Shown: positions 1-64,000 of the stretch, piece by piece
Numbering within the stretch: position 1 is the stretch's first letter
Layout of the letters: every line of letters begins with the position of its first letter
Assembly (NCBI GenBank): GCA_964348275.1
Contig: CAYGBT010000010.1
Coordinates: 21,424-85,423, forward strand
From: an uncultured bacterium
Lineage (GTDB): Bacteria > Methylomirabilota > Methylomirabilia > Methylomirabilales > CSP1-5
Direction: 5' to 3'
DNA: 64,000 nucleotides
The notes under the pieces: model-generated
Databases searched by the model: none
What the model saw: the letters and a program-made list of their open reading frames with translations, nothing else
Told to the model about the DNA's origin: nothing
Made by a program: the position numbers and the translations under genes

Positions 1-1
1 T

Positions 2-238
2 CTTTTCGGCGCCTGGCAACAGATCTTTTGGAGGGAAGCGAGCGGCCGTCCCCTTCATGCAGCCCCTCGTGTCATGACGGGATCGGGCCTCGTTATGGCC
101 GGGCTCATTTTGGTCGGCACGATATTGCTCAATCCCCTGGTCGATTTTTTGACCGCCGTGGAGGCTCAGCTGAGGCAGCCGGGGGCCTATGTGACGGCCG
201 TGTTTCGGGAGGTGCCGCGTTTGACCAGCCTGCCCTGA
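2..238 (+). CDS. C-terminal fragment of a polytopic membrane protein, probably Mrp/Mnh antiporter subunit D (5' end outside window)
   Basis: My own frame-2 translation is open from the window edge to TGA 236-238 (...GLVMAGLILVGTILLNPLVDFLTAVEAQL...). It is hydrophobic and lies directly upstream of mrpE-F-G. Not in the ORF track. Confidence 0.4.
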   Translation, partial: LFGAWQQIFWREASGRPLHAAPRVMTGSGLVMAGLILVGTILLNPLVDFLTAVEAQLRQPGAYVTAVFREVPRLTSLP

Positions 239-289
239 GCGCGTCGAATGTGCCTGCCCTGAGCCCCTCGACTAAGCTCGGGGCCGGGC

Positions 290-802
290 TTGTCGAAGGG
301 AGGCGGCGTGGAAAAGTATAGACCCTGGACCCTCATCCCGGTGCTCGCCCTGATCTGGTGTTTCCTGAGCGGGGCCGTCAGCTTGGCGAATTTCCTCCTG
401 GGGCTCATTATGGGGACGGGAACCCTCTGGCTGTTTCGGCCTTTCTTTCCCTGGCGCGCGTCCCTCCCCCGTCTTTTCCGAAAGATCCCGGCCTTCCTTC
501 GCTACACACCACACTTCGTCTTTGAGGTGGTCAAGGCGAATCTCCAGGTGGCCTATCTGGCGCTTCACCCCAAGACGCCGATTCGCCCCGGGATCATTGC
601 CCTGGCGACCCGGCATCGGAGTCCCCTCGGGACCACGATGCTCGCCAACAGCATCACGCTCACCCCCGGGACCCTCACCATGGATGTCTCGGACGATGGG
701 CGAACCCTCTATATCCATACGCTGGACATTTCCGATCCCGAGGAGGTGCGGGAGGGGATTCGTCGGGGGCTTGAGGATTACACGCTAGGGGTGGCACAGT
801 GA
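290..802 (+). CDS. mrpE: Na+/H+ antiporter Mrp/Mnh subunit E
   Basis: 170 aa; MnhE-like core (...EVVKANLQVAYLALHP...TMLANSITLTPGTLT...); 4-nt overlap with the next gene. Confidence 0.85.
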   Translation: MSKGGGVEKYRPWTLIPVLALIWCFLSGAVSLANFLLGLIMGTGTLWLFRPFFPWRASLPRLFRKIPAFLRYTPHFVFEVVKANLQVAYLALHPKTPIRPGIIALATRHRSPLGTTMLANSITLTPGTLTMDVSDDGRTLYIHTLDISDPEEVREGIRRGLEDYTLGVAQ

Positions 803-1068
803 TGAGCGTCCTCGTGAACAGTGTGCTCTTCGTGGTGGCCTGCGCGACCCTGCTGAGTCTCTACCGCGTCGTGGTGGGACCTTCCATCGCCGATCGCGTC
901 GTTGCCTTTGATGCCTTCTCTACGAACCTGGCCGCCGTGGTGGTCCTCTTGGTGATTCGGGACGGCCTGGCGGACCTGATCGATGTGGTCCTGGTGCTGG
1001 CGATCCTGGGATTCGTTGGAACCATGGCGATAGCCAAGTTCCTGAAGAAGGGGGATATCGTTGGTTGA
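799..1068 (+). CDS. mrpF: Na+/H+ antiporter Mrp/Mnh subunit F
   Basis: 89 aa, three hydrophobic helices, ...LYRVVVGPSIADRVVAFD... typical of MnhF/PhaF; overlaps both neighbours. Confidence 0.85.
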   Translation: MMSVLVNSVLFVVACATLLSLYRVVVGPSIADRVVAFDAFSTNLAAVVVLLVIRDGLADLIDVVLVLAILGFVGTMAIAKFLKKGDIVG

Positions 1069-1438
1069 CATCCTTGCCGGGTTATTGATTCTGATCGGCA
1101 CCTTCTTTACGGTGGTCGGCTCCATCGGTCTCATTCGGTTTCCCGATGTGCTCTGCCGGATGCATGCCACCACGAAGACGACCACACTCGGGGCCGGAAC
1201 CATCCTGCTGGCCGCAACCCTCAAGTACGGGCACTCTCCCATTGGCCTCAAGTCCCTCCTGGCCGTGGCCTTTCTCTTCCTCACCGCTCCGGTCGGCGCG
1301 CATATGATTGCTCGGGCCGCCTACCGCGCGCGGACTCCCCTGGCGACCCAACGGATGGTGGCAGATGAACTGAAGGAGGTCGCAGACCGAAACGCCTACC
1401 TCTTCGAACTCGATGAAGGTCGCCCGGAGGGTGGGTAA
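1061..1438 (+). CDS. mrpG: Na+/H+ antiporter Mrp/Mnh subunit G
   Basis: 125 aa; ...GSIGLIRFPDVLCRMHATTKTTTLG... is the MnhG signature region. Confidence 0.85.
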   Translation: MVDILAGLLILIGTFFTVVGSIGLIRFPDVLCRMHATTKTTTLGAGTILLAATLKYGHSPIGLKSLLAVAFLFLTAPVGAHMIARAAYRARTPLATQRMVADELKEVADRNAYLFELDEGRPEGG

Positions 1439-1645
1439 GTCCGTGAAATTGGGAACGGCGTTTGGAAAATGGACGTTTCAAGAGCATGGCATTGTGGGTT
1501 TCCTCTTGACAGCGTAGGGCAGACTCGGTAGGCTACCTTCCCGCCTCCGTCCCCCGACCTGTGTCGTAAAAGAGAGAGTGAGCGATCGTCATAACATCGC
1601 GATCGAATAGGGAACCGCGTTTTACAAATGGCAAGGAGGTGCCGC

Positions 1646-3268
1646 ATGCGCATCACACGGTTTATCCGCCTCATCCGATCCTTAGCTGTTGTATCCGCAG
1701 GTGTGGTTGTTCTTGGCGCGGTGATAGCTCCGGGGGCGCTGGCAGCGGAACAACCGAAGACGGGTGGCACCCTGACCTTTGCCGTCGCCGCCGAGCCGCC
1801 GTCGTATGATCTGCACCGGGAGACGAGTTTCGCGGCGATGCATCCGCTGGCCCCCCACTACAGCCTTTTGATCAAGTTCAATCAGTGGAAGTACCCCGAG
1901 GTTGAAGGGGATGTTGCGGAAAGTTGGGATACCTCCAAGGATGGGCTAACGTATACCTTTAAGATCCGGAAGGGGATTAAGTTTCACGATGGGAGCGTTC
2001 TCACGGCGAAGGACGTCAAGGCAACGTACGACAAGATCATCTTTCCGCCCGAGGGGGTACGCAGCGTTCGGAAGGCGTCCTACGCCATGGTCAAATCCGT
2101 GGAGGCGCCCGACGATCACACCGTCGTCTTCCGCCTCAAGTGGCCGGCGGCCTCGCTCCTCGCCAACCTGGCGTCCCCGTGGAATCCGATCTACAAGGCG
2201 GACATCCTGGCCAAAGACCCCCACTGGTACGAAAAGAACGTCGTGGGGACCGGCCCCTTCAAATTCGTTGAACACGTGAAGGGGTCCCACTGGGTCGGCA
2301 AGAAGAACGAGGACTACTTCATGAAGGGGCGGCCCTATCTGGATGGCTACCGGGCGATCTTCATCCGGGATACCTCAGCCCGCGTGGCGACCGTGCGGGG
2401 TGGACGAGCACTGATCGAGTTCCGGGGTTTCTCACCCGCCGCCCGCGACGACCTCGTTCGTTCCCTCGGGCCCAAGATCAAGGTCCAGGAAAGCCCCTGG
2501 CTCTGCGTCCTGACGGTGGCGCTGAATACGCAGCAAAAGCCGTTTGATGACGTGCGGGTCCGCCGGGCGTTGAGCTTGGCCGTCGACCGCTGGGGCGGGT
2601 CCAAGCACCTCTCGCAGATCTCCATCATCAAATCGGTCGGTGGGGTCATCCGTCCGGGTTACGAGGCCTATCAGGCGACCGAGGCCGAGCTCAGCAAGCT
2701 GCCCGGCTTTAGCAAGGACATCGAGGCGTCGCGCAAGGAGGCCCGGCGGCTGCTCAAGGAGGCGGGCTACGGCGGGGGATTTGGGTTTACCTTTAAGAAT
2801 CGCGATGTGAAGGAGCCCTATGAGGTCGTGGGGGTCTGGCTCATTGATCAGTGGCGCCAGATCGGGGTGGCCGCGAGCCACGGCGTGCAGGAGACTGCCG
2901 CGTTTTCCAAGGACCGCCGCGCCGGAAACTTCCAAGGCACCATGGACTGGGCGTGCGATTTCATGGACGAGCCGGATCTGCAGCTCTTCAAATATGTCTC
3001 AACGAGTAAGAGCCCTATCAACTATGCCAAGTACGAAAATTCAAAGCTCGATCAGCTTTATGAACAGCAGAGCAAAGCCACGGACCCGGCAGCCCGGCGA
3101 AAGCTCGTTCGGGAATTTGAGCGGATCGTTCTCAACGAGGCGTACACCTTCCCCACCCTCTGGTGGCAGAAGATCAACCCCCACTGGGCCAAGGTGAAAG
3201 GGTGGAAGCAGCTCCCCAGCCACTACTTGAATCAGGACCTGCGAGACGTCTGGCTGGAGGAGGGTTAG
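1646..3268 (+). CDS. ABC transporter substrate-binding protein, family 5 (peptide/nickel type)
   Basis: The ORF track gives 1628-3268. I prefer ATG 1646, which is preceded by AAGGAGG at 1633-1639. Signal peptide ending ...GALAAEQ; length and motifs (...TLTFAVAAEPPSYD..., ...VGTGPFKFVEH...) fit the DppA/OppA family. Confidence 0.85.
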   Translation: MRITRFIRLIRSLAVVSAGVVVLGAVIAPGALAAEQPKTGGTLTFAVAAEPPSYDLHRETSFAAMHPLAPHYSLLIKFNQWKYPEVEGDVAESWDTSKDGLTYTFKIRKGIKFHDGSVLTAKDVKATYDKIIFPPEGVRSVRKASYAMVKSVEAPDDHTVVFRLKWPAASLLANLASPWNPIYKADILAKDPHWYEKNVVGTGPFKFVEHVKGSHWVGKKNEDYFMKGRPYLDGYRAIFIRDTSARVATVRGGRALIEFRGFSPAARDDLVRSLGPKIKVQESPWLCVLTVALNTQQKPFDDVRVRRALSLAVDRWGGSKHLSQISIIKSVGGVIRPGYEAYQATEAELSKLPGFSKDIEASRKEARRLLKEAGYGGGFGFTFKNRDVKEPYEVVGVWLIDQWRQIGVAASHGVQETAAFSKDRRAGNFQGTMDWACDFMDEPDLQLFKYVSTSKSPINYAKYENSKLDQLYEQQSKATDPAARRKLVREFERIVLNEAYTFPTLWWQKINPHWAKVKGWKQLPSHYLNQDLRDVWLEEG

Positions 3269-3358
3269 GCCGCGTAGGAGGTTTGTAGGAGTCGATGGGT
3301 TGTGTGGCGGCGGCCCGCCGGATCAAGAGTGACGGTGGGCCGCCCCTTTTGATAGGCG

Positions 3359-4312
3359 ATGCAGGGATACATCATCAAGCGGTTCCTTTTGATGATTCCG
3401 ACGCTCTTGGGGGTGGCGATCCTCGTCTTCGTCCTGATGCGGGTGGTCCCTGGAGATGTCGTGGAGCTCAGATATACCCTCGAGGGGACGGCCGTCTCCG
3501 AGGAGCTTTTGGCCAAGGAGCGGGCCCGCCTTGGTCTCGACAAGCCACTCGTGCAGCAGTTTGGGGAATGGATGTGGGGAATTGTCCGGCTCGACTTTGG
3601 GAAGTCGATGTGGACGGAGAACCCCGTCACGGAGGAGATCGCGCTGCGTCTCCACCTGAGCCTGCAGGTAGCCATCATGGCGACGATCTTTGCCACGCTC
3701 CTGTCCGTCCCCCTCGGGATCCTGGCGGCCCTGAGACAAGATACCTGGGTCGATTACGCCATCCGAGTTTTCAGCATTGCTGGATTGGCCATGCCCTCCT
3801 TCTGGTTGGGAATCCTGATCATCCTCGGCCTGCTGATCTTCTTTCGGTGGATCCCACCGATGTTCTTTACCCCGATATGGGTGGATCCGTGGGCGAATCT
3901 ATCACAGCTGATCTGGCCGGCCGTTGCGGTTGGGTACCGCTATTCCGCCGTCGCCACCCGGATGACCCGTTCCTCCACCCTCGAGGTCCTGCGCGAGGAT
4001 TACATCCGCACGGCCCGGGCTAAAGGGCTGTGGGAGAAGGTGGTCATTGTCCGTCACGCCATGAAGAATGCCATGCTCCCGGTCATCACGGTGCTCGGCC
4101 TCGAATTTGCGTTCTTGGTGGGGGGCCTCGTGGTGACCGAGCAGGTCTTCAACCTGAACGGGCTCGGAATGCTCTTTGTGGAGTCGGTGGCGCGGCGGGA
4201 TTACACTATGACTCAAGCCCTGGTGGTGCTGGTCGGGTTTACCTTTATTGTGGTGAACTTTTTTGTGGATCTCATGTACGCGTGGTTCGATCCCCGGATC
4301 CGGTATCGGTAG
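3359..4312 (+). CDS. ABC transporter permease (DppB/OppB-like)
   Basis: 317 aa, 6 TM; begins MQGYIIKRFLLMIPTLLGV; EAA-like loop ...EDYIRTARAKGL... Confidence 0.9.
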   Translation: MQGYIIKRFLLMIPTLLGVAILVFVLMRVVPGDVVELRYTLEGTAVSEELLAKERARLGLDKPLVQQFGEWMWGIVRLDFGKSMWTENPVTEEIALRLHLSLQVAIMATIFATLLSVPLGILAALRQDTWVDYAIRVFSIAGLAMPSFWLGILIILGLLIFFRWIPPMFFTPIWVDPWANLSQLIWPAVAVGYRYSAVATRMTRSSTLEVLREDYIRTARAKGLWEKVVIVRHAMKNAMLPVITVLGLEFAFLVGGLVVTEQVFNLNGLGMLFVESVARRDYTMTQALVVLVGFTFIVVNFFVDLMYAWFDPRIRYR

Positions 4313-4324
4313 CAGGGGTGAAAA

Positions 4325-5236
4325 ATGAGCACGACACCGTCCCAGTTGGATACCGCGCTCCCCCGGATCGAAGTATCTCGCGCGGGTCCACCAAAGTGGA
4401 TCGTGGCGGTCCTCCGGTTTGTTCGAAAGAAGCCGCTTGGGACTGCGGGTGCTGTCGTGATCGTCGTCATGGTCACTGGAGCGCTCTTTGCCGAGGTGCT
4501 GGCCCCCTTCGATCCCCTGGACACCGATTATGCCGCCATGCTACGCCCCCCCAGTGCTCAACACTGGCTGGGGACCGATACCTTCGGACGCGATATTCTG
4601 AGCCGGATTATCTACGGCTCCCGGACGGCCCTCCTGGTCGGGTTTGGGGCGTCGTTCCTGGGCGCGACTGTTGGGGCTGTCATCGGCGTCGCGAGCGCCT
4701 ATTTCGGGGGAAAGGTTGACCTGTTTGTCCAGCGGCTCATCGATGTCGTGATGTCCTTCCCGATCATCGTGCTCGCTTTGGCGGTGGTGGCTGTCCTCGG
4801 CTCCGGCATCGTGAATCTGGTCCTCGCCATTGCCATTCCCTTTATGCCCCGGATTGCGCGGGTCGTCCGTTCCAGCGCCCTGGCGATCCGCGAGACCCCG
4901 TATGTGGACGCGGCGCGGGCGATGGGCTTTAGCCACATGCGGATCATCTTTCGCCACATGCTGCCGAATGTTGTTGCCCCCTACCTCATCATGCTTACGG
5001 CCTTTCTGGGCCAGGCCATCCTCCTGGAGGCCTCGCTGAGCTTCCTCGGCCTCGGCGTGACCGAGCCGACGCCTGCGTGGGGTCTGATGCTGAAGGGGGC
5101 GGCCGTGGAGTTTGCGGAGCGAGCGCCGTGGATGGGGATCTTCCCCGGGCTCGCGATCAGCGCCGCCGTCTTCGGTTTCAATCTGTTTGGCGACTCCCTC
5201 CGGGACGTGCTCGACCCGAAACTCCGCACCTCCTGA
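4325..5236 (+). CDS. ABC transporter permease (DppC/OppC-like)
   Basis: 303 aa; ...HWLGTDTFGRDILSRIIYGSR... and ...PYVDAARAMGFS... are typical of DppC/OppC. Confidence 0.9.
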   Translation: MSTTPSQLDTALPRIEVSRAGPPKWIVAVLRFVRKKPLGTAGAVVIVVMVTGALFAEVLAPFDPLDTDYAAMLRPPSAQHWLGTDTFGRDILSRIIYGSRTALLVGFGASFLGATVGAVIGVASAYFGGKVDLFVQRLIDVVMSFPIIVLALAVVAVLGSGIVNLVLAIAIPFMPRIARVVRSSALAIRETPYVDAARAMGFSHMRIIFRHMLPNVVAPYLIMLTAFLGQAILLEASLSFLGLGVTEPTPAWGLMLKGAAVEFAERAPWMGIFPGLAISAAVFGFNLFGDSLRDVLDPKLRTS

Positions 5237-5252
5237 GGCACTTCCAGACTGC

Positions 5253-5332
5253 GGGGGAAAAAAGGGGGGAAAAAGGGGATAAGAGGGGGAAAAAGGGGAT
5301 AAGTTCAATTATCTGTAAGTTCAATTATCTGT
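5253..5332. repeat. Purine-rich G-run array (GGGGGAAAAAGGGGATAAG x2 plus partial units) followed by a perfect tandem 16-mer AAGTTCAATTATCTGT x2
   Basis: Read directly: the 19-nt unit is at 5265-5283 and 5285-5303; the 16-mer is at 5301-5316 and 5317-5332. An inverted copy of the 19-mer lies at 6058-6075. Confidence 0.8.
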
Positions 5333-5366
5333 TGACGTAACCAAGGCCTTCTAATACCGTCCTCAT

Positions 5367-6053
5367 ATGCCTCGTACGGCCCGTACCGCTCCTGGTGGCG
5401 TGATCTTCCATGTGCTCAACCGTGCCAATGCGCGGATTCGGATCTTTGACGACGCCTCCGATTATCAGGCGTTCGAATGGCTATTGGCCGAGACGGTGGT
5501 GCGGGTGCCGATGCATCTCCTGGCCTACTGCATCATGCCAAACCACTGGCATTTGGTAGTCAGGCCCGAGCGGGACGGACAGCTCGGGAGATTCATGCAG
5601 CGACTGACCACCACGCATGCGCGCCGATGGCATCGGACCCGGGGAAGCGTCGGGAGCGGACACCTCTATCAGGGTACGTACAAATCATTCCCCGTTCAGG
5701 ATGACGAGCACTTTCTCACGGTGTGCCGGTACGTGGAGCAGAACGCCCTGCGGGCGGGCTTGGTCGAGCGGGCGGAGGACTGGCGATGGTCGAGCCTCTG
5801 GGCGCGGCTCCAAGGAGAGGCCGTTCAACAGAAGCCGATGCTGTCGATATGGCCAGTGCCCCTCCCGGACGATTGGCTTGCATTGCTGAACGAGTCCCTA
5901 TCATCGAAGGGGCTCGAGACCTTGAGGCTGTCGGTTCGGCGAGGCCGGCCGTACGGCAACGAGGCTTGGCAACAACGGATGGCTAAACGTCTGGGCTTGG
6001 AGTCTGCCTTCCGCCCCCGGGGTCGTCCCGGTAAAGAAGGGCGCGGTCAATAA
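5367..6053 (+). CDS. IS200/IS605-family Y1 (HUH) transposase, REP-associated tyrosine transposase (RAYT)-like
   Basis: HUH motif ...MPNHWHLVVRP...; catalytic-Tyr region ...CRYVEQNALRAGLVERAEDWRWSS..., as in RAYT/TnpA-REP proteins; single-gene unit flanked by inverted repeat arrays. Confidence 0.8.
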   Translation: MPRTARTAPGGVIFHVLNRANARIRIFDDASDYQAFEWLLAETVVRVPMHLLAYCIMPNHWHLVVRPERDGQLGRFMQRLTTTHARRWHRTRGSVGSGHLYQGTYKSFPVQDDEHFLTVCRYVEQNALRAGLVERAEDWRWSSLWARLQGEAVQQKPMLSIWPVPLPDDWLALLNESLSSKGLETLRLSVRRGRPYGNEAWQQRMAKRLGLESAFRPRGRPGKEGRGQ

Positions 6054-6056
6054 TGT

Positions 6057-6110
6057 ACTTATCCCCTTTTCCCCCTTCCCCTTTTCCCCCTTTTCCCCTT
6101 CGTACCTAGG
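6057..6110. repeat. Pyrimidine-rich array, inverted counterpart of the 5253-5303 G-run array
   Basis: CTTATCCCCTTTTCCCCC (6058-6075) is the reverse complement of GGGGGAAAAGGGGATAAG. It is followed by degenerate TTCCCC/TTTTCCCCC units. Confidence 0.8.
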
Positions 6111-6144
6111 CCCTCGGATGCCAGTGCAGATGAGACTTCATCAG

Positions 6145-7332
6145 CTACTCGTTGCCCCGACGATTTGGGGCCCCCTTCTTGCTCTTTCCCGCTTCCACCA
6201 AACGGCTGCCCAGAAGGTTCAGCTTGAATCTCCTCACCGTGTCAGGCGTCACAACCTCTCCCCTCGGGCTCCGGAAGTAAAGCGCGTCGAACGGACACTG
6301 CACGATGCACGCACCACACTGCACGCATTGCTCCGCCTTCGGTAGAGTCGCCAACTGCTGACGGTGGTCCACCTCGAAGACGTCCGTGGGGCACACCTGT
6401 TCACAGAAGCCGGCTCCCTTGCATCGCTCCGTGTCTAGACCGATCCGAAACCGGCGGTCTTCGTGCAAGCCACTCTTGTAAACCGGAGTGCTCCCCATCA
6501 GGTCCAGACTCAAAACCAGGACTACGACCAGGGAGCTCAGGCCCCAACGGAAAATCAGCGCCCAGGAAAAATAGCCGGCCAGGACTTCATAGCCAACGAG
6601 ACCAAGCAGGAAGAACAACCATAGGAGCAGCGGAATGCGTCGCTGACCGAAGTCGAAAAAAACGACGCCGACGCTCTTCCCTGTGCTACGGAGGCGTCCT
6701 TCGTAGAGGGGAAAGCTCAGGAAGATGAGAAGGGACAACCCCCAGACCAGACCCACAAGCGGGAGCACTCCCTCCCTCCAAAGTGGAAAGACGACGAGCG
6801 CACCAACAAGGGAAATTGGAAACGCCCAGGCGACGGCCATCTCGAGCCGCTGCGGCCACGGGAAACTCACCGTGCGCATTTCTACGGTTTTCTCGAGACC
6901 GCCACTCACGAAGGCGGGAATCGCAGCCGCGTAGACCGGTCCCCAGATGACCCTCCACCCGGCCTTCTTATGGATGACCTTGCCGTCAATGCCCGTTGCG
7001 GCGAGTTGCGGCAGGATCACGTGCCGGTGGTCCACGAGGTCTTCGATACCACTCGTCTTCAGGATCGAGACGACGTCGTGATTAGTCAATAGCCCCCCCG
7101 TCGCTGCACACCACACGTTGTGTCCGCGGCTGTTGGCAACGAGTAAGTATGTATCGATCCCTTCGAGGGCGCGCTTGACGCGTTCCACCGTGAGTCGGAA
7201 GTTGCAGGTGAGTAGGACCGGCGAATTACGGCCAGGGTTTCCGATCTTGACGAGACCCGTCTTACATGGAAACGGGAGAACACGGAGCAGGGTTTGGAGG
7301 ACATTCACCCAAACGAAACTGAGATGCCTCAC
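6145..7332 (-). CDS. Fused HgcA-like corrinoid/transmembrane protein with a C-terminal HgcB-like 2x[4Fe-4S] ferredoxin domain
   Basis: N-terminal domain with ...SRGHNVWCAATGG... (compare the HgcA cap-helix motif N(V/I)WCA(A/G)GK); about 4 hydrophobic helices; C-terminal CKGAGFCEQVCP and CVQCGACIVQCP. The GTG start overlaps the TGA of the upstream methyltransferase gene. Confidence 0.6.
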   Translation of the reverse strand: MRHLSFVWVNVLQTLLRVLPFPCKTGLVKIGNPGRNSPVLLTCNFRLTVERVKRALEGIDTYLLVANSRGHNVWCAATGGLLTNHDVVSILKTSGIEDLVDHRHVILPQLAATGIDGKVIHKKAGWRVIWGPVYAAAIPAFVSGGLEKTVEMRTVSFPWPQRLEMAVAWAFPISLVGALVVFPLWREGVLPLVGLVWGLSLLIFLSFPLYEGRLRSTGKSVGVVFFDFGQRRIPLLLWLFFLLGLVGYEVLAGYFSWALIFRWGLSSLVVVLVLSLDLMGSTPVYKSGLHEDRRFRIGLDTERCKGAGFCEQVCPTDVFEVDHRQQLATLPKAEQCVQCGACIVQCPFDALYFRSPRGEVVTPDTVRRFKLNLLGSRLVEAGKSKKGAPNRRGNE

Positions 7333-8027
7333 AGTGCTACTCCAGCGGGCTCTTGCGCCACGATTTCGATAAAGCTGCGCAGTGTGCTCCAGTTGACCGA
7401 TAGGATCGTTAGACCTGCGTTGGTCAGTCTATCCGGCAACTCCGCGATGGGATGCGTCGTTTGTTGAGTGATGATGTACGTAAGGGCCGCCAGAGGCACC
7501 TTGACCAACGACTGAACCACCCGGGTGGCAACGCTTCGAGGCTTGACCTCATCTGCGACGAGCAGAAGGCCTCCGGGCCTCAGGATTCGCCCCACCTGCT
7601 TAAGGGCGTACGCGAGCTCATCCTCGCTTAACTCAGAGAAGCAGAGGCCGCTCATCACTGCGTCGTAGCTCTGCGGCTCCTCGCCGTCCAGCTCGGCGAC
7701 GCCCATTTCTACGAGGTCGACGCGTTCCGCAAGGCCCGCCTCCCTCGCCCGCTGGGCAGCGATCTCGAGCATCTGGGAGTTGACATCTATCCCTTTCACC
7801 TTCGCGCCACGTCGGGCGGCTCGGAGCGTCAACGCGCCGGTGCCGCAGCCGAGATCCAGCACTCGCTGCCCGTGCTCAACGTGGCCCGCAAGGCGATCGT
7901 ACGCTCTCTCAAGGCGCCCGAGCGTGAGGAGGCGGATGCCGAGATCGTATCGGCCTGGGCTGGATTCTAGGATTCGCATCAGGACGTACGTGCTCATCTC
8001 GGGATCCGTTCTGCTGGTACCAACCAA
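7329..8027 (-). CDS. Class I SAM-dependent methyltransferase
   Basis: Motif I ...RVLDLGCGTGALT...; post-I ...KGIDVNSQML...; ...ILRPGGLLLVAD...; 232 aa. The true start may be the internal MSTYVLM. Confidence 0.85.
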   Translation of the reverse strand: MVGTSRTDPEMSTYVLMRILESSPGRYDLGIRLLTLGRLERAYDRLAGHVEHGQRVLDLGCGTGALTLRAARRGAKVKGIDVNSQMLEIAAQRAREAGLAERVDLVEMGVAELDGEEPQSYDAVMSGLCFSELSEDELAYALKQVGRILRPGGLLLVADEVKPRSVATRVVQSLVKVPLAALTYIITQQTTHPIAELPDRLTNAGLTILSVNWSTLRSFIEIVAQEPAGVAL

Positions 8028-9018
8028 CGCGCCTAGGTATCGCTAAATGCTCATTGACACTAAGGTAAATCAGCAAGCCGGGTGCCATCGGAAGGAGGGT
8101 TCTCCTACCAAGATCTAATTCCCGAATTCTTAAGCAAAAGAGCGGCCAGAGAGGGACGAAAAGAGGCAAATCCTCCGGGCCAACTGAGACACGGGTGCCT
8201 CAGCGCGGTCAGGGATACTACTCCCGAGAAACTGGGGAGCTAGGCACAAGCCCCCTGCATTCACCTGGGACAATCGTGTCCCCAGGTCACGAGGTTGTCC
8301 CAGGGGAGAGGGCCTAACTTTGCCGTCAGCAGCGCACGCGATCTTGGGACACCCGGGGGTGAATTGAGGCGGATAGGTAACCTGAGGACTGATAGACTTC
8401 TACTCCGATTCCATCCCCGATTCCCCTCTGCAGGGATCGATTATTGCCTAACCGTGGCCGGCTTCAGGGGCCTGGGGCAATCCCCCTGGTTGCGGGCAGG
8501 CCTTCAAACGCCCTGGCAGATTACTACCACAAATCAACTACAAATCAACAGTGGGAGGTGTGCTGATTTGCGCATTGCTGGACGCAGCGGTGACCTGCTG
8601 ATTGGTAATTCAGATGCAGCCTTCCGAACCCAAGAAAAACGGCTTGTTACAGGACGCTGCTACCAGAGTGCTACCAGCATGACCTCTACCCGGTGCTCAC
8701 CCAACCCAAAGGCTGACTAACATCTCTAGGAGTTTCCCAGCACCGAAACCCTTGCCCTTGACACCCCTGCCACATGAGGGGACATTTGAGGTCATCTCAG
8801 GTTTTGCATGGATGGAGCCGTGGTGAAGAAAAACTGTAACACTAGGAAACGGCAGCCCTCGCGGCGTCATGCTGCAGGGGCTTTTCTGTTGGGCGCAGTG
8901 ATCTGGCTCTTGCTGCTCAACCCTGCCGTGGCCAACCTTGACGCTTTGCCCCTTTTCCGATAGCATACCACCGCGTTTCAGCGTTTTCTTTTCAGAATAC
9001 TCATCGGTGGGTCGTGTC

Positions 9019-9312
9019 ATGACGCAGTTTTACTTCATGGTGGCCTTATTGTTGGCGACACTGGTGGCGATCTTTGCCGTCCAGAATGCCGAGGAGGTTA
9101 CGGTCCGCTTCCTCGTGTGGACATTCCAGACCTCGGTGGTCATCGTAATCCTCGTGTCCGCAGGCATGGGGGCTTTGTTGGCCGCCCTCATCAGCCTTCC
9201 GCAGACCATCAAGGCAAGGCGTCGACTCAGGCAGAGCGAAAGGAAACTCGAGCGTCTGGCCGTGGAGCTTGGCGGACCGGAAGGGTGGGGGGCGCCTCAC
9301 GAGGAGAAATAA
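9019..9312 (+). CDS. LapA-domain (DUF1049-like) small inner-membrane protein
   Basis: The ORF track gives 8938-9312. I prefer ATG 9019 (MTQFYFMVALLLATLVAIFAVQNAEEVTVRFLVW...), giving two TM helices and a basic coiled tail. Confidence 0.6.
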   Translation: MTQFYFMVALLLATLVAIFAVQNAEEVTVRFLVWTFQTSVVIVILVSAGMGALLAALISLPQTIKARRRLRQSERKLERLAVELGGPEGWGAPHEEK

Positions 9313-9360
9313 AAGGAGTCGGGTGAGTCAGGTCGCTACCAGCTCCATCGAGATCCGCGG

Positions 9361-9894
9361 ATGATCCGGTGTGGTTCCGGGTTGGGCACTGCTGTTGCCG
9401 GGGTGGGCTTCGTTTGCGTTCTGCTGGCCGGGTGTGCCACTACCGGACGAACCCTGGATGGTTTCTACGTAAACGAGGCGAAGGCTTTTCGGGTCCGGCT
9501 CCCTCAAGACGGGTGGCTGGTCATGGAATCGCCTCCTGGGGCCGACCTGGCCGTTCGGGATACGCGATCTGATGCGCGCATGGCGGTCTCGGCCAGTTGT
9601 CCCGGCCGAGAGACGGGTCCACTGCCTGCCCTGGTCCAGCATCTCTTGTTCGGGCTCCGTGACGTGGAACGCCTGCGACAAGAGCGCATCATGGTGGACG
9701 GGGCGGTCGGGATTGACGCGGTGATCAAAGCGAGGTGGGAGGGGACGCCCGTCCAGATCCGGAGTGTCGTGATCCGGCGGAAGGGATGCCTCTACGATCT
9801 CCTCTTTGTTGCGCCCCCAGAAACGTTTAGGGCCCGGAGCGCCGATTTTGACGCCTTCCTCGAAGGGTGGCAGTTTCTGTTGGAGGGGCCGTGA
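9361..9894 (+). CDS. Hypothetical lipoprotein
   Basis: Lipobox ...VLLAGCATTG; 177 aa; no domain recognised. Confidence 0.5.
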   Translation: MIRCGSGLGTAVAGVGFVCVLLAGCATTGRTLDGFYVNEAKAFRVRLPQDGWLVMESPPGADLAVRDTRSDARMAVSASCPGRETGPLPALVQHLLFGLRDVERLRQERIMVDGAVGIDAVIKARWEGTPVQIRSVVIRRKGCLYDLLFVAPPETFRARSADFDAFLEGWQFLLEGP

Positions 9895-10697
9895 GGCGTG
9901 CTGATGTCACACATCGCTTCTTCCTGATGCTCGGCGGCAGGGCCACCGAGTTGCTCGGGCAGCTCGGTGACGTGGCCATACTGGCCGGCCGGACCTTTTA
10001 CCAGGCGCTGAAGCCCCCCTACGAGATTCGGAGCCTGATTGTTCAGATGGACCACATTGGGGTCAAGTCGATCTCGATCTGTGGCATTGCGGCCGTCTTC
10101 ACCGGTCTTGTCCTCGCGCTGCAGACCACGTACGGGCTCGCCCGCTTTGGGGCCAAGGCCTACGTCGGGATCGTGGTTTCCCTGTCGATGGTGCGGGAGC
10201 TCGGGCCAGTGCTCACCGCCCTATTGGTGGGGGGACGGGTGGGATCTGGGATTACCGCCGAGCTCGGTGCCATGACGGTGACCGAGCAGATCGATGCCAT
10301 GCGAGCCATGGGGGCGAATCACATCAAGAAGCTGGTGGTCCCCCGCGTTTTGAGCGCCATGCTGGTACTGCCCCTGCTCACGGTCATGGCCGATGCGTTG
10401 GGGATCTTCGGAGGCATGGTGATCTCCCAATACGAGTTTCACGTGGACTCGCATCTGTACATGAGCACCATTTGGCGGAATCTCGCGCTGGCGGATCTCT
10501 TGAGTGGCCTGGGCAAGACGGTCGTCTTCGGCTTCCTCATTGGAATCATTGGTTGCTACAATGGCCTGGAGGTCTCGGGGGGGACCGAGGGTCTGGGGCG
10601 GGCGACCACGGCGACGGTCGTGACGTCGGCGATCCTCGTCCTGATCTCCGATTTCTTCCTGACCAAGTTCTTTTGGTGGCTGGAGATGCTTGCCTGA
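9867..10697 (+). CDS. mlaE: Phospholipid/lipid ABC transporter permease MlaE
   Basis: 276 aa; ...IVQMDHIGVKSISICGIAAVFTGLVLALQT... and ...ELGAMTVTEQIDAMRAMG... are MlaE/Ttg2B signatures. Confidence 0.9.
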   Translation: MAVSVGGAVRRADVTHRFFLMLGGRATELLGQLGDVAILAGRTFYQALKPPYEIRSLIVQMDHIGVKSISICGIAAVFTGLVLALQTTYGLARFGAKAYVGIVVSLSMVRELGPVLTALLVGGRVGSGITAELGAMTVTEQIDAMRAMGANHIKKLVVPRVLSAMLVLPLLTVMADALGIFGGMVISQYEFHVDSHLYMSTIWRNLALADLLSGLGKTVVFGFLIGIIGCYNGLEVSGGTEGLGRATTATVVTSAILVLISDFFLTKFFWWLEMLA

Positions 10698-11431
10698 TGA
10701 GCGAGGCCATCGAGCTTGTTCAATTGTACAAGGCCTTCGAGGGGAACGAGGTCCTCCAGGGATTAGATCTCGGGATCGAGGCGGGAGAGATCCTGACCAT
10801 CCTGGGAGGGAGCGGGACCGGCAAGAGTGTCCTCCTGAAGCTGATGATCGGACTCCTGAAGCCGGATGCAGGCCAGATCCTGGTTGAAGGGGACGACATC
10901 GTCCCGCTCAAGGAGGAGGAGCTGCTGAAGCTCAGGCGAAAGGTGGGCATGCTGTTTCAGGGCGCGGCCCTCTTTGACTCGTTGAGTGTGAAGGAAAACG
11001 TTGCCTTTCCCTTGAGGGAGCACACCCGGATGACCGAGAATGAGATCCGGGATCGGGTGGCGGAGGTCTTGTCGCTTGTGGGGATGAGCGGCACGGAGGC
11101 AAAATTTCCGGTGGAGCTCTCGGGAGGCATGCGGAAACGTGTGGGACTGGCCCGGGCGGTTGCCTTGACGCCGCGGATCGTCCTGTATGATGAACCGACG
11201 ACGGGCCTCGATCCCCGCAATGTGGACAAGATCAATGAACTGATCACCGACCTCCGCGCGAAACTCCATGTCACCTCGGTGGTGGTCACCCACGACCTGC
11301 AGAGCGCCTTTCGGATCTCGGACAGAGTCTCACTCCTTTCCGAGGGGCGGATCGCTGCCACCGGGACACCGGCAGAGATGGGCAGAGTTGAAAACGCGGC
11401 GGTTCAGGAATTTTTGGCTGGCCACCTGTGA
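10697..11431 (+). CDS. mlaF: ABC transporter ATP-binding protein MlaF
   Basis: I place the start at ATG 10697 (MSEAIELVQLYKAF), overlapping the mlaE TGA. Walker A GGSGTGKS, signature LSGGMRKR, Walker B IVLYDEPT. The track ORF 10472-11431 carries a spurious N-terminal extension. Confidence 0.9.
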   Translation: MSEAIELVQLYKAFEGNEVLQGLDLGIEAGEILTILGGSGTGKSVLLKLMIGLLKPDAGQILVEGDDIVPLKEEELLKLRRKVGMLFQGAALFDSLSVKENVAFPLREHTRMTENEIRDRVAEVLSLVGMSGTEAKFPVELSGGMRKRVGLARAVALTPRIVLYDEPTTGLDPRNVDKINELITDLRAKLHVTSVVVTHDLQSAFRISDRVSLLSEGRIAATGTPAEMGRVENAAVQEFLAGHL

Positions 11432-11585
11432 GAGTTCATAGTTCAGGGTTAAGGGTTCAGAGTAGAGAGTTCAGGGAAGATCGTGCAGGGTTCAGGGTCA
11501 AGAGTTGAGCATGTAGAGTTCAGAGGAACAAATCTTGCTGATCCATGAGCCATGAACCGTGAACTGTGAACAGTGAACGGAGAAC
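11432..11585. repeat. Heptamer-arm hairpin element filling the mlaF-mlaD spacer
   Basis: Left arm 11432-11522: 13 consecutive 7-nt units (GAGTTCA TAGTTCA GGGTTAA GGGTTCA ...). Right arm 11544-11585: CATGAGC CATGAAC CGTGAAC TGTGAAC AGTGAAC GGAGAAC, the complement of GTTCAnn. Confidence 0.8.
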
Positions 11586-11588
11586 TAG

Positions 11589-12701
11589 ATGCGGGATCGG
11601 GAGTTACAGATCAAACTTCGGGTCGGGATCTTCGTCCTCCTTCTCCTCATCCTCTTTGTAGCCTTTGTCCTGACGATCGGAGTGCAAACCCGCCTCTTCG
11701 AAGAACGGTACACCCTCCGATCCGCCTTTGGGGACGTGCAGGGACTGATCGTGGGGGCTCCCGTCCGTCTGGCCGGATTGACCGTGGGCACCGTGCAGCA
11801 GATCACCTTTGGTCCGGATATCGCCGATCCCCGCATCCATGTGGAGGTGACCATTGACGTGGACTTTCAGTCCCGCATCCGGGAGGACTCGGTGGCAAGC
11901 ATCGGGACCATCGGATTGGTTGGAGATAAGGTGTTCGAGATCACTGTGGGGAGCGAGAGCGCAAGGATCCTGCAGCCAGGGGAGGTTCTGCAGAGTGCAG
12001 AGCCGCTCGATTTTGCCCGTCTCGTGGGCCTCGGTGGAGACGTGTTGGAGAGTTTGGCGGATGCCAGCGGGGCCCTGAAAAAGATCCTCGGGAGTATGGA
12101 GGAAGGTCAGGGACTCCTTCCCACTTTACTTTCGGACGAAGTGGGTCGGGAACTGATCCGCGATCTGGCCGTCGTCGCAAGGAACCTCCGCACGCTTAGC
12201 GAGCGGGCGGAGAAAGGAGAGGGGCTTCTTGGCGCGTTGATGGCGAAGAAAGATGTTCCTTTAGTCGAGAACCTGAACCGCAGCGCCGTGCATTTGGAGC
12301 GCACGCTGAAAGAAATCCGCGAAGGGGAGGGGCTCCTCCATGCCCTCATCTTTGAGAAGGGCGGGGCGGACGTGGTGGAGGACCTCAAGCGGACCGCCGA
12401 GGGGTTGGACAAGGTGGTGGGGCGCCTGCGGGGCGGCGAGGGCCTCTTGGGAGCTCTACTCACCGAGGAGAGCAAGCGGCAGGTTCTTCAGGACCTTGGG
12501 GGGATCGTGGCTGACCTCAAGCGGATCACGAGGGCTCTGGCAGAGGGGAAGGGCACATTGGGGGCACTCATCCAGGACCCGACCGTATACGAAGACCTCT
12601 CAAGCCTCCTCCGAGGGGCGGAGCGGAGCTGGATCCTCCGGGGCCTCATTCGCTCCAGTGTCCGCGGGGGGGAGGATACGGTGGAAGAAGAAGAAAAGTG
12701 A
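11589..12701 (+). CDS. mlaD: MCE-domain protein MlaD with an extended helical C-terminus
   Basis: N-terminal TM plus MCE domain (...GLIVGAPVRLAGLTVGTVQQI...GLVGDKVFEI...). The C-terminal region carries five G-x-G-L-L-x-A-L repeats. Confidence 0.85.
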   Translation: MRDRELQIKLRVGIFVLLLLILFVAFVLTIGVQTRLFEERYTLRSAFGDVQGLIVGAPVRLAGLTVGTVQQITFGPDIADPRIHVEVTIDVDFQSRIREDSVASIGTIGLVGDKVFEITVGSESARILQPGEVLQSAEPLDFARLVGLGGDVLESLADASGALKKILGSMEEGQGLLPTLLSDEVGRELIRDLAVVARNLRTLSERAEKGEGLLGALMAKKDVPLVENLNRSAVHLERTLKEIREGEGLLHALIFEKGGADVVEDLKRTAEGLDKVVGRLRGGEGLLGALLTEESKRQVLQDLGGIVADLKRITRALAEGKGTLGALIQDPTVYEDLSSLLRGAERSWILRGLIRSSVRGGEDTVEEEEK

Positions 12702-12932
12702 GACAAGTAGTCAGATCAATCCGGCCGTGGCAGTTTCCCTTAGCGTAAGCCTATCTGGCCTTCACCAGTCAAGAGCGTTTGCGGACCCGCCAAGCTTTCC
12801 CTTTCTCACGGATCGATTTTTGCACGTTGCCTCTACTGGATTTCCTCTTTCTGTTCAGTGGACGATTCGCGGCCACGGATATCCGATAGTCCGTCAAGCA
12901 GGTGAAGGCTTGGGGAGATCGGGAAGGCCGCT

Positions 12933-15900
12933 GTGGTCCGTAGGGGGTATTTGGTGAAGCGAAAACTCCGGATTGCGAGACGAATTCTCCTGGGCCTGCT
13001 CGTCGTCGTTCTCCTCGTTGTCGCCGGGGTTCAAGTTGCCCTTTCAACTGAGGCGGTTCAACGGGTTCTCCGGACCCGCCTTGAAGGTCTGCTCAGTGGG
13101 CGGCTGCGGCAGGAGGTCCGGATCGGCGAGGTCTGGTTGAGCCCGTGGCTCAACTTTCTTGAGCTGCGTCAACTCGCCGTCAGCGGCCCAGGGCAAGCCC
13201 CTCTCCTCGAGATTTGGCGTGTCCGGTTTTACCCGGATCACAGTCGCCTTCTCCATCGGGTGCTGGCCTTTAAGAACGTAGTCCTGCTGCGTCCCGTCAT
13301 CCAGCTTCCCGAAGGACTCGAGGTCCCGGAAAGACCGCCAGGAGGGCTGGACGTCTCCCCGATTACTCTTGATGTCGATCGTCTTCAGATCCGGGAGGGG
13401 AAATTTATCTACGGCGGGGAGAAACGGATCTGGAACGCTCAGGGTCTTGATGCTGATCTCTGGAGAGAAGAGGCGCGGGTGCGAGGTGAAATTCGCGTCG
13501 CCGAGGGAGTGGTGCATCTGTCCGCGGAACCCCTGCACTGGGGAAAGCTCGAGGCAATTGTGGCCTTGGAGGAACAGGACCTGACCTTTACGCGTCTCGG
13601 GGTCGATGTGGGGCGAGGAGACTTCGGAGTGACCGGGCGGGTCCGGAACCTGATCGGTGGACCAAGCCTGGACGTCGAGCTGACCGCGCAATTTCCCTTT
13701 ACGTTTCGGCACTCCAGGCTGGGGACTCTCCGAATTGACGGCCAACTCACGGGGCCGGCACGTGCTCCCTCCTTTCAGGGGGTTGCCTGGATGCGCGGTG
13801 GCCCATGGCCTGACATGAGGATCATACTTTCCGGCGACCGAGAGGGGATCCAGGGCAAGGACCTGGCCCTGCGTCCCGCCTCAGGCGAGGTATCGGGGAG
13901 TTTCCACCTTGCGTGGAAAGACCTGAGCTACACCGCCGAAGTCCGAGGGCAGGGACTTGCTCTCGATCTGCTTATGGCTCCGAGTCTGGGGAACCTCCCG
14001 GTGACCGGGGCGGTCGCTGTCCAGGCCCTCGTGGAAGGCCGGGGTCTCACGGCTGCCGGTGTCGCGGCTCAGGCAACCTTTCAGGTCCGCTCGCTCCAGC
14101 GCCGAGATCAGCCCTCGATTGCGGGGAGCGCGGAGGGATACGTGAAGGCTACTGGGGGGCGCGTTTCTCTCGAACGCCTTCAGGTAGACCTTCCGCCCAA
14201 TCGTCTGACCGTGAAGGGATCGTTGTGGGAGGAGTTGAATCTCGAGGTGGCGGCAATCTCCCCGCGTGTTGATCGAGTCGGGCGACTCCTCGGGACAAAC
14301 GGGCTGAGGGGAAATGGCAAGGTGGTGGGTCGTGTGATGGGGACACTCACGGCTCCCACGTTTCAGGGGACCCTTACGTGGGACTCCGCCCGTCTCCTGA
14401 AGCGGGATTTCAAAAGCATTCATGGAAAGATCCAGCTCGAGCGGCGGCATCTGAGAGCCCCTCGCCTCGTTGTCACCAGAGGAAAAAGCACCGGGACGAT
14501 CCATCTCCGCTTGACCCTACCGGACAAGCCGGGGGTGCGTGACTTGAACGAGGATCTCCGGATCAACGCAAAGGGGCAGGTCAGTGGAGCCCCCGGAGAT
14601 TTTTTGTCCCTCTTTGTTCGGGAGAAGATCCCCGTCAGAGGGAGAATGACGCTGGAGGCGAGTGTGGACGGCGTTCCGGCCCAGCTTGAAGGACACGGGC
14701 ATGTATTAATCAAGGATGCCACCGTGCTCGGCGAACCGTGGCAAGCAATAGAGGCAGGCCTTGAATTGGAGCCTAAGCGTCTTCTTTTCGAAGAGGTCCG
14801 CCTGGCCCGCGGCGGCGAGCACGTGACGGGGAAAGGTCTCGTGCGACTCGAGGACGGCGGGATTAGTTTTCGCCTGGCCACGGCGGGGCTTTCGCTTGAG
14901 GGATTTCGGCTCTTCGAAGGAACAGACCTCCAAGGGAAGATGCACGGCGAGATGCACGGGGAAGGTCATCTTGAGAACCCGAGGATCCAGATGGACTACA
15001 CACTGAAGGGCCTCCGGTATAGCACGATTCCTCTAGGGAGTGGTCGCGGGAGCCTTTTGCTCGAGGACCAGGCGATGACCGCTCAATTGGCGCTCCCGGA
15101 ACGGGGCTATTCCGCAACGGGAAGGCTGCAGGCCGTCCGCCCGTATGCCTACAATGTGCGGGTCAGCATGAAGCAGGCGGACTTGACTCCCCTCTTTGGC
15201 CTGGCAGGCCTTTCTCTCCTGAAGGGGGGTGGGGGGACCGGTTCCGGAACAGGCCAGGTGCGCGGAAATCTCACGGCGCCCCGTCCATCCGAGAGGACCC
15301 TCCACCTCGAGGCTCCCTCGCTGCGCCTCCACGGAGTGACATTTCACACCGTCCGACCGATCCGTCTCGGGATGCAGGGAGACACGTTGACGATTGCTTC
15401 CCTTGCGGTGAGCGGAAAGCAGGGGTGGCTGAACGCTCGGGGAAACATTGCTCTTCACGGGAAGGCGGACGTCGATATTCGGGGGAAGATCCCGGTAGCG
15501 CTCCTGCGAGGGCTTGGGGCGGTTGCCGGAGGGAGTGGGGCCGCTGACCTGAAACTGAAGGTCTCCGGGCTCTGGGCCTCGCCCCGGTACGAGGGAGACA
15601 TGCAGTTGAAAGGGGCCCGCCTCCGACTGAAGGGACATCCAGAGGATTTTCAACGTATTGCCGGGCGCATGGATTTTCAGAAGACAGAAATTCGTATCCC
15701 GAGCCTGATTGGGAGGTGGGCCGGGGGGGAGGTGAAAATCTCAGGGACCGCATCCCGGACCCGGGGAAAGGAATGGCGGTGGGATCTCGATCTCATCCTT
15801 GATAAAGCAGACGGAGAGCGGGTCTTTGCCTGGGGAGACAGGAGGGGCAGGAGGAGAGTAACCGGTCGGACCTATCTTCAGGGGAAGCTTGCTGCCAGGG

Positions 15901-16442
15901 GGAGGTCTTGGCAAGAGTTGCAACACTCGCTGAGAGGAAAGCTCAGATTAGCCTTGAGGGATGGAACGTTCCGGCGATACACCGTGCTGGCCAACATCCT
16001 GCAAATCCTCAATCTCAATCCAGACCCTGTGAAAGGCGTTCCCTACGATTCCCTTGACGCGGACTTTCATCTGAAGCGGTGGGTTGCAAAGACCGAGGAT
16101 CTCAGGTTCGTCTCCGACACCGTGAAGATCAGCGGGGTGGGTACGATTGACCTGGGTCGCCGAAAAGTCGATATGCTCCTGGGGGTGCAACCCCTCCGCA
16201 CCGTGGACAAGGCCGTCCAATTTCTCAAACTGGGGAAGATCCCAGTCTTGGGCCGGCTCCTCTTCGGGAAGGAGCAGAGTGTCCTGGTAGTGGCAGTGGA
16301 GGTCAAGGGACCCCTGGACGGACCCAAGGTTGCCGCCGTGCCTGAGGAATCCCTCGGGCGGGGGGTCCTCGGTGTCATCCGCCGCGTGTTCGAGCTACCT
16401 GCGAAGCTAGTACCCTCCGGGAAATCGAGCAAATATCAGTGA
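12933..16442 (+). CDS. AsmA-family (TamB/AsmA-like) large envelope protein
   Basis: 1169 aa; N-terminal anchor ...RILLGLLVVVLLVVAGV...; beta-rich repetitive body; AsmA-like C-terminal region (...RYTVLANILQILNL...ISGVGTIDLGRRKVDMLLGVQPL...). GTG start at 12933; 12954 is also possible. Confidence 0.75.
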   Translation: MVRRGYLVKRKLRIARRILLGLLVVVLLVVAGVQVALSTEAVQRVLRTRLEGLLSGRLRQEVRIGEVWLSPWLNFLELRQLAVSGPGQAPLLEIWRVRFYPDHSRLLHRVLAFKNVVLLRPVIQLPEGLEVPERPPGGLDVSPITLDVDRLQIREGKFIYGGEKRIWNAQGLDADLWREEARVRGEIRVAEGVVHLSAEPLHWGKLEAIVALEEQDLTFTRLGVDVGRGDFGVTGRVRNLIGGPSLDVELTAQFPFTFRHSRLGTLRIDGQLTGPARAPSFQGVAWMRGGPWPDMRIILSGDREGIQGKDLALRPASGEVSGSFHLAWKDLSYTAEVRGQGLALDLLMAPSLGNLPVTGAVAVQALVEGRGLTAAGVAAQATFQVRSLQRRDQPSIAGSAEGYVKATGGRVSLERLQVDLPPNRLTVKGSLWEELNLEVAAISPRVDRVGRLLGTNGLRGNGKVVGRVMGTLTAPTFQGTLTWDSARLLKRDFKSIHGKIQLERRHLRAPRLVVTRGKSTGTIHLRLTLPDKPGVRDLNEDLRINAKGQVSGAPGDFLSLFVREKIPVRGRMTLEASVDGVPAQLEGHGHVLIKDATVLGEPWQAIEAGLELEPKRLLFEEVRLARGGEHVTGKGLVRLEDGGISFRLATAGLSLEGFRLFEGTDLQGKMHGEMHGEGHLENPRIQMDYTLKGLRYSTIPLGSGRGSLLLEDQAMTAQLALPERGYSATGRLQAVRPYAYNVRVSMKQADLTPLFGLAGLSLLKGGGGTGSGTGQVRGNLTAPRPSERTLHLEAPSLRLHGVTFHTVRPIRLGMQGDTLTIASLAVSGKQGWLNARGNIALHGKADVDIRGKIPVALLRGLGAVAGGSGAADLKLKVSGLWASPRYEGDMQLKGARLRLKGHPEDFQRIAGRMDFQKTEIRIPSLIGRWAGGEVKISGTASRTRGKEWRWDLDLILDKADGERVFAWGDRRGRRRVTGRTYLQGKLAARGRSWQELQHSLRGKLRLALRDGTFRRYTVLANILQILNLNPDPVKGVPYDSLDADFHLKRWVAKTEDLRFVSDTVKISGVGTIDLGRRKVDMLLGVQPLRTVDKAVQFLKLGKIPVLGRLLFGKEQSVLVVAVEVKGPLDGPKVAAVPEESLGRGVLGVIRRVFELPAKLVPSGKSSKYQ

Positions 16443-16662
16443 TCCGTCCGACGGGATTGACCCTCGACAGGTTTTTTGGTAGAAAAGGGGCCAAGAAAAT
16501 TGACGGTCCGCATAGTGCCTGCCTTCGTCCGCCCAGCTGTCCGGCAGCGTTGTCGTGGATGACGTGCATGGGTGCACTTCCGAGTGGTCTCGCCTCCTGC
16601 GAGCGCATTGAGTCGCAGGGAGATACCAGGAAAGGCACCCTCTTCAATAGTGGGGGATGTAA

Positions 16663-18144
16663 ATGGGTCACCGCACAGCCTTACAGGATTTTGTGAAGTC
16701 GAGGATGAGGGCCTCCCGGGTGGTGGTGGTCTCCAATCGGGCGCCGTATATGCATGTCTATGAGGGAGACCAGATCATCTCGCGACGACCGGCCGGCGGG
16801 GTCGTGGTGGCACTCGATCCGGTGCTGCGAGTGGCCAAGGGGAGCTGGGTGGCCGCCGGGCAGACCGAAGCGGACCGGAATGTCGCGGATGAGGAGGGGC
16901 GGGTCCGTGTTCCACCGGAGGATCCCCAGTACACCTTACGACGTGTGTGGCTGACCAAAGAGCAGGAGGAGGGGTACTATTACGGCTTCTCCAATGAGAC
17001 CCTCTGGCCGCTCTGCCATGCGGCCTTTATCCGACCGTTGTTTCGCGCCGCCGACTGGCAGCACTACCAGGCGGTCAATCAGATCTTCGCCGACGCGGCC
17101 CTCAAAGAGGCTGGGTCCGGACGAGCGGTCATCTGGACTCAGGATTACCATCTTGCCCTCTGCCCGCGCCTTCTGAAGGAGGCGCGGCCGGAGTTGAGCG
17201 TGGCGCATTTCTGGCATACCCCCTGGCCGAACCCCGAGGTCTTTCGGATCTGCCCGTGGAGACGGGAGCTGTTAGAGGGGCTTTTGGGAAGTGATCTCCT
17301 CGGGTTTCACATCCGCTACCATTGCGATAATTTTCTGGCCACAGTGGCCAACGAACTGGAAGCCAAGATCATCACCGAACAGTCGGCTGTGCAGTACCGA
17401 GGACGCACGACACTGGTCAGACCCTTCCCCATTAGCATCGATTATCATCGGATCGTCCAGGATGTGGACTCACCCGAAGTGAAGGAAGAGACCCGTCGGA
17501 TCGAAGGGCTGCTGGGGGGGCGGCCGGAGTTCTTGGCGGTGGGGGTAGACCGGATTGACTACACCAAAGGGATCGTGGAACGGTTGGAGGCCATTGATCG
17601 GTTCCTCGAGCGGTACCCGCAATATTTGGGTCGGTTCATCTACCTGGGGATTGGCGCCCCCAGCCGGATTCATATCCCAGCGTACAAGCAACTTCGAGGA
17701 GAGATCGCCCAGCTGGTAGAAGAGATCAACTGGAAGCATGGAATGGAAACCTGGCAGCCGGTAATTTTTGTGGACCAACAGGTCAGTTACCCCAGGCTGC
17801 TGGCCTATCTGGCGATGGCAGATCTCTGCCTCGTGACGGCGCTCCATGACGGCATGAATTTGGTCGCCAAGGAGTTTATTGCGTCACAGCAACAGGAAAA
17901 CCCGGGCGTTCTCATCCTGAGCCGGTTTACCGGTGCGGCCCGCGAGCTGGTCGAGGCCTTGCCGATTAACCCGTATGACATCGAGGGGGCTGCCGAGACG
18001 ATTCGCCAGGGACTGGAGATGCCCCGGGACGAACGGATGAGACGCTTCCGGTGGCTCCAGGAGCAGATCCAGGACCACGATATCTACCGGTGGTCCCTGG
18101 AGATGCTCAGCGAGCTGAGACGGGTACGCCGCGGCCGGCTATGA
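16663..18144 (+). CDS. otsA: Trehalose-6-phosphate synthase
   Basis: GT20 motifs: ...VVVSNRAPY..., ...YYYGFSNETLWPLCH..., ...IWTQDYHL..., ...DGMNLVAKEF... Confidence 0.9.
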   Translation: MGHRTALQDFVKSRMRASRVVVVSNRAPYMHVYEGDQIISRRPAGGVVVALDPVLRVAKGSWVAAGQTEADRNVADEEGRVRVPPEDPQYTLRRVWLTKEQEEGYYYGFSNETLWPLCHAAFIRPLFRAADWQHYQAVNQIFADAALKEAGSGRAVIWTQDYHLALCPRLLKEARPELSVAHFWHTPWPNPEVFRICPWRRELLEGLLGSDLLGFHIRYHCDNFLATVANELEAKIITEQSAVQYRGRTTLVRPFPISIDYHRIVQDVDSPEVKEETRRIEGLLGGRPEFLAVGVDRIDYTKGIVERLEAIDRFLERYPQYLGRFIYLGIGAPSRIHIPAYKQLRGEIAQLVEEINWKHGMETWQPVIFVDQQVSYPRLLAYLAMADLCLVTALHDGMNLVAKEFIASQQQENPGVLILSRFTGAARELVEALPINPYDIEGAAETIRQGLEMPRDERMRRFRWLQEQIQDHDIYRWSLEMLSELRRVRRGRL

Positions 18145-18944
18145 CCCATCTCTTCCGGATTTGGGACCGCTGTGCCGTGCGGATCCGGCAGGCCGAACAG
18201 GTCGGTCTCTTGTTCGATTTCGATGGGACCTTGAGCCCCATTGCTAGCCGCCCAGAGGTTCCCCGCCTTTCGCCATCCTCCCGAAAGATGTTGCAGGCGC
18301 TTGCACAGGATAGCCGGGTGGCCGTGGGGATCGTGAGTGGTCGTGGGCTGAGGGACCTCCGAGGCCGCGTCAGGCTCCGCGGGATCTATTATGCGGGAAA
18401 CCATGGCCTGGAGCTGGAGGGGCCCGGGATCCGCTTTCTTCATCCTGGGGCTCGAGCGGCGCGACCGGTACTACTCCGACTCACTCAAGAGCTCCGGAGG
18501 CGCTTGCTGGGGGTGCCGGGCGTCCTCGTGGAAGATAAGACCTTAAGCCTGAGCCTCCACCTGCGACGCATTCCTGGCGCGAGACGCGCCTATGTTCGGA
18601 GCGTCTTCGCGCGGACAGTGAGGCCGCATCTGAAGGAGGGGGCGGTTCGGGTGACCCGAGGAAAGTTGGTCTTGGAGGTTCGCCCCGCTGTCGACTGGGA
18701 TAAGGGGAGTGCCGTGGGACTCATCCGGAAGGCGATTGGGAGAGGGCGGTCGTCTCGAAAGATTTTCCTGTGCTACGTCGGGGATGACGAGACCGACGAA
18801 GCGGCCTTCCAGGCCTTGGGAGAGGAGGACCTGGCGGTCTTCGTGGGAGGTCGGAAGCGGAGCAGTGCCGCTCCCTATTATCTTCGCGATCCTGGGGAGG
18901 TGGCGGATTTCTTGAAGCGTCTCAGGCGTTCGGTGGCCGCCTGA
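18141..18944 (+). CDS. otsB: Trehalose-6-phosphate phosphatase
   Basis: I place the start at ATG 18141 (MTHLFRIW...), overlapping the otsA stop. HAD motif I ...LLFDFDGTLSPIA...; ...YVGDDETDE... Confidence 0.85.
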   Translation: MTHLFRIWDRCAVRIRQAEQVGLLFDFDGTLSPIASRPEVPRLSPSSRKMLQALAQDSRVAVGIVSGRGLRDLRGRVRLRGIYYAGNHGLELEGPGIRFLHPGARAARPVLLRLTQELRRRLLGVPGVLVEDKTLSLSLHLRRIPGARRAYVRSVFARTVRPHLKEGAVRVTRGKLVLEVRPAVDWDKGSAVGLIRKAIGRGRSSRKIFLCYVGDDETDEAAFQALGEEDLAVFVGGRKRSSAAPYYLRDPGEVADFLKRLRRSVAA

Positions 18945-19001
18945 GGAGCAAGGAAAGATCGCTGGTATACCTCGGGTACAGATCGGCTGGCGGGATGAGA
19001 C

Positions 19002-19976
19002 ATGGACGAAACGCTGAAGCCCATTGATCTCCGAGGAGTAAAGACTTATCCCCTGGGGGGGCGGCCGAGTAAAGTCACCGCTGCCGCCCTGGCACGGGTC
19101 TGGCAGAAAGGGGGGGCCTTTCGGGACTTCCTGGCGAGCCTTCCCGATGTCTTGGGAGCACACGACTTTCGGGCGGTGGTGGCCGCCATCGTTGCCGCCC
19201 GGCGGGCCGGCAAGCCGGTAATCCTTGGGTTGGGTGCCCATGTCATCAAGGTCGGGCTCTCCCCGGTCGTGATCGATCTCTTGGAGCGGGGAATCGTGAC
19301 CGCTCTTGCCATGAACGGGGCTGGCCCCATTCACGATTTTGAACTCGCCTATGCCGGTTTTACCTCCGAGGAGGTCGAGCCGATGCTTCGGACCGGAGAG
19401 TTCGGGATGGCGGAGGAGACGGGGAAGATCCTGAACGAGGCGATACGAGACGGAAGGGACAAGGGGTGGGGTCTCGGACGGGCCGTGGGCGAGAAGCTGC
19501 TAGCCCTGAACCCGCCGCATCTCGTGTTGAGCCTTTGTGCCGCCGCGGTTCGTCTTCACCTTCCGGTGACCGTTCACGTCGCGGTGGGGACGGATATCAT
19601 TCACATGCACCCCTCGTGCGATGGGGCCGCCATCGGCCAGGCGAGTCACATCGACTTTCGGCTTCTCACGGCCGCGGTCGCTGAACTGGGGGGAGGGGGT
19701 GTCTATCTCAACGTGGGTTCCGCGGTTCTCCTTCCCGAGGTCTTCATGAAGGCGGTGGCGGTGGCTCGAAATCTGGGACACGCGGTGAAAGACTTTACCA
19801 CCGTGAATATGGATTTTCTGCAGCACTACCGACCGATGCAGAATGTCGTGCTCCGGCCGGTGGCAGGAGGTGGCCAGGGGTATGCCCTCACCGGTCACCA
19901 CGAGATCCTTTTCCCGCTTCTGGCCGCCGCCGTGATCGAGCAGTGGGAAGAACCAGAGGCGGGAAAAGCGAAGTAA
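19002..19976 (+). CDS. Conserved hypothetical protein, possibly a deoxyhypusine-synthase-like fold
   Basis: A clear 324-aa ORF. ...GKPVILGLGAHVIKVGLSPVVIDLLERGIVTALAMNGAGPIHDFE... resembles DHS-like NAD-binding proteins. The functional call is weak. Confidence 0.5.
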   Translation: MDETLKPIDLRGVKTYPLGGRPSKVTAAALARVWQKGGAFRDFLASLPDVLGAHDFRAVVAAIVAARRAGKPVILGLGAHVIKVGLSPVVIDLLERGIVTALAMNGAGPIHDFELAYAGFTSEEVEPMLRTGEFGMAEETGKILNEAIRDGRDKGWGLGRAVGEKLLALNPPHLVLSLCAAAVRLHLPVTVHVAVGTDIIHMHPSCDGAAIGQASHIDFRLLTAAVAELGGGGVYLNVGSAVLLPEVFMKAVAVARNLGHAVKDFTTVNMDFLQHYRPMQNVVLRPVAGGGQGYALTGHHEILFPLLAAAVIEQWEEPEAGKAK

Positions 19977-20024
19977 CCGCATCGGAGCGTCCCGGCCCTA
20001 CATCCCGTCTCCGGGAAGAGTGAA

Positions 20025-20516
20025 ATGCTGCCGCACTATGCGGGGAAACTGAAGACGCTCACCGAGCTCGTCTCCACTGTGCAGGAGCTCCGCCGACAGG
20101 GAAAGCGGGTGGTCTTCACCAATGGGTGCTTCGACCTGCTCCATCGAGGGCACGTTCGGTATCTGGATGAGGCCAAGGGTCTAGGCGATGTACTCGTCGT
20201 CGCCATCAACAGCGACGCCTCGGTCCGCGCCCTCAAGGGACCGGATCGACCCGTGATGTCCCACGAGGAGCGAGCCGAGCTTGTGGCTGCCTTGGCCGCG
20301 GTGGACTATGTTCTTATTTTTGAGGAGCTCGATCCCGAGAAGGTCATCGGGGCGCTCGAGCCGGACCTGCTGGTAAAGGGAGGGGATTGGCAGGAGGAGC
20401 AGGTGATCGGGCGACAGATCGTCGAGGGTCGGGGAGGACGCGTCTGTACCCTTCCGTATGTAGAGGGAGCTTCGAGTAGCCAGCTCCTCCGGCGCATCCG
20501 GGAAGGCAAGGGATGA
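20025..20516 (+). CDS. D-glycero-beta-D-manno-heptose-1-phosphate adenylyltransferase (RfaE domain II type)
   Basis: 163 aa cytidylyltransferase fold: ...VVFTNGCFDLLHRGHVRYL...INSDASV... Confidence 0.85.
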   Translation: MLPHYAGKLKTLTELVSTVQELRRQGKRVVFTNGCFDLLHRGHVRYLDEAKGLGDVLVVAINSDASVRALKGPDRPVMSHEERAELVAALAAVDYVLIFEELDPEKVIGALEPDLLVKGGDWQEEQVIGRQIVEGRGGRVCTLPYVEGASSSQLLRRIREGKG

Positions 20517-23500
20517 TCACGGGACGATTTGGTGAGCTTCAGCTCCTCGGCCTTCAGGAGGCACTTTCAGATCTCGCCGCCGGCGGCGCACTCTCCCTGC
20601 ATGGCCTCTGGGGAGGTGCCCGGGCACTCGTGTTGGGGAAAGTTGCCAGGGTGCTTAAGCGTCCTCTCGTCGTCGTGACGGCCACCCTGAAGGAAGGAGA
20701 GGAGCTCACGGCGGATCTCCGCTTCTTCCTCGATCGGGACCGGGTGAACCTCTTTCCGGAGCGAGAGGTTCCACCATTTCAGCCGGTCTCGCCGCCACTC
20801 GAGGTCCGGGCGGAGCGGATCCAGCGCCTGCGAGAGCTCCGGGACGACGAGCTCAAGGCGCTCGTGGTCCCCATCCGTGCCCTCTTCCGACGCCTCCTCC
20901 CCCCCGACGCCCTGGACTTGGCGACGTTGCACCTCTATCCCCATCGGATTGTCCCGCCCGAGCAGGTCGTGGCGCTGCTCGAGGTGGGGGGGTATCGGTT
21001 GGTCCCCCAGGTGGAGCAATCGGGAGAGTACAGCCGTCGGGGGGGTATCCTCGATATCGGTCTACCACATTTGCTGCATCCGGTTCGGATCGAGTTCTTC
21101 GGGGACGAGATCGAATCTATCCGGACCTTTGATGTCAGGACGCAACGCTCTCTGTCGAGCCTGCCCACTACGGATGGGGTGACCATCCTTCCCCTCTCAG
21201 AGATTCTTCTGAGCGCGGAGTCTCGGGAGTTCGCCAGGCAGTGGATGGGGCGGGAACGTCCTGCTGCCGTGAAGGAAGCAGTTGAATCGGGGAGGCCCGG
21301 CCCAGGGCTCGAGCGGTATCTTCCCTCCTTTTATCGTCGCATCGTCCCCCTGTGGGAATACTTTAGCGCGGGGACGATTCTCGTCTGGGACGACCCGGAC
21401 CAACTGAAGGCCCAGGCGGAGAGGACTGAGCATCTCCTGGTTGAAGAGTACGCGCGGCATCAAGCGGAAGGCCTCCCCCCCCTGACCGCCACTCACCTCC
21501 GGTGGAAGGAAATTCACGTGCGCCTCGCCTCAAGGCCGAGGGTCGACGTTTTCCCGTTCTCGCCCGCCCCGCAGCGTGAGAGGAGTACCTCCGGGTTCGA
21601 GACCAAGCAGATTCCTTCGTATCAGGGGCGTATGATGCCCCTCGTGCGCGATCTCGAAAACTGGCGTCGAGAGGGTCGCGCGATTACCCTCGTGGCGAGG
21701 GGGACGACCCAGGCCCATCGCCTTTGCGAAGTCCTTCGCGAACACGACCTGGGGGCGACGGTCACGGATGGGCCTCCCGGACCCGGAAGCATCCATATTC
21801 TGGAAGGGGGACTCAGCGCTGGATTTTACTTTGCGCCGCTCAAGCAGACGTATCTCACGGAGGCCGAGATCTTTGGCCCGCGTCGGGCAGTTTCTGTCCG
21901 TCGGCCGAAGATCCGAGAAGACCGTGCCTTGGCAGCATTCGAGGATGTGAAGTCTGGAGATGTGGTCGTTCACGTGGATCATGGCATCGGCCGGTTTCAC
22001 GGACTGCAGAAGCTCACGGTGGGCGAGGTCGAGGGAGATTACCTTTTGCTGGAGTATGCGGGCGGCGATAAGCTCTACGTCCCGGTGGACAAACTCCACC
22101 TGGTCCAGCGCTATGTTCGTGCCGACACCACCGTAAGCGGACCTCCCCTGGATCGTTTGGGATCGAGCTCGTGGGCGAGGGCCAAGGACCGGGTGCGGGC
22201 GTCCATTCGCGAAATGGCCCAAGGGCTCTTGAAGCTCTACGCCGCCCGGCAGCTGGCCGGGGGTCATGCGTACTCTCCGGATACTCCCTGGCAGCGGGAG
22301 TTTGAGGTTGCCTTTCCCTTTGAGGAAACGGAAGACCAGATGGGGGCCATCCAGCAGGTCAAGGTGGATATGGAGCGGCCTCAGCCGATGGACCGCCTGA
22401 TCTGTGGCGATGTCGGCTACGGCAAGACCGAGGTAGCCATGCGCGCCGCTTTCAAGACCGTCATGGACGGGAAACAAGTGGCGGTGCTCGTCCCCACGAC
22501 CGTGTTAGCGCTGCAACACTTTCAATCGTTCGCGGATCGCTTTGCCCCTTTTCCGATCGTGGTGGAGATGCTCTCGCGATTTCGGACTCGCGGAGAACAG
22601 CACAAGGTCCTGCGGGGGTTGCGGGACGGGACGGTAGATGTTGTCATCGGGACCCATCGGCTTTTGCAGAGGGATGTCCGCTTTCGGGACCTGGGACTCC
22701 TTGTCGTAGATGAGGAGCAGCGGTTTGGCGTGGCTGCCAAAGAACGCCTGAAGCAGTTTCGCACCGAGGTCGATGTCCTCACCCTTACGGCTACTCCCAT
22801 CCCCCGAACCCTTCACATGGCGATGTTGGGGGTTCGAGATGTCTCCACCATCGAGACGCCTCCCGAGGATCGGTTGAGCATTCGCACCTACGTCACACGC
22901 TTCGACCCCGAGGTGATCCGGCAGGCGGTGGAGGAAGAGATCGGCCGAGGTGGCCAGGTCTTTTTTGTCCACAACCGGATCGAGAGCATCCATTCGATGG
23001 CGCGGTTCCTCAAACGCCTGCTCCCCCATGTGAAGCTCGCGGTGGCCCATGGGCAGATGACGGAGGAGACGCTGGAACGGGTCATGTGCGACTTTTACGC
23101 AAAGCGGTATCAGCTCCTCTGCTCGACGGCCATCATCGAGTCGGGTCTCGATATTCCGACCGCCAATACCATCATCATTAATCGCGCGGACCGGTTTGGA
23201 TTGGCCCAGCTCTATCAGCTGCGAGGGCGAGTCGGTCGGGACCGGTTCCGAGCGCATGCCTACCTCCTCATTCCCCGAGAGGAGGCCCTCAGTGAGAGTG
23301 CACGAAAGCGACTGCAGGTCATCGCGGAGCTGACGGAACTGGGGTCCGGCTTCAAGATTGCCACCAGGGACCTGGAAATCCGGGGAGCGGGAAATCTCCT
23401 CGGCGTGGAACAGCATGGGCATATCAATGCGGTCGGGTTTGATCTCTACTGTCAGCTGATCGAGGAGACGGTACGGGAACTCAAAGGAGTGGACCGCGAG

Positions 23501-23980
23501 GTGGTAGTGGATCCGGTGCTCCGTCTCCCCATCGAGGCCTACATCCCCGAGGCGTACGTGTCGGATGCCGTTGTCCGCCTCGGCTTATACCGGCGCCTGT
23601 CGGGGGCCACCTCCGTAAAAGAACGGGAGGATTTTATCGGAGAACTTCAGGACCGGTTTGGTCCCCTCCCCTCGCCGGTGGAGCATCTCTTGATAGCCCT
23701 CGATCTGAAGGCCAAGGCCCGGTTCCTCCGGATTAAGGAGATCGACGCCCGTGACGACGTCGTGCGGATTGCCTTCGGGCCAGCGCCGGCCGTCCCGCCC
23801 GAGCGAATCGTGGGGCTTCTCCACACGATGGGGGGAGAGCTCCGTTATTTGCCCCAAGATACCTTGGAGCTTCGGTGTGGGAAGACCTCCGCTCTCGAGC
23901 GGATTGAGCGGCTCCGGACCCTGCTCGACCGGATGGGGGAGCCGAGTACAGAGTCAACCGGGGCCGCAGGAAGGTCATGA
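20513..23980 (+). CDS. mfd: Transcription-repair coupling factor
   Basis: 1155 aa; CarD-like ...GDVVVHVDHGIGRF...; helicase motifs ...GDVGYGKTEVAMRAAF..., ...VVDEEQRFGV..., ...QLRGRVGR... Confidence 0.95.
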   Translation: MITGRFGELQLLGLQEALSDLAAGGALSLHGLWGGARALVLGKVARVLKRPLVVVTATLKEGEELTADLRFFLDRDRVNLFPEREVPPFQPVSPPLEVRAERIQRLRELRDDELKALVVPIRALFRRLLPPDALDLATLHLYPHRIVPPEQVVALLEVGGYRLVPQVEQSGEYSRRGGILDIGLPHLLHPVRIEFFGDEIESIRTFDVRTQRSLSSLPTTDGVTILPLSEILLSAESREFARQWMGRERPAAVKEAVESGRPGPGLERYLPSFYRRIVPLWEYFSAGTILVWDDPDQLKAQAERTEHLLVEEYARHQAEGLPPLTATHLRWKEIHVRLASRPRVDVFPFSPAPQRERSTSGFETKQIPSYQGRMMPLVRDLENWRREGRAITLVARGTTQAHRLCEVLREHDLGATVTDGPPGPGSIHILEGGLSAGFYFAPLKQTYLTEAEIFGPRRAVSVRRPKIREDRALAAFEDVKSGDVVVHVDHGIGRFHGLQKLTVGEVEGDYLLLEYAGGDKLYVPVDKLHLVQRYVRADTTVSGPPLDRLGSSSWARAKDRVRASIREMAQGLLKLYAARQLAGGHAYSPDTPWQREFEVAFPFEETEDQMGAIQQVKVDMERPQPMDRLICGDVGYGKTEVAMRAAFKTVMDGKQVAVLVPTTVLALQHFQSFADRFAPFPIVVEMLSRFRTRGEQHKVLRGLRDGTVDVVIGTHRLLQRDVRFRDLGLLVVDEEQRFGVAAKERLKQFRTEVDVLTLTATPIPRTLHMAMLGVRDVSTIETPPEDRLSIRTYVTRFDPEVIRQAVEEEIGRGGQVFFVHNRIESIHSMARFLKRLLPHVKLAVAHGQMTEETLERVMCDFYAKRYQLLCSTAIIESGLDIPTANTIIINRADRFGLAQLYQLRGRVGRDRFRAHAYLLIPREEALSESARKRLQVIAELTELGSGFKIATRDLEIRGAGNLLGVEQHGHINAVGFDLYCQLIEETVRELKGVDREVVVDPVLRLPIEAYIPEAYVSDAVVRLGLYRRLSGATSVKEREDFIGELQDRFGPLPSPVEHLLIALDLKAKARFLRIKEIDARDDVVRIAFGPAPAVPPERIVGLLHTMGGELRYLPQDTLELRCGKTSALERIERLRTLLDRMGEPSTESTGAAGRS

Positions 23981-24957
23981 TACGTCACTCCCGAAACTTT
24001 TTGCTCGTTGTACTCATCGTCTGGGGGGGAACCGCGGCGGCCGCGGAGCCGATCCTCATTGACAAGGTAGCCGCCGTGGTGAACGACGAAGTGATTACCC
24101 TCAGCGAGGTCCAGAAGGAGGGGAAACCCCTCATTCAGCGAATTCGCCAGGAGTTGAGCGAGGACGTTTGGGCGAGTCAGATATCGATTACCCAACGGCA
24201 GGTCCTCGACGCGCTCATCCTTCGCCGATTGCAGTTACAGGAGGCCCAAAAAGAGAATGTCATCGTGGATCAGGCCCAGGTGACGGCGACCATAAACGAG
24301 ATCAAAGTGCGGAACGGATTCAGGAGCGACGCCGAGCTCGCCGAAGCCCTGGCGCAGGAGAATCTCACCCTGGAGGAGTTCAGAACCAAGATCTGGGAGC
24401 AGCTGGTTGTCGATTCGCTTCTCAGCGTGAAAGTGCGAACGAGTGTTGTCTTATCTGAAGAGGAGATTACGGAATATTACCAGGTCCACCTCGCTGAATA
24501 CCAACAGTCCCCCTCGGTGCGGATCCGGCATGTGCTCGTCCGTCTGCCCGAGACTGCGTCCTCTGAGGATGTAGAGAAGGCCCAGAACCGTGCAGCTGAG
24601 GCGCTCGAGGCGCTTCGAAATGGGGGGGATTTTGCAAAAGTGGCCGCACAGTATTCGGATGGCGCGGCGGCCCAGGATGGGGGCGACTTGGGCGTCATCC
24701 GAAAGGGGGAACTGGACCCGACTCTGGAGTCGGTTGCTTTTTCCCTAGAACCCGGGAGCCTCAGCGATATCATCCGGACCGCGGCGGGATTCAATATCAT
24801 TAAGGTGGAGGAACGGACGGCCGGCGATGTGCCAATTGCTGAGGTCCGAGATCGGATGCGCGAACGCCTTTTCGCCGAAAAGGTGGAGAAACGAATGAAC
24901 GAGTATTTTGGGGAACTCAAAGAGAGGGCCTACATCGAGATCCGCCTCACCGAGTAA
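23977..24957 (+). CDS. SurA-like periplasmic chaperone / parvulin-type peptidyl-prolyl isomerase
   Basis: Signal peptide; SurA_N-like region; parvulin domain ...VRIRHVLV...GGDLGVIRKGEL...GFNIIKVEER... Confidence 0.85.
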   Translation: MIRHSRNFLLVVLIVWGGTAAAAEPILIDKVAAVVNDEVITLSEVQKEGKPLIQRIRQELSEDVWASQISITQRQVLDALILRRLQLQEAQKENVIVDQAQVTATINEIKVRNGFRSDAELAEALAQENLTLEEFRTKIWEQLVVDSLLSVKVRTSVVLSEEEITEYYQVHLAEYQQSPSVRIRHVLVRLPETASSEDVEKAQNRAAEALEALRNGGDFAKVAAQYSDGAAAQDGGDLGVIRKGELDPTLESVAFSLEPGSLSDIIRTAAGFNIIKVEERTAGDVPIAEVRDRMRERLFAEKVEKRMNEYFGELKERAYIEIRLTE

Positions 24958-24962
24958 CTTCC

Positions 24963-25050
24963 GCTGAGAGCTAAGAGTCGAGAGTTGAGAGTCAGGGGCT
25001 TACTCCTCTGTTCTGGAACCCCTCGACTCTGGGCACTCGACTCTCGACTA
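24963..25050. repeat. Heptamer-arm hairpin between convergent genes (probable bidirectional terminator)
   Basis: Left arm: GCTGAGA GCTAAGA GTCGAGA GTTGAGA GTCAGGG. Right arm: TCGACTC TGGGCAC TCGACTC TCGACTA (complementary). It fills the 97-nt gap between the stops at 24957 and 25055. Confidence 0.75.
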
Positions 25051-25054
25051 TTCA

Positions 25055-26122
25055 CTAACACAGGGGAAGGTCTGCGGCCGCATTGAGGTCCAGGGATGCG
25101 ACCTCTCCTTGAGCAAGACGGGCGGAGCCGGCCGCGGCGATCATGGCAGCGTTGTCGGTGCACAGCTCGGGCCGGGGCCAATAGACTTCGATCCCGTCAC
25201 GGCCTGCCTTGCTCGCCAGGTGTTGCCGAAGCGAGTGGTTGCAGGCGACCCCACCCGTGATCAGAATCCGAGGGGCGTTCACGCGCTTCGCGGCCTTGAT
25301 GGCATTGCGCGTGAGGACATCCACGACCGCCTGCTGGAAGCTGGCGGCGATGTCCGCCACCAGTTGCGGATTGAGAGGGGCGGGTTCGGAGTTGAAGGTC
25401 CTCGCTCCTGTGGCACCGCGTCTCCGGGGTGTCCGGTACCCCCTGTGCTCGAGATAATGAATTACCGCGGTCTTGAGCCCGCTGAAACTGAAGTCTAACG
25501 AACCATGACCCAGGATTGGTCGCGGGAGGGGTACTGCTCGGGGATCGGCGGTCCTCGCCACGTGTTCGATGTGGGGGCCTCCGGGAAAGGGGAGACCGAG
25601 AAGCTTCGCGACCTTATCAAAAGCCTCTCCCGCCGCGTCATCTCGAGTACAACCCAGCAAGCGATACTTCCTGGGAGCCTCTGCGTGGTACAGGTGTGTG
25701 TGTCCCCCCGAAGCCACCAGGGCGACATAGGGGCACTCGAGGCGCGGATGGTCGAGCAGACCGGCGGCCAGATGCCCCTCAATATGGTTGATCGCCACCA
25801 GGGGCTTCCCAAGCGTGTACGCTAACGCCTTGGCTGCGGACAGCCCCACGAGCAGGGATCCTACCAGGCCGGGACCCACCGTCACGGCGAGGCCCGTCAG
25901 ATCACCAAAATCCATCCCGGCCTCCCGGACCGCCAACCGCATGACCGGCCCGATCATCTCCAGGTGGCGGCGGGAGGCAAGCTCTGGCACGATCCCCCCG
26001 TAGGGAGCATGCACCCTTACCTGCGATGCCACGATGTTGGACCGGATCTTTTCTCCCCCTTCCAACACCGCAGCAGCGGTTTCATCACACGAGGTCTCGA
26101 TGCCCAGGATAAAGTCAACCAT
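25055..26122 (-). CDS. tsaD: tRNA N6-adenosine threonylcarbamoyltransferase
   Basis: ...ILGIETSCDETAAAV..., ...INHIEGHL..., ...LVASGGHTHLY..., ...TGGVACN... Confidence 0.95.
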   Translation of the reverse strand: MVDFILGIETSCDETAAAVLEGGEKIRSNIVASQVRVHAPYGGIVPELASRRHLEMIGPVMRLAVREAGMDFGDLTGLAVTVGPGLVGSLLVGLSAAKALAYTLGKPLVAINHIEGHLAAGLLDHPRLECPYVALVASGGHTHLYHAEAPRKYRLLGCTRDDAAGEAFDKVAKLLGLPFPGGPHIEHVARTADPRAVPLPRPILGHGSLDFSFSGLKTAVIHYLEHRGYRTPRRRGATGARTFNSEPAPLNPQLVADIAASFQQAVVDVLTRNAIKAAKRVNAPRILITGGVACNHSLRQHLASKAGRDGIEVYWPRPELCTDNAAMIAAAGSARLAQGEVASLDLNAAADLPLC

Positions 26123-26137
26123 ATCTTTAAGTTGTTA

Positions 26138-26302
26138 GCTATCAGCGATCAGCTGTCATCAATGACATACAGCGGTCGGCTGTCAGCAGTCGGCTATCAG
26201 CTTCTCCATGGCCTCTCATACTGAGAAGTGAAGCCTGCTACGAGTCTGACGGCTGAGTGCTGAATGCTACTTAGTGATTGCTGATGGCGGGTAGCTGACA
26301 GC
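26138..26302. repeat. Heptamer-arm hairpin element upstream of tsaD
   Basis: Left arm 26138-26200: GCTATCA GCGATCA GCTGTCA TCAATGA CATACAG CGGTCGG CTGTCAG CAGTCGG CTATCAG. Right arm 26252-26302: GCTGAGT GCTGAAT GCTACTT AGTGATT GCTGATG GCGGGTA GCTGACA (complement of TGTCAGC). Confidence 0.75.
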
Positions 26303-26428
26303 TTTCTTCGCTTTCCGACTGGTACCGTTCCACCTATTCTTGTCTGGCCAATCTTCTCACTGCACCCGCTCACGAGTGTTGAAAGAAATCCCGCCCCCTC
26401 GAATTCGGCGTATCAAGTTGGAACGGCA

Positions 26429-27721
26429 CTAGCTGGAGGCCAAGGCCTCCGGGGTCCGTTCGTAGATCAGGATCGCCTTCAGGACCTCCACCGCTCGTCC
26501 AAGTTGAGGGTCCTTCTTGGGGTCAGGGGTGCGCCGGCCCAGGGGCTGGGTCGTATCCCCTTCTTGCTCGCCGATGGTCTGCTGGCGCCGATCGATCGGG
26601 CCCTGAGGCGCGGCCGTCGTCGCCGGCTTGGGAGGCTCGACGACGATATCCGGCGTCACGCCGGCGCCCTCGATGGCGCGCTGGCTCGGAGTGAAGTATC
26701 GGGCGGTCGTCAGCCTGAGGCCAGAGCCGTCGTCGAGCGGAATCACCGTCTGGACCGTCCCCTTGCCAAAGGTCTGGGTGCCCAGGAGGACCGCCCGCTG
26801 GTGGTCCTTCAGTGCTCCAGCCACAATCTCAGAGGCGCTGGCGGAACCCTTATTGACCACCACCACCATAGGGAAGCTCTGGGAATTGTCATGTTCGTCC
26901 ACAAACCGCAGATTCTGATTCTTTGCGCGTCCCTCGGTATATACGATGAGCTTCCCCTTGTCCAGAAAGAGATCAGCCACTTGGACCGCCCGACTCAGGA
27001 GCCCTCCGGGGTTGTTCCGAAGGTCGAGGATGAGGCCGCGCATCCCTTTCTCCACCAGCTCGTCAAGCGCCCCCTCCAGGTCCCGGTGGGTCCGTTCCTG
27101 GAACGAGACCACGCGAATGTAACCGATGCCTTCTCCGAGATCCGAAGCGCGAACGCTATGCACTTCGATGATGTCGCGGACAATGGACACCTCGAAGGGT
27201 TGTTGTCCGTCACGGAGGATGGTCACCGTCACCTGGGTTCCCTTGGGCCCCCGCAGCTTTCGAACCGCCTCGACAAGTGTCATGTCCTTGGTTGGCTCAC
27301 CGTCGATCTGGGCGATACGATCCCCAGCCTGGATCCCGGCCCGATCCGCGGGGGTCCCTTCGATGGGGGCGACCACCGTGAGATACCGGTCCCGCACCGT
27401 GATCTCGATCCCTAACCCCGCGAAGCTACCCTGGGTTTCAATCTGCATTTCCTTGTAGACGTCGGGTGGCATAAAGGAGCTGTGGGGGTCCAAGGTGGTC
27501 AGCATTCCCTGGATTGCCCCGTAGATCAGGTCCTTGGACTCGGTGGATTCGACGTAGTTGTTCCGCACGAGCGTGAGGACCTCGGTGAAGACCTTCAGCG
27601 TGTCGTAGGCTTCGTCCGTGGCCACGACCCGTTGGTGGACACCACTGGTCACGATCAGCACCATTAATAGTGCGATCATCAGTATGACTCGTATCCGGCC
27701 AGTCTGCTTACTGGAGAGCAT
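26429..27721 (-). CDS. Carboxy-terminal processing protease (S41 family)
   Basis: PDZ region ...GLGIEITVRD...GTPADRAGIQAGDRI...; S41 core ...LDLRNNPGGLL...VVVNKGSASASEIV...GTQTFGKGTVQ... Confidence 0.9.
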   Translation of the reverse strand: MLSSKQTGRIRVILMIALLMVLIVTSGVHQRVVATDEAYDTLKVFTEVLTLVRNNYVESTESKDLIYGAIQGMLTTLDPHSSFMPPDVYKEMQIETQGSFAGLGIEITVRDRYLTVVAPIEGTPADRAGIQAGDRIAQIDGEPTKDMTLVEAVRKLRGPKGTQVTVTILRDGQQPFEVSIVRDIIEVHSVRASDLGEGIGYIRVVSFQERTHRDLEGALDELVEKGMRGLILDLRNNPGGLLSRAVQVADLFLDKGKLIVYTEGRAKNQNLRFVDEHDNSQSFPMVVVVNKGSASASEIVAGALKDHQRAVLLGTQTFGKGTVQTVIPLDDGSGLRLTTARYFTPSQRAIEGAGVTPDIVVEPPKPATTAAPQGPIDRRQQTIGEQEGDTTQPLGRRTPDPKKDPQLGRAVEVLKAILIYERTPEALASS

Positions 27722-27820
27722 TGTGGGAACCTCCTCTGTGCCCGCGTCTCGATGTCCTTAGGGTCACCCCTCGGATGTACAAGAAGTATACCATAGTGCG
27801 GGATGTCAGGGCGGAAATTC

Positions 27821-29002
27821 TCAGGGCCGAGCAGCGAGCCAAACCAGGGGGTCCTGTGGTTCACCCTTGAAACGCAATTCAAAATAGAGCTGCGGACCCT
27901 CGAGCGAGCCGGTCTCCCCCACCCGCGCGATGACCTGGCCCGCCCGGACCGCATCGCCCGTCTCGACCAGGAATTCCGACGCATGGGCGTAGAGTGAGTA
28001 GAAACCCTGGCCGTGATCGACGATGATCAGTTTGCCGTAACCCCGGAACCAATCGGCAAAGAGGACCGTGCCGTTATGGATCGCCTTGATCTGCTGGCCC
28101 AGGGGGGCGCGAATGCCGATCCCCTTATTGAAGATCACGGTGTTAAAGTTCGGATTCTTCTGGCGCCCGAAACGGAAGGCGACCTTTCCTTTCGTGGGCC
28201 AAGGGAGCTTGCCCTTGCGGGCCGTAAATGGGCCCCTCGGAAGACGGGGGGAAGGTTTCGCCCGGGCCTTCGCGCGCTTTCTGAGCTCCTTGATGAGACT
28301 CTGCAGGCGGGCGGAGGCCTTCTCAAGCTCCCGAATGGCACTCAGGTAGCCCTCTTTCTCCTCTCGAAGTCGGGCCAGCAGGATCCGCTGTCGCCATTTC
28401 TCATCGGCAATCGTCGCCTGCGTCGCTTCGATACGTTGTCGCCTTTTGGCGAGGGTCGCCCGGTGGGACTTGAGCGCCGCCTGCTTCTTGCTCAGCCCCC
28501 TCACCGTGGTGGCGTACCGTTCGCTCAGGGTCTGATCCTGGGCCGTGATGGTCTTGAGATACTTCACCCGACGCGCCATGTCGGTGAGGTTTTCGGCAGA
28601 GAAGAGGAGGCGGAAGACGCCGAACTGGCCCTGCTTATACAGGGCCCGGAGGCGGGAGGCCCAACGCTCCTGAATGGCTTGCAACTCGCGCTCACTGTGG
28701 CTGGTCTCCCGCTTCAGCTTTCGGAGGGCCCGCTCATCGGCACGCAGTTTCTTCTCCAGCGATTTAAGCTCCCGGGTGTTGTGCTGCAGCTGCTGCTGAA
28801 TCCTTTTGAGGGTGGCTTGGACCGCCGCCTCCTTGGCGGTGGTTTTCTGGACTTTTTTCCGCTCCGTTGCGATCTCCTTTTTCAGTTTTTCGAGCTTGTG
28901 CCTCTTTTCACGCAGAGTTTTCGGCTCGCGGGCCTGAAGGCCCCCGGTCAACAGCAGCGAGGTGGCTATTGCGATCGTTACCGCGGCGCGCACGGGTCTC
29001 AT
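27821..29002 (-). CDS. EnvC-like murein hydrolase activator (coiled coil + M23 domain)
   Basis: Signal peptide; long coiled coil; C-terminal M23 ...GIGIRAPLGQQIKAIHNGTVLFADWFRGYGKLIIVDHGQGFYSLYAH...; adjacent to ftsEX. Confidence 0.85.
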   Translation of the reverse strand: MRPVRAAVTIAIATSLLLTGGLQAREPKTLREKRHKLEKLKKEIATERKKVQKTTAKEAAVQATLKRIQQQLQHNTRELKSLEKKLRADERALRKLKRETSHSERELQAIQERWASRLRALYKQGQFGVFRLLFSAENLTDMARRVKYLKTITAQDQTLSERYATTVRGLSKKQAALKSHRATLAKRRQRIEATQATIADEKWRQRILLARLREEKEGYLSAIRELEKASARLQSLIKELRKRAKARAKPSPRLPRGPFTARKGKLPWPTKGKVAFRFGRQKNPNFNTVIFNKGIGIRAPLGQQIKAIHNGTVLFADWFRGYGKLIIVDHGQGFYSLYAHASEFLVETGDAVRAGQVIARVGETGSLEGPQLYFELRFKGEPQDPLVWLAARP

Positions 29003-29026
29003 TGCTTCCTCTTGTTACACCTTTTA

Positions 29027-29929
29027 TTACACCTTGAGAAATCGGCGAACGGCCACCAGGCTGCCCACGCCCCCCAGAAGGACACCGATGCCGATCATGG
29101 CCACCCCGTACTGGGTTGCGAGGAACTGAGCCAGTTCAGGCCCAGAGAGGATAATGCGGGCGGACGTTCCCAATTGCCACAGGGTTGCTCTGAACAAGGC
29201 GTACAGAAGACCCAGCGCCAAGGCGGCGCCCAGTCCCCCTTGGAGGGTTCCTTCAAGGATGAGGGGAATCTGAATGTAGGTCCGAGTCGCCCCGACCAGG
29301 CGCATGATCTCGATTTCCTGGGCCCGGGCATACACCGCCAATCGGATGGTGTTCGCCACGATAAAAAGCGAGGCAACGCCCAGCACGGCACCGATCACGA
29401 TCGCCAGGATTTTCATCACCTCGACGACACTCGTCAGGCGCTCGACCCATTCCTGGCCGTACAGGACATCCTCGACGCCTTCCATTCGCTTCATCGAGGC
29501 GGCCAGTTGGGCTAAGGCGTCGGCCGTCTGGTATTTCTCACGAATCCGAAGCTGAAAGGAAGCCGGGAGGGGGTTGGCCTTTAACCCCTCCAGCAGGCTT
29601 TCCTGGCCTCGGATCTGTTTCCGGAAGTCGGCCAGAGCTTCCTCCTTGGAGACGTAGGTCACCTCGCGGATCCCCATCTCCGCGTCCAGGCGTTTCCGGA
29701 CGAGCTTCCGCTGCTGAGGAGTAATGTTGTCGTGGAGAAAGACGATGACCTGAAAGTCCTCCGCCCACCGAGCCACCACGGTGCTCAGATTCAGGGTCAG
29801 GAGGAGGAAGATTCCCGAGACGAGGAAGGCGACGGTAATGGCCCCGATGGAGGCCATCACCCCCCACCCCCCTCGTCGAAAATTGAGGAAGGTCTCGTCT
29901 AGGAGGTGCCGGAGGCGCTCCCAGAACAT
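29027..29929 (-). CDS. ftsX: Cell division ABC transporter permease FtsX
   Basis: 300 aa, 4 TM with a large periplasmic loop; immediately downstream of ftsE. Confidence 0.85.
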   Translation of the reverse strand: MFWERLRHLLDETFLNFRRGGWGVMASIGAITVAFLVSGIFLLLTLNLSTVVARWAEDFQVIVFLHDNITPQQRKLVRKRLDAEMGIREVTYVSKEEALADFRKQIRGQESLLEGLKANPLPASFQLRIREKYQTADALAQLAASMKRMEGVEDVLYGQEWVERLTSVVEVMKILAIVIGAVLGVASLFIVANTIRLAVYARAQEIEIMRLVGATRTYIQIPLILEGTLQGGLGAALALGLLYALFRATLWQLGTSARIILSGPELAQFLATQYGVAMIGIGVLLGGVGSLVAVRRFLKV

Positions 29930-29932
29930 GGG

Positions 29933-30595
29933 CTAAGTAATCTCCTCGACCAGGCGTCCGTGCTTCAGGATGAGGGTACGGTGGCCCATCTCGGACACCA
30001 ACTTCGGGTTGTGGGTTGCCACCACCACCGTGGTCCCTCGGATGTTCACCTCGGCCAGGAGGCGCATGACGTCGAGAGCCAGATCGGGGTCGAGGTTGCC
30101 AGTCGGCTCATCCGCCAGCAGAATCGCGGGATCGCTGATAAGGGCTCTCGCGATGGCGATTCGCTGCTGTTCGCCTCCTGAGAGACTGTAGGGAATCTGG
30201 TCGGCTTTCTGTAAGAGGCCGACTTCTTTTAGGAGACGGCCGATCTTACGCCGGCTGATGGCCTCGGGGATCCCCAGGACACGGGTAACCAGGTGGAGAT
30301 TGTCGTACACGGTCCGGTCCATGAGGAGTTTGAAGTCCTGGAAGATCACGCCGATACTGCGACGCAGCGCGGGAAGCTTGTTTTCCCGAAGCCGGACGAC
30401 ATTGCGACCGTTCACGAGGATCTGGCCAGTGCTCGGCAAATCATCTCGGAAGATGAGGCGCAAGAAAGTGGTTTTTCCAGCCCCGCTTGGGCCGGAGAGA
30501 AAGACGAATTCCCCTTTCTGGATGTGGAGGTTGATGTCGGAAAGGGCCACCACATCCTTCGGATAGGTCTTGGAGACATGAAACATCTGAATCAT
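29933..30595 (-). CDS. ftsE: Cell division ATP-binding protein FtsE
   Basis: Walker A GPSGAGKTT, signature LSGGEQQR, Walker B ILLADEPTGNLD; 220 aa. Confidence 0.9.
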   Translation of the reverse strand: MIQMFHVSKTYPKDVVALSDINLHIQKGEFVFLSGPSGAGKTTFLRLIFRDDLPSTGQILVNGRNVVRLRENKLPALRRSIGVIFQDFKLLMDRTVYDNLHLVTRVLGIPEAISRRKIGRLLKEVGLLQKADQIPYSLSGGEQQRIAIARALISDPAILLADEPTGNLDPDLALDVMRLLAEVNIRGTTVVVATHNPKLVSEMGHRTLILKHGRLVEEIT

Positions 30596-30762
30596 GATGT
30601 CTTCCTAATTCCTCGCCGTCCCGCTTCCGCTGCAGGCTAGCGTGTTTAATGCGACTTTGCAACCCCAAACTGGCCCAGAGCATAGCCAGATGGTGGCGTT
30701 GACAAGACTCGTAGGCTTCTTTAGCATGGGGATACCACCCGTTCTCGGGAAGAGTCACAACC

Positions 30763-31197
30763 ATGTCCAAAGACCCACAACCCTCCGTGCCGCGCGGGCG
30801 TCGCATTCCGCTCTCTCGATTCTGGCTCGATTGGCGGATCAGCTTCTTCCTGGTGACGGTCTGCGTTGTGGTCATCGGGATCGCCATCGTGGCGCTGTGG
30901 GGTAGACCTGAAATCGTCCCCTCGGGGGCGGGGTCTTCGCCTGCGAACCATCGCGAGCTGGCGCAATTTTATGAAGGGCTAGGCAAGACTGAGGAAGCGA
31001 TTGGCGAATATCAGACCGCGATTCGTCTGAGCCCCGACGATCCAGTGCTGTATGAGGCCCTTGCCCTCCTTTTTGAAAAGGAGGGCAGGTTCAGTGAGGC
31101 CATCGCACTGTACGAGCGATCGCTCGAACTGGAAGCGGCGTCGGCGAAGGCCTCCGCCATTCAGATGCGAATCGAGCAGCTCCGGCAGCGGTACTGA
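30763..31197 (+). CDS. Membrane-anchored TPR-repeat protein
   Basis: One TM (...FFLVTVCVVVIGIAIVAL...) then TPR-like repeats (...AEFYEGLGKTEEAIGEYQTAIRLSPDD...). Confidence 0.7.
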   Translation: MSKDPQPSVPRGRRIPLSRFWLDWRISFFLVTVCVVVIGIAIVALWGRPEIVPSGAGSSPANHRELAQFYEGLGKTEEAIGEYQTAIRLSPDDPVLYEALALLFEKEGRFSEAIALYERSLELEAASAKASAIQMRIEQLRQRY

Positions 31198-31277
31198 CTC
31201 AACCCCATTCCTGGATTCTGCCTGCTCGACGGCTTCGGAAACCCCCACCGGTGTTCTGCAAAGGAGGAGACTTCCCC

Positions 31278-31943
31278 ATGGAACAGAGCTTAGACCGGAG
31301 GACGTTCCTTTCTGTACTGGGAGTTGGAAGTCTCTCCGTTTTACTGGCTCCCCGCTTGACCGGGGCGGCAGAAAAACCGCCAATGGCAGGAGCGTTGCTC
31401 ATCGCGAAGATCAGGACGCCGCCGTTCCGCGACTCGGTGGTGCTTCTGTTCGAGTACGGGAAGCGGGGTGCCCAGGGTCTGATCATCAACAAGCCGGATC
31501 ACCGGAGCCTGGGTCGTCTCATGGCAAGGTTGAACATCCGCTTCCAGGACCGGGCCACCTTCGAGCGATACACCGAGTTAGAGGTGCTGTACGGGGGGCC
31601 CGTCGGCCGGGGCCGCCTCCTCACTCTCGTCCATATGCCTCCGGGGAAATGGGCTCGGTCGTGGAACTTGGGCATTCTCGCGGTCACGCAGGATCCTAAC
31701 CTGCTGCGCGAAATGGCTGCTGGGACGGCAGAGGTCAAGCAGGTGGTTGCATGTCTGGGGGTCTCGGGCTGGGCGCCCGGCCAGCTCGAGGGCGAGATCG
31801 CCAGGGGGGATTGGCGGGTCGTGTACCCCGACCCCAACGCATTGCCCGGTTTGCTGTTCGACACACCGCCGTGCGGCCGGCTCGATATGGCCCGGAGCAT
31901 GCCCGAGGGGCTACCGGTCAGCTTCCCGTGGCAGACTATTTGA
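31278..31943 (+). CDS. YqgE/AlgH-family (UPF0301) protein with an apparent twin-arginine signal peptide
   Basis: I prefer ATG 31278 (MEQSLDRRTFLSVLGVGSLSVLLAPRLTGAAE). AlgH core: ...GALLIAKIRTPPFRDSVVLLFEYGKRGAQGLIINKP...GGPV... Confidence 0.7.
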   Translation: MEQSLDRRTFLSVLGVGSLSVLLAPRLTGAAEKPPMAGALLIAKIRTPPFRDSVVLLFEYGKRGAQGLIINKPDHRSLGRLMARLNIRFQDRATFERYTELEVLYGGPVGRGRLLTLVHMPPGKWARSWNLGILAVTQDPNLLREMAAGTAEVKQVVACLGVSGWAPGQLEGEIARGDWRVVYPDPNALPGLLFDTPPCGRLDMARSMPEGLPVSFPWQTI

Positions 31944-31960
31944 GCTTGGCGACCGCTGTG

Positions 31961-32704
31961 CTAATCGCCACCGGAGGGGCGGCGCCGATCGTAAGCCCGG
32001 TGGTACCGCTCGATGAGGCCGGCATCCGCAAAGCTAAAATAGCGATTGTCCCCGACAATGAGGTGGTCCAAAACCTCCACCCGCATGATCTTCCCGGCGA
32101 AGACCAGCTCTTCGGTGATCGCCTTGTCAGTGGCGCTTGGCTTTGGATTGCCTGACGGATGGTTGTGGGCAAAGATAAGGGCCGCGGCATGGTGGCGATT
32201 GGCCAGCTGCATAATGTCGCGCGGATAGACCGGACTTTCCGCAAGGGACCCTTCACTCGCAGTAACAATCTCCAGGATCTCGTTCTGGCCATTGAGCAGC
32301 AGCACGTGGAAAGTCTCCCGCTTGAGATCCCGCATCTGCGGCAACAGAAATACATACACGTCCTGTGAGGACTCCACTTTTCCTTTGATTCTTTTCGCCT
32401 CGCCCAGAGTCCGGCGGCCTAATTCCAGGGCGGCCTGCAGTTGCGCGATCTTGGCCTTTCCCAGGCCTTTGATGGCCCGAAGGTCTTCGAGGTCAGCGGC
32501 ACTGAGTCCCCGCAAGCCACCGAAATTTTGCAGCAGCTGTCGTCCCAGATCGACGGCGCTTCGCCCTTTGACACCCGTCCGGCAAACGATGGCGAGGAGC
32601 TCGGCGGTCGTGAGGTTCTGCGGGCCGTATTTGAGAAGGCGTTCTCGTGGTCTCTCGCCTTCCGGCCACTGACTGATTGCCCGCGGATACCGTTTGTGGC
32701 GCAT
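31961..32704 (-). CDS. radC: RadC-family JAB-domain protein
   Basis: HhH region ...ELLAIVCRTGVKG...; JAMM ...FAHNHPSGNPKPSATD... Confidence 0.9.
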   Translation of the reverse strand: MRHKRYPRAISQWPEGERPRERLLKYGPQNLTTAELLAIVCRTGVKGRSAVDLGRQLLQNFGGLRGLSAADLEDLRAIKGLGKAKIAQLQAALELGRRTLGEAKRIKGKVESSQDVYVFLLPQMRDLKRETFHVLLLNGQNEILEIVTASEGSLAESPVYPRDIMQLANRHHAAALIFAHNHPSGNPKPSATDKAITEELVFAGKIMRVEVLDHLIVGDNRYFSFADAGLIERYHRAYDRRRPSGGD

Positions 32705-32800
32705 CGATTATCCCGTTATGGCGTGTTACCGGGGACTGTCCACTTGTTGCCTTGAGGAAATCACTCGTCACACGGGTGTGGTTTTGGTCCCGCCGTCTCC

Positions 32801-34090
32801 TTAGAGAATGAAGGTGATGAAGAGCAGGACGGTGATGCCCGACAAGAGCAATGCGGTGCCCCAGCCAATAAGGTTCATGAACCAGGGATTGACCGCCTCC
32901 CCCATGATCTCGCGGTCGTTAACGAGTTGGAGCACGATCACCAGCGTGAACGGAAGGAGGATGCCGTTTAGGGTCTGCGAAAGAAACATGATGGGAATGA
33001 GAGGGACATTGGGCCAGAGAATGGTGACGGCCCCAATCCCGATCATGACCAGATAGATGGTGAAGAACCCTGGTGCCTCTCTGGGTCGCCGGTCGACACC
33101 GGTCTCCCAGCCGAGGGCCTCGCACGTGGCATAAGCCGTGCTCAAGGGAAGGACGGCGGCCGAGAAGACCGAGGCATTCAGGAGGCCCAAGGCGAAGAAG
33201 ACACTCGCATAACGTCCGGCGAAGGGCTCGAGGGCCCTGGCGGCATCCACGGCGGTCTCGATGCGGACACCGTGTGCAAAAAGGGTCGCCGAACACGCCA
33301 CGATGATAAAGTAAGCCACGCCGGTGGCCACGAAGGCTCCAAGGATTACATCTAGACGCGCATATCTATAGTCGCGCCACCGGATCCCCTTATCCACGGT
33401 CGAGGATTGCAGGTAAAACTGCATCCAAGGCGCGATGGTGGTTCCGACCAACGTGATCAACATGATCAGATAATCCCGGTCCATGTGAAATGAGGGACGG
33501 ATCGTCTGCCGCAGGACCTCGCCCCAGGGAGGGCTTCCGAGGAAGGCAGAAACCACATAGAGCAGGTACAGGGCGCTCGCGATGAGGAAGACGCGCTCGA
33601 CTCTCGCGTAGGTCCCTTGGACGACGAGCCAGGAGACGAAGAGGGCGGTCAGGGGAACGGAGAGGAACCGGGGAATGCCGAAGATTTCAAAAGCAGCCGC
33701 CGCCCCGGCGAACTCCGCGATGGTGTTGGCCAGGTTGGCGAGGACGAGAATCCCAAGAATCAGAACGGCCGGCCGGACTCCATAGCGCTCCCGGATGAGC
33801 TCCCCCAGTCCCTTGCCGGTGACCACGCCCATCCGGCTGCCCATTTCTTGCACGACGGCGAGACTGATGGCGGTGAAAAAGAGGGCCCAGAGCAGGCTGT
33901 ACCCATAGTGCGCGCCCGCCAGGGAATAGGTGGCGATGCCACCGGCATCCTGGTCCACGCTGGCGGTGATGATGCCAGGCCCCATGATCGACAAAAAGAC
34001 GAGGAGCCGGCGCTTGTGCCACCGCGGCATTCGCATAGCGTGCCTCGCTCCACCGGGACCGTGAGCCTCGACAGCGATCGCGAAGGTCAC
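32801..34090 (-). CDS. Nramp/SLC11-family transporter with NRMT-like (Mg2+-type) binding-site substitutions
   Basis: Nramp fold motifs are present, but TM1 reads ...VDQDAGGIATY... (canonical DPGN) and TM6 reads ...LVGTTIAPWMQFYLQS... (canonical GAxxMPHNLYLHS). The start may be the internal MRMPRW. Confidence 0.8.
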   Translation of the reverse strand: MTFAIAVEAHGPGGARHAMRMPRWHKRRLLVFLSIMGPGIITASVDQDAGGIATYSLAGAHYGYSLLWALFFTAISLAVVQEMGSRMGVVTGKGLGELIRERYGVRPAVLILGILVLANLANTIAEFAGAAAAFEIFGIPRFLSVPLTALFVSWLVVQGTYARVERVFLIASALYLLYVVSAFLGSPPWGEVLRQTIRPSFHMDRDYLIMLITLVGTTIAPWMQFYLQSSTVDKGIRWRDYRYARLDVILGAFVATGVAYFIIVACSATLFAHGVRIETAVDAARALEPFAGRYASVFFALGLLNASVFSAAVLPLSTAYATCEALGWETGVDRRPREAPGFFTIYLVMIGIGAVTILWPNVPLIPIMFLSQTLNGILLPFTLVIVLQLVNDREIMGEAVNPWFMNLIGWGTALLLSGITVLLFITFIL

Positions 34091-34129
34091 CTTCCGGGCG
34101 GTCCGGAGGGTCCTCCAGCCTGGAGCTTC

Positions 34130-35476
34130 CTAAATGTACTTTTTTGCCGCTCGTCGCTTCCATATCATCGGGATCAGATCGTCGAGGACGTCGTCGACGG
34201 TCACGATCCCCTCAAGCCTCGTTTCCGCATCCACCACCGGCAAGGCCGTGAGATTGTACTTCGACAACGTCTCGGCCACCTCTCTCAGGGAGGCCTCGGG
34301 CTTGACGGTGATGAGCTGCGTGGTCATGATGTCGTCCAGCCGCTCCTCAGCTCGGGCCATTATGAGCTCCCGGAGGCTGGCAACCCCCAGCAGCCGCTCC
34401 GAGGGATCGACCACGTAAATATAGTAGATAGTCTCCACCTCATCCGCCATGGCCCGGAGCTTTTCCAGCGTCTGGACTACTGTCGCCTCCGGAGGAAACG
34501 TCACGTACTCGGTCGTCATCAGTCCACCGGCCGTGTCTTCCTCATGTTCCAGCAGTTCCGCCACGTCCTCCGCCTCGGCCGGCTCCATCTCTCCCAAAAG
34601 CTCCTGGGCTTTGGCCTGTGGGAGGTCTCCCAAGATATCCGCGGCTTCATCCGGCTCCATCATCTCCAGCATATCCGAGGCTTTCTCCGGTTCGAGCATC
34701 TGAATGACCCCGGCCTGGACGTCGGGCTCGGTCTCGGTCAGGGCCTCGGCCGCCGTCTCGGGTTCCAAGGCCTCGAGGATGGCCGCTCGCTCGCTGGGGT
34801 TCAGTTCCTCCATGATGTCGGCGATGTCAGCGGGGTGCAGTTTAGCCAGCTTCGTGTAGACGGCCCGCTTTCGCGCCCTGGTCAGTTCAGTCTCAATGGG
34901 TTCCAAATGCTCCCAGGGGACCACCTCGCGGGGCAGCTCGATCCCAAAGCTCGAGACACACCACTGGAGCAGTACTTCGGGAAAAAGTCGGCGCAGCAAG
35001 CTGTGCATCCCGGCGAGCACAGCTACGACCTCGTAGCCATCGTCCCGCCACTCTAACTGCACATCGTTAACGCGGATGACGCGTCGCCGATGCGTATCCA
35101 TTACCTTTTTATCCAGGATGTTGCGCCCCAACGACATCTCGTTTCCCCTGAGATCGGTCGAGGTGAACTCCTCCCGGGGTAGCCCGAGGATGACGCCCGG
35201 CCCTGTCGGCGTCTCGGATATCTCCGCCACCACCTCCCATGGGAGAAGCAGGTCCTGCTCCCCGACGCGCGCGATACTCAACTTGCTCACCCGAGGGTAT
35301 ATCCCCCAGAGGAGCACCACCAAGTCCTTGAGCGTCCCGACCTCCCTGCCGCGACTATCCAGAACCGGCCACGATTGCAGGCGCGTCAGAAATATGGTCC
35401 GTTGTGGAGGTTCGTTCATCATACAAATCGCTCCCAGCAGGGCCTTCATAGTACGAAAGGGACGATGGGGTGTCAA
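34130..35476 (-). CDS. Soluble MgtE-like cytosolic module (PRC-barrel-like + MgtE_N + CBS pair) lacking the MgtE transmembrane pore domain
   Basis: ...LHPADIADIMEELNP...PDEAADILGDLP...EDTAGGLMTTEYVTF...LPVVDAETRLEGIVTVDDVLD... The protein then terminates at ...IPMIWKRRAAKKYI with no hydrophobic segment. It lies 39 nt upstream of the Nramp gene on the same strand. Confidence 0.8.
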   Translation of the reverse strand: MTPHRPFRTMKALLGAICMMNEPPQRTIFLTRLQSWPVLDSRGREVGTLKDLVVLLWGIYPRVSKLSIARVGEQDLLLPWEVVAEISETPTGPGVILGLPREEFTSTDLRGNEMSLGRNILDKKVMDTHRRRVIRVNDVQLEWRDDGYEVVAVLAGMHSLLRRLFPEVLLQWCVSSFGIELPREVVPWEHLEPIETELTRARKRAVYTKLAKLHPADIADIMEELNPSERAAILEALEPETAAEALTETEPDVQAGVIQMLEPEKASDMLEMMEPDEAADILGDLPQAKAQELLGEMEPAEAEDVAELLEHEEDTAGGLMTTEYVTFPPEATVVQTLEKLRAMADEVETIYYIYVVDPSERLLGVASLRELIMARAEERLDDIMTTQLITVKPEASLREVAETLSKYNLTALPVVDAETRLEGIVTVDDVLDDLIPMIWKRRAAKKYI

Positions 35477-35663
35477 TGCGAATCAGCCTCGCGATGGGCG
35501 TCCCGCTCGTCAGCGGACCTCGCCCTCTTGCTTCCTGTCTGCAAGCAGCACCAGCAGGTCCCTCGCGCCGGGCCTCTCCATCGTAGGTCGAGTGCGGAAG
35601 GGGTCGGGGAGTGGGTCTTCCCCGGCGGAAAATTCCATGGGTGGGTTTGGCGTTAGCCCTGCA

Positions 35664-35757
35664 TTCCGAGCCGAATGACGCCTGATGCATCACGACGGCC
35701 ACCCCCACCTACGCTTCGCTGTCCGAACGCTTTCGGACAGGCAAACCAGGTTCCGCC
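35664..35757. repeat. Dispersed repeat R1, copy A (conserved core GACGGCCACCCCCACCT plus hairpin 35719-35740)
   Basis: About 85% identical over about 52 nt to 39669-39720. The hairpin is CTGTCCGAA-CGCT-TTCGGACAG. A related inverted hairpin, CCGAAGGCCTTCGG, lies at 35890-35903. Confidence 0.75.
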
Positions 35758-36077
35758 GGGTCCAGGCCCAGCTCCCCTCGCCCTCCCGACGCCACTCGAC
35801 TCTCCTCGCGCCACCACCCCTCGCCTGGATGACCTCATTTTACTTGAGTTGGGCAGCATCTGCAGGGCCCGAGCGACATTGCCGGGAGCCCGAAGGCCTT
35901 CGGACCGCTCAGTGTCGCCGCGGGCCCAAAGGGTTCCGGGCTCTTGCGGAGAGGCCCGGAGCGAGGGGCCAAAGGTGCTGGTCCACCAGCTACCAACCAC
36001 CGAGCACGAGTCAAGAGCCCTCTGTTCAGCACCGCGGCGGTATGCTATGGTGATATGCTAGTGAGGAGATTCCGATC

Positions 36078-36545
36078 ATGAGTGAGGGGGAGATCCGTTT
36101 CATCGCGGATAGCATGTTGGGCAGGCTGGCCAAATGGCTCCGGATTCTGGGGTACGACACGCTTTATTTCCGAGATGCGCACGACGGTCGCCTGGTCGCC
36201 CTCGCCCGGAAGGAGGGACGAATCCTCCTGACTCGGGATACCCGAATCCTCCTGCGCCGCCGGCTCTGCCCGATACTCTTTATCCGCCATGATCGCGTGT
36301 GGGACCAATTGAAACAGGTGGCGGGTGAGCTTGAACTCAGGATGGGAGAGCGGTTCGGGAGCCGGTGTCTCCGCTGTAATCGATCCCTCGCACCCGTTGC
36401 AAAAGAGGGAGCGGCGGGTCATGTCCCGGAGTATGTCTTTCGTCATCATGATGAGTTCTTTCGATGTGAGGAGTGCGGGCGAATCTTTTGGGGGGGAACA
36501 CACCTACACCATATGGAGGAGACCGTGCGGGCACTATGCGGCTGA
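36078..36545 (+). CDS. Mut7-C/DUF82 PIN-like RNase-domain protein with a C-terminal zinc ribbon
   Basis: ...FIADSMLGRLAKWLRILGYDT...ILLTRD...; C-terminal CLRCN...CEECGRIFWGGTH. Confidence 0.75.
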   Translation: MSEGEIRFIADSMLGRLAKWLRILGYDTLYFRDAHDGRLVALARKEGRILLTRDTRILLRRRLCPILFIRHDRVWDQLKQVAGELELRMGERFGSRCLRCNRSLAPVAKEGAAGHVPEYVFRHHDEFFRCEECGRIFWGGTHLHHMEETVRALCG

Positions 36546-37501
36546 TCATGCTGGGGACGCCGGCGTTCGCAGTGCCTTCACTGCGTCGCCTCATCGAGGT
36601 GGGACACGAGGTGGCCCTGGTGGTGACCCAGCCCGATCGTCCTGCAGGCCGCGGGAAGCAACTCCGCAAGTCTCCTGTCAAGCAGGTAGCCGAAGAGGCA
36701 GGCCTTCCCGTCATCCAACCAGTAAAAATCCAAGACCCAGAGGTCGTGGGTCACCTTCGCCGGACGAAGCCTGAGTTTATTGTGGTGGTGGCCTATGGGC
36801 AGATCCTGTCCCGAGCCATCCTCGAGATCCCTCCAAAGGGGTGCCTCAATGTCCACGCCTCCCTCCTGCCCAAATATCGGGGTGCGGCGCCCATTGCATG
36901 GGCACTCATTCGGGGAGAGACGGTGACGGGCGTCACGATTTTGGAGATCATCGAGGTCATGGATGCTGGCCCCATCCTCTTGCAGCGGGAGATTCCGATC
37001 GCCGCTGAGGATAACGCCGGGACCGTTCACGATCGACTGGCACCCCTAGGTGCAGACGCGCTCATCGAGACGTTGAGCGCCGTGGAGCGCGGAGCGGTGA
37101 CGAAGACGCCGCAGAATGAGGCCCAAGCGAGCTATGCACCGAAGCTTCCGCTGCACATCGGGAGGCTTGAGTGGACTCAGAATGCGGTGGAGCTTTCGAA
37201 CCTCGTGCGTGGCCTTGCTCCACAGCCTGGCGCGTATACATTCTTTGGAGGCCTTCTCGTGAGAGTCCTCGGCGCACAGCCGTTGCCGGGCGATCACCGA
37301 CAGGTGCCGGGCCGTATCCTCGGCGTGTTGAGGGGGGTGGGGATTCAGGTGGCAACGGGCGAGGGGACTCTGCTACTCACCAGGCTTCAGCCGGAGGGAA
37401 AGCGGGTCATGACGGCCGAGGAGTTTTCACGTGGCTATCGCGCAGAGACGGGGAGAGGCTTTGCCTCCACCCGGGAACAATCCGCGGCGCCTCGCCCTTG
37501 A
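36536..37501 (+). CDS. fmt: Methionyl-tRNA formyltransferase
   Basis: I place the start at ATG 36536 (MRLIMLGTPAFAVPSL). ...NVHASLLPKYRGAAPI...; ...VTGVTI... Confidence 0.9.
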   Translation: MRLIMLGTPAFAVPSLRRLIEVGHEVALVVTQPDRPAGRGKQLRKSPVKQVAEEAGLPVIQPVKIQDPEVVGHLRRTKPEFIVVVAYGQILSRAILEIPPKGCLNVHASLLPKYRGAAPIAWALIRGETVTGVTILEIIEVMDAGPILLQREIPIAAEDNAGTVHDRLAPLGADALIETLSAVERGAVTKTPQNEAQASYAPKLPLHIGRLEWTQNAVELSNLVRGLAPQPGAYTFFGGLLVRVLGAQPLPGDHRQVPGRILGVLRGVGIQVATGEGTLLLTRLQPEGKRVMTAEEFSRGYRAETGRGFASTREQSAAPRP

Positions 37502-38798
37502 GATTCTCGTCCGGGTCGAACGGGATAGAGCGTACGCGAATTTTCTCCTGGACGCCCGGCTCCGCCGGAAAAGGCTCGCCCCCCGCGACCGGGCGCTGGC
37601 AACGGAGCTCTGTTATGGGGTGCTGCGGCATCGAGGGACGATTGACTTTCTGCTCGACACAGTCCTGGATCGTCCGCTCCAGGCGGTGGATCTAGAGGCG
37701 AGGAATCTCGTAAGGCTCGGTGCCTACCAACTCTTTTATCTGGACCGAGTCCCGACCTATGCGGCCGTCGATGAAACAGTTCGGCTGGCCCGGCGGCGTA
37801 GACGAACATTTGTGAATGCCATCCTGCGGGCCTTGGACCGGCGCGGCCCGCTCCGGGAGGAGGAGCTGCCCGAAGACCCGGTCCGGAGATCGTCTGTGCG
37901 GTACTCCCATCCCCCGTGGCTCGTGGAGCGATGGCTGAAACAACTGGGGGATGAAGCGCTCCAGCTCATGGAGGCCAATAATCGGATTCCCCCGGTTTCG
38001 ATCCGGTGGAATCCCCTTCGGGGAAGCGAGGACGAGCTACAGCAGGGCCTCACCCAGGCAGGGGCAGAGTGGGAGACGAGTCCCTGGCTGCCGCACGTGT
38101 ATCGGGTGCGGGATGCAGGCAGCCTGCTGACCGGTCCCGTGAGCGATCGCGGGCTGTTTTGGGTGATGGATGAGGCATCAGATTTGGTCGTGCGCCTTTT
38201 GGATCCACATGCGGGGGAGCGTATCCTGGATGTCTGTGCAGGTGGCGGGGGAAAGGCCGCTTTGGCTGCCGTGTTGATGGAGAACCGGGGTGCGATCGCG
38301 GCCCTTGATGTCAGCGGACGGGCCTTGAGACGACTCCAGGAGGCACGCCAACGTTTGGGTGCCACGATCGTGAGCCCGGTGAAGGGGGATGCCCGGCACG
38401 GGCCGGGAAGGTTCCGCGGATGGGCTGATCGGGTCTTGGTGGATGCCCCGTGTACAGGGTTGGGGACAGTGCGAAGGCGACCGGAGATCCGATGGCACCG
38501 GGAGCCCGAGGAAATCGCTCGGATGACCAATTTGCAGGGGGCGATCTTAGACGGGATGGCAGACAGTGTTCGCTCTGGGGGTTGTCTGGTCTATGCGGTG
38601 TGCAGCAGGGAGCCGGAAGAAGGGGAAGGAGTTATTGTGAGCTTCTTGGCCCGGCATCCCGAGTATTCACGAGAAGAGAGCCTACCGCCATTTTTTGTGG
38701 GGGATCGGGGCGCTCTCGCAGCTGGGGGGTGTCTTGCCACCTGGCCTCACCGACATGATACTGATGGGTTTTTTGGCGCCCGGCTCCGGCGACATTAA
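37431..38798 (+). CDS. rsmB: 16S rRNA (cytosine967-C5)-methyltransferase
   Basis: NusB-like N-terminus; ...ILDVCAGGGGKA...; ...VLVDAPCTGLGTVRRRPEIRW...; ...LVYAVCS... The start is uncertain because it overlaps the fmt 3' end. Confidence 0.9.
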   Translation: MAIAQRRGEALPPPGNNPRRLALEILVRVERDRAYANFLLDARLRRKRLAPRDRALATELCYGVLRHRGTIDFLLDTVLDRPLQAVDLEARNLVRLGAYQLFYLDRVPTYAAVDETVRLARRRRRTFVNAILRALDRRGPLREEELPEDPVRRSSVRYSHPPWLVERWLKQLGDEALQLMEANNRIPPVSIRWNPLRGSEDELQQGLTQAGAEWETSPWLPHVYRVRDAGSLLTGPVSDRGLFWVMDEASDLVVRLLDPHAGERILDVCAGGGGKAALAAVLMENRGAIAALDVSGRALRRLQEARQRLGATIVSPVKGDARHGPGRFRGWADRVLVDAPCTGLGTVRRRPEIRWHREPEEIARMTNLQGAILDGMADSVRSGGCLVYAVCSREPEEGEGVIVSFLARHPEYSREESLPPFFVGDRGALAAGGCLATWPHRHDTDGFFGARLRRH

Positions 38799-38813
38799 AG
38801 GGTTTAGGGACTC

Positions 38814-39524
38814 ATGAGTTGGCTGAACACCGCATTGAAAATCTCAGGTTTTGTGGTCGGGCTCGTCCTGTTGTCCGTCCTCTCCGGATATATCGCCATG
38901 AAGCTCTCTTTGGAGCGAGACAGGATTGACGTCCCAGTCGTGATTGGCTTGGAGCTGAAGGAAGCAGCACGTCAGATCCGGGAGGTGGGACTCAAGCCGC
39001 GGATGTCCGGCGAGGAGTACCACGTTGCCTTCCCCAAGGGAACTGTGATCCGTCAGAGCCCAACAGGCGGGTCCCGCATCCGAAAAAACAAAGAGGTCCG
39101 TCTTACCATTAGCAAAGGCAGCGACGAGACGTTAGCCCCGGATCTAGTGGGTCAACCCCTCGCTCGGGCCCAGCGTGTGATGGCCGAGCAGGGTCTGGGC
39201 CTTGGACATACGGCGAGAGTACATACCCAGCTGCCGGAGGGGGTGGTCATCGCCCAGAACCCTCCTGCGGGTTTTCCGGTCCGCCGAGGGACTCCGTTGA
39301 GTCTGCTGGTCAGTCTTGGAGAGGAAGAGCGATTTTATGTGATGCCGAATCTCGTCGGACAGCGCGAGGAAGAAGCCATCACGATCCTCAAGGAAATGGG
39401 CCTGACACCCAGCGTGACGTACCAGCCCTTCGCTGGTCCGGCCCGCCGGGTAGTTCTGCAAGATCCCTCCTTCGGGACTCGAATCAAGGAGAAAGAGCAG
39501 GTGACTCTAGTGGTCGGCCAATAA
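38814..39524 (+). CDS. Membrane-anchored triple-PASTA-domain protein (no kinase domain)
   Basis: N-terminal TM plus three PASTA-like repeats (...VPVVIGLELKEAARQIREVGL..., ...APDLVGQPLARAQRVMAEQGL..., ...MPNLVGQREEEAITILKEMGL...). Confidence 0.75.
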   Translation: MSWLNTALKISGFVVGLVLLSVLSGYIAMKLSLERDRIDVPVVIGLELKEAARQIREVGLKPRMSGEEYHVAFPKGTVIRQSPTGGSRIRKNKEVRLTISKGSDETLAPDLVGQPLARAQRVMAEQGLGLGHTARVHTQLPEGVVIAQNPPAGFPVRRGTPLSLLVSLGEEERFYVMPNLVGQREEEAITILKEMGLTPSVTYQPFAGPARRVVLQDPSFGTRIKEKEQVTLVVGQ

Positions 39525-39644
39525 GAGCCGCTGCTAGCATTGATTGGTTTTTGGTGTTCGGTGTTGAGTCTTGGGTGGAGCCGGCACGGAAAGCATCCTT
39601 CGTCGGCGGAAAACTCCAGTGGTTGCTTTGGAGAAGAATTTATG

Positions 39645-39776
39645 TTCCGCGCCGAACGAATCGTGATACATCAGGACGGCCACCCCCACCTGCGCTGCGC
39701 TCTCCGAAAGCCTTCGGAGCCGTCCCGGTCCGGGAGCCCGTCCCGGGATCTCGGACCCGCAAACCGGATTCCGCCT
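39645..39776. repeat. Dispersed repeat R1, copy B (hairpin 39702-39719), flanked by heptamer arrays at 39546-39580 and 39827-39854
   Basis: Shares TTCCGnGCCGAA...CATCAnGACGGCCACCCCCACCTnCGCTnCGCT...TCCGAAnGCnTTCGGA...TTCCGCC with copy A. Flanking arrays: GGTTTTT GGTGTTC GGTGTTG AGTCTTG GGTGGAG, and GTCATCG x3 followed by GTCGACG. Confidence 0.75.
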
Positions 39777-39867
39777 TCCTCAGGATCTGCTTCCCTTGCC
39801 GGCTCGCGGGTTTTAGAAATTCTGCTGTCATCGGTCATCGGTCATCGGTCGACGGCCCGGAGGGCCT

Positions 39868-40527
39868 GTGGTTAAGATTGCGCCGGCGGTGCTCATGGTG
39901 GATTATGGTCGTCTTGCCGAAGAGGTCCTCGCTGTGGAAAAGGAGGCCGACCTCCTGCATTTCGACGTGATGGACGGCCATTTCGTCCCCGTGATCAGCT
40001 ATGGAGCCGACCTGATTCGATCCCTGCGGCCCCGGACGGCGGTCCCTTTTGATGTCCACTTGATGGTGCAATACCCCGAGCGCTACATTCCCGAATTTGC
40101 CAAGGCCGGCAGCGACTGTCTGACCGTCCATGCCGAGGTCTGTCCCCATCTGGACCGTACCATTCGGCAGATCAAGGAGAGAGGGATAAAGGCGGGGGTA
40201 GCTTTGAACCCTTCCACCCCCCTCGAGACTGTCGATTCGGTGATCCGCGATATCGATACCGTCCTCCTGATGTCAGTGAACCCCGGGTTCGGGGGTCAGG
40301 GCTTTATCGCCGAAGTGGAGCAGAAGGTGGAGCAGATGCGGCGGCGTCTGGATGCGCTTCGGCTCCGCTGCGAGCTCGAAGTCGATGGAGGGATCAAAGC
40401 CGAAAACTGCGCTCGGGTCGCCAAGGCTGGGGCTTCCATTCTGGTAGCCGGCTCGGCCGTTTTTCAGAGTCCTGTGCCGGCTGAAGCCATCCGCGAGATG
40501 AAACGTCTGACGACCCCGTCGGCCTAA
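39868..40527 (+). CDS. rpe: Ribulose-phosphate 3-epimerase
   Basis: GTG start; ...LHFDVMDGHFVP...; ...DVHLMV...; ...MSVNPGFGGQ...; ...VDGGI... Confidence 0.95.
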   Translation: MVKIAPAVLMVDYGRLAEEVLAVEKEADLLHFDVMDGHFVPVISYGADLIRSLRPRTAVPFDVHLMVQYPERYIPEFAKAGSDCLTVHAEVCPHLDRTIRQIKERGIKAGVALNPSTPLETVDSVIRDIDTVLLMSVNPGFGGQGFIAEVEQKVEQMRRRLDALRLRCELEVDGGIKAENCARVAKAGASILVAGSAVFQSPVPAEAIREMKRLTTPSA

Positions 40528-40593
40528 GGAAGCAGGGATGAGAATCGTGTGGAAACTTGCACGGCCGTACTCACCTGCGAGTGAGGGACATTA

Positions 40594-41463
40594 GTGAAAC
40601 GGGTGAGGATGGAGCTATCTCTGGGGCTCCTGCTTCTGACAAGCCCGCTAGCAAAGGGGGCGGAGTTAGAAGTTCAGCTCCCCAAGGACCCCGTTCTCCA
40701 AGGCGATCTTCGCTCCCTCCATGTGACCGCTCCGGAGCCACTCGTTCGGCTCGCCGCCCGCTTTCGAGGGATGAACCTTCCCGTGCGTCCCGGAGAAGGA
40801 GCATATACCGTCCTCTTGGCGGTGGATCTCGAAGCCCCCACTGGCCCGCACCTGGTGGAAATTGAGGCCGAGGGGATGTCAGGCGCGCGATATCACCTCG
40901 AGGACCGGGTCCGCATCGTGGACGGGCGGTTTCCCGTTCAGCACCTGAAGCTTCCCAAGGCTATGGTGGATCTCGATGTGGAGACGCTGGATCGTGTCCG
41001 CCAGGAGCGCGCGGTGCTTGCTGCAATCTGGAGAAAGTGGAAGGATGGCCCGTATTGGTGGGAGGAATTCATTTCGCCCCTCGAGGAAACCGTTGGGGTC
41101 AGCAGCGAATTCGGGCTCCGGCGGATCATCAATGGTCAACCCCGGAGCCCCCACGGCGGCATCGATTTCGGGACCTCCGCCGGGACGTCGGTGTTGGCCA
41201 GCAACCATGGAGTGGTGGTTTACACCGGCGAGATGTTCTTCAGTGGAAATTCGGTGATCCTGCATCACGGAGGCGGCCTCTTCACAATGTACTTTCACCT
41301 GCAGAAATATCGCGTGGAACGGGGGCAGGAGGTCGCCAAGGGAGAAGTCCTCGGGTGGGTGGGGGCGACGGGTCGGGTTACCGGTCCCCATCTCCATTGG
41401 GGCGCGCGCCTTCAGCAGGCGCGTTTCGATCCGCGACGATTGCTCGAGCTCTCTCTTCCCTAG
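40594..41463 (+). CDS. M23-family metallopeptidase
   Basis: Signal peptide; ...PHGGIDFGTSAGTSVLASNHGVVVYTGEMFFSGNSVILHHGGGLFTMYFHL...GATGRVTGPHLHW... Confidence 0.85.
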   Translation: MKRVRMELSLGLLLLTSPLAKGAELEVQLPKDPVLQGDLRSLHVTAPEPLVRLAARFRGMNLPVRPGEGAYTVLLAVDLEAPTGPHLVEIEAEGMSGARYHLEDRVRIVDGRFPVQHLKLPKAMVDLDVETLDRVRQERAVLAAIWRKWKDGPYWWEEFISPLEETVGVSSEFGLRRIINGQPRSPHGGIDFGTSAGTSVLASNHGVVVYTGEMFFSGNSVILHHGGGLFTMYFHLQKYRVERGQEVAKGEVLGWVGATGRVTGPHLHWGARLQQARFDPRRLLELSLP

Positions 41464-41480
41464 GAGATGCAACGGATTCG

Positions 41481-42407
41481 ATGCGACTCAGGCTCCTCCT
41501 GGCCTTACTCACCGTATGCCTCGTCTGGGGCGGCGTGGCCGTGGCTTTCAAGGTTGGGCTATGGGACGCGCCTGTTCTAGGTTATGTGGCCGTCCGGTTC
41601 TGGTTGGGCGGGATCGGGCTCTGGCTCTGGGCCAGGTGGCGGGGCTCCTCGCTCGAGATTCCCGCTCCGCTCATCCCCCAGTTCATCAGGGTAGGCGTGT
41701 TGTTCACCCTCGCACTGATCTTGGTCACCTGGGGGACGGGGATGACAGCCGCGAGTCGGTCGGCTGTCTTTATGAACACGCAGCCGATCCAGGTGGCGAT
41801 CCTCGCGCACTTTCTCCTACCAGGGGATCGACTGAATCCCCGCAAGATGGCAGGACTCACGGCGGCCTTTCTCGGGGTGCTGGTGATCCTGATGATGAAG
41901 ACCGATCTCCCGGAGGCCGCCTCGTGGAGGCGGGGAGATTTCATTGTTCTCCTGGCAGCGCTCTCTTGGGCCTTTCAGACGATTTATGCCAAGCGACTCG
42001 TGATCAGAGTTTCGCCGCTGGCTCTCACCCTTTGGCAGGTTGTGCTCTGCGCGTTCGTCACTTCCATTCTCAGTCTCATTCTGGAGCCCTGGACTGCATG
42101 GCACGTGACGGGTCGTCTCGCCCTGGCTTTGCTGTACCTGGCCTTTGGGGTCACGATGGCCGGATGGGGACTGTGGATCTACGTTCTGCGGGAAGTGGAC
42201 GCCTCGGTAGCCACAAGCTTTCTCTTCACCGTTCCGATTTTCGGTGTTCTGGCCGGATGGATGCTCCTCAGTGAACCATTGGGTCCGAACATGATCGGCG
42301 GTGCGATATTGGTGGCGACCGGGATCCTCCTGGTCAGTGCTCCGACTGGCAAGCGCCGGCCGGCGCCTGTCCCGAGCGACTCCCCCCGAATGTTCTCTCC
42401 CCCCTGA
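41481..42407 (+). CDS. EamA/DMT-family transporter
   Basis: I place the start at ATG 41481 (MRLRLLLALLTVCLVWGG...). About 10 TM with a duplicated EamA pattern. The track ORF 41037-42407 has a non-coding-looking extension. Confidence 0.8.
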   Translation: MRLRLLLALLTVCLVWGGVAVAFKVGLWDAPVLGYVAVRFWLGGIGLWLWARWRGSSLEIPAPLIPQFIRVGVLFTLALILVTWGTGMTAASRSAVFMNTQPIQVAILAHFLLPGDRLNPRKMAGLTAAFLGVLVILMMKTDLPEAASWRRGDFIVLLAALSWAFQTIYAKRLVIRVSPLALTLWQVVLCAFVTSILSLILEPWTAWHVTGRLALALLYLAFGVTMAGWGLWIYVLREVDASVATSFLFTVPIFGVLAGWMLLSEPLGPNMIGGAILVATGILLVSAPTGKRRPAPVPSDSPRMFSPP

Positions 42408-42440
42408 CCAACGCGAGATACAGAGGGGCCGTCAAAGTAA

Positions 42441-42469
42441 AGGCCCTCCCGGGTTACCCGGGAGGGCCT
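42441..42469. terminator. Perfect 13-bp stem / 3-nt loop hairpin between convergent genes
   Basis: AGGCCCTCCCGGG-TTA-CCCGGGAGGGCCT, read directly. It sits between the stop at 42407 (+) and the stop at 42490 (-). Confidence 0.7.
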
Positions 42470-42489
42470 CTGCGCTTCCGAGGACTTGG

Positions 42490-42819
42490 TTACTTCGTTC
42501 GCTTAGCGAGCATCTGCGCCGCGATCGCGAAACCGTAGGCGGCATTCGCCTTGGCGATTGCCCGAGCATGATCAAGTTTTCCGGCCGCGGGCTTCTCGTG
42601 GTTGTGCTTGGCCGAGCCCAAAAACATCTTGGCGTCGTCGACCAGGGTGTGGACTTCTCCCTGCTTCTCCTTGGGGAGCTTCGCCATGGCCGCCGCAGCC
42701 TGATCGATGGCGTCCTCGGCTTTTTCAAAATGCTTCGGACACTCGAAGGCCGAGACGACGGGCGCTGCAAAGAATACGACTAACGGAAAGACCATCAGAG
42801 AAGCGAGTATTTTTCGCAT
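42490..42819 (-). CDS. Small secreted helical protein, unknown function (His-rich; one Cys directly after the signal peptide)
   Basis: Signal peptide MRKILASLMVFPLVVFFAAPVVSAFE; 109 aa; first gene of the metal cluster. Confidence 0.5.
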   Translation of the reverse strand: MRKILASLMVFPLVVFFAAPVVSAFECPKHFEKAEDAIDQAAAAMAKLPKEKQGEVHTLVDDAKMFLGSAKHNHEKPAAGKLDHARAIAKANAAYGFAIAAQMLAKRTK

Positions 42820-42948
42820 GACTGGCTCCTCCTAACTAATAGAAACGGTTAACGAGTGACGGCTCGACTCCCGAAACCTGTGAAGCGGAGCCCATAGCTA
42901 ACATGTTTGGGGAAATCATGTCAAGGGAATCAAGCGCGGAGATCCAGG

Positions 42949-43695
42949 CTACTTCACTGGCGAGATCTCGATAATCACCTCCTTTTCGGCATCGATTTTG
43001 AACTTAATCCTGTCCCCCTTCTTGAGCCCCTTCAGGAGATCCACTGAACTGACCGGATAGCCCATCGTCATGGCCCCCATGAACCCCTCAATCTCCCCGT
43101 GCTTCACCACGAGGAGGTTCTCCGTCGGGTCCACGATCCGAACCTCCCCCTCCCCTTTGTAGAATTTGGGCTTCGTTGTGTGGGCATGGCCCGGGGTGAG
43201 GCCTTTCAGGTACGCCACGAGGCTGGTCCATTCCTCAAGGGTGAGGAGATCCGCGTAGCTGGGATGGATCGAGAGGCCATCCTCACCAGTGAAGCCCGGA
43301 GCTGTGACGATCACGGCGTTCGGATCAAGGATGGACTCGGCAAGGTACTCGACAGGGTGGTGGGCCCCCATCCCGGTGAGGTCGGGTCCGGGCCGCTGCT
43401 CTGTCATGCTGGCGGGGAATCTTTCCCCCTGTACTTGGTGACAGGAATAGCATTCCAGCTTGATGAAGACCGCACGTCCAGCCTCGGGGTCACCGGCGGG
43501 CATGGTGAACTTCCATCCCGGTGGGGTCCCCCCATGTCTGTGTAGCTCCTCCATCGTGATACGCACAGGCCCTTTCGGTTTCTGTGGGGACTGAGCGGGA
43601 TGGTGATGGCCAGGCGGCTCGTCGGCTGCTCCAGAGTTGCATAACAAGAATCCGCCAAGCAGGATCATCAAAGGGATCTTTCCTCTGAATTTCAT
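42949..43695 (-). CDS. Periplasmic c-type cytochrome fused to a CusF-like copper-binding domain
   Basis: Signal peptide; HHHP stretch; heme motif ...LECYSCHQV...; C-terminal CusF-like ...GEGEVRIVDPTENLLVVKHGEIEGFMGAMTMGYPV...GDRIKFKI... Confidence 0.7.
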   Translation of the reverse strand: MKFRGKIPLMILLGGFLLCNSGAADEPPGHHHPAQSPQKPKGPVRITMEELHRHGGTPPGWKFTMPAGDPEAGRAVFIKLECYSCHQVQGERFPASMTEQRPGPDLTGMGAHHPVEYLAESILDPNAVIVTAPGFTGEDGLSIHPSYADLLTLEEWTSLVAYLKGLTPGHAHTTKPKFYKGEGEVRIVDPTENLLVVKHGEIEGFMGAMTMGYPVSSVDLLKGLKKGDRIKFKIDAEKEVIIEISPVK

Positions 43696-43725
43696 GGATG
43701 CATTCTCCCTCCGTCGAAGCGGTCG

Positions 43726-44178
43726 CTACGGCTTCACCACCCACCACCGATCCCCGGCCCCATGCCCTTCAGTATCTCCCCGCTTCTTGTCTCTTCGAAA
43801 GTAATACAACGGCTTGCCCTTGTACCCGTACTGCTTGGAGCCGTCGTCTCGAGTGATAATGCTAAGCGGAGCGGCAGGCGTAGGGTCACCGGTTTTTGGG
43901 GCGTAAGGAGGCCATGCTCGGGCGCAGCCCCCGGCACACGTGCTCTTCCCGGGCTCGGTGTCGTTGTCGAAGATGTACAGCGTCATGCCACTCCCATCCA
44001 CGAGAAAGGTGCCGAGTTTATCCTTCGTCGCAGTCTTGAGCGGTGCGGGGGGGCTCTGCTGGGCAAAACTGGACGACAGAACCAAGAACGAGAGGGCGAA
44101 GGCCACTCCCGTGAGCATACTGAACAATCTTCCGCGGGTTGTGAGATACATGGTTACCTCCTTGAGGTTTGAGAACAT
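43726..44178 (-). CDS. Secreted protein with repeated Y-x-(F/W/Y)-x-x-D motifs (COG4315-like)
   Basis: ...GMTLYIFDNDT...CAGGCARAWPP...GKPLYYFRRDKKRGDTEGHG... The start may be the internal MYLTTRG. Confidence 0.65.
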   Translation of the reverse strand: MFSNLKEVTMYLTTRGRLFSMLTGVAFALSFLVLSSSFAQQSPPAPLKTATKDKLGTFLVDGSGMTLYIFDNDTEPGKSTCAGGCARAWPPYAPKTGDPTPAAPLSIITRDDGSKQYGYKGKPLYYFRRDKKRGDTEGHGAGDRWWVVKP

Positions 44179-44248
44179 GCGTTGCCGATGCGGGGTTGTC
44201 GAGCACGTCCGAATAAGTAGCCCCCGTAACGAGTGACTGAAGTTCTGG

Positions 44249-44641
44249 CTATTTTGGCATACCGATCAGGCTGAGGGCAAGTAGGGCGAGTCCCCAGCCG
44301 GGGAGCATCGCTGCAACCCCGAGGAACCAATACGTCATCGAGCCGTGGTTACGGCTTGACTGTCGCAGGTGCCTGACCACGGTGTCTGTGATGATGACGC
44401 CGAGGAGGGGGGCCGACGATGAAGTGATCAGCACAATCTTGGGTATTGATCCTCCCGAAGGCGCCAAGAGACCAAGAAAGGCGATGAGCCAAGCAGGAAA
44501 AAGAGCCGCCATCCCTAAAAACCAACACCGCTCCGGGCTATAGTGCCGCCACGGGCTGCTCGGGTCTGCGACCAACGCGCCGGTTCCGCACAGGCCCAAG
44601 GCCGCCGCCACGACCGACCAGGTGATCATCACTTCTCCCAT
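44249..44641 (-). CDS. Hypothetical 4-TM membrane protein with an internal duplication
   Basis: ...WFLGMAALFPAWLIAFLGLLAP... and ...YWFLGVAAMLPGWGLALLALSL... are repeated halves. Confidence 0.5.
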   Translation of the reverse strand: MGEVMITWSVVAAALGLCGTGALVADPSSPWRHYSPERCWFLGMAALFPAWLIAFLGLLAPSGGSIPKIVLITSSSAPLLGVIITDTVVRHLRQSSRNHGSMTYWFLGVAAMLPGWGLALLALSLIGMPK

Positions 44642-44671
44642 GGACTGAAAGGAGAATCTCAGTGGGAGCCT

Positions 44672-45250
44672 TCAACCTCGGAGGAGCGCCTTGATGTCAT
44701 GGGCCAGCTCGCTAGGCTTGAAGCTGCTCCCATGGACGACGCGAATCTTTCCTTGTCGGTCGACGAGGTGGACGGGCGACTGGTGCATCACCTCTCCGTT
44801 TTCGTCTTTCCAGACCCTCCCTACCCAGTAGTGCTCCCAAATCGGCCGGAGATCCCTCTTGTCTCCGATCAAAAAATGCCACCGTTCGAGCATCTGCTGC
44901 TCCTGGGAATAGGCATACACACGGTCCTTCGTGTCACGTGCGGGATCCACAGTCACGACCAGCACGGCGACCTTCGGCATGAGTTCCCCGAGGGACTCGA
45001 CGGTTTCCCGAAGTTTACCCGCAATGAGGGGACACAAGTCAGGGCAGGACGTATACATGAATGTGAGAACCACGACCCGTCCCTCGAAGTCGGATGGGCG
45101 CACCAGCTTCCCGAATTGATCGGAGAGAGAAAAATCACGCGTGGGTCGGGGTGGGTCAAGCGCCGTTCCTCGATAAGTTGCCTCCTGTGTGCAGCCGATC
45201 AGAAGGCTTGCCACCAGAGTCAAGGTAGCCACGGATCGAGATGCGTTCAC
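44672..45250 (-). CDS. SCO1/SenC-family copper chaperone
   Basis: Lipobox ...LLIGCTQ; thioredoxin-fold motif ...FMYTSCPDLCP...; conserved His ...VMHQSPVHLVD... Confidence 0.85.
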   Translation of the reverse strand: MNASRSVATLTLVASLLIGCTQEATYRGTALDPPRPTRDFSLSDQFGKLVRPSDFEGRVVVLTFMYTSCPDLCPLIAGKLRETVESLGELMPKVAVLVVTVDPARDTKDRVYAYSQEQQMLERWHFLIGDKRDLRPIWEHYWVGRVWKDENGEVMHQSPVHLVDRQGKIRVVHGSSFKPSELAHDIKALLRG

Positions 45251-45262
45251 CGGATTATCCTC

Positions 45263-47656
45263 TTAGGTTTTTGTTTGTAGGAGGCGCAGACCGTTGAAGA
45301 TAACCAAAAGAGAGGCACCCATGTCCGCCCCGACCGCCATCCACAAGGTGGCATAGCCGGGGATGGCTAAGGCAAGGAACAGGGCCTTGATAGCGAGAGC
45401 AAGTGTAATATTTTGCTTCACAACGCGGACCGCACGGTGCCCGAGAGCAATCGCGAACGGGAGCTTCGTGAGGTCGTCAGCCATCAGGGCGACATCTGCC
45501 GTCTCCAGAGCCTGGTCGGTCCCGGCCGCTCCCATAGCGATGCCGATCGTGGCGGCCGCGAGTGCCGGGGCGTCGTTCACCCCGTCGCCCACCATTCCTA
45601 CAGTGCGGTATCGTCGCCTCAGTTCCCGGACCTGCTCCACCTTGTCCTCGGGTAAAAGATCTGCCAGGTATTCCTCGATGCCCAAGCGCTTTGCGACCGC
45701 TTCGGCAGTCCCCCAGTTATCGCCGGTGAGCATGACAAGCTTCCGCATGCCCGTCGCCCTCAATCCTCGGAGGACCTCAGCAACCTGTCCTCGCAACTGG
45801 TCGGCGATGGCGATAATCCCGACCGCCCCCGCTTGGGTTCCCAAGATAACGGTGGTCTTCCCCTCCGCTTCGAGTTCGTCCAGATTTGCTTCCACGTCCG
45901 AACTGCAAAAGCCCATCTCCTCGGCGAATCGGTGGTTCCCGATGAAAAAGCTCCGTCCCTCGATACGGGCTTGCGCCCCTCGTCCGGTTTGAGCCAGGAA
46001 CTCCTCCACCTCCGGCCACTCGATCCCGAGTTCACGCGCCTTCTGGACAATGGCCTGTCCGAGATGGTGCTCTGATCGGGCTTCGATGGCCGCCGCGATC
46101 CGCAACAGCTCCCGTTGGTCGCGGTTCACGGTTGACGGTTCACGGTTCACGGCAGGAGCAAGATCTTTCTGTGAACTGTGAACGGTGAACTGTGAACAGG
46201 TGAGGATGTCGGTCACGGCGGGAAAGCCGCGGGTGAGGGTCCCGGTCTTATCAAAAGCGATAGCCTTGAGCGCCCCAAGGCCTTCGAGGAAGCGTCCCCC
46301 CTTGATTAGGACGCCATTGCGGGCCGCTGTCGCCAGGCCGGAGACGATGGTCACTGGCGTGGAAATGACTAAGGCACAGGGACAGGAGATCACCAGAAGC
46401 ACGAGGGCTCGATAGAACCAGGAATCAAAGGGCTGGGCCAAAAAGAGAGGGGGGATGATGGCGATCAAAAACGCACCCGTAATGACCGAGGGGGTATAGT
46501 ATTTCGCAAACTGATCAACGAAACGCTGCGAGGGGGCCTTCTGGGCTTGTGCCTCTTGAACCAAATGGATGATTCGGGCGAGCGTCGTATCCGCAGCCAG
46601 ATGGGTAACCTCGATCTCAAGAGCCCCCTGCTGGTTAATGGTCCCGGCAAACACTTCGTCTCCTTCCCGCTTTTGTACCGGCATCGACTCGCCAGTGATG
46701 GGGGCCTGGTTTACCGCCGAGGCGCCCTTGATCACCTTTCCGTCGAGGGGAACCTTTTCGCCGGGCCTCACAATGAGCATGTCACCAAGTCGGATCTCTT
46801 CCACCGATAGTGTTTGCTCGTCTCCATTGCGACGAACGAGGGCCTGCGGCGGGGCCAGCTCCATCAAGGAACGAATGGCGGTCCGGGCGCGGTCCATACT
46901 GTAGGACTCCAAGAGTTCCGCGAGCGCGAAAAGGAAGGTGACGGTGGCTGCCTCGGCCCATTCGCCGATATACATGGCGCCGAGGATGGCGATGCTCATC
47001 AGGAAGTTGATATCCAGATTGAGTTGCCGCGCCGCCAAAAGGCCAGTCCGTGCGATGCGGTATCCTCCCGTCACCACAGCGGCCAGGTAAATCGGGACGG
47101 TGGTCTTCTGCGGAAACCCGAAGAGTGTGAGGGCCATTGCGGTCCCGGTGAGGCATCCTGAGGTCACGGTCAGGATGAGCTTCTTGTACCGTGTCCAGAA
47201 AGGATCGGGCGGTCTCCTCATTCGGCCGTCACCCACGGCCCGCGCGGTCATTCCCGTCTCGGCGACCGCTTCCAGGAGTTCATGGCGTGAGGTCTGCGTG
47301 GGGTCATGTTTGACCCGCAAACGCTGACCCACGACGTCGGCGGTGATTCCTTCAACCCCCGGCAGCGGGGATAGTTTTCTCTCTAGGGCCGCTACTTCGT
47401 CGGCGCAGTGCATCCCTTCGACCTCGAGGACCGAAGTGAGAGGGCCGGTGGCATCACCAAGTTGGTAGCCGAGAGCCTCCATCCGCTGGCGGATAACGGC
47501 CAGGTCCGCCTCCCGGTCACCCGGCTCGACGTGGAGCTTTCCTGACCCAAGGTCCACCTGTGCTGCCTTGATGCCGGGGAGGCTGGCGATGGCCTGCTCG
47601 GCCAGCGTAGCACAGGCAGCGCAGTGTATCCCGTTGATCGACAGCTCAATGTGCAT
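45263..47656 (-). CDS. P1B-type heavy-metal ATPase, ZntA/CadA-like (Zn/Cd/Pb type)
   Basis: HMA ...INGIHCAACA...; TM6 ...ISCPCALVISTP...; ...DKTGTLT...; ...GDGVNDAPAL... I prefer ATG 47656 (MHIELSING). The track ORF extends to a TTG at 47953, past a promoter-like site. It contains a 75-nt repeat insertion. Confidence 0.9.
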   Translation of the reverse strand: MHIELSINGIHCAACATLAEQAIASLPGIKAAQVDLGSGKLHVEPGDREADLAVIRQRMEALGYQLGDATGPLTSVLEVEGMHCADEVAALERKLSPLPGVEGITADVVGQRLRVKHDPTQTSRHELLEAVAETGMTARAVGDGRMRRPPDPFWTRYKKLILTVTSGCLTGTAMALTLFGFPQKTTVPIYLAAVVTGGYRIARTGLLAARQLNLDINFLMSIAILGAMYIGEWAEAATVTFLFALAELLESYSMDRARTAIRSLMELAPPQALVRRNGDEQTLSVEEIRLGDMLIVRPGEKVPLDGKVIKGASAVNQAPITGESMPVQKREGDEVFAGTINQQGALEIEVTHLAADTTLARIIHLVQEAQAQKAPSQRFVDQFAKYYTPSVITGAFLIAIIPPLFLAQPFDSWFYRALVLLVISCPCALVISTPVTIVSGLATAARNGVLIKGGRFLEGLGALKAIAFDKTGTLTRGFPAVTDILTCSQFTVHSSQKDLAPAVNREPSTVNRDQRELLRIAAAIEARSEHHLGQAIVQKARELGIEWPEVEEFLAQTGRGAQARIEGRSFFIGNHRFAEEMGFCSSDVEANLDELEAEGKTTVILGTQAGAVGIIAIADQLRGQVAEVLRGLRATGMRKLVMLTGDNWGTAEAVAKRLGIEEYLADLLPEDKVEQVRELRRRYRTVGMVGDGVNDAPALAAATIGIAMGAAGTDQALETADVALMADDLTKLPFAIALGHRAVRVVKQNITLALAIKALFLALAIPGYATLWMAVGADMGASLLVIFNGLRLLQTKT
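46124..46198. repeat. Heptamer-arm hairpin inserted in frame within the ATPase coding sequence
   Basis: GTTCACG GTTGACG GTTCACG GTTCACG, a 19-nt loop, then GTGAACT GTGAACG GTGAACT GTGAACA. That is 75 nt, or 25 codons (CSQFTVHSSQKDLAPAVNREPSTVN on the coding strand). Confidence 0.85.
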
Positions 47657-47791
47657 GGTCCGTTTCACGCCGAGTTTCCTGATGGATGTAATCTGGTCAA
47701 TGAGTTGCAAGAACAGGGCCCAGTTGTCCCGCGGATTCTGCGCCGCCCTTCCGTGGGGTTCAAGAGCCCTGAGGCATCCCGCTCTCCACTC

Positions 47792-47820
47792 ATTATCGAG
47801 AATAGTCGAAAAAATATCAA
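47792..47820 (-). promoter_or_regulatory. Sigma70-like promoter for the ATPase gene (TTGATA-N17-GATAAT)
   Basis: On the minus strand, TTGATA (47820-47815), a 17-nt spacer, then GATAAT (47797-47792), in a locally AT-rich patch about 135 nt upstream of ATG 47656. Confidence 0.35.
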
Positions 47821-47965
47821 TCAGCGTGGGGGGAGTCAAGGAGGGGCATCGTCGAGCATTGAGTGGGGACCCATCAGGGTTATGCCAACAAAGGCGTGAC
47901 TCTGGGCCGGTGAGGGAAGGGTGGGGTGCACGGCGCAAAGACATACTTGACAAACTTAATTATTA

Positions 47966-47983
47966 GATGTATCTAAATACATC
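47966..47983. promoter_or_regulatory. AT-rich palindrome GATGTAT-CTAA-ATACATC in the divergent ATPase / multicopper-oxidase control region
   Basis: Read directly. It lies next to TTGACA at 47947-47952 and 43 nt upstream of ATG 48026. A DtxR/MntR-family regulator is encoded in the downstream operon. Confidence 0.35.
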
Positions 47984-48025
47984 ATTCAGTGACGCTGTGT
48001 ATTTTGGCGTGATGGGGCTTGCGGT

Positions 48026-49117
48026 ATGGACGAACAAGGTCAGAGACCAAAAGAGCCATCCCTCTTTGCGGCAGGTTTGAGCCGTCGCCGGTTTCTGGGG
48101 AGCCTCGTCGGTTTAGGCTTTCTGGGAACAGCCACGGCGTCCCTGGCAGACCCGGCAAAGAGGCCCCCCGGTCAGGGGGAGGAATCTGGAGCCACATCTT
48201 CGGCTCCTCCGCCCTATTCGACGAGCACCGTTGAGGCCGCTCAGGTCCCCGTGGCCGACCTTCCCCCCCCTCTTCAGGTGTCGGATCCAATGACCTTTCT
48301 GAGTAGCTTTGACTACGGACGGGTAAAACAACTCTCCGGAGGTCAGGCCCAGCGAGAATACACCGTCATTGCTCAGGACCGCGAGATCGAGGTGGCACCG
48401 GGCGTCAAGTTTCCTGGCTGGACCTTCAACGGGTATGTCCCGGGGCCCACCCTCCGCTGTCGCGAAGGGGATCTCATCAGACTTCACTTCCTGAACGCCT
48501 CCAGCATGCCGCACACCATACACTTCCACGGCTTTCATCCGGCCAATATGGATGGGGTGTTCGAGGTTGTCCCGCCGGGTGGCCGATTTTGCTACGAGTT
48601 CACCGCCGATCCCTTTGGCGTTCATCTGTATCACTGTCATGTCATGCCGCTTAAGAAGCACATCCACAAGGGACTCTATGGAGCCTTCATCATTGATCCG
48701 GCGCAGCCGAGACCACCGGCAAAAGAAATGGTCATGGTGATGAACGGCTTCGACACCGATTTCGACGGTGAGAACGAGTTCTACACCGTGAATGGCGTGG
48801 CCAACTACTTCCTGGAACATCCCATCGAGGTGCTGCAGCACGAGCCACTTCGCATCTATCTGGTGAACATGACCGAGTTTGATCTCGTCAACTCCATTCA
48901 CACCCACGCGACATTCTTTAAGTTCTTCCGGACCGGGACCAGGCTGGATCAGTACGAGTACACCGACACGGTGATGCTCTGCCAGGGCGAACGCGGGGTC
49001 ATGGAGTTTAACTATAAGTTCCCGGGAACGTTCCTGTTTCACGCACATCAGACCGAGTTTGCGGAGCTCGGGTGGATTGGGGTCTTCAAGGTCCTGTCCA
49101 CCGAGGAGGGGGCATGA
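48026..49117 (+). CDS. Tat-exported two-domain multicopper oxidase / cupredoxin protein
   Basis: Tat signal ...LSRRRFLGSLVGLG...; Cu ligand motifs ...MPHTIHFHGFHP..., ...LYHCHVMPLKKHIHKGLYG..., ...FLFHAHQ... Confidence 0.75.
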   Translation: MDEQGQRPKEPSLFAAGLSRRRFLGSLVGLGFLGTATASLADPAKRPPGQGEESGATSSAPPPYSTSTVEAAQVPVADLPPPLQVSDPMTFLSSFDYGRVKQLSGGQAQREYTVIAQDREIEVAPGVKFPGWTFNGYVPGPTLRCREGDLIRLHFLNASSMPHTIHFHGFHPANMDGVFEVVPPGGRFCYEFTADPFGVHLYHCHVMPLKKHIHKGLYGAFIIDPAQPRPPAKEMVMVMNGFDTDFDGENEFYTVNGVANYFLEHPIEVLQHEPLRIYLVNMTEFDLVNSIHTHATFFKFFRTGTRLDQYEYTDTVMLCQGERGVMEFNYKFPGTFLFHAHQTEFAELGWIGVFKVLSTEEGA

Positions 49118-50328
49118 ACCGGACCGAGGGAGGAACGTTTCAGACCGCTCCACGCGGCGTACGTCTCGTCCTCTTCGCCCTGCTCCCCCTGGTGCTCCTC
49201 GGGGCGATGATCTTCGTCTTTCTGTCGTCGGAGACGTTGCTCCTGGGTCCGTCTCCCGTCCCTCCCGAGGCGCTCCAGCGGCTCACGATCGAACGGATGG
49301 CTTTTTACCCTGGCAAGTTTGTCGTGTGGGTCCGCAATACCGGGCCGGGCCCATTGCGAATCGGCCAGGTGCTGGTCAACGACGCCATCTGGGCGTTTAC
49401 GGCGACACCCGGACCCGAGCTCGGCCGCCTCGCCCAGGCGACTGTTACCATTCCCTACGAATGGGTGGAGGGAGAACCGCACGAGGTGACGGTGATCACC
49501 GATGCGGGAATCGTCTTCACGAAGGGGGTCGATGTCACCACGTTGACCCCTGTCCCCGGCTGGCGCTACTTCCTCCTTTTTGCCCTCCTCGGAACGTACG
49601 TCGGCGTGATTCCGGTGTTCCTCGGCCTGCTGTGGTTTCCTTTTCTCACGGCCGTGAAGGGGCAGTGGATCGAGGGTCTCTTGAGCTTTACCGTCGGCCT
49701 GCTCGCCTTCCTTGGTCTCGATGCCCTCAGGGAGGCCTTCGAGGCAGTTGGGCAGATTGGGCCGGTCTTCAAGGGCGAGGCCTTGATCGCAATGGGCCTC
49801 ATTGGAAGCTTCCTCGGTCTGATGGCGCTGGGGCAGCGCAGGAAAGAGGGGGGCGGTCACACGTCGGCCAACGGCTTGCGATTGGCCTATCTCATCGCCC
49901 TCGGCATCGGACTCCATAACCTCGGTGAGGGATTAGCCATCGGGGCGGCCTACCAGCTCGGGGAGGTCGCCCTGGGGGCCTTTCTGGTTCTCGGCTTTAC
50001 GATCCACAATACGACCGAGGGGCTGGCTATTGTCTCGCCAATGCTTCGGGGCGCCCCGGCTCGGTATCATTTTTTATTCCTAGGACTATTGGCTGGGGCC
50101 CCCACCATCGCCGGCACCTGGCTCGGCGGCCTGACATATTCGGTCCCGATGGCGATCCTCTTTCTGGCGATTGGAGCCGGCGCAATTTGGCAGGTGGTCT
50201 ACGAGGTTGTGCGGTTCCAGGCTAAAGAGAAGCCGGTGCTTGAATTCTTAACCATGCGCCACAATCTTGCGGGGCTCTTGGCGGGCTTTCTGGTCATGTA
50301 CCTTACCGGATTGTTGGTGGCCATGTAG
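49114..50328 (+). CDS. ZIP-family metal transporter with an N-terminal extracytoplasmic domain
   Basis: I place the start at ATG 49114 (MNRTEGG), overlapping the upstream TGA. ZIP motifs ...GIGLHNLGEGLAIGAAY... and ...FTIHNTTEGLAIVSP... Confidence 0.8.
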   Translation: MNRTEGGTFQTAPRGVRLVLFALLPLVLLGAMIFVFLSSETLLLGPSPVPPEALQRLTIERMAFYPGKFVVWVRNTGPGPLRIGQVLVNDAIWAFTATPGPELGRLAQATVTIPYEWVEGEPHEVTVITDAGIVFTKGVDVTTLTPVPGWRYFLLFALLGTYVGVIPVFLGLLWFPFLTAVKGQWIEGLLSFTVGLLAFLGLDALREAFEAVGQIGPVFKGEALIAMGLIGSFLGLMALGQRRKEGGGHTSANGLRLAYLIALGIGLHNLGEGLAIGAAYQLGEVALGAFLVLGFTIHNTTEGLAIVSPMLRGAPARYHFLFLGLLAGAPTIAGTWLGGLTYSVPMAILFLAIGAGAIWQVVYEVVRFQAKEKPVLEFLTMRHNLAGLLAGFLVMYLTGLLVAM

Positions 50329-50336
50329 GAGGAAGG

Positions 50337-51014
50337 ATGATGGAGCCTCGCCCGGTGAGCCAGGCCATTGAGGATTATCTCAAGGCGATCTACGTCCTGG
50401 AGCAGCAAGAGGGCAAGGTGATGACGAAGGCGTTAGCCGTCGCGCTGGATGTGGCGGCCCCGTCGGTCACTGCGATGATCAAGCGACTTCACGCCATGCG
50501 CCTGGTTCGCTACACCCGGTACAGAGGAGTGGCCTTGACACCTGCCGGCAGGCGGATGGCTCTTGAGGTGATCCGTCACCATCGGCTCCTGGAGCTGTAT
50601 CTGGTGGAGGCACTGGGCCTGCCGTGGGATCAAGTTCACGAGGAAGCGGATCGGCTGGAACACGTGATCTCTGAAGAACTGGAGGAACGGATCGCTGAGC
50701 GCCTCGGCCATCCCGTGACCGATCCTCACGGGGACCCGATCCCTACAAAAGGAGGGGAAGTCGACGATCCTCTCGGCTTCCCCCTCAGCGAGCTGAGTCC
50801 AGGGACGGCCGCCGTCATCAAGCGGGTTGCGGATCAGGAACCGGCCAAGCTTCGGTACCTCGCAACGTTAGGCCTTTTCCCCGATGTCCGGGTGACGCTC
50901 TTGGAGAAAGCCCCGTTTGGTGGACCTATGTCGCTGGAAGTGGGGGAGGCCCGGTGTACGTTGGGAGGGGAACTGGCCCGCCAGATCTATGTCCTCCCCA
51001 TTGAGTCCCTGTGA
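50337..51014 (+). CDS. DtxR/MntR-family metal-dependent transcriptional regulator with a FeoA-like C-terminal domain
   Basis: ...IEDYLKAIYVLEQQEGKV...VAAPSVTAMIKRL...; metal-site region ...HHRLLELYL...EADRLEHVIS...DPHGDPIP... Confidence 0.9.
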   Translation: MMEPRPVSQAIEDYLKAIYVLEQQEGKVMTKALAVALDVAAPSVTAMIKRLHAMRLVRYTRYRGVALTPAGRRMALEVIRHHRLLELYLVEALGLPWDQVHEEADRLEHVISEELEERIAERLGHPVTDPHGDPIPTKGGEVDDPLGFPLSELSPGTAAVIKRVADQEPAKLRYLATLGLFPDVRVTLLEKAPFGGPMSLEVGEARCTLGGELARQIYVLPIESL

Positions 51015-51018
51015 GGCA

Positions 51019-51423
51019 ATGGTGCGCCTGTTTCGCCAGTTGGCCTGGAAGACGATGTGGGGGACCCTTCTTTGGCTCTCCTGTGTTCTCTCCGCATGTG
51101 GAAGCGCGGACGGCATGAAGGAGGGACGGCAGATTTACGCCAGGCGCTGCTACACCTGCCATGGAGAGACAGGCACAGGGGACGGTCCCACGGCCAAACT
51201 GATGGGGATCAATCCGGCAAATCTCCAGATGGCGGTCCGGGAGAAGTCGAAGGCGGAGCTTCTTGGAGTCATCGCCCGGGGCAGACAGGCCATGCCCGCC
51301 TTCGGTCCGAGCCTGACGGAGGTGGAGCGCGAGGCGGTGTATCAATACCTGCGCGCCCTGCCGGAGAAAAGGGCGGCGATCTCCCGGGGGCTCGATCCCG
51401 CAGGAGTGCAGGGTCTCAGGTAG
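51019..51423 (+). CDS. Class I c-type cytochrome (lipoprotein)
   Basis: I place the start at ATG 51019 (MVRLFRQLAW...LSACGS). Heme motif ...RRCYTCHGETG...; distal ...RGRQAMPAFG... Confidence 0.8.
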   Translation: MVRLFRQLAWKTMWGTLLWLSCVLSACGSADGMKEGRQIYARRCYTCHGETGTGDGPTAKLMGINPANLQMAVREKSKAELLGVIARGRQAMPAFGPSLTEVEREAVYQYLRALPEKRAAISRGLDPAGVQGLR

Positions 51424-51434
51424 GAGCAGGAAGG

Positions 51435-52046
51435 ATGTCTCGTCTGATCGTTCGCGCAGGGCTCGTCGGTCTCGCCCTGCTGTGTGGTGGGGCCGACGGC
51501 CTGGCCCATGAGCCTCTGCAACGCGGGACACCACCGTTGAGGCAGCAGGCGATCTATCACCGCGCCCCTCGCTTTACGCTGATCACTCAAGGGGGAAAAC
51601 AGCTTGCCCTTAAGGACCTGTCGGGCAAGGTCGTCTTGGTCAATTTTATCTATACGAGTTGTCCTGACGTCTGCCCGCTCGCCACGGCCAAGTTTCGACG
51701 GATTCAACAGCTCCTCGAGGCGCGAGGCCTTCAGACACAGGTCTACCTTTTGAGCATTAGCACCGATCCGACGGTCGACACCCCTGCGGCCCTGAGGACC
51801 TATGGCCGTCGGTACGGCGCCGACTTTTCCTTCTGGGCTTTTCTCACCGGCACACCGGGGGAGTTGGCCCGGATCTGGGATCGGTTCGGCGTGGTGACTG
51901 TTGCGCAAGGGCGGGGGGACATTGACCATACGAACATGACTTTCTTGCTGGACCGGACGGGCAGAATCCGTCTGATCTATCTCGGGTACGGTTGGCGCGA
52001 AGAGGACGTGGCAGGAGATATTGCAACGTGGCTCAAACGGGGATGA
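51435..52046 (+). CDS. SCO1/SenC-family copper chaperone (second paralog)
   Basis: I place the start at ATG 51435 (MSRLIVRAGLVG...). ...FIYTSCPDVCP...; ...DIDHTNMTFLLD... Confidence 0.85.
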   Translation: MSRLIVRAGLVGLALLCGGADGLAHEPLQRGTPPLRQQAIYHRAPRFTLITQGGKQLALKDLSGKVVLVNFIYTSCPDVCPLATAKFRRIQQLLEARGLQTQVYLLSISTDPTVDTPAALRTYGRRYGADFSFWAFLTGTPGELARIWDRFGVVTVAQGRGDIDHTNMTFLLDRTGRIRLIYLGYGWREEDVAGDIATWLKRG

Positions 52047-52070
52047 GTCTGCAATACCGGCGGTCTCTAG

Positions 52071-52679
52071 TTATGAGGCGCGCTCGCCGAGCAAGTCCTT
52101 GATAAGCTTTGTCGATTCCGGATCGGTCCAGTCACGGTAGCCGAGTTCTCGCCATCGGATGATTCCGCGGCGGTCGATCACGACGGTGGTCGGGAGCGCG
52201 GAACTTCGAAACGTCCGCAGCGTTTCCATGTGGGGGTCTCGGAGGACCTGGAAACTCAGATCGAGCTCTTGCAGAAAGTGCTGGATGGCGCTCTTCGGAC
52301 CGGCGTCAACGCTGACCGCGACCACCTCGAATCCTTTCGTCTTGTAGTTCCGGTAGGCTTCCTCCATGGTCGGCATCTCGAGGCGGCAGGGGGGACACCA
52401 GGTCGCCCAAAAGTTGAGGAGGACCACTTTTCCCTTGTAGTGTGAGAGGCTCACCTGTGTGCCATTCAGATCGGGGAGGGTAAAATCCGGGGCAAGGGTC
52501 TCCGACTCGAGGGTGATGTGTTCCGCCTCGGCGGTGACTTGCTTCGCCGCGGGACCGGAGTCCTGTCCACAGGCGGCGAAGATCATGAGGAAGAGGAGAA
52601 GGGTTGCTAGAGTCAACCATGAAGGGTCGATGCGAAAATTTCTGTCGTTGCGGCTGTCGGTCATCTCCAAGGTGTTCAT
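52071..52679 (-). CDS. TlpA/ResA-like periplasmic thiol:disulfide oxidoreductase
   Basis: ...VVLLNFWATWCPPCRLEMP...; membrane anchor ...WLTLATLLLFLMIFAAC... The start is uncertain; the ORF is open to 52832. Confidence 0.8.
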   Translation of the reverse strand: MNTLEMTDSRNDRNFRIDPSWLTLATLLLFLMIFAACGQDSGPAAKQVTAEAEHITLESETLAPDFTLPDLNGTQVSLSHYKGKVVLLNFWATWCPPCRLEMPTMEEAYRNYKTKGFEVVAVSVDAGPKSAIQHFLQELDLSFQVLRDPHMETLRTFRSSALPTTVVIDRRGIIRWRELGYRDWTDPESTKLIKDLLGERAS

Positions 52680-52913
52680 CTCCTGAACCTGCTGATTTCG
52701 CTTATGAAGTATGGGGCGGTTCCGGTCCATATGAGGTATAAACGCAGAAGCCCCCCCTTTGTTCCCGGTCCTCGTCTTATAGGCGAGACTGAAGAGAAAT
52801 TCAAGGCAATTTGCTTGTCCCTCCCTTTCCATCTTTTTCCTTGACAGCCACCGGCGGGCGGGAGTATCAAGAATCTCGTGGGAGCTGGGTGTCTCTCAGC
52901 TCCTTGATTTTTC

Positions 52914-52989
52914 GGGGCTGTGGCGCAGTTGGGAGCGCGCTTGACTGGCAGTCAAGAGGTCGGGGGTTCGAATCCCCTCAGCTCCACCA
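52914..52989 (+). tRNA. tRNA-Ala (anticodon GGC)
   Basis: Folded by hand: acceptor GGGGCTG/CAGCTCC with G3:U70; D arm GCGC-AGTTGGGA-GCGC; anticodon arm CTTGA-CTGGCAG-TCAAG; T arm with GGTTCGAATCC; encoded CCA. Confidence 0.9.
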
Positions 52990-53003
52990 GAAATTTCGAG
53001 GGC

Positions 53004-54188
53004 TTACGGCGTCGTGCCGTGAGCCCTTTTTGTTTCGGTTGCGTATAGGTTGCGTTTGGTTGCAGTCAAAATCGGGTCCAACCGGTCCACCGCCGCCTTG
53101 TTCGCGCCAGGGATCAGGTGGCCGTAGGTATCGACCGTGACCTTGATCGAGTGATGCCCCATCTGCTCCTTGACGTACACCAGAGATTCGCCCCGTCCCA
53201 GCAAGATGCTGGCGTAGGAATGGCGGAGGTCGTGGAGGCGGATCCTCCGAAGGCCTGCCCGGGCCAAGCAGCGGTGGAACACGCGCCGCCGAAGATTGCT
53301 CTCGTCCAATGGCCCGCCAACCTCATTCGTGAAAACCCATGCCTCCGGTGAAAGCTCCTGCCCAGTCAACGCCGCCTCGGCCTCCCTAAGCGTTCGGAGC
53401 TGTTTTAGCGTGTCTGCAAGATGGAGGGACATGTCCACGCGGCGGATCTTTCCGTTCTTCGGCGGCTCGATCCGGCCGCGCGTATAGCTCTGCCGTACTT
53501 CGATGAAGCGCCCCTGAAAGTCGAGATCCCCCCACTGCAGCCCGAAGGCCTCTCCGATGCGGAGGCCAGTCCGAACGAGACAGAGGAACAGCGCGTAATA
53601 ATGGGGAGCGTAATCCTGCACGGCTTGCAGGAATCGGCCCGCCTCCTCCTCCGTCAGAGGATTGCTCTTCAGGCGGGAGTCGGCCTTCGCCTTCAAGTAC
53701 TTCCCTAGACGGGCAGCTGGATTGGTGAGCTGTAAGTCGTCCTCGATTGCGTGGTTATAGATTTCCCGGATCACGGCCACCACCTGCCGGACGGTGCTAC
53801 GACTCAACGGCTTGCCCCGAAGACCCCGCTTGAGCATTTCCGCGATGAGGCACTTGAGGTCCCCTCGGCTAACGTCTGAGAGGGCTTTGACTCCGAAGCG
53901 AGGGAAAGCATACTGCCGCAGAAGCGTACCGTACGTGGTGTAGGTGCTCACACGGCATTGGCCTTTGGCGTAAGTCTCAAGCCACCGGTCGGCATGGTCC
54001 TGGAATGTGGGTCGCCGCTCCGAGGCTTCGTCTAAAATGGCCAGCTTCCCTAGCGCCAGCCGCGCCTCCAGCTTCCTCGCCACCTCCAGGGCAGCCTTGC
54101 GATCGCCGATCTTTTTCGCCTTCCGCTTGCCTTGGTGGTTGATAAACACCCACCAGCTGCCGTCTTTCTCTCTGACCCGCACGCCCAT
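53004..54188 (-). CDS. Tyrosine-type site-specific integrase
   Basis: 394 aa; SAM-like N-domain; catalytic region ...RTGLRIGEA...HDLRHSYASILL...GHHSIKVTVDTYGHL... Confidence 0.9.
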   Translation of the reverse strand: MGVRVREKDGSWWVFINHQGKRKAKKIGDRKAALEVARKLEARLALGKLAILDEASERRPTFQDHADRWLETYAKGQCRVSTYTTYGTLLRQYAFPRFGVKALSDVSRGDLKCLIAEMLKRGLRGKPLSRSTVRQVVAVIREIYNHAIEDDLQLTNPAARLGKYLKAKADSRLKSNPLTEEEAGRFLQAVQDYAPHYYALFLCLVRTGLRIGEAFGLQWGDLDFQGRFIEVRQSYTRGRIEPPKNGKIRRVDMSLHLADTLKQLRTLREAEAALTGQELSPEAWVFTNEVGGPLDESNLRRRVFHRCLARAGLRRIRLHDLRHSYASILLGRGESLVYVKEQMGHHSIKVTVDTYGHLIPGANKAAVDRLDPILTATKRNLYATETKRAHGTTP

Positions 54189-54275
54189 TGCATCACCTCC
54201 CCGGGCGTACAGGACGCGGCGGCGTCACTGTACCACAAACAAGATCTGAGGCAAACGAGGCTAGGCTTACAGTCA

Positions 54276-54602
54276 TCACGCCAACCTCCCCTCGTCTTGG
54301 CCGCCATGTAAAGCCGGCGTGGTGGAGGGAGCACCCGCGCACGGGTCCCGTCGGCGACGCCAGGCCCTGGTACGGCAAGCGGGTGTTGCGTATTTTCGGG
54401 CCTCGCCGCGACCTGGGGAATCCAGGGGCCTCCCACATCCGCACTGGCATGGCAACAAAGGCGTCACGTGACGGCTTTCCTGGGCCGTGGAGGGACGATC
54501 CTGGGCAATCGTGCACTCCCTCCCAGCATTGGCATCTACAACCCCTTCTTGGGTCTCCTCCGGCTGCTCGGGTGAGTTTGTACTGCGTTCGATCGAACTC
54601 AT
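54276..54602 (-). CDS. Small zinc-ribbon/Arg-rich protein (paralog of 59611-59802)
   Basis: ...CQCGCGRPLDSPGRGEARKYATPACRTRAWRRRRD... aligns with CLNCKQPFEAQREDATYCGGRCRAEASRRRRD. Its start overlaps the xis stop by 4 nt. Confidence 0.45.
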   Translation of the reverse strand: MSSIERSTNSPEQPEETQEGVVDANAGRECTIAQDRPSTAQESRHVTPLLPCQCGCGRPLDSPGRGEARKYATPACRTRAWRRRRDPCAGAPSTTPALHGGQDEGRLA

Positions 54603-54880
54603 TGTGCTACCTCCTTTATGATGTGAGAGACCAACCGATTCAAATCAGCACCATCGCGTCGGAATTGAGCCATCCAGCCGTCGAACTCGGACCGGCGGAC
54701 CAAGACCTTGCCCTCCAGGCGGTAGTGGGGAAGCGGGTGCGCTGGGTCGGCCAAGGCCTTTCGCAATGTCCTGACGGACAGCCCCGAGTAGTCGGAGAGC
54801 GCCTTCAGCGAGAGGTACGGATCTAGGTCCGTCTGAATTGCGATGCTGTCAACAACACTCATTCCCTGAGTTACATGCAT
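54599..54880 (-). CDS. Excisionase-family HTH DNA-binding protein
   Basis: ...YLSLKALSDYSGLSVRTLRKALADPAHPLPHYRLEGKVLVRRSEFDGWM... is typical of AlpA/Xis (HTH_17-like) proteins; located upstream of int. Confidence 0.7.
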   Translation of the reverse strand: MHVTQGMSVVDSIAIQTDLDPYLSLKALSDYSGLSVRTLRKALADPAHPLPHYRLEGKVLVRRSEFDGWMAQFRRDGADLNRLVSHIIKEVAQ

Positions 54881-54964
54881 TCTCCGGAAAGGCTCCCGGT
54901 TAGTCTAAGTGCCCGCTTCCTCAGCTTATTGCGCTTCATTAATCGGATAGGCATTTAATGCCGG

Positions 54965-55567
54965 TCAATCATCCGGCCCCCCGGTCATTCTCGAAATATG
55001 GGTCTCGGTTCGTCGCTGATTCTGCTCCACCCATTGGCGAGCTGCCGCCATCTCTTCTTCCGTCAGGGTGGCCTGTAAGCCCTTCACATCGCAGCGATCG
55101 TCCGCTTGGCCACTTGCCGGATCGCATGTGCTGCAGTAGCCATCAGGGATATGTGGGTCTGCGTAGTCGTAGTAATTTCGTTGTGCCCCACAACGCTTGC
55201 ACGGTTCCAGGTTGCTTTCGATCTCCTCCGCCTCAGCGAACACCTTATTCCACTCTTCCTCAGTGCTGGCGATCGCGTTTTGAAATCTCTGTTCGCCTAA
55301 GGCGCTTTCGATGGTCGCCAGCCTTCGAGATGCAAATGGACGCATCCTTATCTGATAGCTGCCGGTCGTACGATAGAACCTCTCCCAAAACTCTATGTCC
55401 CGGATCTTTTCCAGATAATGTCTCGCTAGAACTTCCAGTTCATAAACTGTGGGTTTGAAGTTCTCAACAAGGCATGCTGATTTGTCGTTTACTCCTCTTA
55501 TACCTCCACCTACGACCCCTGCCAGTGGTCCTAAGCCGTCAGATTCGACTGCGATCTGGTTTTGCAT
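54965..55567 (-). CDS. Hypothetical protein (Cys cluster CKRCG...CSTCD)
   Basis: 200-aa ORF in the same orientation as the element operon; no domain recognised. Confidence 0.5.
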   Translation of the reverse strand: MQNQIAVESDGLGPLAGVVGGGIRGVNDKSACLVENFKPTVYELEVLARHYLEKIRDIEFWERFYRTTGSYQIRMRPFASRRLATIESALGEQRFQNAIASTEEEWNKVFAEAEEIESNLEPCKRCGAQRNYYDYADPHIPDGYCSTCDPASGQADDRCDVKGLQATLTEEEMAAARQWVEQNQRRTETHISRMTGGPDD

Positions 55568-55883
55568 GTTTGCTCCTTTCTTTTAGCGCGTGTTCTTCTG
55601 TCCCGACCGTTGTCTTTCTTTCACTAGGCCCAAGGTTGGGTGCTGTCCGAAAACCTCCCTGTGAAGGACGCATTACGCGTTCAATAGTTTCGTGGCGTTT
55701 CTTCTGCCTTTTCTCCGTCTCAAAAGGAACCTCTTTTGGACCAAGGGGCCGAGAAATGCACCTTTCCAAGTCGTCGATCTGCTGTGACTTTGATGGAAGC
55801 ATTTTGACAAGATGTCGCATGGGTACTCCTTTTGCCTGCCGAGTTAACTTGTGTGCATATCTGCCAGGTAGCGTCTGGCACAT
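55539..55883 (-). CDS. Hypothetical basic protein
   Basis: 114-aa ORF between the helicase gene and 54965-55567. The start is uncertain (internal MRHLVKM). Confidence 0.35.
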   Translation of the reverse strand: MCQTLPGRYAHKLTRQAKGVPMRHLVKMLPSKSQQIDDLERCISRPLGPKEVPFETEKRQKKRHETIERVMRPSQGGFRTAPNLGPSERKTTVGTEEHALKERSKHAKPDRSRI

Positions 55884-55902
55884 CGTGTGCCGCTGGTTCT
55901 GT

Positions 55903-57060
55903 TTACCCTCGCTTTTCTGTAAAGCGGCGCTTCGGCCGGTCGAAAATAACTTCTACGTTGCCTGTCGGCCCGTACCGGTTCTTGTCCACTCGGAGCACTA
56001 ACCGCACTTGAGCCTTCGTAAGCTCCTCTTTTTCGCCAAACAGGAAGTTTACTGTGTCCGCCTGTTGCTCTATCTCGCCCGATTCCCTGATGTCTGCCAG
56101 CGTTGGTTGTTCGGACCGGCGCCCCTCCACGTTCCGGTTCAACTGACAGACCAAAAGGCAGGCCGTTCCGGTCTGTTGCAGTAAACTCCGAAGACTCTGG
56201 AGGATCTCCCGGATCTCCTCCACACGGGTCTGATCCTTGCGGCGGGGCATCCTGATGAAGCCCAGGTGATCGATAAAGAGTGCCTTAATACCGCCAGCTT
56301 GGATCGCCCATCTCAGGTCGAGGGCCAGCGTGGGCCAGCAGCACGGTGAATCCTGCAGGACGTAGACTTCCTCGTCAGATAAACAGCCTTGCGCCGCCGC
56401 CAGCTCCGCCGTCTCCGAGGCCCCGATCTCAAGCGGGACGACGAGGGTTGGCATACCCGCCTTTGCCATATTGGTCGCCCACTGAACCATCAGCGTGGTT
56501 TTTCCCCGGCTGGGTCTTCCGGCGAGCACGTTGATCCTTCCAGGGGCCAATCCCTTGGTCAGCATCTCCCACATGGGAAAGCCCACGGGACGAAACTCGA
56601 TGGTACTTCTCTCCTCGTGAACCGCTCGTAGGCGAACCATCCGGCTCAGCTCTGCACCTTCACCTATGGCCTGGTCCCATATCCGCTGCGCCTCAAGCCT
56701 CTTTACACCGTACGGACGCTGGTCTTTCAGGAGCAAGTCGGCAATCTGCTTGGAAGCCCGGATCAAGCGCTGCTCACTCGCACACTCTTTCAGGCGGCGG
56801 ACCCAATACTCCTGATCCGTCCCGACCGTCTCCTCGATGACGTAATCAATCACCCGATCCTTCAGTTCTGGCTTCACGTCTTGAAGGATTTCGACACTGA
56901 CCTCCCGGCCCTCCATCGCCGCCTCACGGATTGACAGAAACACTGGCTTGAGGTCATCAGGGAAATCCTCGGGGTCGCACTGCCTGATCATGGGCAGGAC
57001 CGCCTGGGAATCAAATAAAGCCTTGGAGAGCACTTTGCGAGCGATGTCCTGCTGTCTCAT
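55903..57060 (-). CDS. DnaB-like replicative helicase (C-terminal RecA-like domain)
   Basis: Walker A ...LAGRPSRGKTTLMVQ...; Walker B-like ...ALFIDHLGFI...; ...LLVCQLNR...IRESGEIEQQADTV... Confidence 0.8.
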   Translation of the reverse strand: MRQQDIARKVLSKALFDSQAVLPMIRQCDPEDFPDDLKPVFLSIREAAMEGREVSVEILQDVKPELKDRVIDYVIEETVGTDQEYWVRRLKECASEQRLIRASKQIADLLLKDQRPYGVKRLEAQRIWDQAIGEGAELSRMVRLRAVHEERSTIEFRPVGFPMWEMLTKGLAPGRINVLAGRPSRGKTTLMVQWATNMAKAGMPTLVVPLEIGASETAELAAAQGCLSDEEVYVLQDSPCCWPTLALDLRWAIQAGGIKALFIDHLGFIRMPRRKDQTRVEEIREILQSLRSLLQQTGTACLLVCQLNRNVEGRRSEQPTLADIRESGEIEQQADTVNFLFGEKEELTKAQVRLVLRVDKNRYGPTGNVEVIFDRPKRRFTEKRG

Positions 57061-57070
57061 AGGGCTTTCC

Positions 57071-57850
57071 TCAATAGTCGGGGCCTATCCGCATTTCCCC
57101 CCGCATTTCCGTCTTCTTCGCCTCATTCAAATATGCCTCGAAGTTCTCACTACTAAAGAGCGTCTTCGGCCTGAGGAATCGGGACATCTTGGCATCGTTC
57201 AGCCACTCGTCTGCCTTGCAGGCGATCACGGCCTTGAAGTCCTCCACTGTAAAGCCCTCACTGAAGCGGGCACGGATGTGCTGACGGGTTTTCTGCGTTG
57301 AAGTCCTGAATGCCGTGTCAGCCTTCTGGTTCAAGTACGAGACGATTTCCCTGATGGCACCGAGATCGTTAGAACTCGACAATATCTCTTTCTTACATTC
57401 TTCCATTCTCACGTTATGGCCCTTACTTGGCCCTCGCTTGGCCCCTACTTGGCCCTCCTCTTGGCCCTCAGTCTGCTCTGATGATTGATAAGCGTTGAAA
57501 TTCAGTACTGTTATCTCCGTATATCTCTTGGCCCTCCTCTTGGCCCGAATTGAACCGATTCGTTCGAGGTTGACCAAAGCGCCCCTGACGACCTTTCTGG
57601 AGACCTTAGCCATCTCTGCGAGCTTCGGCTCGCTAGTCACGAAGCTGCCCCGAGCAATTTCCACCTTACCGGTCCCGTCGAACCATTTCCGGCTGATGTT
57701 GTTCGCCATCAGGAGGCACGTGGCCCAGACTTTAAACTGTCCAGGAGACAGACCCCAGACCGTGCTCTCCATCGTCTTGCGGTGAAATTTGATCCAGCCA
57801 GCAATAGTCATCAGAGATTCATGACCTTGGTCTAAGGCGCCGTTTGGCAT
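57071..57850 (-). CDS. Phage-type replisome organizer / replication initiator-like protein
   Basis: The C-terminal region ...TQKTRQHIRARFSEGFTVEDFKAVIACKADEWLNDAKMSRFLRPKTLFS..ENFEAYLNE... matches the conserved phage C-terminus (Phg_2220_C-like). It lies directly upstream of the helicase gene. Confidence 0.7.
   Translation of the reverse strand: MPNGALDQGHESLMTIAGWIKFHRKTMESTVWGLSPGQFKVWATCLLMANNISRKWFDGTGKVEIARGSFVTSEPKLAEMAKVSRKVVRGALVNLERIGSIRAKRRAKRYTEITVLNFNAYQSSEQTEGQEEGQVGAKRGPSKGHNVRMEECKKEILSSSNDLGAIREIVSYLNQKADTAFRTSTQKTRQHIRARFSEGFTVEDFKAVIACKADEWLNDAKMSRFLRPKTLFSSENFEAYLNEAKKTEMRGEMRIGPDY
57426..57546. repeat. Iteron-like array: CTTGGCCC x4 (starts 57426, 57437, 57448, 57460), a 59-nt AT-rich spacer, then CTTGGCCC x2 (57527, 57539)
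   Basis: Read directly; 11-12-nt phasing. It is embedded in the replisome-organizer coding sequence. Confidence 0.7.
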
Positions 57851-58095
57851 TAACCAATGTCATCTCCGTTTTTTAACCCTAATGTCGCTAGAAACGCTTG
57901 AATGCGTTCCTGCTCTTCCAATGTGGCGACGTGGATCTCGATATGGGAGGGCACAAATTTGCCATTGATAACTTCCCCCACGCATGTGAAGGAAGCCGGC
58001 GAAGAATGTGTCCGCTCCAAATGAACAGCCATGTCCTCAAGTTGTTGTCGCTCCATATCCCCCTGCCTCCCACTTAAATGAGATCGGCACATCAT
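57850..58095 (-). CDS. Hypothetical small protein
   Basis: 81-aa ORF whose stop abuts the start of 57071-57850; co-oriented. Confidence 0.4.
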   Translation of the reverse strand: MMCRSHLSGRQGDMERQQLEDMAVHLERTHSSPASFTCVGEVINGKFVPSHIEIHVATLEEQERIQAFLATLGLKNGDDIG

Positions 58096-58128
58096 GTGCC
58101 AAACCGGTCTCGCCTGTGGAAGTGAAGG

Positions 58129-58332
58129 TCATAGCTCACTTCTCATCTCCCGGCGGACCGCCTGGTCTAATTTTCGAATCGCTGGAACTAGCCGTTCATA
58201 CAGCGCCGTAGCGGCCATTTGCGCTTCAAGTTTCTCGGCGGCAACTTGGACCTTCAACACCCCGTTCGGACCAACGATGATCCGCATCTCAAACTCGCTA
58301 CGCATGCCCACCTCCTCCTCTCCTGGATACAC
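58129..58332 (-). CDS. Hypothetical small protein
   Basis: 67-aa ORF, co-oriented; no domain recognised. Confidence 0.35.
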   Translation of the reverse strand: MYPGEEEVGMRSEFEMRIIVGPNGVLKVQVAAEKLEAQMAATALYERLVPAIRKLDQAVRREMRSEL

Positions 58333-58444
58333 CTAGGTATCCGGCATGAGGGGCGGAAAAGCGGAACTGGATCGGAAAAAATCGTGAATGCTGGAATGCG
58401 TAGGGGGGCTAGAAAGATGGTGCAAAGAAAAAGCGGAGACCAGC

Positions 58445-59638
58445 CTACTTGTGGCGTTTCCTGGGATTCAAGTCGAAGCCAAAAATTTCAATGAGTTCGT
58501 CCGGTCGTGACTCTATCTTTTTGAGATATTTTCGCACTTGCCGGTCGGTCAGGCCAACCTGCCGGGCGATCTCAGCCTGGCTCGGTGGCCTTATGACCTG
58601 ACCGCTCTCCGTCCCTTCCGTTCCCCAAACCTCGGGGTTCAATATGATTTCTAGGATATCGGGGGCCTTTGGGCCGAAAGCCTTCTCCAATTGTTGGGCC
58701 TGATGGCGGGTTGGCAGACGCTCCTCCGACTTAATATACTCGAAAGGGAAGACAGGCGGTCTCTTTCGGATGGTTACGACTTGTTCTGGCGGCTCCTCGG
58801 GGGCCGATCGATATTTTGGACGATTTTTTTTGCGGGGAGACGGGGGCATGATGATTGTTTCGTTCTCCCTGTCCTTGGTAATCCATCTTGGACCCCGCTG
58901 GAGGCTGGCTTTCCGATCTTTCAGCCGCTTGGGGAGGTATTCCAGCTCCGCATCCAACACGTTGGCCATAAAGTCGTCGTGTGGAAGGCATCGGATCTTC
59001 TCCAATTCTTCATAGAAGACCAAAGCCCGCTGTGCTACATATTCCCGTTTTTTTTCCGGATCGTGTAGAAAAGGAATTACGTTAAATGGCTTCAGGAGTT
59101 CCCTTTCTGGCTCCAGACCCCTGAATTTAACAAGCAGTAAGATATTGAGAGTAAGGGGAAGCCGTGTAGAGCGCCTGGCGATCTCTTCTCCGATCCAATA
59201 AAAAACCGCAATGTCGATGCAGGCATCAATCCAGCAGTCCAATGCTTCCCGGACAGTGGAGCACTGTATGAGAAGCAGGAACAGGAAGAATAGCCTATCA
59301 TCGGCCTCCGAAGTGGTTCGGTACCTTTCCGGGATGCTGGTATGAATTAAGTACAGCCATTTCCAGCCCGGTGACCGGAGTTCAAGTATATCCTTACCGG
59401 AAAAAACAGAAAGATCGAGATCGAGGTCGACTATGCGCCTGGAGATCGATTCCCACACCCGTCGACAGCGAGAGATGTAGGCCCGACCTTCCTCAGTCTG
59501 AGACAGGGAGATAATAGTAGACATGATCTGTTCCGTTGATGCATGCGGAATCGCTTGGTGTGCAGACATGTGCTCCCCCCTCGACGCCTCCCTAGCGGCA
59601 AGAAAGTCCATCATCTTCCATCTGCTTCCTCGCCCCAC
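58445..59638 (-). CDS. Hypothetical protein with a C-terminal HTH (sigma-70 region-4-like)
   Basis: 397 aa; ...SQAEIARQVGLTDRQVRKYLKKI... near the C-terminus; the remainder is unrecognised. Confidence 0.55.
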   Translation of the reverse strand: MGRGSRWKMMDFLAAREASRGEHMSAHQAIPHASTEQIMSTIISLSQTEEGRAYISRCRRVWESISRRIVDLDLDLSVFSGKDILELRSPGWKWLYLIHTSIPERYRTTSEADDRLFFLFLLLIQCSTVREALDCWIDACIDIAVFYWIGEEIARRSTRLPLTLNILLLVKFRGLEPERELLKPFNVIPFLHDPEKKREYVAQRALVFYEELEKIRCLPHDDFMANVLDAELEYLPKRLKDRKASLQRGPRWITKDRENETIIMPPSPRKKNRPKYRSAPEEPPEQVVTIRKRPPVFPFEYIKSEERLPTRHQAQQLEKAFGPKAPDILEIILNPEVWGTEGTESGQVIRPPSQAEIARQVGLTDRQVRKYLKKIESRPDELIEIFGFDLNPRKRHK

Positions 59639-59802
59639 ATGACCCGCCGGATCTTCCCCAAGGCTCTCTCCGCCTCGTCCAGCGCAGCCGCCAGTTCCCG
59701 GTCCCGGCGCCTTCGGGATGCCTCGGCCCTACATCGCCCGCCGCAGTATGTCGCATCCTCTCTCTGCGCCTCGAAGGGCTGTTTGCAGTTCAGACAAATC
59801 AT
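59611..59802 (-). CDS. Small zinc-ribbon/Arg-rich protein
   Basis: MICLNCKQPFEAQREDATYCGGRCRAEASRRRRDRE...; first gene of the leftward operon; paralog of 54276-54602. Confidence 0.5.
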   Translation of the reverse strand: MICLNCKQPFEAQREDATYCGGRCRAEASRRRRDRELAAALDEAERALGKIRRVMWGEEADGR

Positions 59803-60025
59803 CCGTCGTTTCTCTTCCGAATCTCCCGCACGTGCGGCTGCTGGGCTAAAAAAAAGAGCCGTTCAGGGCCGGTCCCGTCTTATTATGAGCCGCCGCTTTG
59901 ACTTTACACACTACATACAGAGCAAAATTTATACCATCCTCAAAAAAGTTCGCACGTTTTTACCGCCTTTTTTCTTATGGGACATCGCCACAATGAAATT
60001 CCCGATGTGGTCACTGGCGCGCTCA

Positions 60026-60115
60026 TCACCCCAGCACATCACCAAGATCCCGGAGCGGCAGGCCGATCTGACGCGCCACCTCAGATTGTGTCAAACCAAG
60101 CGCCTGGCGAGCCAA
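60026..60115 (-). pseudogene. Possible remnant of an XRE-family HTH regulator
   Basis: My own minus-strand translation gives (TTG)ARQALGLTQSEVARQIGLPLRDLGDVLG*. This is a textbook HTH helix 2-3 segment, but only 29 codons are open. The palindrome at 60133-60149 lies just upstream. Confidence 0.3.
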
Positions 60116-60325
60116 TAAATTACGGAAATTTTCTGCACATCATGTGCAGGAGAGATTGGGGGTGCTCTCAATGCGGGAGGGGGGAAATCGGACGCGATAG
60201 CATGCCGAACGAACCTATTCACGAGGCGCAGTGCAAGCTGCCGAATGCCGTTTGTGCGATCTTTGTCTCAGTGCGCAGACCAATATGAGCTAACCATTCA
60301 ATTTCACTGTCTCGTTCCAAAAAGC

Positions 60326-60366
60326 AGACACTATTGAGACACTATGTAGACACCAACAGCAGACAC
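60326..60366. repeat. Four direct AGACAC repeats phased 11/11/13 nt
   Basis: AGACAC at 60326, 60337, 60348 and 60361, read directly, in the non-coding region upstream of the GIY-YIG gene. Confidence 0.6.
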
Positions 60367-60434
60367 CCCCGTTCCTGGTCAGCCGGACGAAGACTTGCTG
60401 ATCCCCCAATTTCAATCGGCTATAATGGTCGGGT

Positions 60435-60743
60435 ATGAAGCCGAAGTACTTGAGGATGCTCCAGCGGATGGCGGAGGACCCCCGGCGGCAGGCGACCACA
60501 TGGTCGGTCTACATCCTGCGCTGCCGGGACGGGACCTACTACACGGGGATCGCCAAGGACGTGCAGGAGCGCCTGAGGAAGCACCAGGCGGGAAAGGGCG
60601 CCGCTTACACCCGGACCCGCCTGCCGGTCGAACTACTTTATGAGGAAAACGGCCTGCCCCGGTCCGAGGCCCTGGTCCGGGAGGCGCGGATCAAGGCTAT
60701 GCCGCGCGCAAAAAAAGGGCGGCTTGCTCGGAAGAAAGTTTAA
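60435..60743 (+). CDS. GIY-YIG nuclease-family protein (UPF0213-like)
   Basis: ...WSVYILRCRDGTYYTGIAKDVQERLRKHQAGKGAAYTR...LLYEE... The start may be internal. Confidence 0.8.
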   Translation: MKPKYLRMLQRMAEDPRRQATTWSVYILRCRDGTYYTGIAKDVQERLRKHQAGKGAAYTRTRLPVELLYEENGLPRSEALVREARIKAMPRAKKGRLARKKV

Positions 60744-61238
60744 TTTCACGCGTGCAACCCCTAGCACGCCCGCGTCCCCTCCAACTCCCGCCGCACCGCC
60801 TTGATCTCCTCTCTACCTATATATCGCAGGGTGTTTCACCGCCAGGGACATAAGTTAGATATAGATAGGTAATATATGACGTGGGGGTCAGAGCTAGATG
60901 CGTGCGTGACGGGCCGGTGGGCGTGTGATGGTGGATGGGCCAACCGTATCACCTCGATCAGCCTGGAACTATGTGGGATGGTACGGGCACCGTCTTATAA
61001 CAGTCTTGAAAGCCAGAGACGAACCGGCACCACCCTATAAATGTTTGTCGCCTCGTAGTGACTGGGTTCATCGCGCCGCCCCTGAGAGCACTGGGCAGGC
61101 GCGAGTGATCGTGAACCCGCCTGCTTGCAAGGCCCTCCTACGGTGCGCTCCAGATGACCTTGTCAACCTTGTAGAGCATGCCCATCGCTCAGCCCTCCCC
61201 TATCAGTACGACATGCCGCGATAACCTACCTGCCCCAG

Positions 61239-61682
61239 TTATGGATTGCTAGGGCCACTACTGGGGAAATGTCTTGCTGTCCAGGGATTCACCTGGCGCC
61301 ATCGACTAACGATTTCTCCCCGCTTGGCCATCTCAACGATAGGAGACATGATAAAATCAAAGTCATCAGACATATAGGGGAGGATTAGATCTGGCCTTTC
61401 CTTGGAGAGAATGTAGAGGCCAAGGGCGATTGGTGGCTGAGGAGCTTTACTCGTCATAGACGCTAGCGAGAAAGGCGCTGTCTCAGAATAGTACCAGACT
61501 TCAGGCTGACCGCCCCATGTCCCACGGGACTGAAGCGTCATAGCTAACCAAGCGTTGGGGTCGCGCTCAGCATGTTCTAACATAAATTTCGCAAAGCACT
61601 TAACCTGAGTCTCAACAACGCTCTCAGCAAGAGCTTGCGGGTTCCCAAAAACCCCCCTAAGCATTTTCCAGAATCCCATCAC
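61239..61682 (-). CDS. Hypothetical protein
   Basis: 147 aa; 4-nt overlap with the upstream ORF; no domain recognised. Confidence 0.5.
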   Translation of the reverse strand: MMGFWKMLRGVFGNPQALAESVVETQVKCFAKFMLEHAERDPNAWLAMTLQSRGTWGGQPEVWYYSETAPFSLASMTSKAPQPPIALGLYILSKERPDLILPYMSDDFDFIMSPIVEMAKRGEIVSRWRQVNPWTARHFPSSGPSNP

Positions 61683-61942
61683 TCACCCTTTTTTTCGCCG
61701 CCACTTAATTGCTTGTCATGCTCCAAACGCTTCTTCTCCCATTTGCGAAGAGTTTCGCCTTTCTTCTGCTGTTTTTCCTTGATCCTTCTAACGGCCCGCC
61801 GATGGTCCCGTGCGTATGTCACCCCTGACCCCTCCTTCCTCCTGTGTTCGCGTTCGATCTCGGTGCATCTATTTACGGTGCGCTCCAGAGGACCTTGCCG
61901 GCCTTTACCGGCGCAGGACATTGCCGGCTGTTGGTCAGCCAT
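61679..61942 (-). CDS. Hypothetical highly basic small protein
   Basis: 87 aa, Lys/Arg/Glu-rich. It contains one copy of a 24-nt direct repeat (61874-61897). Confidence 0.4.
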   Translation of the reverse strand: MADQQPAMSCAGKGRQGPLERTVNRCTEIEREHRRKEGSGVTYARDHRRAVRRIKEKQQKKGETLRKWEKKRLEHDKQLSGGEKKGE

Positions 61943-61962
61943 TCCCCGCTCCGGTAAGAAAA

Positions 61963-62967
61963 TTACTGCCTCACCATCAGGGGTGTGAACCCTTCCTTCT
62001 TCAGAGCCTCAACGGCCTTCTGGGCCTCCGCTCGGTTCTCATACTCGCCAATCCGCACTTGGTGCACTGGGGTGGGGGCAGTCTCGGAGTCGATCTTGGA
62101 CGTGTAATTCTTCTTTCGTAGACTGCGGGCCAAATCGATGGCCTCGTTCAGATGAAACGATGACCCGACCTCCAGACGGAATTTCCCTCCCTCGATTTCG
62201 ACTAGGTTGGATGGAAACCCATCAACGTTCAGACTCCGCGCCGTCTTTTCTGCTTCCTCACGGCTGCTAAATTCCCCGGCATAGACTCGATGGCGAGTAA
62301 TGGGGACCGTGGTCATGCGGATGACCGGATTATATCCGAGTCCTTCTAGCTGCTTCTTGAGGGTGAGGGCATTCCGCTCGACGCCCAGACTGGCGACTTG
62401 GAGGGTATATCGCTTCTCCCTCTTGATCTCGGGCTCGGTCACCTTCGCCATCGGTTTTGGGACCGGTTTCTCCGCGACAGCCGGGGCTCGTGGTGGCTTG
62501 GGGCTTGCCTGCGGAACCTCGGGGGGCCCGACTACTACTGGAGGAGCCTCTTCCTTAGGACGACCTGTCACCGTGGGAGGTGCGGGGGTTGGAGGCCACT
62601 CTCCCGTTAGGTTTTTGCAGTGTACGTAGCCTAATCTCCCCCCGGACGCGACCTCTTTGATCTTGCACCAGAGCACCTGTCCTGCTTCGACAACAACTCT
62701 GATCTCCACGAGGTCCCCCCGCGCGAGCGTGAACACCATGTTGCTGGTTGTGTCCATCCGAGGGAACACGGGCACCGAGTCGCTCTCTACAACCACCTGG
62801 TTAAGCGGGGCTTTCTCCTCAGCCGCCTTACCGGGCACAGCTAGCCCCAATAGCACCACAGCGGCAATCGCGGCAAAGGCGATGACTCCCGCCCTCTTCA
62901 ACCGCCGATTCTCTCGCTCCACCCGCTCCAGCCGTTGTATTAGGGTTTCCATCGTTGGCTGATTCAT
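61963..62967 (-). CDS. Membrane-anchored SH3b-like + Pro-rich linker + double SPOR-domain peptidoglycan-binding protein
   Basis: N-terminal coiled coil and TM (...VIAFAAIAAVVLLGLAV...); SH3-like ...ARGDLVEIRVVVEAGQVLWCKIK...; two SPOR-like units (...YTLQVASLGVERNALTLKKQLEGLGYNP..., ...HQVRIGEYENRAEAQKAVEALKKEGFTP...). Confidence 0.7.
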   Translation of the reverse strand: MNQPTMETLIQRLERVERENRRLKRAGVIAFAAIAAVVLLGLAVPGKAAEEKAPLNQVVVESDSVPVFPRMDTTSNMVFTLARGDLVEIRVVVEAGQVLWCKIKEVASGGRLGYVHCKNLTGEWPPTPAPPTVTGRPKEEAPPVVVGPPEVPQASPKPPRAPAVAEKPVPKPMAKVTEPEIKREKRYTLQVASLGVERNALTLKKQLEGLGYNPVIRMTTVPITRHRVYAGEFSSREEAEKTARSLNVDGFPSNLVEIEGGKFRLEVGSSFHLNEAIDLARSLRKKNYTSKIDSETAPTPVHQVRIGEYENRAEAQKAVEALKKEGFTPLMVRQ

Positions 62968-63965
62968 CGCTTACTTCCCTTTCCCGCTCCACCTGCATTC
63001 GTGAGGAACTGCGCGTATCTCATCTTGTAAAGATCCTCTGCCTCCTCCCAATATTTGATCAGGACGCCCCAGACAAAAGCCAATCGCTCACCCAGGCCGA
63101 ATCGCAGGAGGTGCTCCATCTCGGAGGCCAATGCGAGGAGAACCGTGATCGTCGTACCCATGGCCTGAGATTTCCGTTTGATCAATTGTGCCTCTCGCTC
63201 CTCGCCGGGCTTACGCAATAACGCTGATCCTCGATGGACGAGGCCGGGGAAACTCAGATGAGCTTCTTGTGAAAGCGTCCTGTAGAACCACGCTTCAAGA
63301 TATTCGAGAAAGGCTGGATCTTTTGCTTGGCCCTTCATCTGGCTGGGAATCGGCCAATACTTGATCTTTGTCAAATCTGCGGTCTCTTGCTCGGATAATC
63401 CCCAATCCACCCGAGTCATTTCCAAAAACTTACCGTAAGTTTCTAGCCAATCCGCCCATGCTGGGGTCTCTCCATACTTGGACTTGTATCTGTCATACGT
63501 TTCCTTACTTTCGCGCCAACCACTCTTGTAAAACCATTGCGTCCTTACAGATAGGTCCTCGGAAAGGAATATCACCGAAAAAAGCTGGTCCAGCAGGGAT
63601 CGTGTGAGAGGGGGAATTGATAAGGCAAACTCCAACGGCGGCGCACTTTCTTTCGGAAAACCTCCCGCAAGGAATAGGATGCTCTGGTACGTGTTGACCG
63701 CGACCTTGACCATGGTCAGGAAGAGCACTTGTGCTCCAGGAATGTCTACAAGTTCCTTGGGCCACTCGCGATCAATGAGGTTCTTTAGGGCTTCCAGCCC
63801 TTCGTCCAACGGGTCCCTTAAGATTTTGAAATCCAACACCCTATCAGGCGGAACATCGTCTTTGTTCACCGTAATGCGCTCCCTTACCCATCTCCCTACC
63901 GCCCCTGTTTCCCGTCCGACTCCCGCCTCTTTTCTCACTTTGCCTTGCTTGCCATCTCTCGGCAA
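62964..63965 (-). CDS. Hypothetical helical protein
   Basis: 333 aa; 4-nt overlap with the SPOR gene; Trp/Tyr-rich (...WFYKSGWRESKETYDRYKSKYGETPAWADWLETYGKF...); no domain recognised. Confidence 0.55.
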   Translation of the reverse strand: MPRDGKQGKVRKEAGVGRETGAVGRWVRERITVNKDDVPPDRVLDFKILRDPLDEGLEALKNLIDREWPKELVDIPGAQVLFLTMVKVAVNTYQSILFLAGGFPKESAPPLEFALSIPPLTRSLLDQLFSVIFLSEDLSVRTQWFYKSGWRESKETYDRYKSKYGETPAWADWLETYGKFLEMTRVDWGLSEQETADLTKIKYWPIPSQMKGQAKDPAFLEYLEAWFYRTLSQEAHLSFPGLVHRGSALLRKPGEEREAQLIKRKSQAMGTTITVLLALASEMEHLLRFGLGERLAFVWGVLIKYWEEAEDLYKMRYAQFLTNAGGAGKGSKR

Positions 63966-64000
63966 ACGTTGTCCTTGTCTTTCAAAGCAAGCGCAAGCGT

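Follow-up and report, generated by a model that had tools for sequence, protein, structure and literature searches.

The TIRYTs (RAYT group 1, TnpA-Y1 subclass 2.1) form the largest group of RAYT-like proteins, and we know of no biochemistry for any member. They were described as RAYT-like genes accompanied by terminal inverted repeats (TIRs) in place of REP hairpins, gene and repeats together being termed a TIRtron (Di Nocera, De Gregorio and Rocco 2013, PMC3733652); according to that paper, some of the TIRs that flank these genes carry a GGGG motif (GGGGWSAS), whereas others lack it. In the library of literature that was searched, the name TIRYT/TIRtron appears in two works only. The class probably corresponds to subclass 2.1 of the TnpA-Y1 transposases (Quentin et al. 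2018, PMC6006769) and to RAYT group 1, in which low-copy, housekeeping-like members predominate (Bertels et al. 2017, PMC5581495). Additionally, CD data have led to the proposal that guanine tetraplexes serve as RAYT recognition elements in some REPs (Charnavets et al. 2015, PMC4690160).

Here, we analyse a compact unit in a 64-kb stretch of DNA (hereafter, the window), which belongs to this described, little-studied class. It is probably a TIRtron, that is, a TIRYT-group RAYT-like Y1/HUH gene bracketed by TIRs with the core (A)AAAAGGGGATAAGTnCAATTAT.

Organization of the locus

An intact gene for a RAYT-like Y1/HUH transposase lies between a G-run array and its inverted copy (Table 1). Between 5253 and 5303 there are five runs of four to six G, with spacers of A5-6 or ATAAGA; exact copies of the 19-mer GGGGGAAAAAGGGGATAAG are found at 5265 and 5285, with an inverted copy, differing by two mismatches, at 6058-6076. 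At up to three mismatches, GGGGGAAAAAGGGGATAAG is matched four times, against 0.05 expected from shuffles, and the pattern GGGGAAAAN{0,2}GGGG is matched seven times in the window, always within one or the other array, compared with an expectation of 0.06. The inverted repeat has arms of 25 nt, at 5283-5307 and 6054-6078, with 88% complementarity. An earlier note on this DNA had described a Y1 transposase between inverted G-run arrays, and all of its sequence statements hold: the G-rich strand does switch across the gene, the array being on the + strand to the left and inverted to the right, and the perfect 16-mer tandem duplication is present at 5300-5331 (copies at 5300-5315 and 5316-5331, equivalent to the 5301-5332 given previously). 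There are no further TIR copies elsewhere in the window.

Table 1. Features of the unit and its surroundings, in window coordinates
Feature	Position	Strand	Remarks
Strain-specific island, element at left edge	5240-8935		3.7 kb; blastn against syntenic L222, L224 and L225
Whole compact unit	5253-6100		~0.85 kb
Left G-run array	5253-5315	+	
Outer reiterated units, left end (GGGGGAAAAAA / GGGGGGAAAAAGGGGATAAGA)	5253-5284	+	Truncated tandem copies of outer TIR part; missing in 94%-identical same-locus copy L228/L229
Left TIR, full unit GGGGGAAAAAGGGGATAAGTTCAATTATCTG	5285-5315	+	Family core AAAAGGGGATAAGT at 5291-5304
16-nt tandem duplicate TAAGTTCAATTATCTG of inner TIR part	5316-5331	+	Specific to the window's lineage; single-copy in L001, L006 and L228
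Putative promoter	5332-5360	+	TTGACG (5332-5337), 17-nt spacer, TACCGT (5355-5360)
Y1/HUH transposase gene, probably of TIRYT type	5367-6053	+	228 aa
Inverted copy of G-run array	6050-6100		Right side
Right TIR (ATAATGTACTTATCCCCTTTT on + strand)	6050-6070	-	Overlaps TAA stop codon
Outer reiterated units, right end	6071-6100	-	C/T-rich on + strand; colinear with left array; missing in L228
CdhD-like/4Fe-4S gene, in island	6145-7332	-	Domain search
Methyltransferase gene, in island	7329-8027	-	Domain search

The neighbouring genes of the element are oppC and the CdhD-like gene. In blastn comparisons with the syntenic loci, homology stops at 5239 and resumes at 8936, and approximately 900 nt of the intervening island have no called function; an Rfam search of the window returned only a tRNA (52914-52986), with no match at the element or in the 900-nt gap. 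It had been suggested that the element sits in the place of the ATPase genes of the ABC transporter, and this is refuted: relatives in which OppC is 84-92% identical lack the element, and no ATPase genes follow their oppC either, and the element therefore did not displace them. Two ORFs at 61963-63965, considered as candidates for DppD/F ATPases, were rejected, as one has SPOR domains and the other gives no Pfam match. The same relatives serve as empty sites, although the comparison does not resolve the exact termini, because the element sits within the 3.7-kb island and the downstream DNA of L228 differs.

The transposase

The gene is predicted to encode a RAYT-like HUH/Y1 enzyme. Against the Pfam Y1_Tnp family (PF01797), the protein scores 55.8 bits (E = 6.4e-15), above the gathering cut-off of 23, whereas against the NCBIfam model REP_Tyr_transpos (NF047646) it reaches 70 bits, under the equivalog cut-off of 80; the RAYT-type classification made previously thus stands for PF01797 and for a RAYT-like character, but not at the NCBIfam threshold. 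The HUH motif is H60-W61-H62, and the catalytic tyrosine, Tyr122, is contained within RYVEQNA, where the family consensus is RYVERNP, Asn126 being invariant and the proline being replaced by alanine in the window copy. There is a WRWSS motif and a C-terminal extension of approximately 100 aa, and the AT-hook-like sequence RPRGRPGK lies towards the C-terminus. Across 30 homologues, H60/W61/H62, R121/Y122, W139/W141 and G219/R220/P221 are invariant, bearing out the HUH and Tyr residues on alignment, and the AT-hook-like RPRGRPxK is likewise invariant among homologues; a Pfam search of the C-terminal part of 30 members gave no HTH or DnaA_C match, even at E ≤ 1.

A phmmer search of the PDB with the single protein gave no match, and a profile was needed to reach E. 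coli TnpA-REP (4er8_A; E = 3e-5): in the alignment, H60-W61-H62 falls on the HMH of the E. coli protein, and Tyr122 on the tyrosine of DYIYINP. The same structure is the top Foldseek match (E = 1.2e-6) to an AF2 model of the transposase (pLDDT 79.3, pTM 0.78), followed by the ISDra2, IS200 and IS608 transposases. Homologues that are 60-86% identical occur across phyla, in unrelated genomic contexts; a search of plasmids for homologues returned only 14 distant matches, with <37% identity.

Terminal inverted repeats and their gene-less copies

The same flanks are found in Methylomirabilales and other MAGs, and the predicted association of the repeat with homologues elsewhere is thereby substantiated. 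Among homologues that are at least 59% identical, the core AAAAGGGGATAAGTnCAATTAT is present at both ends in ~80%: on the left in 34 of 42 flanks, mostly 56-62 nt before the ATG, and on the right in 37 of 43, starting ~3-47 nt past the stop codon. Below 59% identity, the homologues have cognate cores of other sequence, the published GGGGWSAS among them (18/37 left and 18/39 right flanks); at 50-58% identity, these are GGGGTCAG or GGGGACAG, which match GGGGWSAS exactly, whereas the window core, GGGGATAA, matches it at six of eight positions. In 60 of 75 loci, the two flanks have an inverted word of 12 nt or more in common, and in one locus (L157) both ends are altered together, to GGGTCTAAG. 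The TIR co-varies with the protein lineage, and the conserved feature of the ends is one TIR core of ~22 nt, in which the GGGG run is the element most conserved across the family. A single TIR end folds weakly (-1.1 to -1.8 kcal/mol; z -0.3 to -0.5, about -0.4), and the GT[AG]G head of REP hairpins is absent from the flanks of the window gene; the flanking repeats are, as had been noted, not REP palindromes.

A genome scan with a 17-mer revealed 25 head-to-head TIR pairs without a gene, at 24 loci, mostly in Planctomycetota; one Phycisphaeraceae MAG has the motif on 10 contigs, and solo and grouped TIR copies also occur in other genomes. The doublets have a spacing of 33-153 nt, all except one lying within 72 nt, and fold at -32 kcal/mol (z -11.8) to give long hairpins that resemble REPINs or MITEs. 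The exception, L111, is an internal-deletion derivative that retains the promoter along with the gene's 5' end. In viral contigs, the 17-mer scan gave 13 isolated matches, none of them close to a transposase gene, which is around chance level by a rough estimate. Outer extensions common to the two ends amount to 5.9 versus 4.1 of 12 nt in doublets, and to 4.6 versus 4.3 in gene-carrying copies; since such sharing holds for doublets but fails generally in gene-carrying copies, end-to-end copying was dropped as a rule for the family.

The left TIR also adjoins the conserved -35 box of a putative promoter of the transposase gene: the pattern TTG[AC]NN-16..18-TANNNT, ending 5-10 nt before the start codon, is present in 57 of 82 distinct left flanks, as against 4 of 1640 shuffles. 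In the window, 6 nt separate the end of the -10 from the ATG, and the mRNA would, therefore, be leaderless. A generic promoter and terminator scan called neither this promoter on the + strand nor an intrinsic terminator, and conservation is, therefore, the sole basis of the assignment.

Variation of the G-run arrays

Both arrays fit the pattern (G≥4 N1-7)x4, as the earlier note had stated, with G4Hunter maxima of 2.28 and 2.40. When the G-quadruplex option of ViennaRNA is used, they fold at -21.5 and -27.6 kcal/mol (0.0 without it), and they can pair with each other at -44.7 kcal/mol. Throughout the family, in 155 distinct homologue flanks, the pattern of four G≥4 runs is seen in three, two of which are from the window copy, and that of four G≥3 runs in only seven; by the number of G≥4 runs per flank, there are 30 flanks with none, 69 with one, 39 with two, 12 with three, 3 with four and 2 with five, such that 138 have two or fewer.

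Comparison between strains is instructive. The copy in L228/L229, at the same locus and 94% identical, has minimal ends of a single unit, and L221/L227 have an extra 29-nt step at the 16-mer junction with no coding-sequence differences from the window; the arrays are, therefore, recent local reiterations. Moreover, the right array differs by one T between strains, and 27% of flanks contain a direct repeat of 9 nt or more, compared with 3.7% of control segments. Taken at the level of sequence, the G-run arrays are best described as recent, strain-variable stutters of the repeat ends and not as a conserved G-quadruplex signal.

Proposed mechanism and alternative explanations

If it behaves like E. 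coli TnpA-REP and the IS200/IS605 transposases, the transposase would bind its cognate TIR and cut one DNA strand by means of an HUH-bound metal and Tyr122, forming a 5'-phosphotyrosine link, with subsequent rejoining of the ends. DNA bounded by TIRs would thus be mobilised, and chiefly the short TIR doublets that carry no gene and that other genomes contain as REPIN/MITE-like hairpins. Because no other TIR copy lies within the 64-kb window, activity in the source genome is unproven, and the window gene could be a resident, host-retained copy. The overlap of TIR and promoter may allow autoregulation, and the AT-hook may also have a role.

Rather than being a signal in their own right, the arrays repeat the outer TIR segment (an A-tract and GGGG, sometimes with ATAAG) in tandem, some of the units being truncated. 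Like the 16-nt duplication, they arose recently and in place, presumably through either slippage or aberrant cleavage and rejoining. Simple independent slippage does not explain the colinear expansion at both ends of the window copy. Since the reiterations recur family-wide, differ between strains with identical genes and are here expanded colinearly at both ends, they might be products of aberrant cut-and-rejoin cycles of the TIRYT itself, although we regard this as doubtful. If it were so, their junctions, which are fixed and fall after ...ATTATCTG and at the outer boundary of the A-tract, would mark natural cleavage sites, and TIRYT activity could be read off the arrays, which, in copies such as that of the window, could secondarily give G4-prone, phased-A-tract ends modulating that activity.

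Observed directly are the family of the protein with its catalytic residues, the conservation of the TIRs and their co-variation with the protein lineage, the dispersed doublets with the deletion derivative, and the polymorphism of the arrays between strains. The assignment as a TIRtron has to be set against several other readings. The earlier note had proposed that the arrays fold as intramolecular G-quadruplexes on single-stranded DNA, and that these are the substrate recognised by the transposase, an unusual structure if so. The idea is less unusual than had been supposed, in that TIR-flanked RAYT-like genes with GGGG have been known since 2013 (PMC3733652) and tetraplexes were proposed in 2015, from CD data on some REPs (PMC4690160). 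The latter would lend it credence, as would the fit of both window arrays to the pattern, their G4Hunter and folding values, the lack of any Watson-Crick fold for either of them, and the high conservation of the GGGG run; however, with the pattern in 3 of 155 flanks and a 94%-identical same-site copy having one unit per end, the G-quadruplex array is not supported as a recognition feature. Moreover, the G-runs of the two doublet arms are on opposite strands and the arms pair as a hairpin, and the window arrays can likewise pair mutually. We therefore consider this reading very unlikely. It is also conceivable, if unlikely, that this RAYT-like gene has been domesticated and is immobile, with the repeats serving as operator or iteron sites for autoregulation or a host function and the arrays as extra binding sites: the left TIR adjoins the conserved -35 box, there is one copy with no dispersed repeats in the window, most group 1 RAYTs are low-copy and housekeeping-like (PMC5581495), and the invariant RPRGRPxK suggests binding to duplex DNA beside the A-tracts. 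Yet the same repeat also lies past the stop codon, where there is no need of a promoter, doublets without a gene, and a deletion derivative, are scattered over many genomes, 60-86% protein identity across phyla in unrelated contexts points to horizontal movement, and the element is absent from close relatives at the same site.

An ordinary IS200/IS605-type insertion sequence would be consistent with the Pfam Y1_Tnp domain and with the fold matches to the ISDra2 and IS608 transposases, but is most improbable in view of the TIRs, which take the place of distinct subterminal hairpins, the lack of a tnpB gene, the ~100-aa C-terminal extension, the best structural match being TnpA-REP, and a tyrosine motif of the class-2 RAYT form, Y...N(P/A), and not Y...Q (a criterion from PMC6006769). 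Finally, the sequences derive from MAGs, and homopolymer lengths vary by one base between assemblies, as might be the case if the arrays and the 16-mer duplication were assembly or sequencing artefacts of a low-complexity region; this is scarcely credible, as each of two array alleles was recovered from two different assemblies, that of the window recurring in L220 (Logan ERR2564004), and the allele with the +29-nt step being shared by L221 (GCA_012974945.1) and L227 (Logan ERR2564002).

The locus, together with its relatives, offers a sharply delimited cognate DNA site (~22 nt), end alleles that are minimal or expanded by nature and, in Planctomycetota, abundant hairpin doublets, which make a study of binding and cleavage easy to design. 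It also corrects tempting readings: G-quadruplexes are not conserved at TIRYT ends, and the element did not replace the ATPase genes of the transporter.

Comparison with known systems

With the IS200/IS605 elements (IS608, ISDra2), the unit shares the catalytic fold and, presumably, the chemistry of single-strand cutting and rejoining; it differs in having TIRs and a longer protein, and in being devoid of tnpB, asymmetric subterminal hairpins and the Y...Q motif. The tetraplexes of Charnavets et al. (PMC4690160) resemble the arrays in having G-tracts in the 5' half of the repeat and in the idea that the enzyme may recognise non-B DNA, but they are bimolecular and involve two G-tracts in palindromic REPs, whereas the window has a four-run intramolecular pattern that is unconserved.

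The REPtrons and RAYT-REPIN systems (E. coli TnpA-REP, 4ER8; Pseudomonas REPINs) are closer: they have in common with the unit the HUH/Y1 core, a tyrosine motif close to the class-2 Y...NP type (with alanine for proline in the window copy), the DW(P/R)(F/W)S(T/S) segment, a gene between inverted copies of its cognate repeat, and dispersed gene-less inverted doublets that form long hairpins, and 4ER8 is the best structural match. In contrast to these, the window repeat alone is not a stable palindrome and has no GT[AG]G head, the NCBIfam score of 70 is below 80, and there are no dispersed copies in the 64-kb window.

The closest counterparts are the TIRtrons themselves, here compared with their published description. 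Two positions of the window core, GGGGATAA, depart from GGGGWSAS; the HuH motif has W in the middle (NHWH), where V, Y or F are listed (NH[VYF]H); and, where a C-terminal HTH-like/DnaA-C domain is described, the tail has the AT-hook-like RPRGRPxK and gave no Pfam match to an HTH or DnaA-C. The length of 228 aa and the motif YVE(Q/R)N(P/A) agree, or nearly agree, with the described ~238 aa and Y[IV](E/H)LNP-type motif. The available portions of the TIRYT literature make no mention of tandem truncated reiterations outside the TIR, strain polymorphism, or a promoter/leaderless arrangement. In common with the described TIRtrons, the unit has a RAYT-like Y1 gene with TIRs at a fixed distance from the coding sequence, a GGGG-led TIR motif, a low copy number, and a protein of ~230 aa that has a C-terminal tail and, in the form of WRWSS, an 'SS' motif; TIR copies that are single, dimeric or grouped were seen in other genomes, and none besides the two ends in the 64-kb window.

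Architecture and conservation of the terminal repeats

The intact transposase gene (228 codons) lies between two arrays of G-runs. The left array, situated in the interval between the stop codon of the oppC-like gene and the ORF, comprises five runs of G4-6 with A5-6 or ATAAGA between them, and contains two copies of the 19-mer GGGGGAAAAAGGGGATAAG; an inverted copy, with two mismatches, starts 5 bases past the transposase stop codon. In total, the 19-mer has four matches at no more than three mismatches (0.05 expected), and all seven matches to GGGGAAAAN{0,2}GGGG in the 64-kb window (0.06 expected) fall inside the two arrays; there is no further copy of the terminal inverted repeat (TIR) in the window. 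The earlier note had described the G-runs, the 19-mer copies, the inverted right copy and the tandem 16-mer TAAGTTCAATTATCTG accurately.

Features of the element and its surroundings (window positions)
Feature	Position	Strand	Remarks
oppC-like permease gene	stop codon at 5236		left neighbour of element
Island	5240-8935	.	absent from three syntenic relatives
19-mer copies	5265 and 5285		left array
Longest inverted pair	5283-5307 / 6054-6078		25 nt, 88% complementary
Tandem 16-mer	5300-5331		perfect
Sigma-70-like pair	5308-5335	-	TCAACA-16-GATAAT
Promoter motif	TTGACG 5332-5337, TACCGT 5355-5360	+	inferred from flank conservation
Transposase ORF	5367-6053	+	intact
RPRGRPxK segment	6019-6041		residues 216-223
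C/U-rich tract	6054-6100	+	3' UTR of transposase mRNA, if transcribed
Inverted 19-mer copy	6058-6076		2 mismatches
CdhD-like/4Fe-4S protein gene	6145-7332	-	in island
Class-I methyltransferase gene	7329-8027	-	in island
Island remainder	8028-8935		about 900 nt
Spacer of LapA-like gene	8945-8960		native promoter
tRNA gene	52914-52986		sole Rfam match in window

The proposed association of the repeats with the transposase holds in other genomes: in the three closest homologous loci listed, which belong to different organisms and lie in different genomic surroundings, the gene is flanked as in the window by ...AAAAGGGGATAAGTnCAATTATCTGTTGAC... on its upstream side and TAATGTACTTATCCCCTTTT... right after the stop codon, but there are no more than one to three G-runs and the 16-mer is single-copy. 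Across 86 further gene-carrying loci, the core AAAAGGGGATAAGT, scored at no more than two mismatches, is found in 34/42 left and 37/43 right flanks of homologues at least 59% identical, and the left core is almost always 56-62 nt ahead of the ATG. The anchored consensus extends over ~22 nt, (A)AAAAGGGGATAAGT(C/A)CAATTAT, with conservation ending at the A-tract. Homologues that are 50-58% identical have different, yet related, inverted repeats (AAAAGGTGTCAGGAACC, ATAACGGGGTCAGGGACG and AAATGGGGTCAGCCACC), and in locus L157 (713-1390 and flanks) both ends are altered together to GGGTCTAAG (variant cores AAAAGGGTCTAAGT and ACTTAGACCCTTTT), which is a clean example of two TIR ends changing together. 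These observations indicate that the repeat co-varies with the protein lineage, as a cognate recognition site should.

A REP-like palindrome was rejected as a description of the single repeat: its sole hairpin (GATAA/TTATC, -1.1 to -1.8 kcal/mol) is no better than in shuffles. One homologous locus (L165, 1143 nt in all) has a complete TIR doublet on each side instead of single TIRs (TIR, ~50 nt, inverted TIR), an arrangement that resembles a REPtron flanked by REPINs.

The left flanks also share a promoter-like motif: TTG[AC]NN-16..18-TANNNT, ending 5-10 nt ahead of the start codon, occurs in 57 of 82 flanks, compared with 4 of 1,640 shuffles. Since a generic promoter scanner made no call of the corresponding TTGACG/TACCGT pair in the window, we infer from this conservation that the left repeat abuts the promoter of the gene, and that the transposase mRNA is probably leaderless. 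The overlap of TIR and promoter suggests autoregulation.

On the opposite strand, the 16-nt duplication creates an outward sigma-70-like pair directed towards oppC (9/12 matches), whose hexamers are adjacent in single-copy versions of the 16-mer; with one site against 0.4 expected in shuffles, it is not significant on its own. The transposase mRNA would have a 45-nt C/U-rich, G-poor tract as its 3' UTR, and a transcript exiting the left end on the opposite strand would likewise be C/U-rich and G-poor; such tracts resemble Rho-utilisation sites. The generic scan detected no intrinsic terminator.

Origin of the G-run arrays

Both arrays fit (G>=4 N1-7)x4, as the earlier note had stated, and have G4Hunter maxima of 2.28 and 2.40; a four-layer quadruplex is predicted for each, without a Watson-Crick fold. 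The suggestion that such arrays are the recognised substrate does not extend to the family: four runs of G>=4 are present in just 3 of 155 distinct flanks, namely both window flanks and one other, while four runs of G>=3 occur in 7 and no more than two runs of G>=4 in 138. What does recur is a tendency of the outer repeat portion to be reiterated in tandem, frequently giving a 'staircase' of truncated copies (loci L214, L203, L182 and L207). Direct repeats of 9 nt or longer within 40 nt are present in 27% of flanks; the figure is 3.7% for random same-locus segments and 1% for shuffles.

Alleles of the window copy, whose ends have both expanded colinearly to five runs each, are instructive. A closely related copy (L228/L229), which encodes a 94% identical protein and differs at 34 nucleotides of the coding sequence, likewise follows oppC directly, although it abuts that gene at a slightly different point and the DNA downstream is unrelated; its ends are single units and its 16-mer is unduplicated. 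At its right end (L228, 843-900), a direct repeat across the junction, CCCTTTTCGTGGG(TATG)CCCTTTTCGTGGG, takes in both the tip of the TIR and DNA outside it, which is what a duplication in place would produce. A second allele (L221, GCA_012974945.1), identical to the window in coding sequence, carries one step more at the junction of the 16-mer duplication, the 29-nt insert GGGAAAAAGGGGATAAGTTCAATTATCTG, and its right array is one T shorter; its left flank is also found in Logan ERR2564002. Each array allele is present in two different assemblies, so the differences are real polymorphisms. Together with the lack of conservation, they identify the arrays and the 16-mer as recent local expansions of the ends, and the G4 potential of the window copy is a by-product. 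The process could be slippage during replication or aberrant cutting and rejoining by the enzyme, and we favour neither; that the junction always falls after ...ATTATCTG and the restart always at the outer A-tract boundary would, speculatively, fit the latter. As a family rule, end-to-end copying tested negative for gene-carrying copies.

Genomic context

Upstream of the element are genes for an SBP_bac_5 binding protein and two permeases. In three relatives (OppC 92%, 86% and 84% identical), oppC is followed by LapA-like, 177-aa, MlaE, MlaF and MlaD genes, after a spacer of about 130 nt in two and about 560 nt in the third (L225); neither ATPase genes nor a transposase follow oppC in any of them. 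The transporter is thus without adjacent ATPase genes in these relatives as well, so the element did not displace them, although the earlier note had placed it where such genes would be expected. Homology to these loci halts at 5239 and restarts at 8936, so that the element forms the left end of an island of 3.7 kb that is specific to the strain; in the last part of this island, no ORF belongs to a known family and Rfam gives no match. The third relative carries a different ~500-nt insert at the same spot, which is thus a variable hot spot.

At the right island edge, the spacer in the native promoter of the LapA-like gene reads GCTTTGCCCCTTTTCCGA and is conserved in the relatives that lack the element (L222 1780-1800, L224 and L225). 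Within it lies CCCCTTTT, complementary to the outer TIR motif AAAAGGGG; this could be an insertion target mimic or coincidence.

The transposase

The HUH/Y1 identity proposed from the sequence is borne out. The product matches Pfam Y1_Tnp (E 6e-15) and scores 70 bits, under the cut-off of 80, with the NCBIfam REP-associated tyrosine transposase model. The family comprises at least 7,930 database proteins of ~225 aa; the best 120 are 60-86% identical and come from MAGs labelled Methylomirabilales, Binatia, Planctomycetota and Deltaproteobacteria. Invariant among 30 aligned members are H60-W61-H62 (the HUH motif), R121-Y122, N126, W139/W141 (inside WRWSS) and G219-R220-P221. The best match to a profile of these members is Escherichia coli TnpA-REP (4er8; E 3e-5), whose HUH and tyrosine motifs align with those of the profile, and ISDra2 transposases come next; the AlphaFold model (pLDDT 79, pTM 0.78) likewise matches 4er8_A best in Foldseek, then IS200/IS605 transposases.

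No Pfam domain was found in the last 100 residues of the 30 members searched, although the Pfam AT_hook model matches weakly in two. The C-terminus has an invariant RPRGRPxK of AT-hook form, and throughout the family's TIR variants an A/T-rich tract adjoins the G-run; these two features suggest contacts in the minor groove of duplex DNA, in which the RPRGRPxK segment may engage the A/T-rich parts of the repeat.

Repeat copies away from the gene

A scan with AAAAGGGGATAAGTNCA, taking one genome per species, gave at least 120 loci, and most listed matches have no transposase gene nearby. Among the matches listed, there are 25 head-to-head pairs in 24 loci, nearly all in Planctomycetota MAGs, spaced 33-153 nt apart and all within 72 nt except for one derivative (L111). 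These doublets form long near-perfect hairpins (-32 kcal/mol, z -11.8), and one Phycisphaeraceae MAG by itself accounts for 10 contigs and at least nine doublets. The 153-nt derivative, in which the promoter and first codons of the gene are fused to the right end, shows the pattern classically left when a MITE forms by internal deletion; additionally, a doublet of ~100 bp in a Nitrospira MAG retains a promoter remnant, and a Methylomirabilales MAG has a solo repeat besides its gene-carrying copy. A grouped arrangement unlike the head-to-head doublets occurs in the Pirellulales MAG JBBDNX01 (L048 2939-3135, L125 and L107), where several left-end-type TIRs in direct orientation each precede a similar ~60-nt sequence.

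Proposed mechanism and alternatives

We consider it probable that the element is a TIRtron, whose enzyme would recognise the ~22-nt TIR, cut and rejoin one DNA strand through a phosphotyrosine intermediate, by analogy with TnpA-REP and IS608 TnpA, and act mainly by mobilising TIR doublets that lack a gene. The analysis establishes the protein family with its catalytic residues, the cognate TIRs, the dispersed doublets and the polymorphic arrays; the proposed chemistry, cleavage sites and regulation are deduced. A purely domesticated regulator, with the repeats as its operators, would account for the promoter-abutting left TIR, and we regard it as unlikely, given the gene-less head-to-head pairs dispersed in other genomes. 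Recognition of G-quadruplexes is less probable still: the predicted folds of the window arrays speak for it, their rarity among the flanks against it. Nor is the idea new, as guanine tetraplexes were proposed as additional RAYT recognition elements from CD spectra of REP oligonucleotides (Charnavets et al. 2015, PMC4690160).

An ordinary IS200/IS605 element, to which the secondary structural matches might point, is very improbable beside the better match to TnpA-REP, and an artefact, conceivable for repetitive arrays, more so beside alleles recovered twice. The earlier note's observations stand, and its interpretation is supported in part.

Comparison with known systems

The literature searched contained no biochemical work on any TIRYT (the protein encoded by a TIRtron), and the term itself is rarely used there; the main value of the element is a well-defined DNA site with natural end variants for a first such study. 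RAYT-like genes flanked by TIRs were named TIRtrons, and their proteins TIRYTs, by Di Nocera et al. (2013, PMC3733652); the TIRs lie at constant distance from the gene, many share GGGGWSAS, and their copies are single, dimeric or grouped in some genomes. TIRYTs have been equated with subclass 2.1, or group 1 of Bertels, characterized by a median of 238 aa, HuH NH[VYF]H, Y[IV](E/H)LNP, an 'SS' tail motif and no REPs (Quentin et al. 2018, PMC6006769); group 1 is described as the largest RAYT group, low-copy and slightly IS-like, with moderately repeated flanking 16-mers (Bertels et al. 2017, PMC5581495). The window protein (228 aa, NHWH, YVE(Q/R)N(P/A), WRWSS) is a close fit. GGGGWSAS is exact, as GGGGTCAG or GGGGACAG, in about half of the flanks of the 50-58% identical relatives, and the window core GGGGATAA is a variant of it. 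The architecture has already been described, and the window copy is a new member of a known, poorly studied kind.

Follow-up and report, generated by a model that had tools for sequence, protein, structure and literature searches.

A cpaM methyltransferase gene overlapping an HgcAB-like fusion gene in a Methylomirabilales contig

Layout of the locus

The window analyzed here, a 64,000-nucleotide stretch of contig CAYGBT010000010.1 from an uncultured Methylomirabilales bacterium, carries on its minus strand a pair of open reading frames at 6145-7332 (395 aa, beginning with GTG) and 7329-8027 (longest frame, 232 aa), just where the original prediction had located them. The features of the pair and of the DNA upstream are as follows, with the evidence for each in brackets.

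7998-9018, no strand: 1,021 bp upstream of cpaM without detectable gene or RNA (Rfam, Pfam, similarity and promoter scans)
7329-7997, minus: cpaM, class I SAM-dependent methyltransferase, 222 aa, ATG at 7997 and TGA at 7329-7331 (NF043040, Pfam, homologue starts)
7340-7343, minus: SD-like GGAG 7 nt ahead of the GTG start, located in the 3'-terminal part of cpaM (sequence)
7329-7332, minus: GTGA start/stop overlap, translational coupling (sequence, gene calls at other loci)
6145-7332, minus: HgcAB-like fusion gene, 395 aa, GTG start (NF043039, start backed by alignment)
6898-7275, minus: corrinoid-binding Rossmann-like domain, residues ~20-145 (Pfam CdhD, PDB CFeSP, Foldseek)
7093-7119, minus: cap helix N72-G80 (NVWCAATGG), Cys75 codon at 7108-7110 (alignment, AF2 model, CFeSP alignment)
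6502-6858, minus: four-helix transmembrane (TM) domain, residues ~159-277 (hydropathy, AF2 model)
6268-6447, minus: C-terminal ferredoxin-like domain, residues ~296-355, seven cluster Cys (Pfam Fer4 family, HgcB_ferredoxin, Foldseek)
6388-6423, minus: first Fe-S motif, C304-x2-A307-x2-C310-x3-C314-P, three Cys only (201-sequence comparison)
6292-6327, minus: second Fe-S motif, C336-x2-C339-x2-C342-x3-C346-P, complete (201-sequence comparison)

With respect to the gene starts, sequence comparison indicates that the methyltransferase almost certainly begins at ATG 7997, since its homologues are about 222 aa long and begin with MSTY(V/I)LM, and since a gene call on another contig yields exactly this 222-aa product. 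The original prediction's start at TTG 8027 is not borne out, and the extension up to it is probably not translated. For the fusion gene, homologue N-termini (MKHLxF...) line up with residue 1 in the alignment, which backs the GTG start. Direct inspection of the sequence confirms the previously described overlap of this GTG with the upstream TGA; the most frequent junction between cpaM and the HgcAB-like gene is a 4-nt overlap (39/81 loci), and an identical one appears in the independent gene calls of loci L161, L162, and L164.

The pair is flanked, as reported before, by a RAYT-like gene (5367-6053) and by about 1 kb of noncoding DNA (7998-9018), in which the promoter is presumably located. 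Within this gap we found no cobalamin riboswitch or other known RNA, either at the Rfam gathering threshold or at E<=5, and no decayed gene, with no Pfam match for its open reading frames and, among 164 loci, blastx or blastn similarity only to L161, a contig of the same species. Its minus strand shows no sigma-70-like site, and consensus promoter and terminator scans for the operon returned nothing exceeding shuffled expectation. The accessory context proposed for the pair is only partly right: in close relatives the cassette occupies varying settings, but this instance has host GC content and a core chromosome location. Recent horizontal acquisition is rejected on composition (pair, 60.4% GC; window, 59.8%).

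Families and domains of the two proteins

Both proteins match NCBIfam equivalog models over nearly their full length, the model for CpaM being labelled a hypothetical equivalog. The fusion protein scores 457.6 bits against NF043039 (HgcAB-like fusion protein; cutoff, 285), with residues 9-352 covering profile positions 2-350 of 350, and it has the architecture of that family, a single polypeptide running from a corrinoid domain with a cap-helix Cys through a TM domain to a C-terminal ferredoxin domain. CpaM scores 288.9 bits against NF043040 (cutoff, 180), with residues 13-225 of the 232-aa frame covering profile positions 1-215 of 216. The fusion protein has more than 2,284 homologues and is 62 to 81% identical to members from Binatia, Methylomirabilales, and Methanococcoides; the Methanococcoides locus (62% identity) also carries a CpaM homologue upstream. 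The fusion protein differs from the family norm only by His71, a position occupied by Val in most members, and by an extended C-terminal tail. The pair is thus an ordinary member of a widespread two-gene cassette already catalogued in NCBIfam (HgcAB_like/CpaM).

Searches with the models of the true mercury-methylation proteins, as suggested originally, revealed relatedness but missed the cutoffs for both. The HgcA model NF040863 gave 152.4 bits (cutoff, 275), matching only at profile positions 30-173 of 325 and not in the TM domain past helix 1, and the HgcB model NF040864 (HgcB_ferredoxin) gave 50 bits (cutoff, 99). The CFeSP large subunit model NF003195 reached 90.6 bits (cutoff, 306), over the C-terminal corrinoid domain only.

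An HgcA/CFeSP-family match had been anticipated for residues ~1-150, and residues ~20-145 indeed match the CdhD/CFeSP and HgcA models. Pfam CdhD aligns with residues 20-141 (E 3.5e-16; profile positions 265-386 of 387), and the CFeSP structures 2h9a, 4c1n, and 4djd match the corrinoid domain in PDB sequence comparison (E 1e-10 to 3e-13). Our AF2 model, built from a diverse alignment of 134 sequences (pLDDT, 86; an earlier model from 25 close homologues, pLDDT 49, was discarded), superposes on CFeSP corrinoid domains in Foldseek with an rmsd of 1.5 to 1.7 A over 126 to 128 residues, which upholds the placement of NVWCAA within a corrinoid-binding fold. The stretch SRGHNVWCAATGG is present in the fusion protein, with the predicted cap helix spanning residues 73-78 and Cys75 aligned with the cap-helix Thr of CFeSP (SVLTAW). 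Residues N72, V73, W74, C75, G79, and G80 are invariant in the homologue alignment, and the Cys is found in 201/201 family sequences. The replacement of GK by TG noted earlier is confirmed here (NVWCAATG), with GK ending the helix in 0/201 family members.

The expected set of about four hydrophobic helices comes out as exactly four, both by hydropathy and in the AF2 model (residues 159-181, 186-217, 232-252, and 257-277), and this predicted number would leave both soluble domains on the cytoplasmic side. Two ferredoxin motifs had been proposed, and both are present, but the first, CKGAGFCEQVCP, has three Cys, so that the domain holds seven cluster Cys instead of eight and is not a 2x[4Fe-4S] ferredoxin. 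In Foldseek its model matches that of HgcB and 2x[4Fe-4S] domains. The second position of the first motif is not Cys in 199/201 family members (Ala in 180, Val in 13). The second motif is complete in 196/201 sequences, its four Cys being invariant in the homologue alignment. We take the three-Cys motif to be of the ferredoxin type (C-x5-C-x3-CP), resembling the [3Fe-4S] motif of SdhB/FrdB; it may house a [3Fe-4S] cluster of higher potential, which would be ill suited to reducing Co(II) to Co(I). No Cys follows C346, in agreement with the reported absence of the C-terminal Cys-Cys tail, which is likewise missing from all 201 family sequences, and the window protein has no equivalent of HgcB C73. 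Taken together, fold and motifs suggest that the fusion protein binds a corrinoid and Fe-S clusters.

CpaM, by its sequence, is an intact class I SAM-binding methyltransferase. It matches Pfam Methyltransf_25 (E 4.6e-22) and carries the previously noted motif VLDLGCGTG, which is invariant in the homologue alignment together with D71 and E97/E102. Its strongly conserved loop after beta4 (SGLCFSE), together with a hydrophobic C-terminal region specific to the family, resembles a site for a small-molecule or lipid substrate. Targeted literature searches found no published description of CpaM, whose name is known only as that of a database model.

Partnership of CpaM with HgcA-like proteins

The pairing of a methyltransferase with the fusion protein, originally proposed from this single locus, proves near-universal in both directions. 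Among genome loci spanning many phyla of Bacteria and Archaea, ~74/80 have CpaM directly upstream on the same strand, and in a reciprocal metagenome test every full-length CpaM locus with enough downstream sequence carries an HgcAB-like gene downstream, whereas generic methyltransferases in the same test never do. The pairing is almost obligate across Bacteria and Archaea; in two loci (L021 and L022) no CpaM gene lies next to that of the fusion protein.

Conservation of the neighborhood is limited to these two genes, and we found no third gene of the system conserved across phyla. TetR recurs in nine loci, and a set of MMPL and LolA-like genes is confined to one lineage, the Fidelibacterota-type loci, in which the pair sits among MMPL, LolA-like, and TetR genes.

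In other lineages the modules are joined in a single protein in the order methyltransferase, corrinoid domain, TM domain, with or without a ferredoxin. An N-terminal CpaM domain is joined to an HgcA-like protein in at least 120 protein clusters, four of the fusions being triple fusions that include the ferredoxin, and one locus (L109) combines a CpaM::HgcA-like fusion with a separate HgcB-like protein and HgcC. The methyltransferase precedes the cap helix in 114/114 CpaM::HgcA-like fusions and is directly N-terminal to the corrinoid domain, the arrangement expected of a loader. These fusions support a direct partnership between CpaM and HgcA-like proteins, although fusion as such does not prove the direction of methyl flow.

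Proposed function and comparison with known systems

We favor, with moderate confidence, the interpretation that CpaM and the HgcAB-like protein form one membrane-anchored enzyme system in which CpaM loads the methyl group of SAM onto the Cys-ligated corrinoid. In such a system, the Fe-S domain would supply low-potential electrons to generate Co(I); SAM presented by CpaM would then methylate Co(I) to yield CH3-Co(III) with a Cys-thiolate ligand, the species that has been demonstrated in true HgcAB; and an electrophilic acceptor located at the membrane face would finally take up the methyl group, transferred as the equivalent of a carbanion or radical. With the cobalt then left as Co(III) or Co(II), each turnover would demand both electrons and SAM, which would explain why the modules travel together. 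We know of no characterized example of a class I Rossmann methyltransferase that methylates a protein-bound corrinoid. The role of methyl donor or loader, already suggested for the methyltransferase in the original prediction, is strengthened by the natural CpaM::HgcA-like fusions and by published work showing that HgcAB depends on SAM: in the purified protein, SAM methylates Co(I), a Cys thiolate is the ligand on Me-Co(III), and HgcB is the electron mediator (PMC11588087).

True HgcAB in purified form, however, needs no additional methyltransferase to use SAM (PMC11588087); SAM binding may therefore reside in the corrinoid/TM protein, and CpaM could have some other activity. A possible but fairly improbable alternative is that both proteins serve the same pathway without a direct relay, the HgcAB-like protein taking the SAM methyl itself while CpaM methylates a second position of the substrate or product, or a membrane lipid or a molecule akin to a quinone that the TM domain handles. 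The conserved putative substrate loop and the hydrophobic C-terminal segment of CpaM are consistent with this, as is the lipid-transport context of the Fidelibacterota-type loci, but that context is restricted to one lineage. The best nonfamily matches of CpaM are quinone C-methyltransferases (MpqE and UbiE/MenG), though far under their cutoffs, and the likeness to UbiE is generic to class I methyltransferases, with PDB matches limited to core residues 33-156. The position of the methyltransferase next to the corrinoid domain in all 114 fusions argues for the loader arrangement instead.

In MetH, an AdoMet domain and flavodoxin reactivate the enzyme by reductive methylation of inactive Co(II). 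By analogy, CpaM and the ferredoxin might serve in repair only, with another main donor or chemistry (methyl-THF, a methylated substrate, or Co(I)-dependent reductive dehalogenation). A 2026 preprint that reports halomethane dehalogenation by HgcAB and an MTHFR gene just upstream of the pair in L164 would fit such a role, yet we consider it unlikely: the MTHFR neighbor is a single case, across 81 loci the surroundings of the pair show no conserved second methyltransferase, whether of the pterin or the MT1/MT2 type, and the catalytic donor in HgcAB is SAM.

That the pair is a true mercury methylase, a functional fused HgcAB, is very improbable, and this identity is rejected. The fusion protein shares with HgcAB the Cys of the cap helix, the corrinoid fold, anchoring in the membrane, and a ferredoxin domain, but both the HgcA (152 versus 275 bits) and HgcB (50 versus 99 bits) models are missed, the first Fe-S motif is incomplete, the HgcB residues reported as crucial (C73 and the C-terminal CC) are lacking, and the cap helix has TG where the Hg-MATE high-stringency motif, N(V/I)WC(A/S)(A/G/S)GK, demands GK (PMC10087281). 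In addition, the fused hgcAB carriers M. methylutens and P. furiosus showed no Hg methylation (PMC5893877; PMC10087281). Given that the protein lacks the Hg-handling Cys of HgcB and that the tested carriers make no methylmercury, Hg(II) is very probably not the acceptor. We give practically no credence to a CFeSP-type methyl carrier of the Wood-Ljungdahl/acetyl-CoA decarbonylase pathway, a role suggested by the similarity to Pfam CdhD and the CFeSP gamma subunit and effectively refuted by architecture and gene context, since only the C-terminal corrinoid domain is shared (positions 265-386 of 387; 90.6 bits against a cutoff of 306), the TIM barrel, N-terminal cluster domain, and small subunit are all absent, the window protein is membrane anchored, and no acs/cdh genes occur in the window or related loci.

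The window instance itself is of little import, being typical of its family, and the wider bearing lies at the family level. The "fused HgcAB" paralog clade is known from the mercury-methylation literature (Podar 2015; Gilmour 2018; Capo 2022; Lin 2023), and its genes are routinely caught in surveys of mercury-methylation potential, though the tested carriers do not methylate Hg. Its near-obligate partnership with a SAM methyltransferase is now backed by many natural domain fusions. Tentatively, and with some doubt, we propose that one very widespread SAM/B12-dependent membrane methylation machine for a nonmercury substrate unites this cassette with the CpaM::HgcA fusions found in Asgard archaea and Chloroflexi and possibly also with the UbiE-linked "hgcA" of open-ocean Nitrospina, and that in the clade of the window the three-Cys first cluster would be a functional specialization, a [3Fe-4S] or site-differentiated [4Fe-4S] cluster that contacts the membrane or binds a ligand instead of a plain electron wire. 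If this is true, many environmental "hgcA-like" counts reflect a different organometal(loid) or lipid methylation pathway. TG, GG, or RG in place of GK, a seven-Cys ferredoxin, four TM helices, and CpaM may serve to tell these paralogs from true Hg methylases in metagenomes.

Compared with known systems, the CFeSP large subunit (AcsC/CdhE; 2h9a, 2ycl, and 4djd) has the same corrinoid fold (1.5 A rmsd, ~31% identity) and places a cap-helix residue under the cobalt, but this residue is Thr and not Cys, and CFeSP is soluble and heterodimeric, receives its methyl group from methyl-THF via MeTr, and passes a methyl cation to Ni. The MetH reactivation module and the class B radical SAM methylases likewise combine cobalamin, SAM, and low-potential electrons, and the class B enzymes have a three-Cys site-differentiated cluster; however, the MetH AdoMet domain and the radical SAM TIM barrel have no sequence or fold relationship to the window proteins, and the three-Cys motif here is not CxxxCxxC.

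The likeness to HgcA/HgcB (Parks 2013; Zheng 2024) is closer, including the cap-helix Cys as lower ligand (window Cys75 corresponds to C93 of P. mercurii), membrane anchoring, a ferredoxin partner, and SAM as the likely ultimate methyl source. In contrast to HgcA, with GK in its cap helix and five TM helices, the window protein has TG and four; its ferredoxin is fused and, unlike HgcB, has a three-Cys first motif and neither C73 nor the CC tail. HgcAB also lacks the obligatory separate SAM methyltransferase of the window type. The CpaM::HgcA-like fusions (~540 aa; L109; Asgard archaea and Anaerolineae) show the same modules and partnership, with a CpaM domain over the cutoff. They differ in that the methyltransferase is fused, the TM domain is HgcA-like, with five helices and a match to the whole HgcA profile, a separate ferredoxin carries two complete four-Cys motifs, and the cap helix reads NVWCAA(G/R)G. 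Closest of all is the NF043039/fused HgcAB clade, which the window protein matches at equivalog level over its full length and in its corrinoid-TM-ferredoxin architecture, with nothing to set it apart, and its immediately upstream, 4-nt-overlapping partner matches CpaM (NF043040) over its full length and above the cutoff, with no difference.

Gene boundaries and family assignment

Both open reading frames of the original prediction, a corrinoid/FeS protein and an upstream methyltransferase, are present in the ORF listing as described, and reading the sequence directly gives a GTGA junction in which the GTG start of the 395-aa ORF overlaps the TGA of the upstream ORF. This GTG start is real: homologues across many phyla have their N-termini (MKHLxF...) at this point of the alignment, GGAG sits 7 nt upstream, and the same 4-nt overlap appears in an independent gene call on a different contig that encodes the identical 395-aa protein. 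The methyltransferase start, previously placed at TTG 8027 (232 aa), had to be moved: nearly all homologues begin MSTY(V/I)LM and have a length of about 222 aa, and a called gene already on record yields the 222-aa product that starts at ATG 7997, so that cpaM is assigned as listed.

Features in and around the cassette (window positions)
5367-6053: RAYT-like gene (Pfam Y1_Tnp; NCBIfam REP_Tyr_transpos, 70 bits, just below the cutoff of 80)
6145-7332, minus strand: HgcAB-like fusion gene, 395 aa, GTG start
7329-7997, minus strand: cpaM, SAM methyltransferase gene, 222 aa
7998-9018: upstream non-coding stretch between cpaM and a LapA-like gene (probable ATG 9019), 1,021 bp

Family calls used Pfam and the NCBIfam curated models with cutoffs that exist for both proteins. 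Against the equivalog NF043039, "HgcAB-like fusion protein," the 395-aa protein scores 457.6 bits (cutoff 285), and the methyltransferase reaches 288.9 bits (cutoff 180) against NF043040, "corrinoid protein-associated methyltransferase CpaM." Assignment of the 395-aa protein to true HgcA (152.4 bits, cutoff 275; profile positions 30-173 of 325 only), HgcB (50.3 bits, cutoff 99) or the CFeSP gamma subunit (90.6 bits, cutoff 306) was rejected. The predicted HgcA/CFeSP-family match of the N-terminal region is present, with Pfam CdhD at residues 20-141 (several Fer4 families follow at 297-355) and CFeSP large-subunit corrinoid domains as the sequence-closest solved chains (2h9a, 4c1n, 4djd; E 3e-13 to 2e-10). 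In comparison with these chains, Cys75 is aligned with the Thr of CFeSP "SVLTAW," which is the cap-helix residue below cobalt and the position equated with HgcA Cys93; to our knowledge, no HgcA structure has been solved. The two proteins are typical members of catalogued families and already known, with identical sequences in public collections. Fused HgcAB-like proteins are a clade familiar from the mercury literature, and the CpaM partnership with a corrinoid protein is encoded in NCBI model names, although our literature search did not find a paper describing this partnership.

Pairing, natural fusions and genomic context

The expected pairing of methyltransferase and fusion gene in other genomes is found in both directions. 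Among 80 genome loci retrieved with the HgcAB-like protein, about 74 carry a CpaM homologue directly upstream on the same strand, spanning Gammaproteobacteria, Binatia, Gemmatimonadota, Acidobacteriota, Myxococcota, Desulfobacterota, Chloroflexota, Spirochaetota, Bacteroidota/Chlorobiota, Fidelibacterota, Methanococcoides, Methanofastidiosia and others. Where direct pairing is missing, four loci are truncated by the contig, in three CpaM lies at a distance of 450-670 bp, and only L021 and L022 lack CpaM despite sufficient room. Reciprocal retrieval of metagenome loci with the CpaM profile yielded two kinds. In the full-length CpaM loci (L081-L110), an HgcAB-like gene begins a few bases downstream in every case with enough sequence; none of the generic class I methyltransferase loci (L112-L160) has one downstream. 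The commonest junction is a 4-nt overlap, and all-against-all ORF clustering of the genome loci found cpaM and the HgcAB-like gene alone conserved, with a TetR-type gene recurring in 9 loci and an MMPL/LolA-like set confined to one lineage.

The HgcAB-like genes of L021 (6001-7164) and L022 are intact, 70-71% identical to the window protein at the protein level; a CpaM homologue is absent within 13 kb of either, and L021 has a divergent alpha/beta-hydrolase gene upstream. In six Fidelibacterota/Marinimicrobia-type MAG loci (L059, L063, L065, L069, L071 and L077), the cassette sits among TetR, LolA-like, putative outer-membrane protein, saccharopine-dehydrogenase-like and 915-aa MMPL/RND transporter genes, a possible lipid-export context for which shared ancestry may be the sole cause.

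Natural fusions join the modules further, as in one metagenome locus whose operon stands midway between true HgcAB and the cassette of the window.

L109:1457-4352, metagenome contig Ga0315296_10023111: ArsD-like CC-motif protein, HgcC, CpaM::HgcA-like protein (551 aa), HgcB-like ferredoxin

Here HgcC scores above cutoff, the N-terminal half of the 551-aa protein is CpaM (219 bits, cutoff 180), its C-terminal half covers the whole HgcA profile (30-322 of 325), and the separate ferredoxin has two complete motifs; the ArsD-like protein has no family match. A search with the 551-aa protein returned at least 120 clusters of 527-595 aa in which a methyltransferase domain is combined with CdhD; their sources include Hodarchaeales, Lokiarchaeota/Promethearchaeota and Anaerolineae, and NCBI names some of them CpaM. 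The methyltransferase is N-terminal to the cap helix, NVWCAA(G/R)G, in 114 of 114 fusions. Four clusters (P0134, P0149, P0203 and P0235; 587-595 aa) also include the ferredoxin and so hold methyltransferase, corrinoid domain, four TM helices and ferredoxin in one chain. Finding the same four modules in three fusion states is strong evidence that they form one enzyme.

The nearest relatives, from Binatia and Methylomirabilales MAGs and with 81% identity, keep the 222-aa CpaM and the 4-nt overlap in unrelated gene neighbourhoods, indicating that the cassette relocates as a unit. In the window it has the host's composition (GC 60.4% versus 59.8%) and lies in the core chromosome, with a peptide ABC transporter and the RAYT-like gene on one side, LapA/Mla/YhdP envelope genes on the other, and Mfd, SurA and TsaD beyond these. 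The "accessory context" originally proposed is thus supported by the differing neighbourhoods of relatives but not by GC or location here.

The non-coding stretch, unusually long for a bacterial intergenic region, has a GC content of 55.6% (window, 59.8%), no Rfam match, two ORFs without Pfam match, no similarity to 164 related loci apart from the same-species contig L161, and no recognised gene remnant. Adjoining it, 9019-16442 (plus strand) encodes a LapA-domain protein, an unknown 177-aa protein, MlaE, an MlaF-like ABC ATPase, MlaD and a 1,169-aa YhdP/DUF748 protein. The RAYT-like gene is bracketed by inverted GGGGAAAAAGGGG-like arrays at 5254-5307 (plus) and 6054-6099 (minus), of about three units per side, which hold 12 of the 17 such matches in the window (0 of 100 shuffles reach 17); they are G/A-rich and not classical palindromic REPs. 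At 5300-5331, the 16-mer TAAGTTCAATTATCTG is present as two perfect tandem copies. A heavy-metal (Zn/Cd/Pb/Hg-type) P1B ATPase with N-terminal metal-binding domains (45263-47953, minus) lies 38 kb from the cassette, with no evident link.

Motifs and predicted structure

Across 201 HgcAB-like sequences, the cap helix reads N(V/I)WC(A/S/G)(A/S)(T/A/V/S)G, with Cys in all 201 and in none the GK ending of true HgcA required by the Hg-MATE high-stringency motifs (PMC10087281). The C-terminal Cys-Cys is absent from all 201 and the window's protein has no Cys beyond C346, so that HgcB residues C73, C94 and C95, reported as crucial (PMC11588087), are without counterpart. Regarding the two predicted ferredoxin motifs, the second is complete (196/201 family members), but the first, C-x2-(Ala 180/Val 13/other)-x2-C-x3-CP, lacks its second Cys (199/201), which went unnoticed though the motif was quoted. 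The domain therefore has seven cluster Cys, not eight. C-x5-C-x3-CP motifs are known from SdhB/FrdB and 7Fe ferredoxins, and by analogy the domain is predicted to hold one [3Fe-4S] or site-differentiated [4Fe-4S] cluster plus one [4Fe-4S]. Both motifs have four Cys in the triple fusions, which shows the three-Cys motif to be a speciality of the window's clade. The count matters because the argument of Zheng et al. that HgcB is a plain electron mediator rests on four Cys in each of its clusters (PMC11588087).

A first AF2 model of the 395-aa protein, from close homologues, was poor; a second, from an alignment of 134 diverse sequences, is confident (pLDDT 86.2, pTM 0.85). It has a Rossmann-like domain, in which residues 73-78 form a short helix, as well as four TM helices and a ferredoxin fold. 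Its top Foldseek match is 9a0b_A, a deposited computational HgcAB model, followed by experimental CFeSP corrinoid domains, which superpose on 126-128 residues at 1.5-1.7 A rmsd; for the C-terminus, the matches are to the HgcB model and to 2x[4Fe-4S] domains. NVWCAA, at helix 73-78, is accordingly inside a corrinoid-binding fold. The original prediction had named three observations that would count against it (no family match, no pairing elsewhere, the motif outside such a fold); all were examined and none was made. Because the TM helices number four (five in true HgcA; PMC11588087), the corrinoid and ferredoxin domains are on the same, cytoplasmic side; positive charges are in loops 209-233 and 279-300.

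A candidate cycle and its alternatives

In purified HgcAB, Co(I) is methylated by SAM and not methyl-THF, the lower ligand of Me-Co(III) is a Cys thiolate, and electrons come from HgcB (Zheng et al. 2024; PMC11588087). The simplest reading, and the one towards which we lean by analogy, is that the cassette would run an HgcAB-type cycle in which CpaM takes over the binding of SAM. Co(I) would be generated with electrons supplied by the Fe-S domain, CpaM would load the SAM methyl onto it, and an electrophile at the face of the membrane would then receive the methyl as the equivalent of a carbanion or radical. Oxidised cobalt would remain after methyl release and demand electron and SAM inputs each turnover, which would explain why the modules are inseparable.

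The main rival, credible but rather unlikely, is that the corrinoid protein binds SAM by itself, for which HgcAB is the precedent, and that CpaM acts on another methyl acceptor within that pathway; its conserved SGLCFSE loop and family-specific hydrophobic C-terminal third are consistent with a site for a small molecule or lipid. A MetH-like role in repair only is less likely than this rival, and we consider it improbable. Mercury is an unlikely acceptor: the Cys residues that bind Hg have no counterpart, and the fused-hgcAB carriers Methanococcoides methylutens and Pyrococcus furiosus make no methylmercury (PMC5893877, PMC10087281), making true Hg methylation by the window's cassette very improbable; a Methanococcoides locus encodes a protein 62% identical to the window's, with a CpaM homologue upstream. 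A CFeSP role is of negligible probability.

Together with the seven-Cys observation, the fusion evidence makes the question of the family's substrate more testable. A "UbiE methyltransferase" is drawn beside marine Nitrospina HgcA-like genes, which are without hgcB and group with the fused-HgcAB clade (bioRxiv 10.1101/648329 and 10.1101/2022.11.21.517362). This UbiE may be CpaM, and, if so, that bears on whether Nitrospina "hgcA" reports Hg methylation.

Follow-up and report, generated by a model that had tools for sequence, protein, structure and literature searches.

How do cells stop an uncoupled NRMT from overloading the cytoplasm? NRMTs make up a fourth class of Mg2+ importers in prokaryotes; the one member characterised works as an uncoupled uniporter. 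MgtE and CorA, other electrophoretic Mg2+ importers, are gated by cytoplasmic Mg2+. For NRMTs, the obvious candidate since 2014 has been the product of a partner gene; we found no follow-up of this gene after that year in the literature searched. The locus described here sharpens the question. It lies in a 64-kb stretch of NC10 DNA (64,000 nucleotides, hereafter the window), where an NRMT-like gene follows a gene for the cytoplasmic part of MgtE that lacks the channel.

Operons of this kind were reported by Shin et al. 2014 (PLoS Genet, PMC4072509), who found most NrmT genes immediately downstream of a homologue of the MgtE cytoplasmic domain (Fig. S5, "mgtE-nramp operons"). A sequence-only reading of the window had taken the pairing to be undescribed, which this earlier work contradicts. 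The locus is an NC10/Methylomirabilales instance of the known mgtE-like/nrmT operon and embodies no new principle: the same pair stands in the same order, with the MgtE-like gene immediately upstream of the NRMT on the same strand, in a phylum other than those of the operons of Shin et al.

The carrier and its metal site

Both open reading frames named in the sequence-only reading exist on the minus strand, and database gene calls and homologue alignments put both protein starts 18 codons later than the longest frames do. The longest carrier frame reaches a GTG at 34090 (32801-34090, 429 aa). With the later start, the gene spans 32801-34036 (minus strand) and encodes 411 aa from the ATG at 34036. 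Its match to Pfam Nramp (PF01566, E=1.1e-97; profile positions 1-355 of 357) bears out the Nramp/LeuT-type fold proposed for this frame, and the protein has nine or more hydrophobic segments.

The closest solved relative was the NRMT of Eggerthella lenta, EleNRMT (PDB 7QIA; Ramanadane et al. 2022, PMC8806188), with E=7e-106 and 44% identity over the whole carrier. Other solved relatives followed far behind (next best 7e-32, MntH about 1e-25, NRAT 6e-12), and the NCBIfam MntH model scored 152 bits, far under its 430-bit cut-off.

The metal-site motifs agree with this ranking. In TM1, the motif D-A-G-G (33938-33949, minus strand) places D30 and G33 (411-aa numbering) opposite EleNRMT D55 and G58, with Gly in place of the Asn of the canonical DPGN; DAGG was found in 75 of 81 related NRMT frames. 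In TM6, G-T-T-I-A-P-W-M (33422-33445, minus strand) is identical to EleNRMT 223-230, so that T199 and A202, which replace Ala and Met, align with T224 and A227. The longer stretches VDQDAGGIATY and LVGTTIAPWMQFYLQS are both found in the carrier translation and match NDAGGISTY and IGTTIAPWMMFFNQ of EleNRMT column for column. The Asn to Gly, Ala to Thr and Met to Ala changes noted earlier are thus those of EleNRMT G58, T224 and A227, residues whose roles are known from PMC8806188, where T224 was required for Mg2+ interaction. According to the alignment, the proton-pathway histidines of helix 6b are replaced in both proteins by non-protonatable residues, namely W204 (in place of the first His) and L209 in the carrier and W229 and N234 in EleNRMT. 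A helix 10 Gln (SQTLNG) is also common to the two. Judged by the E-value gaps and the site motifs, the carrier belongs to the NRMT clade of SLC11/Nramp, as had been supposed.

Substrate is a different matter. M-box-linked and M-box-less NRMT relatives alike have exactly the site motifs of the carrier, whose substrate preference therefore cannot be read from its sequence. The earlier wording that such proteins carry Mg2+ rather than Mn2+/Fe2+ was too strong, as EleNRMT is an uncoupled transporter of both Mg2+ and Mn2+ (PMC8806188) and the NRMT of A. capsulatum favours Mn2+. Mg2+ transport uncoupled from H+ has been described for CacNrmT and EleNRMT only. By analogy with EleNRMT, which was studied alone in a paper that does not discuss a partner (PMC8806188), the carrier of the window most likely imports Mg2+ down the membrane potential without proton coupling, and probably imports Mn2+ as well.

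A pore-less MgtE module with a tandem PRC barrel

The longest partner frame reaches a TTG at 35476 (34130-35476, 448 aa); the gene itself was assigned to 34130-35422 (minus strand), which gives a soluble PRC-PRC-MgtE_N-CBS-CBS protein of 430 aa, in line with homologues of 423-430 aa. An MgtE_N superhelical domain (aa 195-296; 34535-34840, minus strand; PF03448, E=4e-27) precedes a CBS pair (aa 301-415; 34178-34522, minus strand; PF00571 in two stretches, E=1.4e-23), and both had been recognised in the sequence-only reading. The cytosolic domain of Thermus thermophilus MgtE (TtMgtE; PDB 2YVY, 2YVX, 2ZY9), likewise an N domain with a CBS pair, is about 41% identical over 240 residues (2yvy, E=7e-41).

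The N-terminal 180 residues or so form a tandem PRC barrel in nearly all partners, of which we found no mention in the literature searched. Pfam gave a single PRC match on the window protein, below cut-off (18.9 vs 21.2 bits); relatives scored above it (37-47 bits), and PF05239 is precomputed on most homologues. An AlphaFold model of residues 1-180 (pLDDT 84, pTM 0.77) nevertheless showed both of the barrels that had been suspected, barrel 1 at aa 9-79 (35186-35398, minus strand) and barrel 2, with a two-helix insert, at aa 95-175 (34898-35140, minus strand), each supported by Foldseek. Barrel 2 is the best-conserved stretch of the N-terminal region across phyla (Nterm2 profile, 1e-11 to 1e-25, 64 loci). 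The best Foldseek matches were CdpB1/CdpB2 of A. fulgidus (175 columns, E=1e-5), followed by reaction-centre H subunits, the PRC proteins 8onw, 3htr and 1pm3, and RimM. CdpB1/CdpB2 (PDB 8QZO) also carry two consecutive barrels, at 15-17% identity and thus as a likeness of fold only; these archaeal cell division proteins bind SepF and have no MgtE_N or CBS part. In the full-length partner model (pLDDT 79.8), the inter-domain geometry is unreliable (pTM 0.43).

The five TM helices that form the pore of MgtE and hold its Mg1 site are missing. Pfam found no PF01769 pore domain in the partner frame, and the NCBIfam mgtE model TIGR00400 reached 197 bits (cut-off 232.75) over profile positions 11-250 of 450 only. 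The protein has no hydrophobic or TM segment (the Kyte-Doolittle mean over 19 residues peaks at 1.15), a tblastn search of the full 64 kb with six MgtE pore domains detected nothing that encodes a pore (best E=0.3), and the 39-93 nt ahead of the Nramp gene are too short for a pore. A frameshifted or hidden pore is excluded by these searches. Could the partner be a decayed MgtE, its pore lost by truncation or frameshift? Only the missing domain speaks for this. No pore remnant exists in any frame of the window, the same 410-450-aa architecture, ending right after CBS2, recurs in 64 loci of many phyla, and 54 of the 150 best cluster representatives of the module are soluble stand-alone forms. 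Decay is refuted by these data, and we give it practically no weight. By its sequence, the partner is not an MgtE channel; it is a polypeptide of its own that corresponds to the N+CBS cytoplasmic part of MgtE and lacks the pore, as first proposed.

Residue mapping onto the Mg2+ sites of TtMgtE, as defined in PMC5882242, showed that much of the N/CBS interface is kept. Partner E226, D258 and D262 in MgtE_N correspond to TtMgtE E59 (Mg7), D91 (Mg4) and D95 (Mg6), and D411 and D414 in the CBS pair to D247 (Mg4) and D250 (Mg5). Half of Mg5 is lost, with N390 at the D226 position, and the Mg2 and Mg3 ligands (E258, D259) are replaced by Lys and Arg. Across 64 partners, the position of D95 holds Asp in 62, the positions of D91 and D247 hold Asp in 51 each, and that of E59 holds Glu or Asp in 49. 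The ATP site of the CBS pair is partly kept: equivalents of Y170 and R187 are present (Y334, R351), while F227 has become Leu (L391) and N203 Thr (T367).

The acidic plug helix of TtMgtE, which carries E258 and D259, is replaced at the C-terminus by a basic tail (IWKRRAAKKYI) within LIPMIWKRRAAKKYI (34133-34177, minus strand), where cis-MgtE relatives retain EEATEDI. P418, I420, W421, K422 and R424 of this tail are invariant among NC10 homologues. Elsewhere the tail varies, being basic in many lineages and only about 5 residues long in Syntrophales; a basic tail as a universal plug was rejected for this reason.

Operon layout and conservation of the pair

The partner gene was correctly placed upstream of the carrier on the same strand; the gap of 39 nt becomes 93 nt with the corrected starts (34037-34129, minus strand). 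This spacer holds GGAG/GAGG 8-14 nt ahead of the ATG and no minus-strand terminator-like site. Ahead of the partner, a sigma-70-like match, TTGACA-17-TACTAT (35448-35476, minus strand), lies 26 nt upstream of the ATG at 35422 and is followed by GGGAG; the TTG at 35476 begins with the first base of this site. It has 10 of 12 consensus positions and is a consensus match only, one of 5 such sites found in the region against 1.0 expected. Two weak matches upstream of the operon, to sX11 and sR53, were discarded as noise. A 74-nt repeat in the same region was dropped as a regulatory RNA: it occurs just twice, an unrelated gene lies downstream of the second copy, and it folds no better than shuffled sequences.

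No M-box riboswitch (RF00380) was detected in the window at the gathering threshold, nor at E<=10 in 35300-36200. The same search recovered M-boxes in 3 of 40 related loci (L034, L045 and L051), in L034 and L051 ahead of partner-NRMT operons. Clostridial operons (C. acetobutylicum Ca_c0685, where the partner is split into two genes, and Ca_c3329) have an M-box, unlike the window; the A. capsulatum pair (Acp2976-Acp2977) has none either. Shin et al. 2014 treated the M-box as a marker of Mg2+ specificity for NrmT (PMC4072509), and its absence here and rarity elsewhere would suit a pair that is chiefly a Mn2+ (or broader transition-metal) uptake system, with a partner that senses Mn2+ or another cation. 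The A. capsulatum NRMT, the single tested one with a partner and no M-box, gave full rescue of a Mn2+ transport defect but weak rescue of a Mg2+ defect, and its partner may respond to Mn2+ according to Shin et al. (PMC4072509); EleNRMT, too, carries Mn2+ besides Mg2+ (PMC8806188). We nevertheless consider this reading fairly unlikely. The site motifs do not differ between M-box-linked and M-box-less NRMTs, the partner ligands are hard carboxylates at sites that bind millimolar Mg2+ in MgtE, and the module is fused elsewhere to MgtE pores and to MgtA-type ATPases beside mgtC. Uncoupled uniport would also fit an abundant ion better than a trace metal.

To what extent do the two genes travel together? 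GTDB species genomes contain at least 598 NRMT loci. Of the best 80, 75 were informative, and the partner adjoins the NRMT in 69 of them (92%), which confirms the adjacency expected for related genomes. In 64 of these 69, it lies directly upstream on the same strand, frequently with a stop/start overlap of 4 nt (e.g., L003, L013, L048, L073, L080). These loci come from about 15 phyla, with NC10, Firmicutes, Chloroflexi, Acidobacteriota and methanogenic archaea among them. The identity matrices of partner and NRMT correlate (r=0.63; 0 of 999 permutations as high), which suggests that the two are co-inherited. In this sample, the two genes are truly paired, and the pairing holds in many phyla. 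No partner lies within 3.4-5 kb of six NRMT loci, an observation that counts against a partner acting as sensor in trans.

These data also bear on a further reading, in which the partner is an independent CBS/Mg2+ or nucleotide sensor that acts on some other target and shares no more than its expression with the carrier. Many CBS proteins do stand alone and have diverse targets, relatives of the P0422 type occur without a nearby Nramp, and the adenine-nucleotide site is partly kept (Y334, R351). Such a role is hard to square with 92% adjacency over very wide phylogenetic distances, with overlapping stop and start codons and correlated divergence, and with cis fusions of the module to transporters only; we regard it as very improbable.

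A candidate sensor in trans and its relatives in cis

From what the two proteins are, and from the conservation of their pairing and of the ligand residues, we propose that the partner senses cytoplasmic Mg2+ and, acting in trans, restrains an uncoupled uniporter, a reading to which we give slightly better than an even chance. The two proteins would be produced together, and the partner, probably dimeric like its counterpart in MgtE, would bind the carrier from the cytoplasmic side. Rising cytoplasmic Mg2+ would then link the N domain to the CBS pair through the conserved acidic sites of the Mg4, Mg6 and Mg7 type, locking the module in a compact state. In this state, the partner would keep the carrier inactive and so exert rapid negative feedback on a uniporter that otherwise lacks regulation. 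In MgtE, the homologous module acts in cis through the acidic plug helix and closes the pore on Mg2+ binding (PMC5882242). As the partner ends in a short, mostly basic tail instead of a plug, contact between partner and carrier must differ from that in MgtE. The sensor part of the proposal agrees with the ties of the module to Mg2+ import elsewhere (MgtE pores, MgtA-type ATPases, M-box operons). The feedback part was already put forward by Shin et al., who speculated that the MgtE-like fragment serves either cytoplasmic feedback regulation or as a metal chaperone (PMC4072509).

Several observations count against a trans-acting sensor: NRMT activity without a partner, an A. capsulatum carrier that is chiefly a Mn2+ transporter, and a window without an M-box. 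To these are added the non-uniform tail, the lost Mg5 ligand, the absent Mg2/Mg3 ligands, the partly kept ATP site and the poor inter-domain geometry of the model.

The partner might instead be no inhibitor but a positive factor, either a subunit that serves assembly, stability or activation or a metal chaperone to which the carrier hands over the ion. A tight operon with translational coupling would fit any obligate subunit, chaperone activity is the alternative given by Shin et al. (PMC4072509), and PRC barrels are protein-protein interaction or scaffolding modules in CdpB and the reaction-centre H subunit. NRMTs are, however, active alone in heterologous cells and liposomes: CacNrmT works without a partner in B. 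subtilis (PMC4072509), and EleNRMT does so in proteoliposomes (PMC8806188). When Acp2976/Acp2977 were co-expressed, the partner left rescue of a Mg2+-transport mutant unchanged (PMC4072509), and thus no gain was seen. The same result is a weak point against an inhibitor, since a negative regulator is not expected to improve rescue. With the homologous MgtE module shutting its pore when Mg2+ binds, we find a positive factor distinctly unlikely.

The PRC2-MgtE_N-CBS2 module recurs as the cytoplasmic part of proteins of about 600 aa with a PF01769 pore (P0246, P0249, P0277, P0431), a fusion seen in 26 of the 150 best cluster representatives. One of them, P0246 (UCH34487.1, Armatimonadota, 598 aa), is 38% identical to partner residues 2-402 with the same domain order (PRC1, PRC2, MgtE_N, CBS pair); it runs on into an acidic plug helix and pore, whereas the partner stops and adjoins an unrelated carrier. 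Seven further clusters (57-100% identity, four sources) join the module to MgtA-type P-type ATPases, and one of these fusions adjoins mgtC. It is unlikely that the PRC barrel is an NRMT-specific docking adaptor, as the same barrels occur in the MgtE-pore and ATPase fusions. We tentatively suggest, with somewhat less than even confidence, that PRC2-MgtE_N-CBS2 is a portable cytoplasmic Mg2+-sensing gate on at least three unrelated classes of Mg2+ importers, the undescribed tandem PRC barrel being its integral part. On the MgtE pore and on MgtA-type P-type ATPases it would sit in cis, whereas NRMTs would have it in trans, as a subunit of its own. If so, the NRMT pair would be the first case of an MgtE-type sensor regulating a LeuT-fold carrier as a dissociable subunit.

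To the earlier work, the present analysis adds the adjacency in 69 of 75 loci, archaea included, the tandem PRC barrel, the cis fusions, and ligands that are kept with the plug lost. The comparative data portray a partner that is nearly obligatory across bacteria and archaea and has retained the Mg2+ ligands of the N/CBS interface while losing the plug helix. Gating in trans, if true, would extend the MgtE mechanism to a different transporter fold and offer a natural, separable sensor subunit for structural work.

Some apparent fusions were put aside. P0418 is a single 967-aa frame in which the module is joined to 3-4 TM helices and an NRMT; it lies beside a transposase on one 5.5-kb scaffold and may be an assembly chimera. 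The same holds for P0419 (half an AcrB) and P0437 (MatE), whose module looks like that of P0418, with matching domain positions and scores. P0417 was rejected as a partner-carrier fusion, as it reads out of frame into an Nramp gene.

An NRMT-type carrier and its pore-less partner

The two open reading frames follow one another head to tail, both on the minus strand, as the sequence-only reading had placed them. The product of the frame at 32801–34090 (429 aa) matches the Pfam Nramp family over its whole length (E=1.1e-97). In a search against all solved structures, the Eggerthella lenta NRMT (EleNRMT, PDB 7qia) was the top match by far (E=7e-106), with the runner-up at 7e-32, MntH structures at about 1e-25 and the plant aluminium transporter at 6e-12. 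The NCBIfam MntH model reached 152 bits against a cut-off of 430. Helix 1 carries DAGG, in which Asn is replaced by Gly and which aligns column for column with the EleNRMT site. Helix 6 reads GTTIAPWM (Ala to Thr, Met to Ala, and the first proton-pathway His to Trp) and, like the helix 10 Gln, aligns with EleNRMT, whose site-residue roles were described by Ramanadane et al. 2022 (PMC8806188). The motif strings quoted in the sequence-only reading were found in the translation and match these columns.

The upstream frame (34130–35476, 448 aa) encodes the partner, in which Pfam recognized an MgtE_N domain (E=4e-27) and two CBS domains (E=1e-23); it matches the cytosolic domain of Thermus MgtE at E=7e-41. 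Neither an MgtE pore domain (Pfam) nor a hydrophobic segment was found in it. Since a pore might have been hidden by a frameshift, the whole 64-kb window was searched in all frames by tblastn with six MgtE pore domains; this yielded no pore-coding DNA, and the claim of a pore-less partner stands.

According to database gene calls and homologue alignments, both genes start 18 codons downstream of the longest frames, giving a carrier of 411 aa from 34036 and a partner of 430 aa from 35422. A promoter-like match, TTGACA-17-TACTAT (35448–35476), has its first base at the TTG that opens the longest partner frame (35476). Because this match begins at the TTG and the database gene calls give 430 aa, we argue that the ATG at 35422 is the true start of the partner.

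Pfam returned a single, below-threshold PRC match in the partner. The AlphaFold model of residues 1–180 (pLDDT 84, pTM 0.77) consists of two consecutive small beta-barrels, the second of which bears a two-helix insert. The best Foldseek match of this model was to CdpB1/CdpB2, archaeal proteins with a tandem PRC barrel (175 columns, E=1e-5), followed by reaction-centre H subunits, other PRC proteins and RimM. The sequence-only reading was thus right to describe two PRC-barrel-like segments. The full-length model reached a pLDDT of 79.8 and a pTM of 0.43, a value so low that the relative domain positions are not to be trusted.

The sequence-only reading took the pairing to be undescribed, which it is not: Shin et al. 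2014 (PMC4072509), who named NrmT and examined its genomic context, placed most NrmT genes directly downstream of a homologue of the MgtE cytoplasmic domain (their Fig. S5) and speculated that this fragment serves in cytoplasmic feedback regulation or as a chaperone. The earlier inference is therefore a re-derivation of a published hypothesis, right in substance and already in print. The observation of an NRMT with a pore-less MgtE-like partner is confirmed, and the locus adds one more example to an operon type that is already known. In the searchable literature, nothing later was found on the partner: the EleNRMT paper does not discuss it, the Cellier SLC11 phylogeny paper does not mention MgtE, and two relevant reviews do not mention NRMT.

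Conservation and setting of the gene pair

An NRMT alignment scanned against one genome per GTDB species matched at least 598 loci. The best 80 of these (50–86% identity to the carrier) were fetched with 5-kb flanks, and their six-frame ORFs were searched with profiles of the four partner parts. The adjacency proved to be conserved, with the partner directly upstream on the same strand in 64 of the 80 loci (one frameshifted, three cut by a contig end). In four it is convergent and downstream, in one downstream on the same strand, and in six no partner lies within 3.4–5 kb; the remaining five lack upstream DNA and are uninformative. Many pairs share a 4-nt stop/start overlap. Both N-terminal barrels were found in 60 of the 65 partners having MgtE_N and a CBS pair. 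Gene decay is excluded as the origin of the partner.

The hosts are NC10, Omnitrophota, Chloroflexi, Nitrospirota, Planctomycetota, Acidobacteriota, Syntrophales and other Deltaproteobacteria, Firmicutes, Spirochaetota, Zixibacteria, Actinomycetota and Armatimonadota, as well as Methanocellaceae, Methanobacteriaceae and a Woesearchaeote. Pairwise identities among the carriers correlate with those among the partners (r=0.63, a value reached by 0 of 999 permutations), the carrier being better conserved (mean identity 58% vs 37%). It is against this correlation and the conserved linkage that an action of the partner on some unrelated target has to be weighed; among the rivals of feedback regulation it ranks third.

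In the window, housekeeping genes surround the pair. Downstream of it, on the minus strand, come genes for an envC-like M23 peptidase and a TPR protein as well as ftsX, ftsE, algH and radC; Mut7-C, fmt, rsmB, a PASTA gene and rpe are found upstream. Nothing around the pair points to a mobile element.

An intergenic repeat of about 170 nt is dispersed in two copies of the same orientation, one in the divergent region that lies upstream of the partner (35618–35790) and one upstream of rpe (39599–39800). Its 74-nt core (35664–35737 vs 39645–39718) is 84% identical, the second copy has a 37-nt insertion, and both hold a TCCGAA-N4-TTCGGA hairpin; the fold of the repeat is no more stable than that of shuffled sequences. 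Further along, tRNA-Ala(GGC) at 52914–52989 is directly followed by a tyrosine integrase (53004–54188, minus strand), a DnaB-like helicase (55903–57060) and a phage Phg_2220_C protein (57071–57850), and G+C falls from about 0.60 to 0.53–0.56. The region 52914–64000 is probably a prophage or integrative element integrated at the tRNA gene.

Sensor sites, metal preference and proposed control

The Mg2+ sites listed for Thermus thermophilus MgtE (TtMgtE) by Maruyama et al. 2018 (PMC5882242) were compared with the window partner and the 64 stand-alone partners. Five ligands are kept in the window partner: E59 (Mg7) as E226, D91 (Mg4) as D258, D95 (Mg6) as D262, D247 (Mg4) as D411 and D250 (Mg5) as D414. 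Among the 64 partners the corresponding residue is Glu or Asp in 49, Asp in 51, Asp in 62, Asp in 51, and Asp or Glu in 47, respectively. The sixth, D226 (Mg5), is N390 in the window partner and Asp in 9 of 64. The plug-helix ligands of Mg2 and Mg3 (E258, D259) align with Lys and Arg of the terminal IWKRRAAKKYI; the acidic EEATEDI plug is kept in relatives having a pore. Stand-alone partners terminate 5–20 residues past CBS2, with a tail that is usually basic and very short in Syntrophales.

The best-supported reading is that the partner may exert negative feedback on the carrier in trans. The partner, probably dimeric as in MgtE, would dock to the carrier from the cytoplasmic side and become compact when Mg2+ binds its N/CBS interface sites; in this compacted state it would block the carrier. 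What speaks for such feedback is the conserved linkage, the conserved ligands, the behaviour of the module in MgtE, and the presumed need for a brake on an uncoupled, potential-driven Mg2+ uniporter, as EleNRMT is known to be (PMC8806188).

The second among the rivals is that the partner is a positive subunit or chaperone. When the A. capsulatum pair was co-expressed in B. subtilis, no further rescue was obtained (Shin et al. 2014, PMC4072509). It is worth stressing that this null result is uninformative on an inhibitory role, because rescue at low Mg2+ alone was scored. For MgtE, it was a toxicity assay at high metal that revealed the lost gating of deltaN and ATP-site mutants (PMC5529423).

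The most likely of the rivals is that the partner senses Mn2+. Shin et al. found that NrmT of A. capsulatum, paired with a partner and lacking an M-box, rescued a Mn2+ transport mutant fully and a Mg2+ mutant only weakly, and proposed the riboswitch as the marker of Mg2+ specificity (PMC4072509). EleNRMT transports both metals (PMC8806188). We found no M-box in the window, and a scan of 40 related loci brought up just three (L034, L051 and L045). The site motifs are the same in these three NRMTs and in those without an M-box, and a preference for Mg2+ rather than Mn2+, as the sequence-only reading had it, is therefore not inferable from the sequence.

In a Firmicutes locus (L034, 3420–3590) and a Geobacteraceae locus (L051, 3452–3618) the order is M-box, partner, NRMT, while in Peptococcaceae (L045, 4551–4717) the M-box stands directly before an NRMT without partner. 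Control by riboswitch and control by partner may in part be alternatives. Five loci (L022 and L046 from magnetotactic Nitrospirota, L026, L033 and L036) have an NRMT with neither partner nor M-box in the fetched flanks.

The same module in other proteins

A profile of the tandem PRC barrel matched 1044 cluster representatives at E<=1e-10, the best 150 of which were classified. These comprise 54 soluble stand-alone forms, 26 forms of 590–660 aa with a C-terminal membrane region, one P-type ATPase fusion, two other forms of 600–650 aa with no TM segment at this threshold, and 67 fragments.

PRC, MgtE_N, CBS and the MgtE pore family PF01769 occur together in three of the four scanned 590–660-aa proteins and in the 735-aa P0431. 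Such proteins are genuine MgtE channels that carry these barrels at the N-terminus, and the PRC extension is therefore not specific to pore-less partners. Full-length channels of about 600–735 aa with this tandem barrel include P0246 (UCH34487.1, Armatimonadota), P0249, P0277 and P0431.

In the ATPase fusion family (P0261 and P0391–P0396; seven clusters, 1265–1318 aa, 57–100% identity, from NCBI, JGI, ENA and Logan), PRC-PRC-MgtE_N-CBS-CBS forms the N-terminus and is followed by an MgtA-type Mg2+ P-type ATPase. One fusion was seen on two independent contigs, each time beside mgtC and a ZIP transporter gene. The fusion genes in loci L086 and L087 both span 3001–6948. No description of this architecture was found in the searchable literature.

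The same cytoplasmic module is thus joined to three unrelated Mg2+ import machines, which is the strongest indirect support for a regulatory, Mg2+-related role. The PRC barrels are therefore part of the module itself and not an adaptor specific to NRMTs. The searchable literature holds no paper combining "PRC-barrel" with "MgtE", and no description was found of a portable PRC2-MgtE_N-CBS2 gate, the possible generalisation of the present finding.

In P0422 (781 aa, Coriobacteriia; L081, 4001–6346), P0262 and P0301, PRC-MgtE_N-CBS is followed by a C-terminal region of 200–330 aa with 5–7 hydrophobic segments that matched no Pfam family, the MgtE pore included; no Nramp gene lies near P0422. This region is a candidate for an uncharacterised membrane domain under the control of that module. 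The module was also seen fused within single ORFs to an NRMT (P0418; L085, 1601–4504), half of AcrB (P0419) and a MatE domain (P0437), with L084 (4001–7010) in the same group. The modules of the three fusions have matching domain positions and scores, and P0418 adjoins a transposase on a short scaffold; while Coriobacteriia-like genomes may hold a genuine NRMT fusion, all three are probably assembly chimeras.
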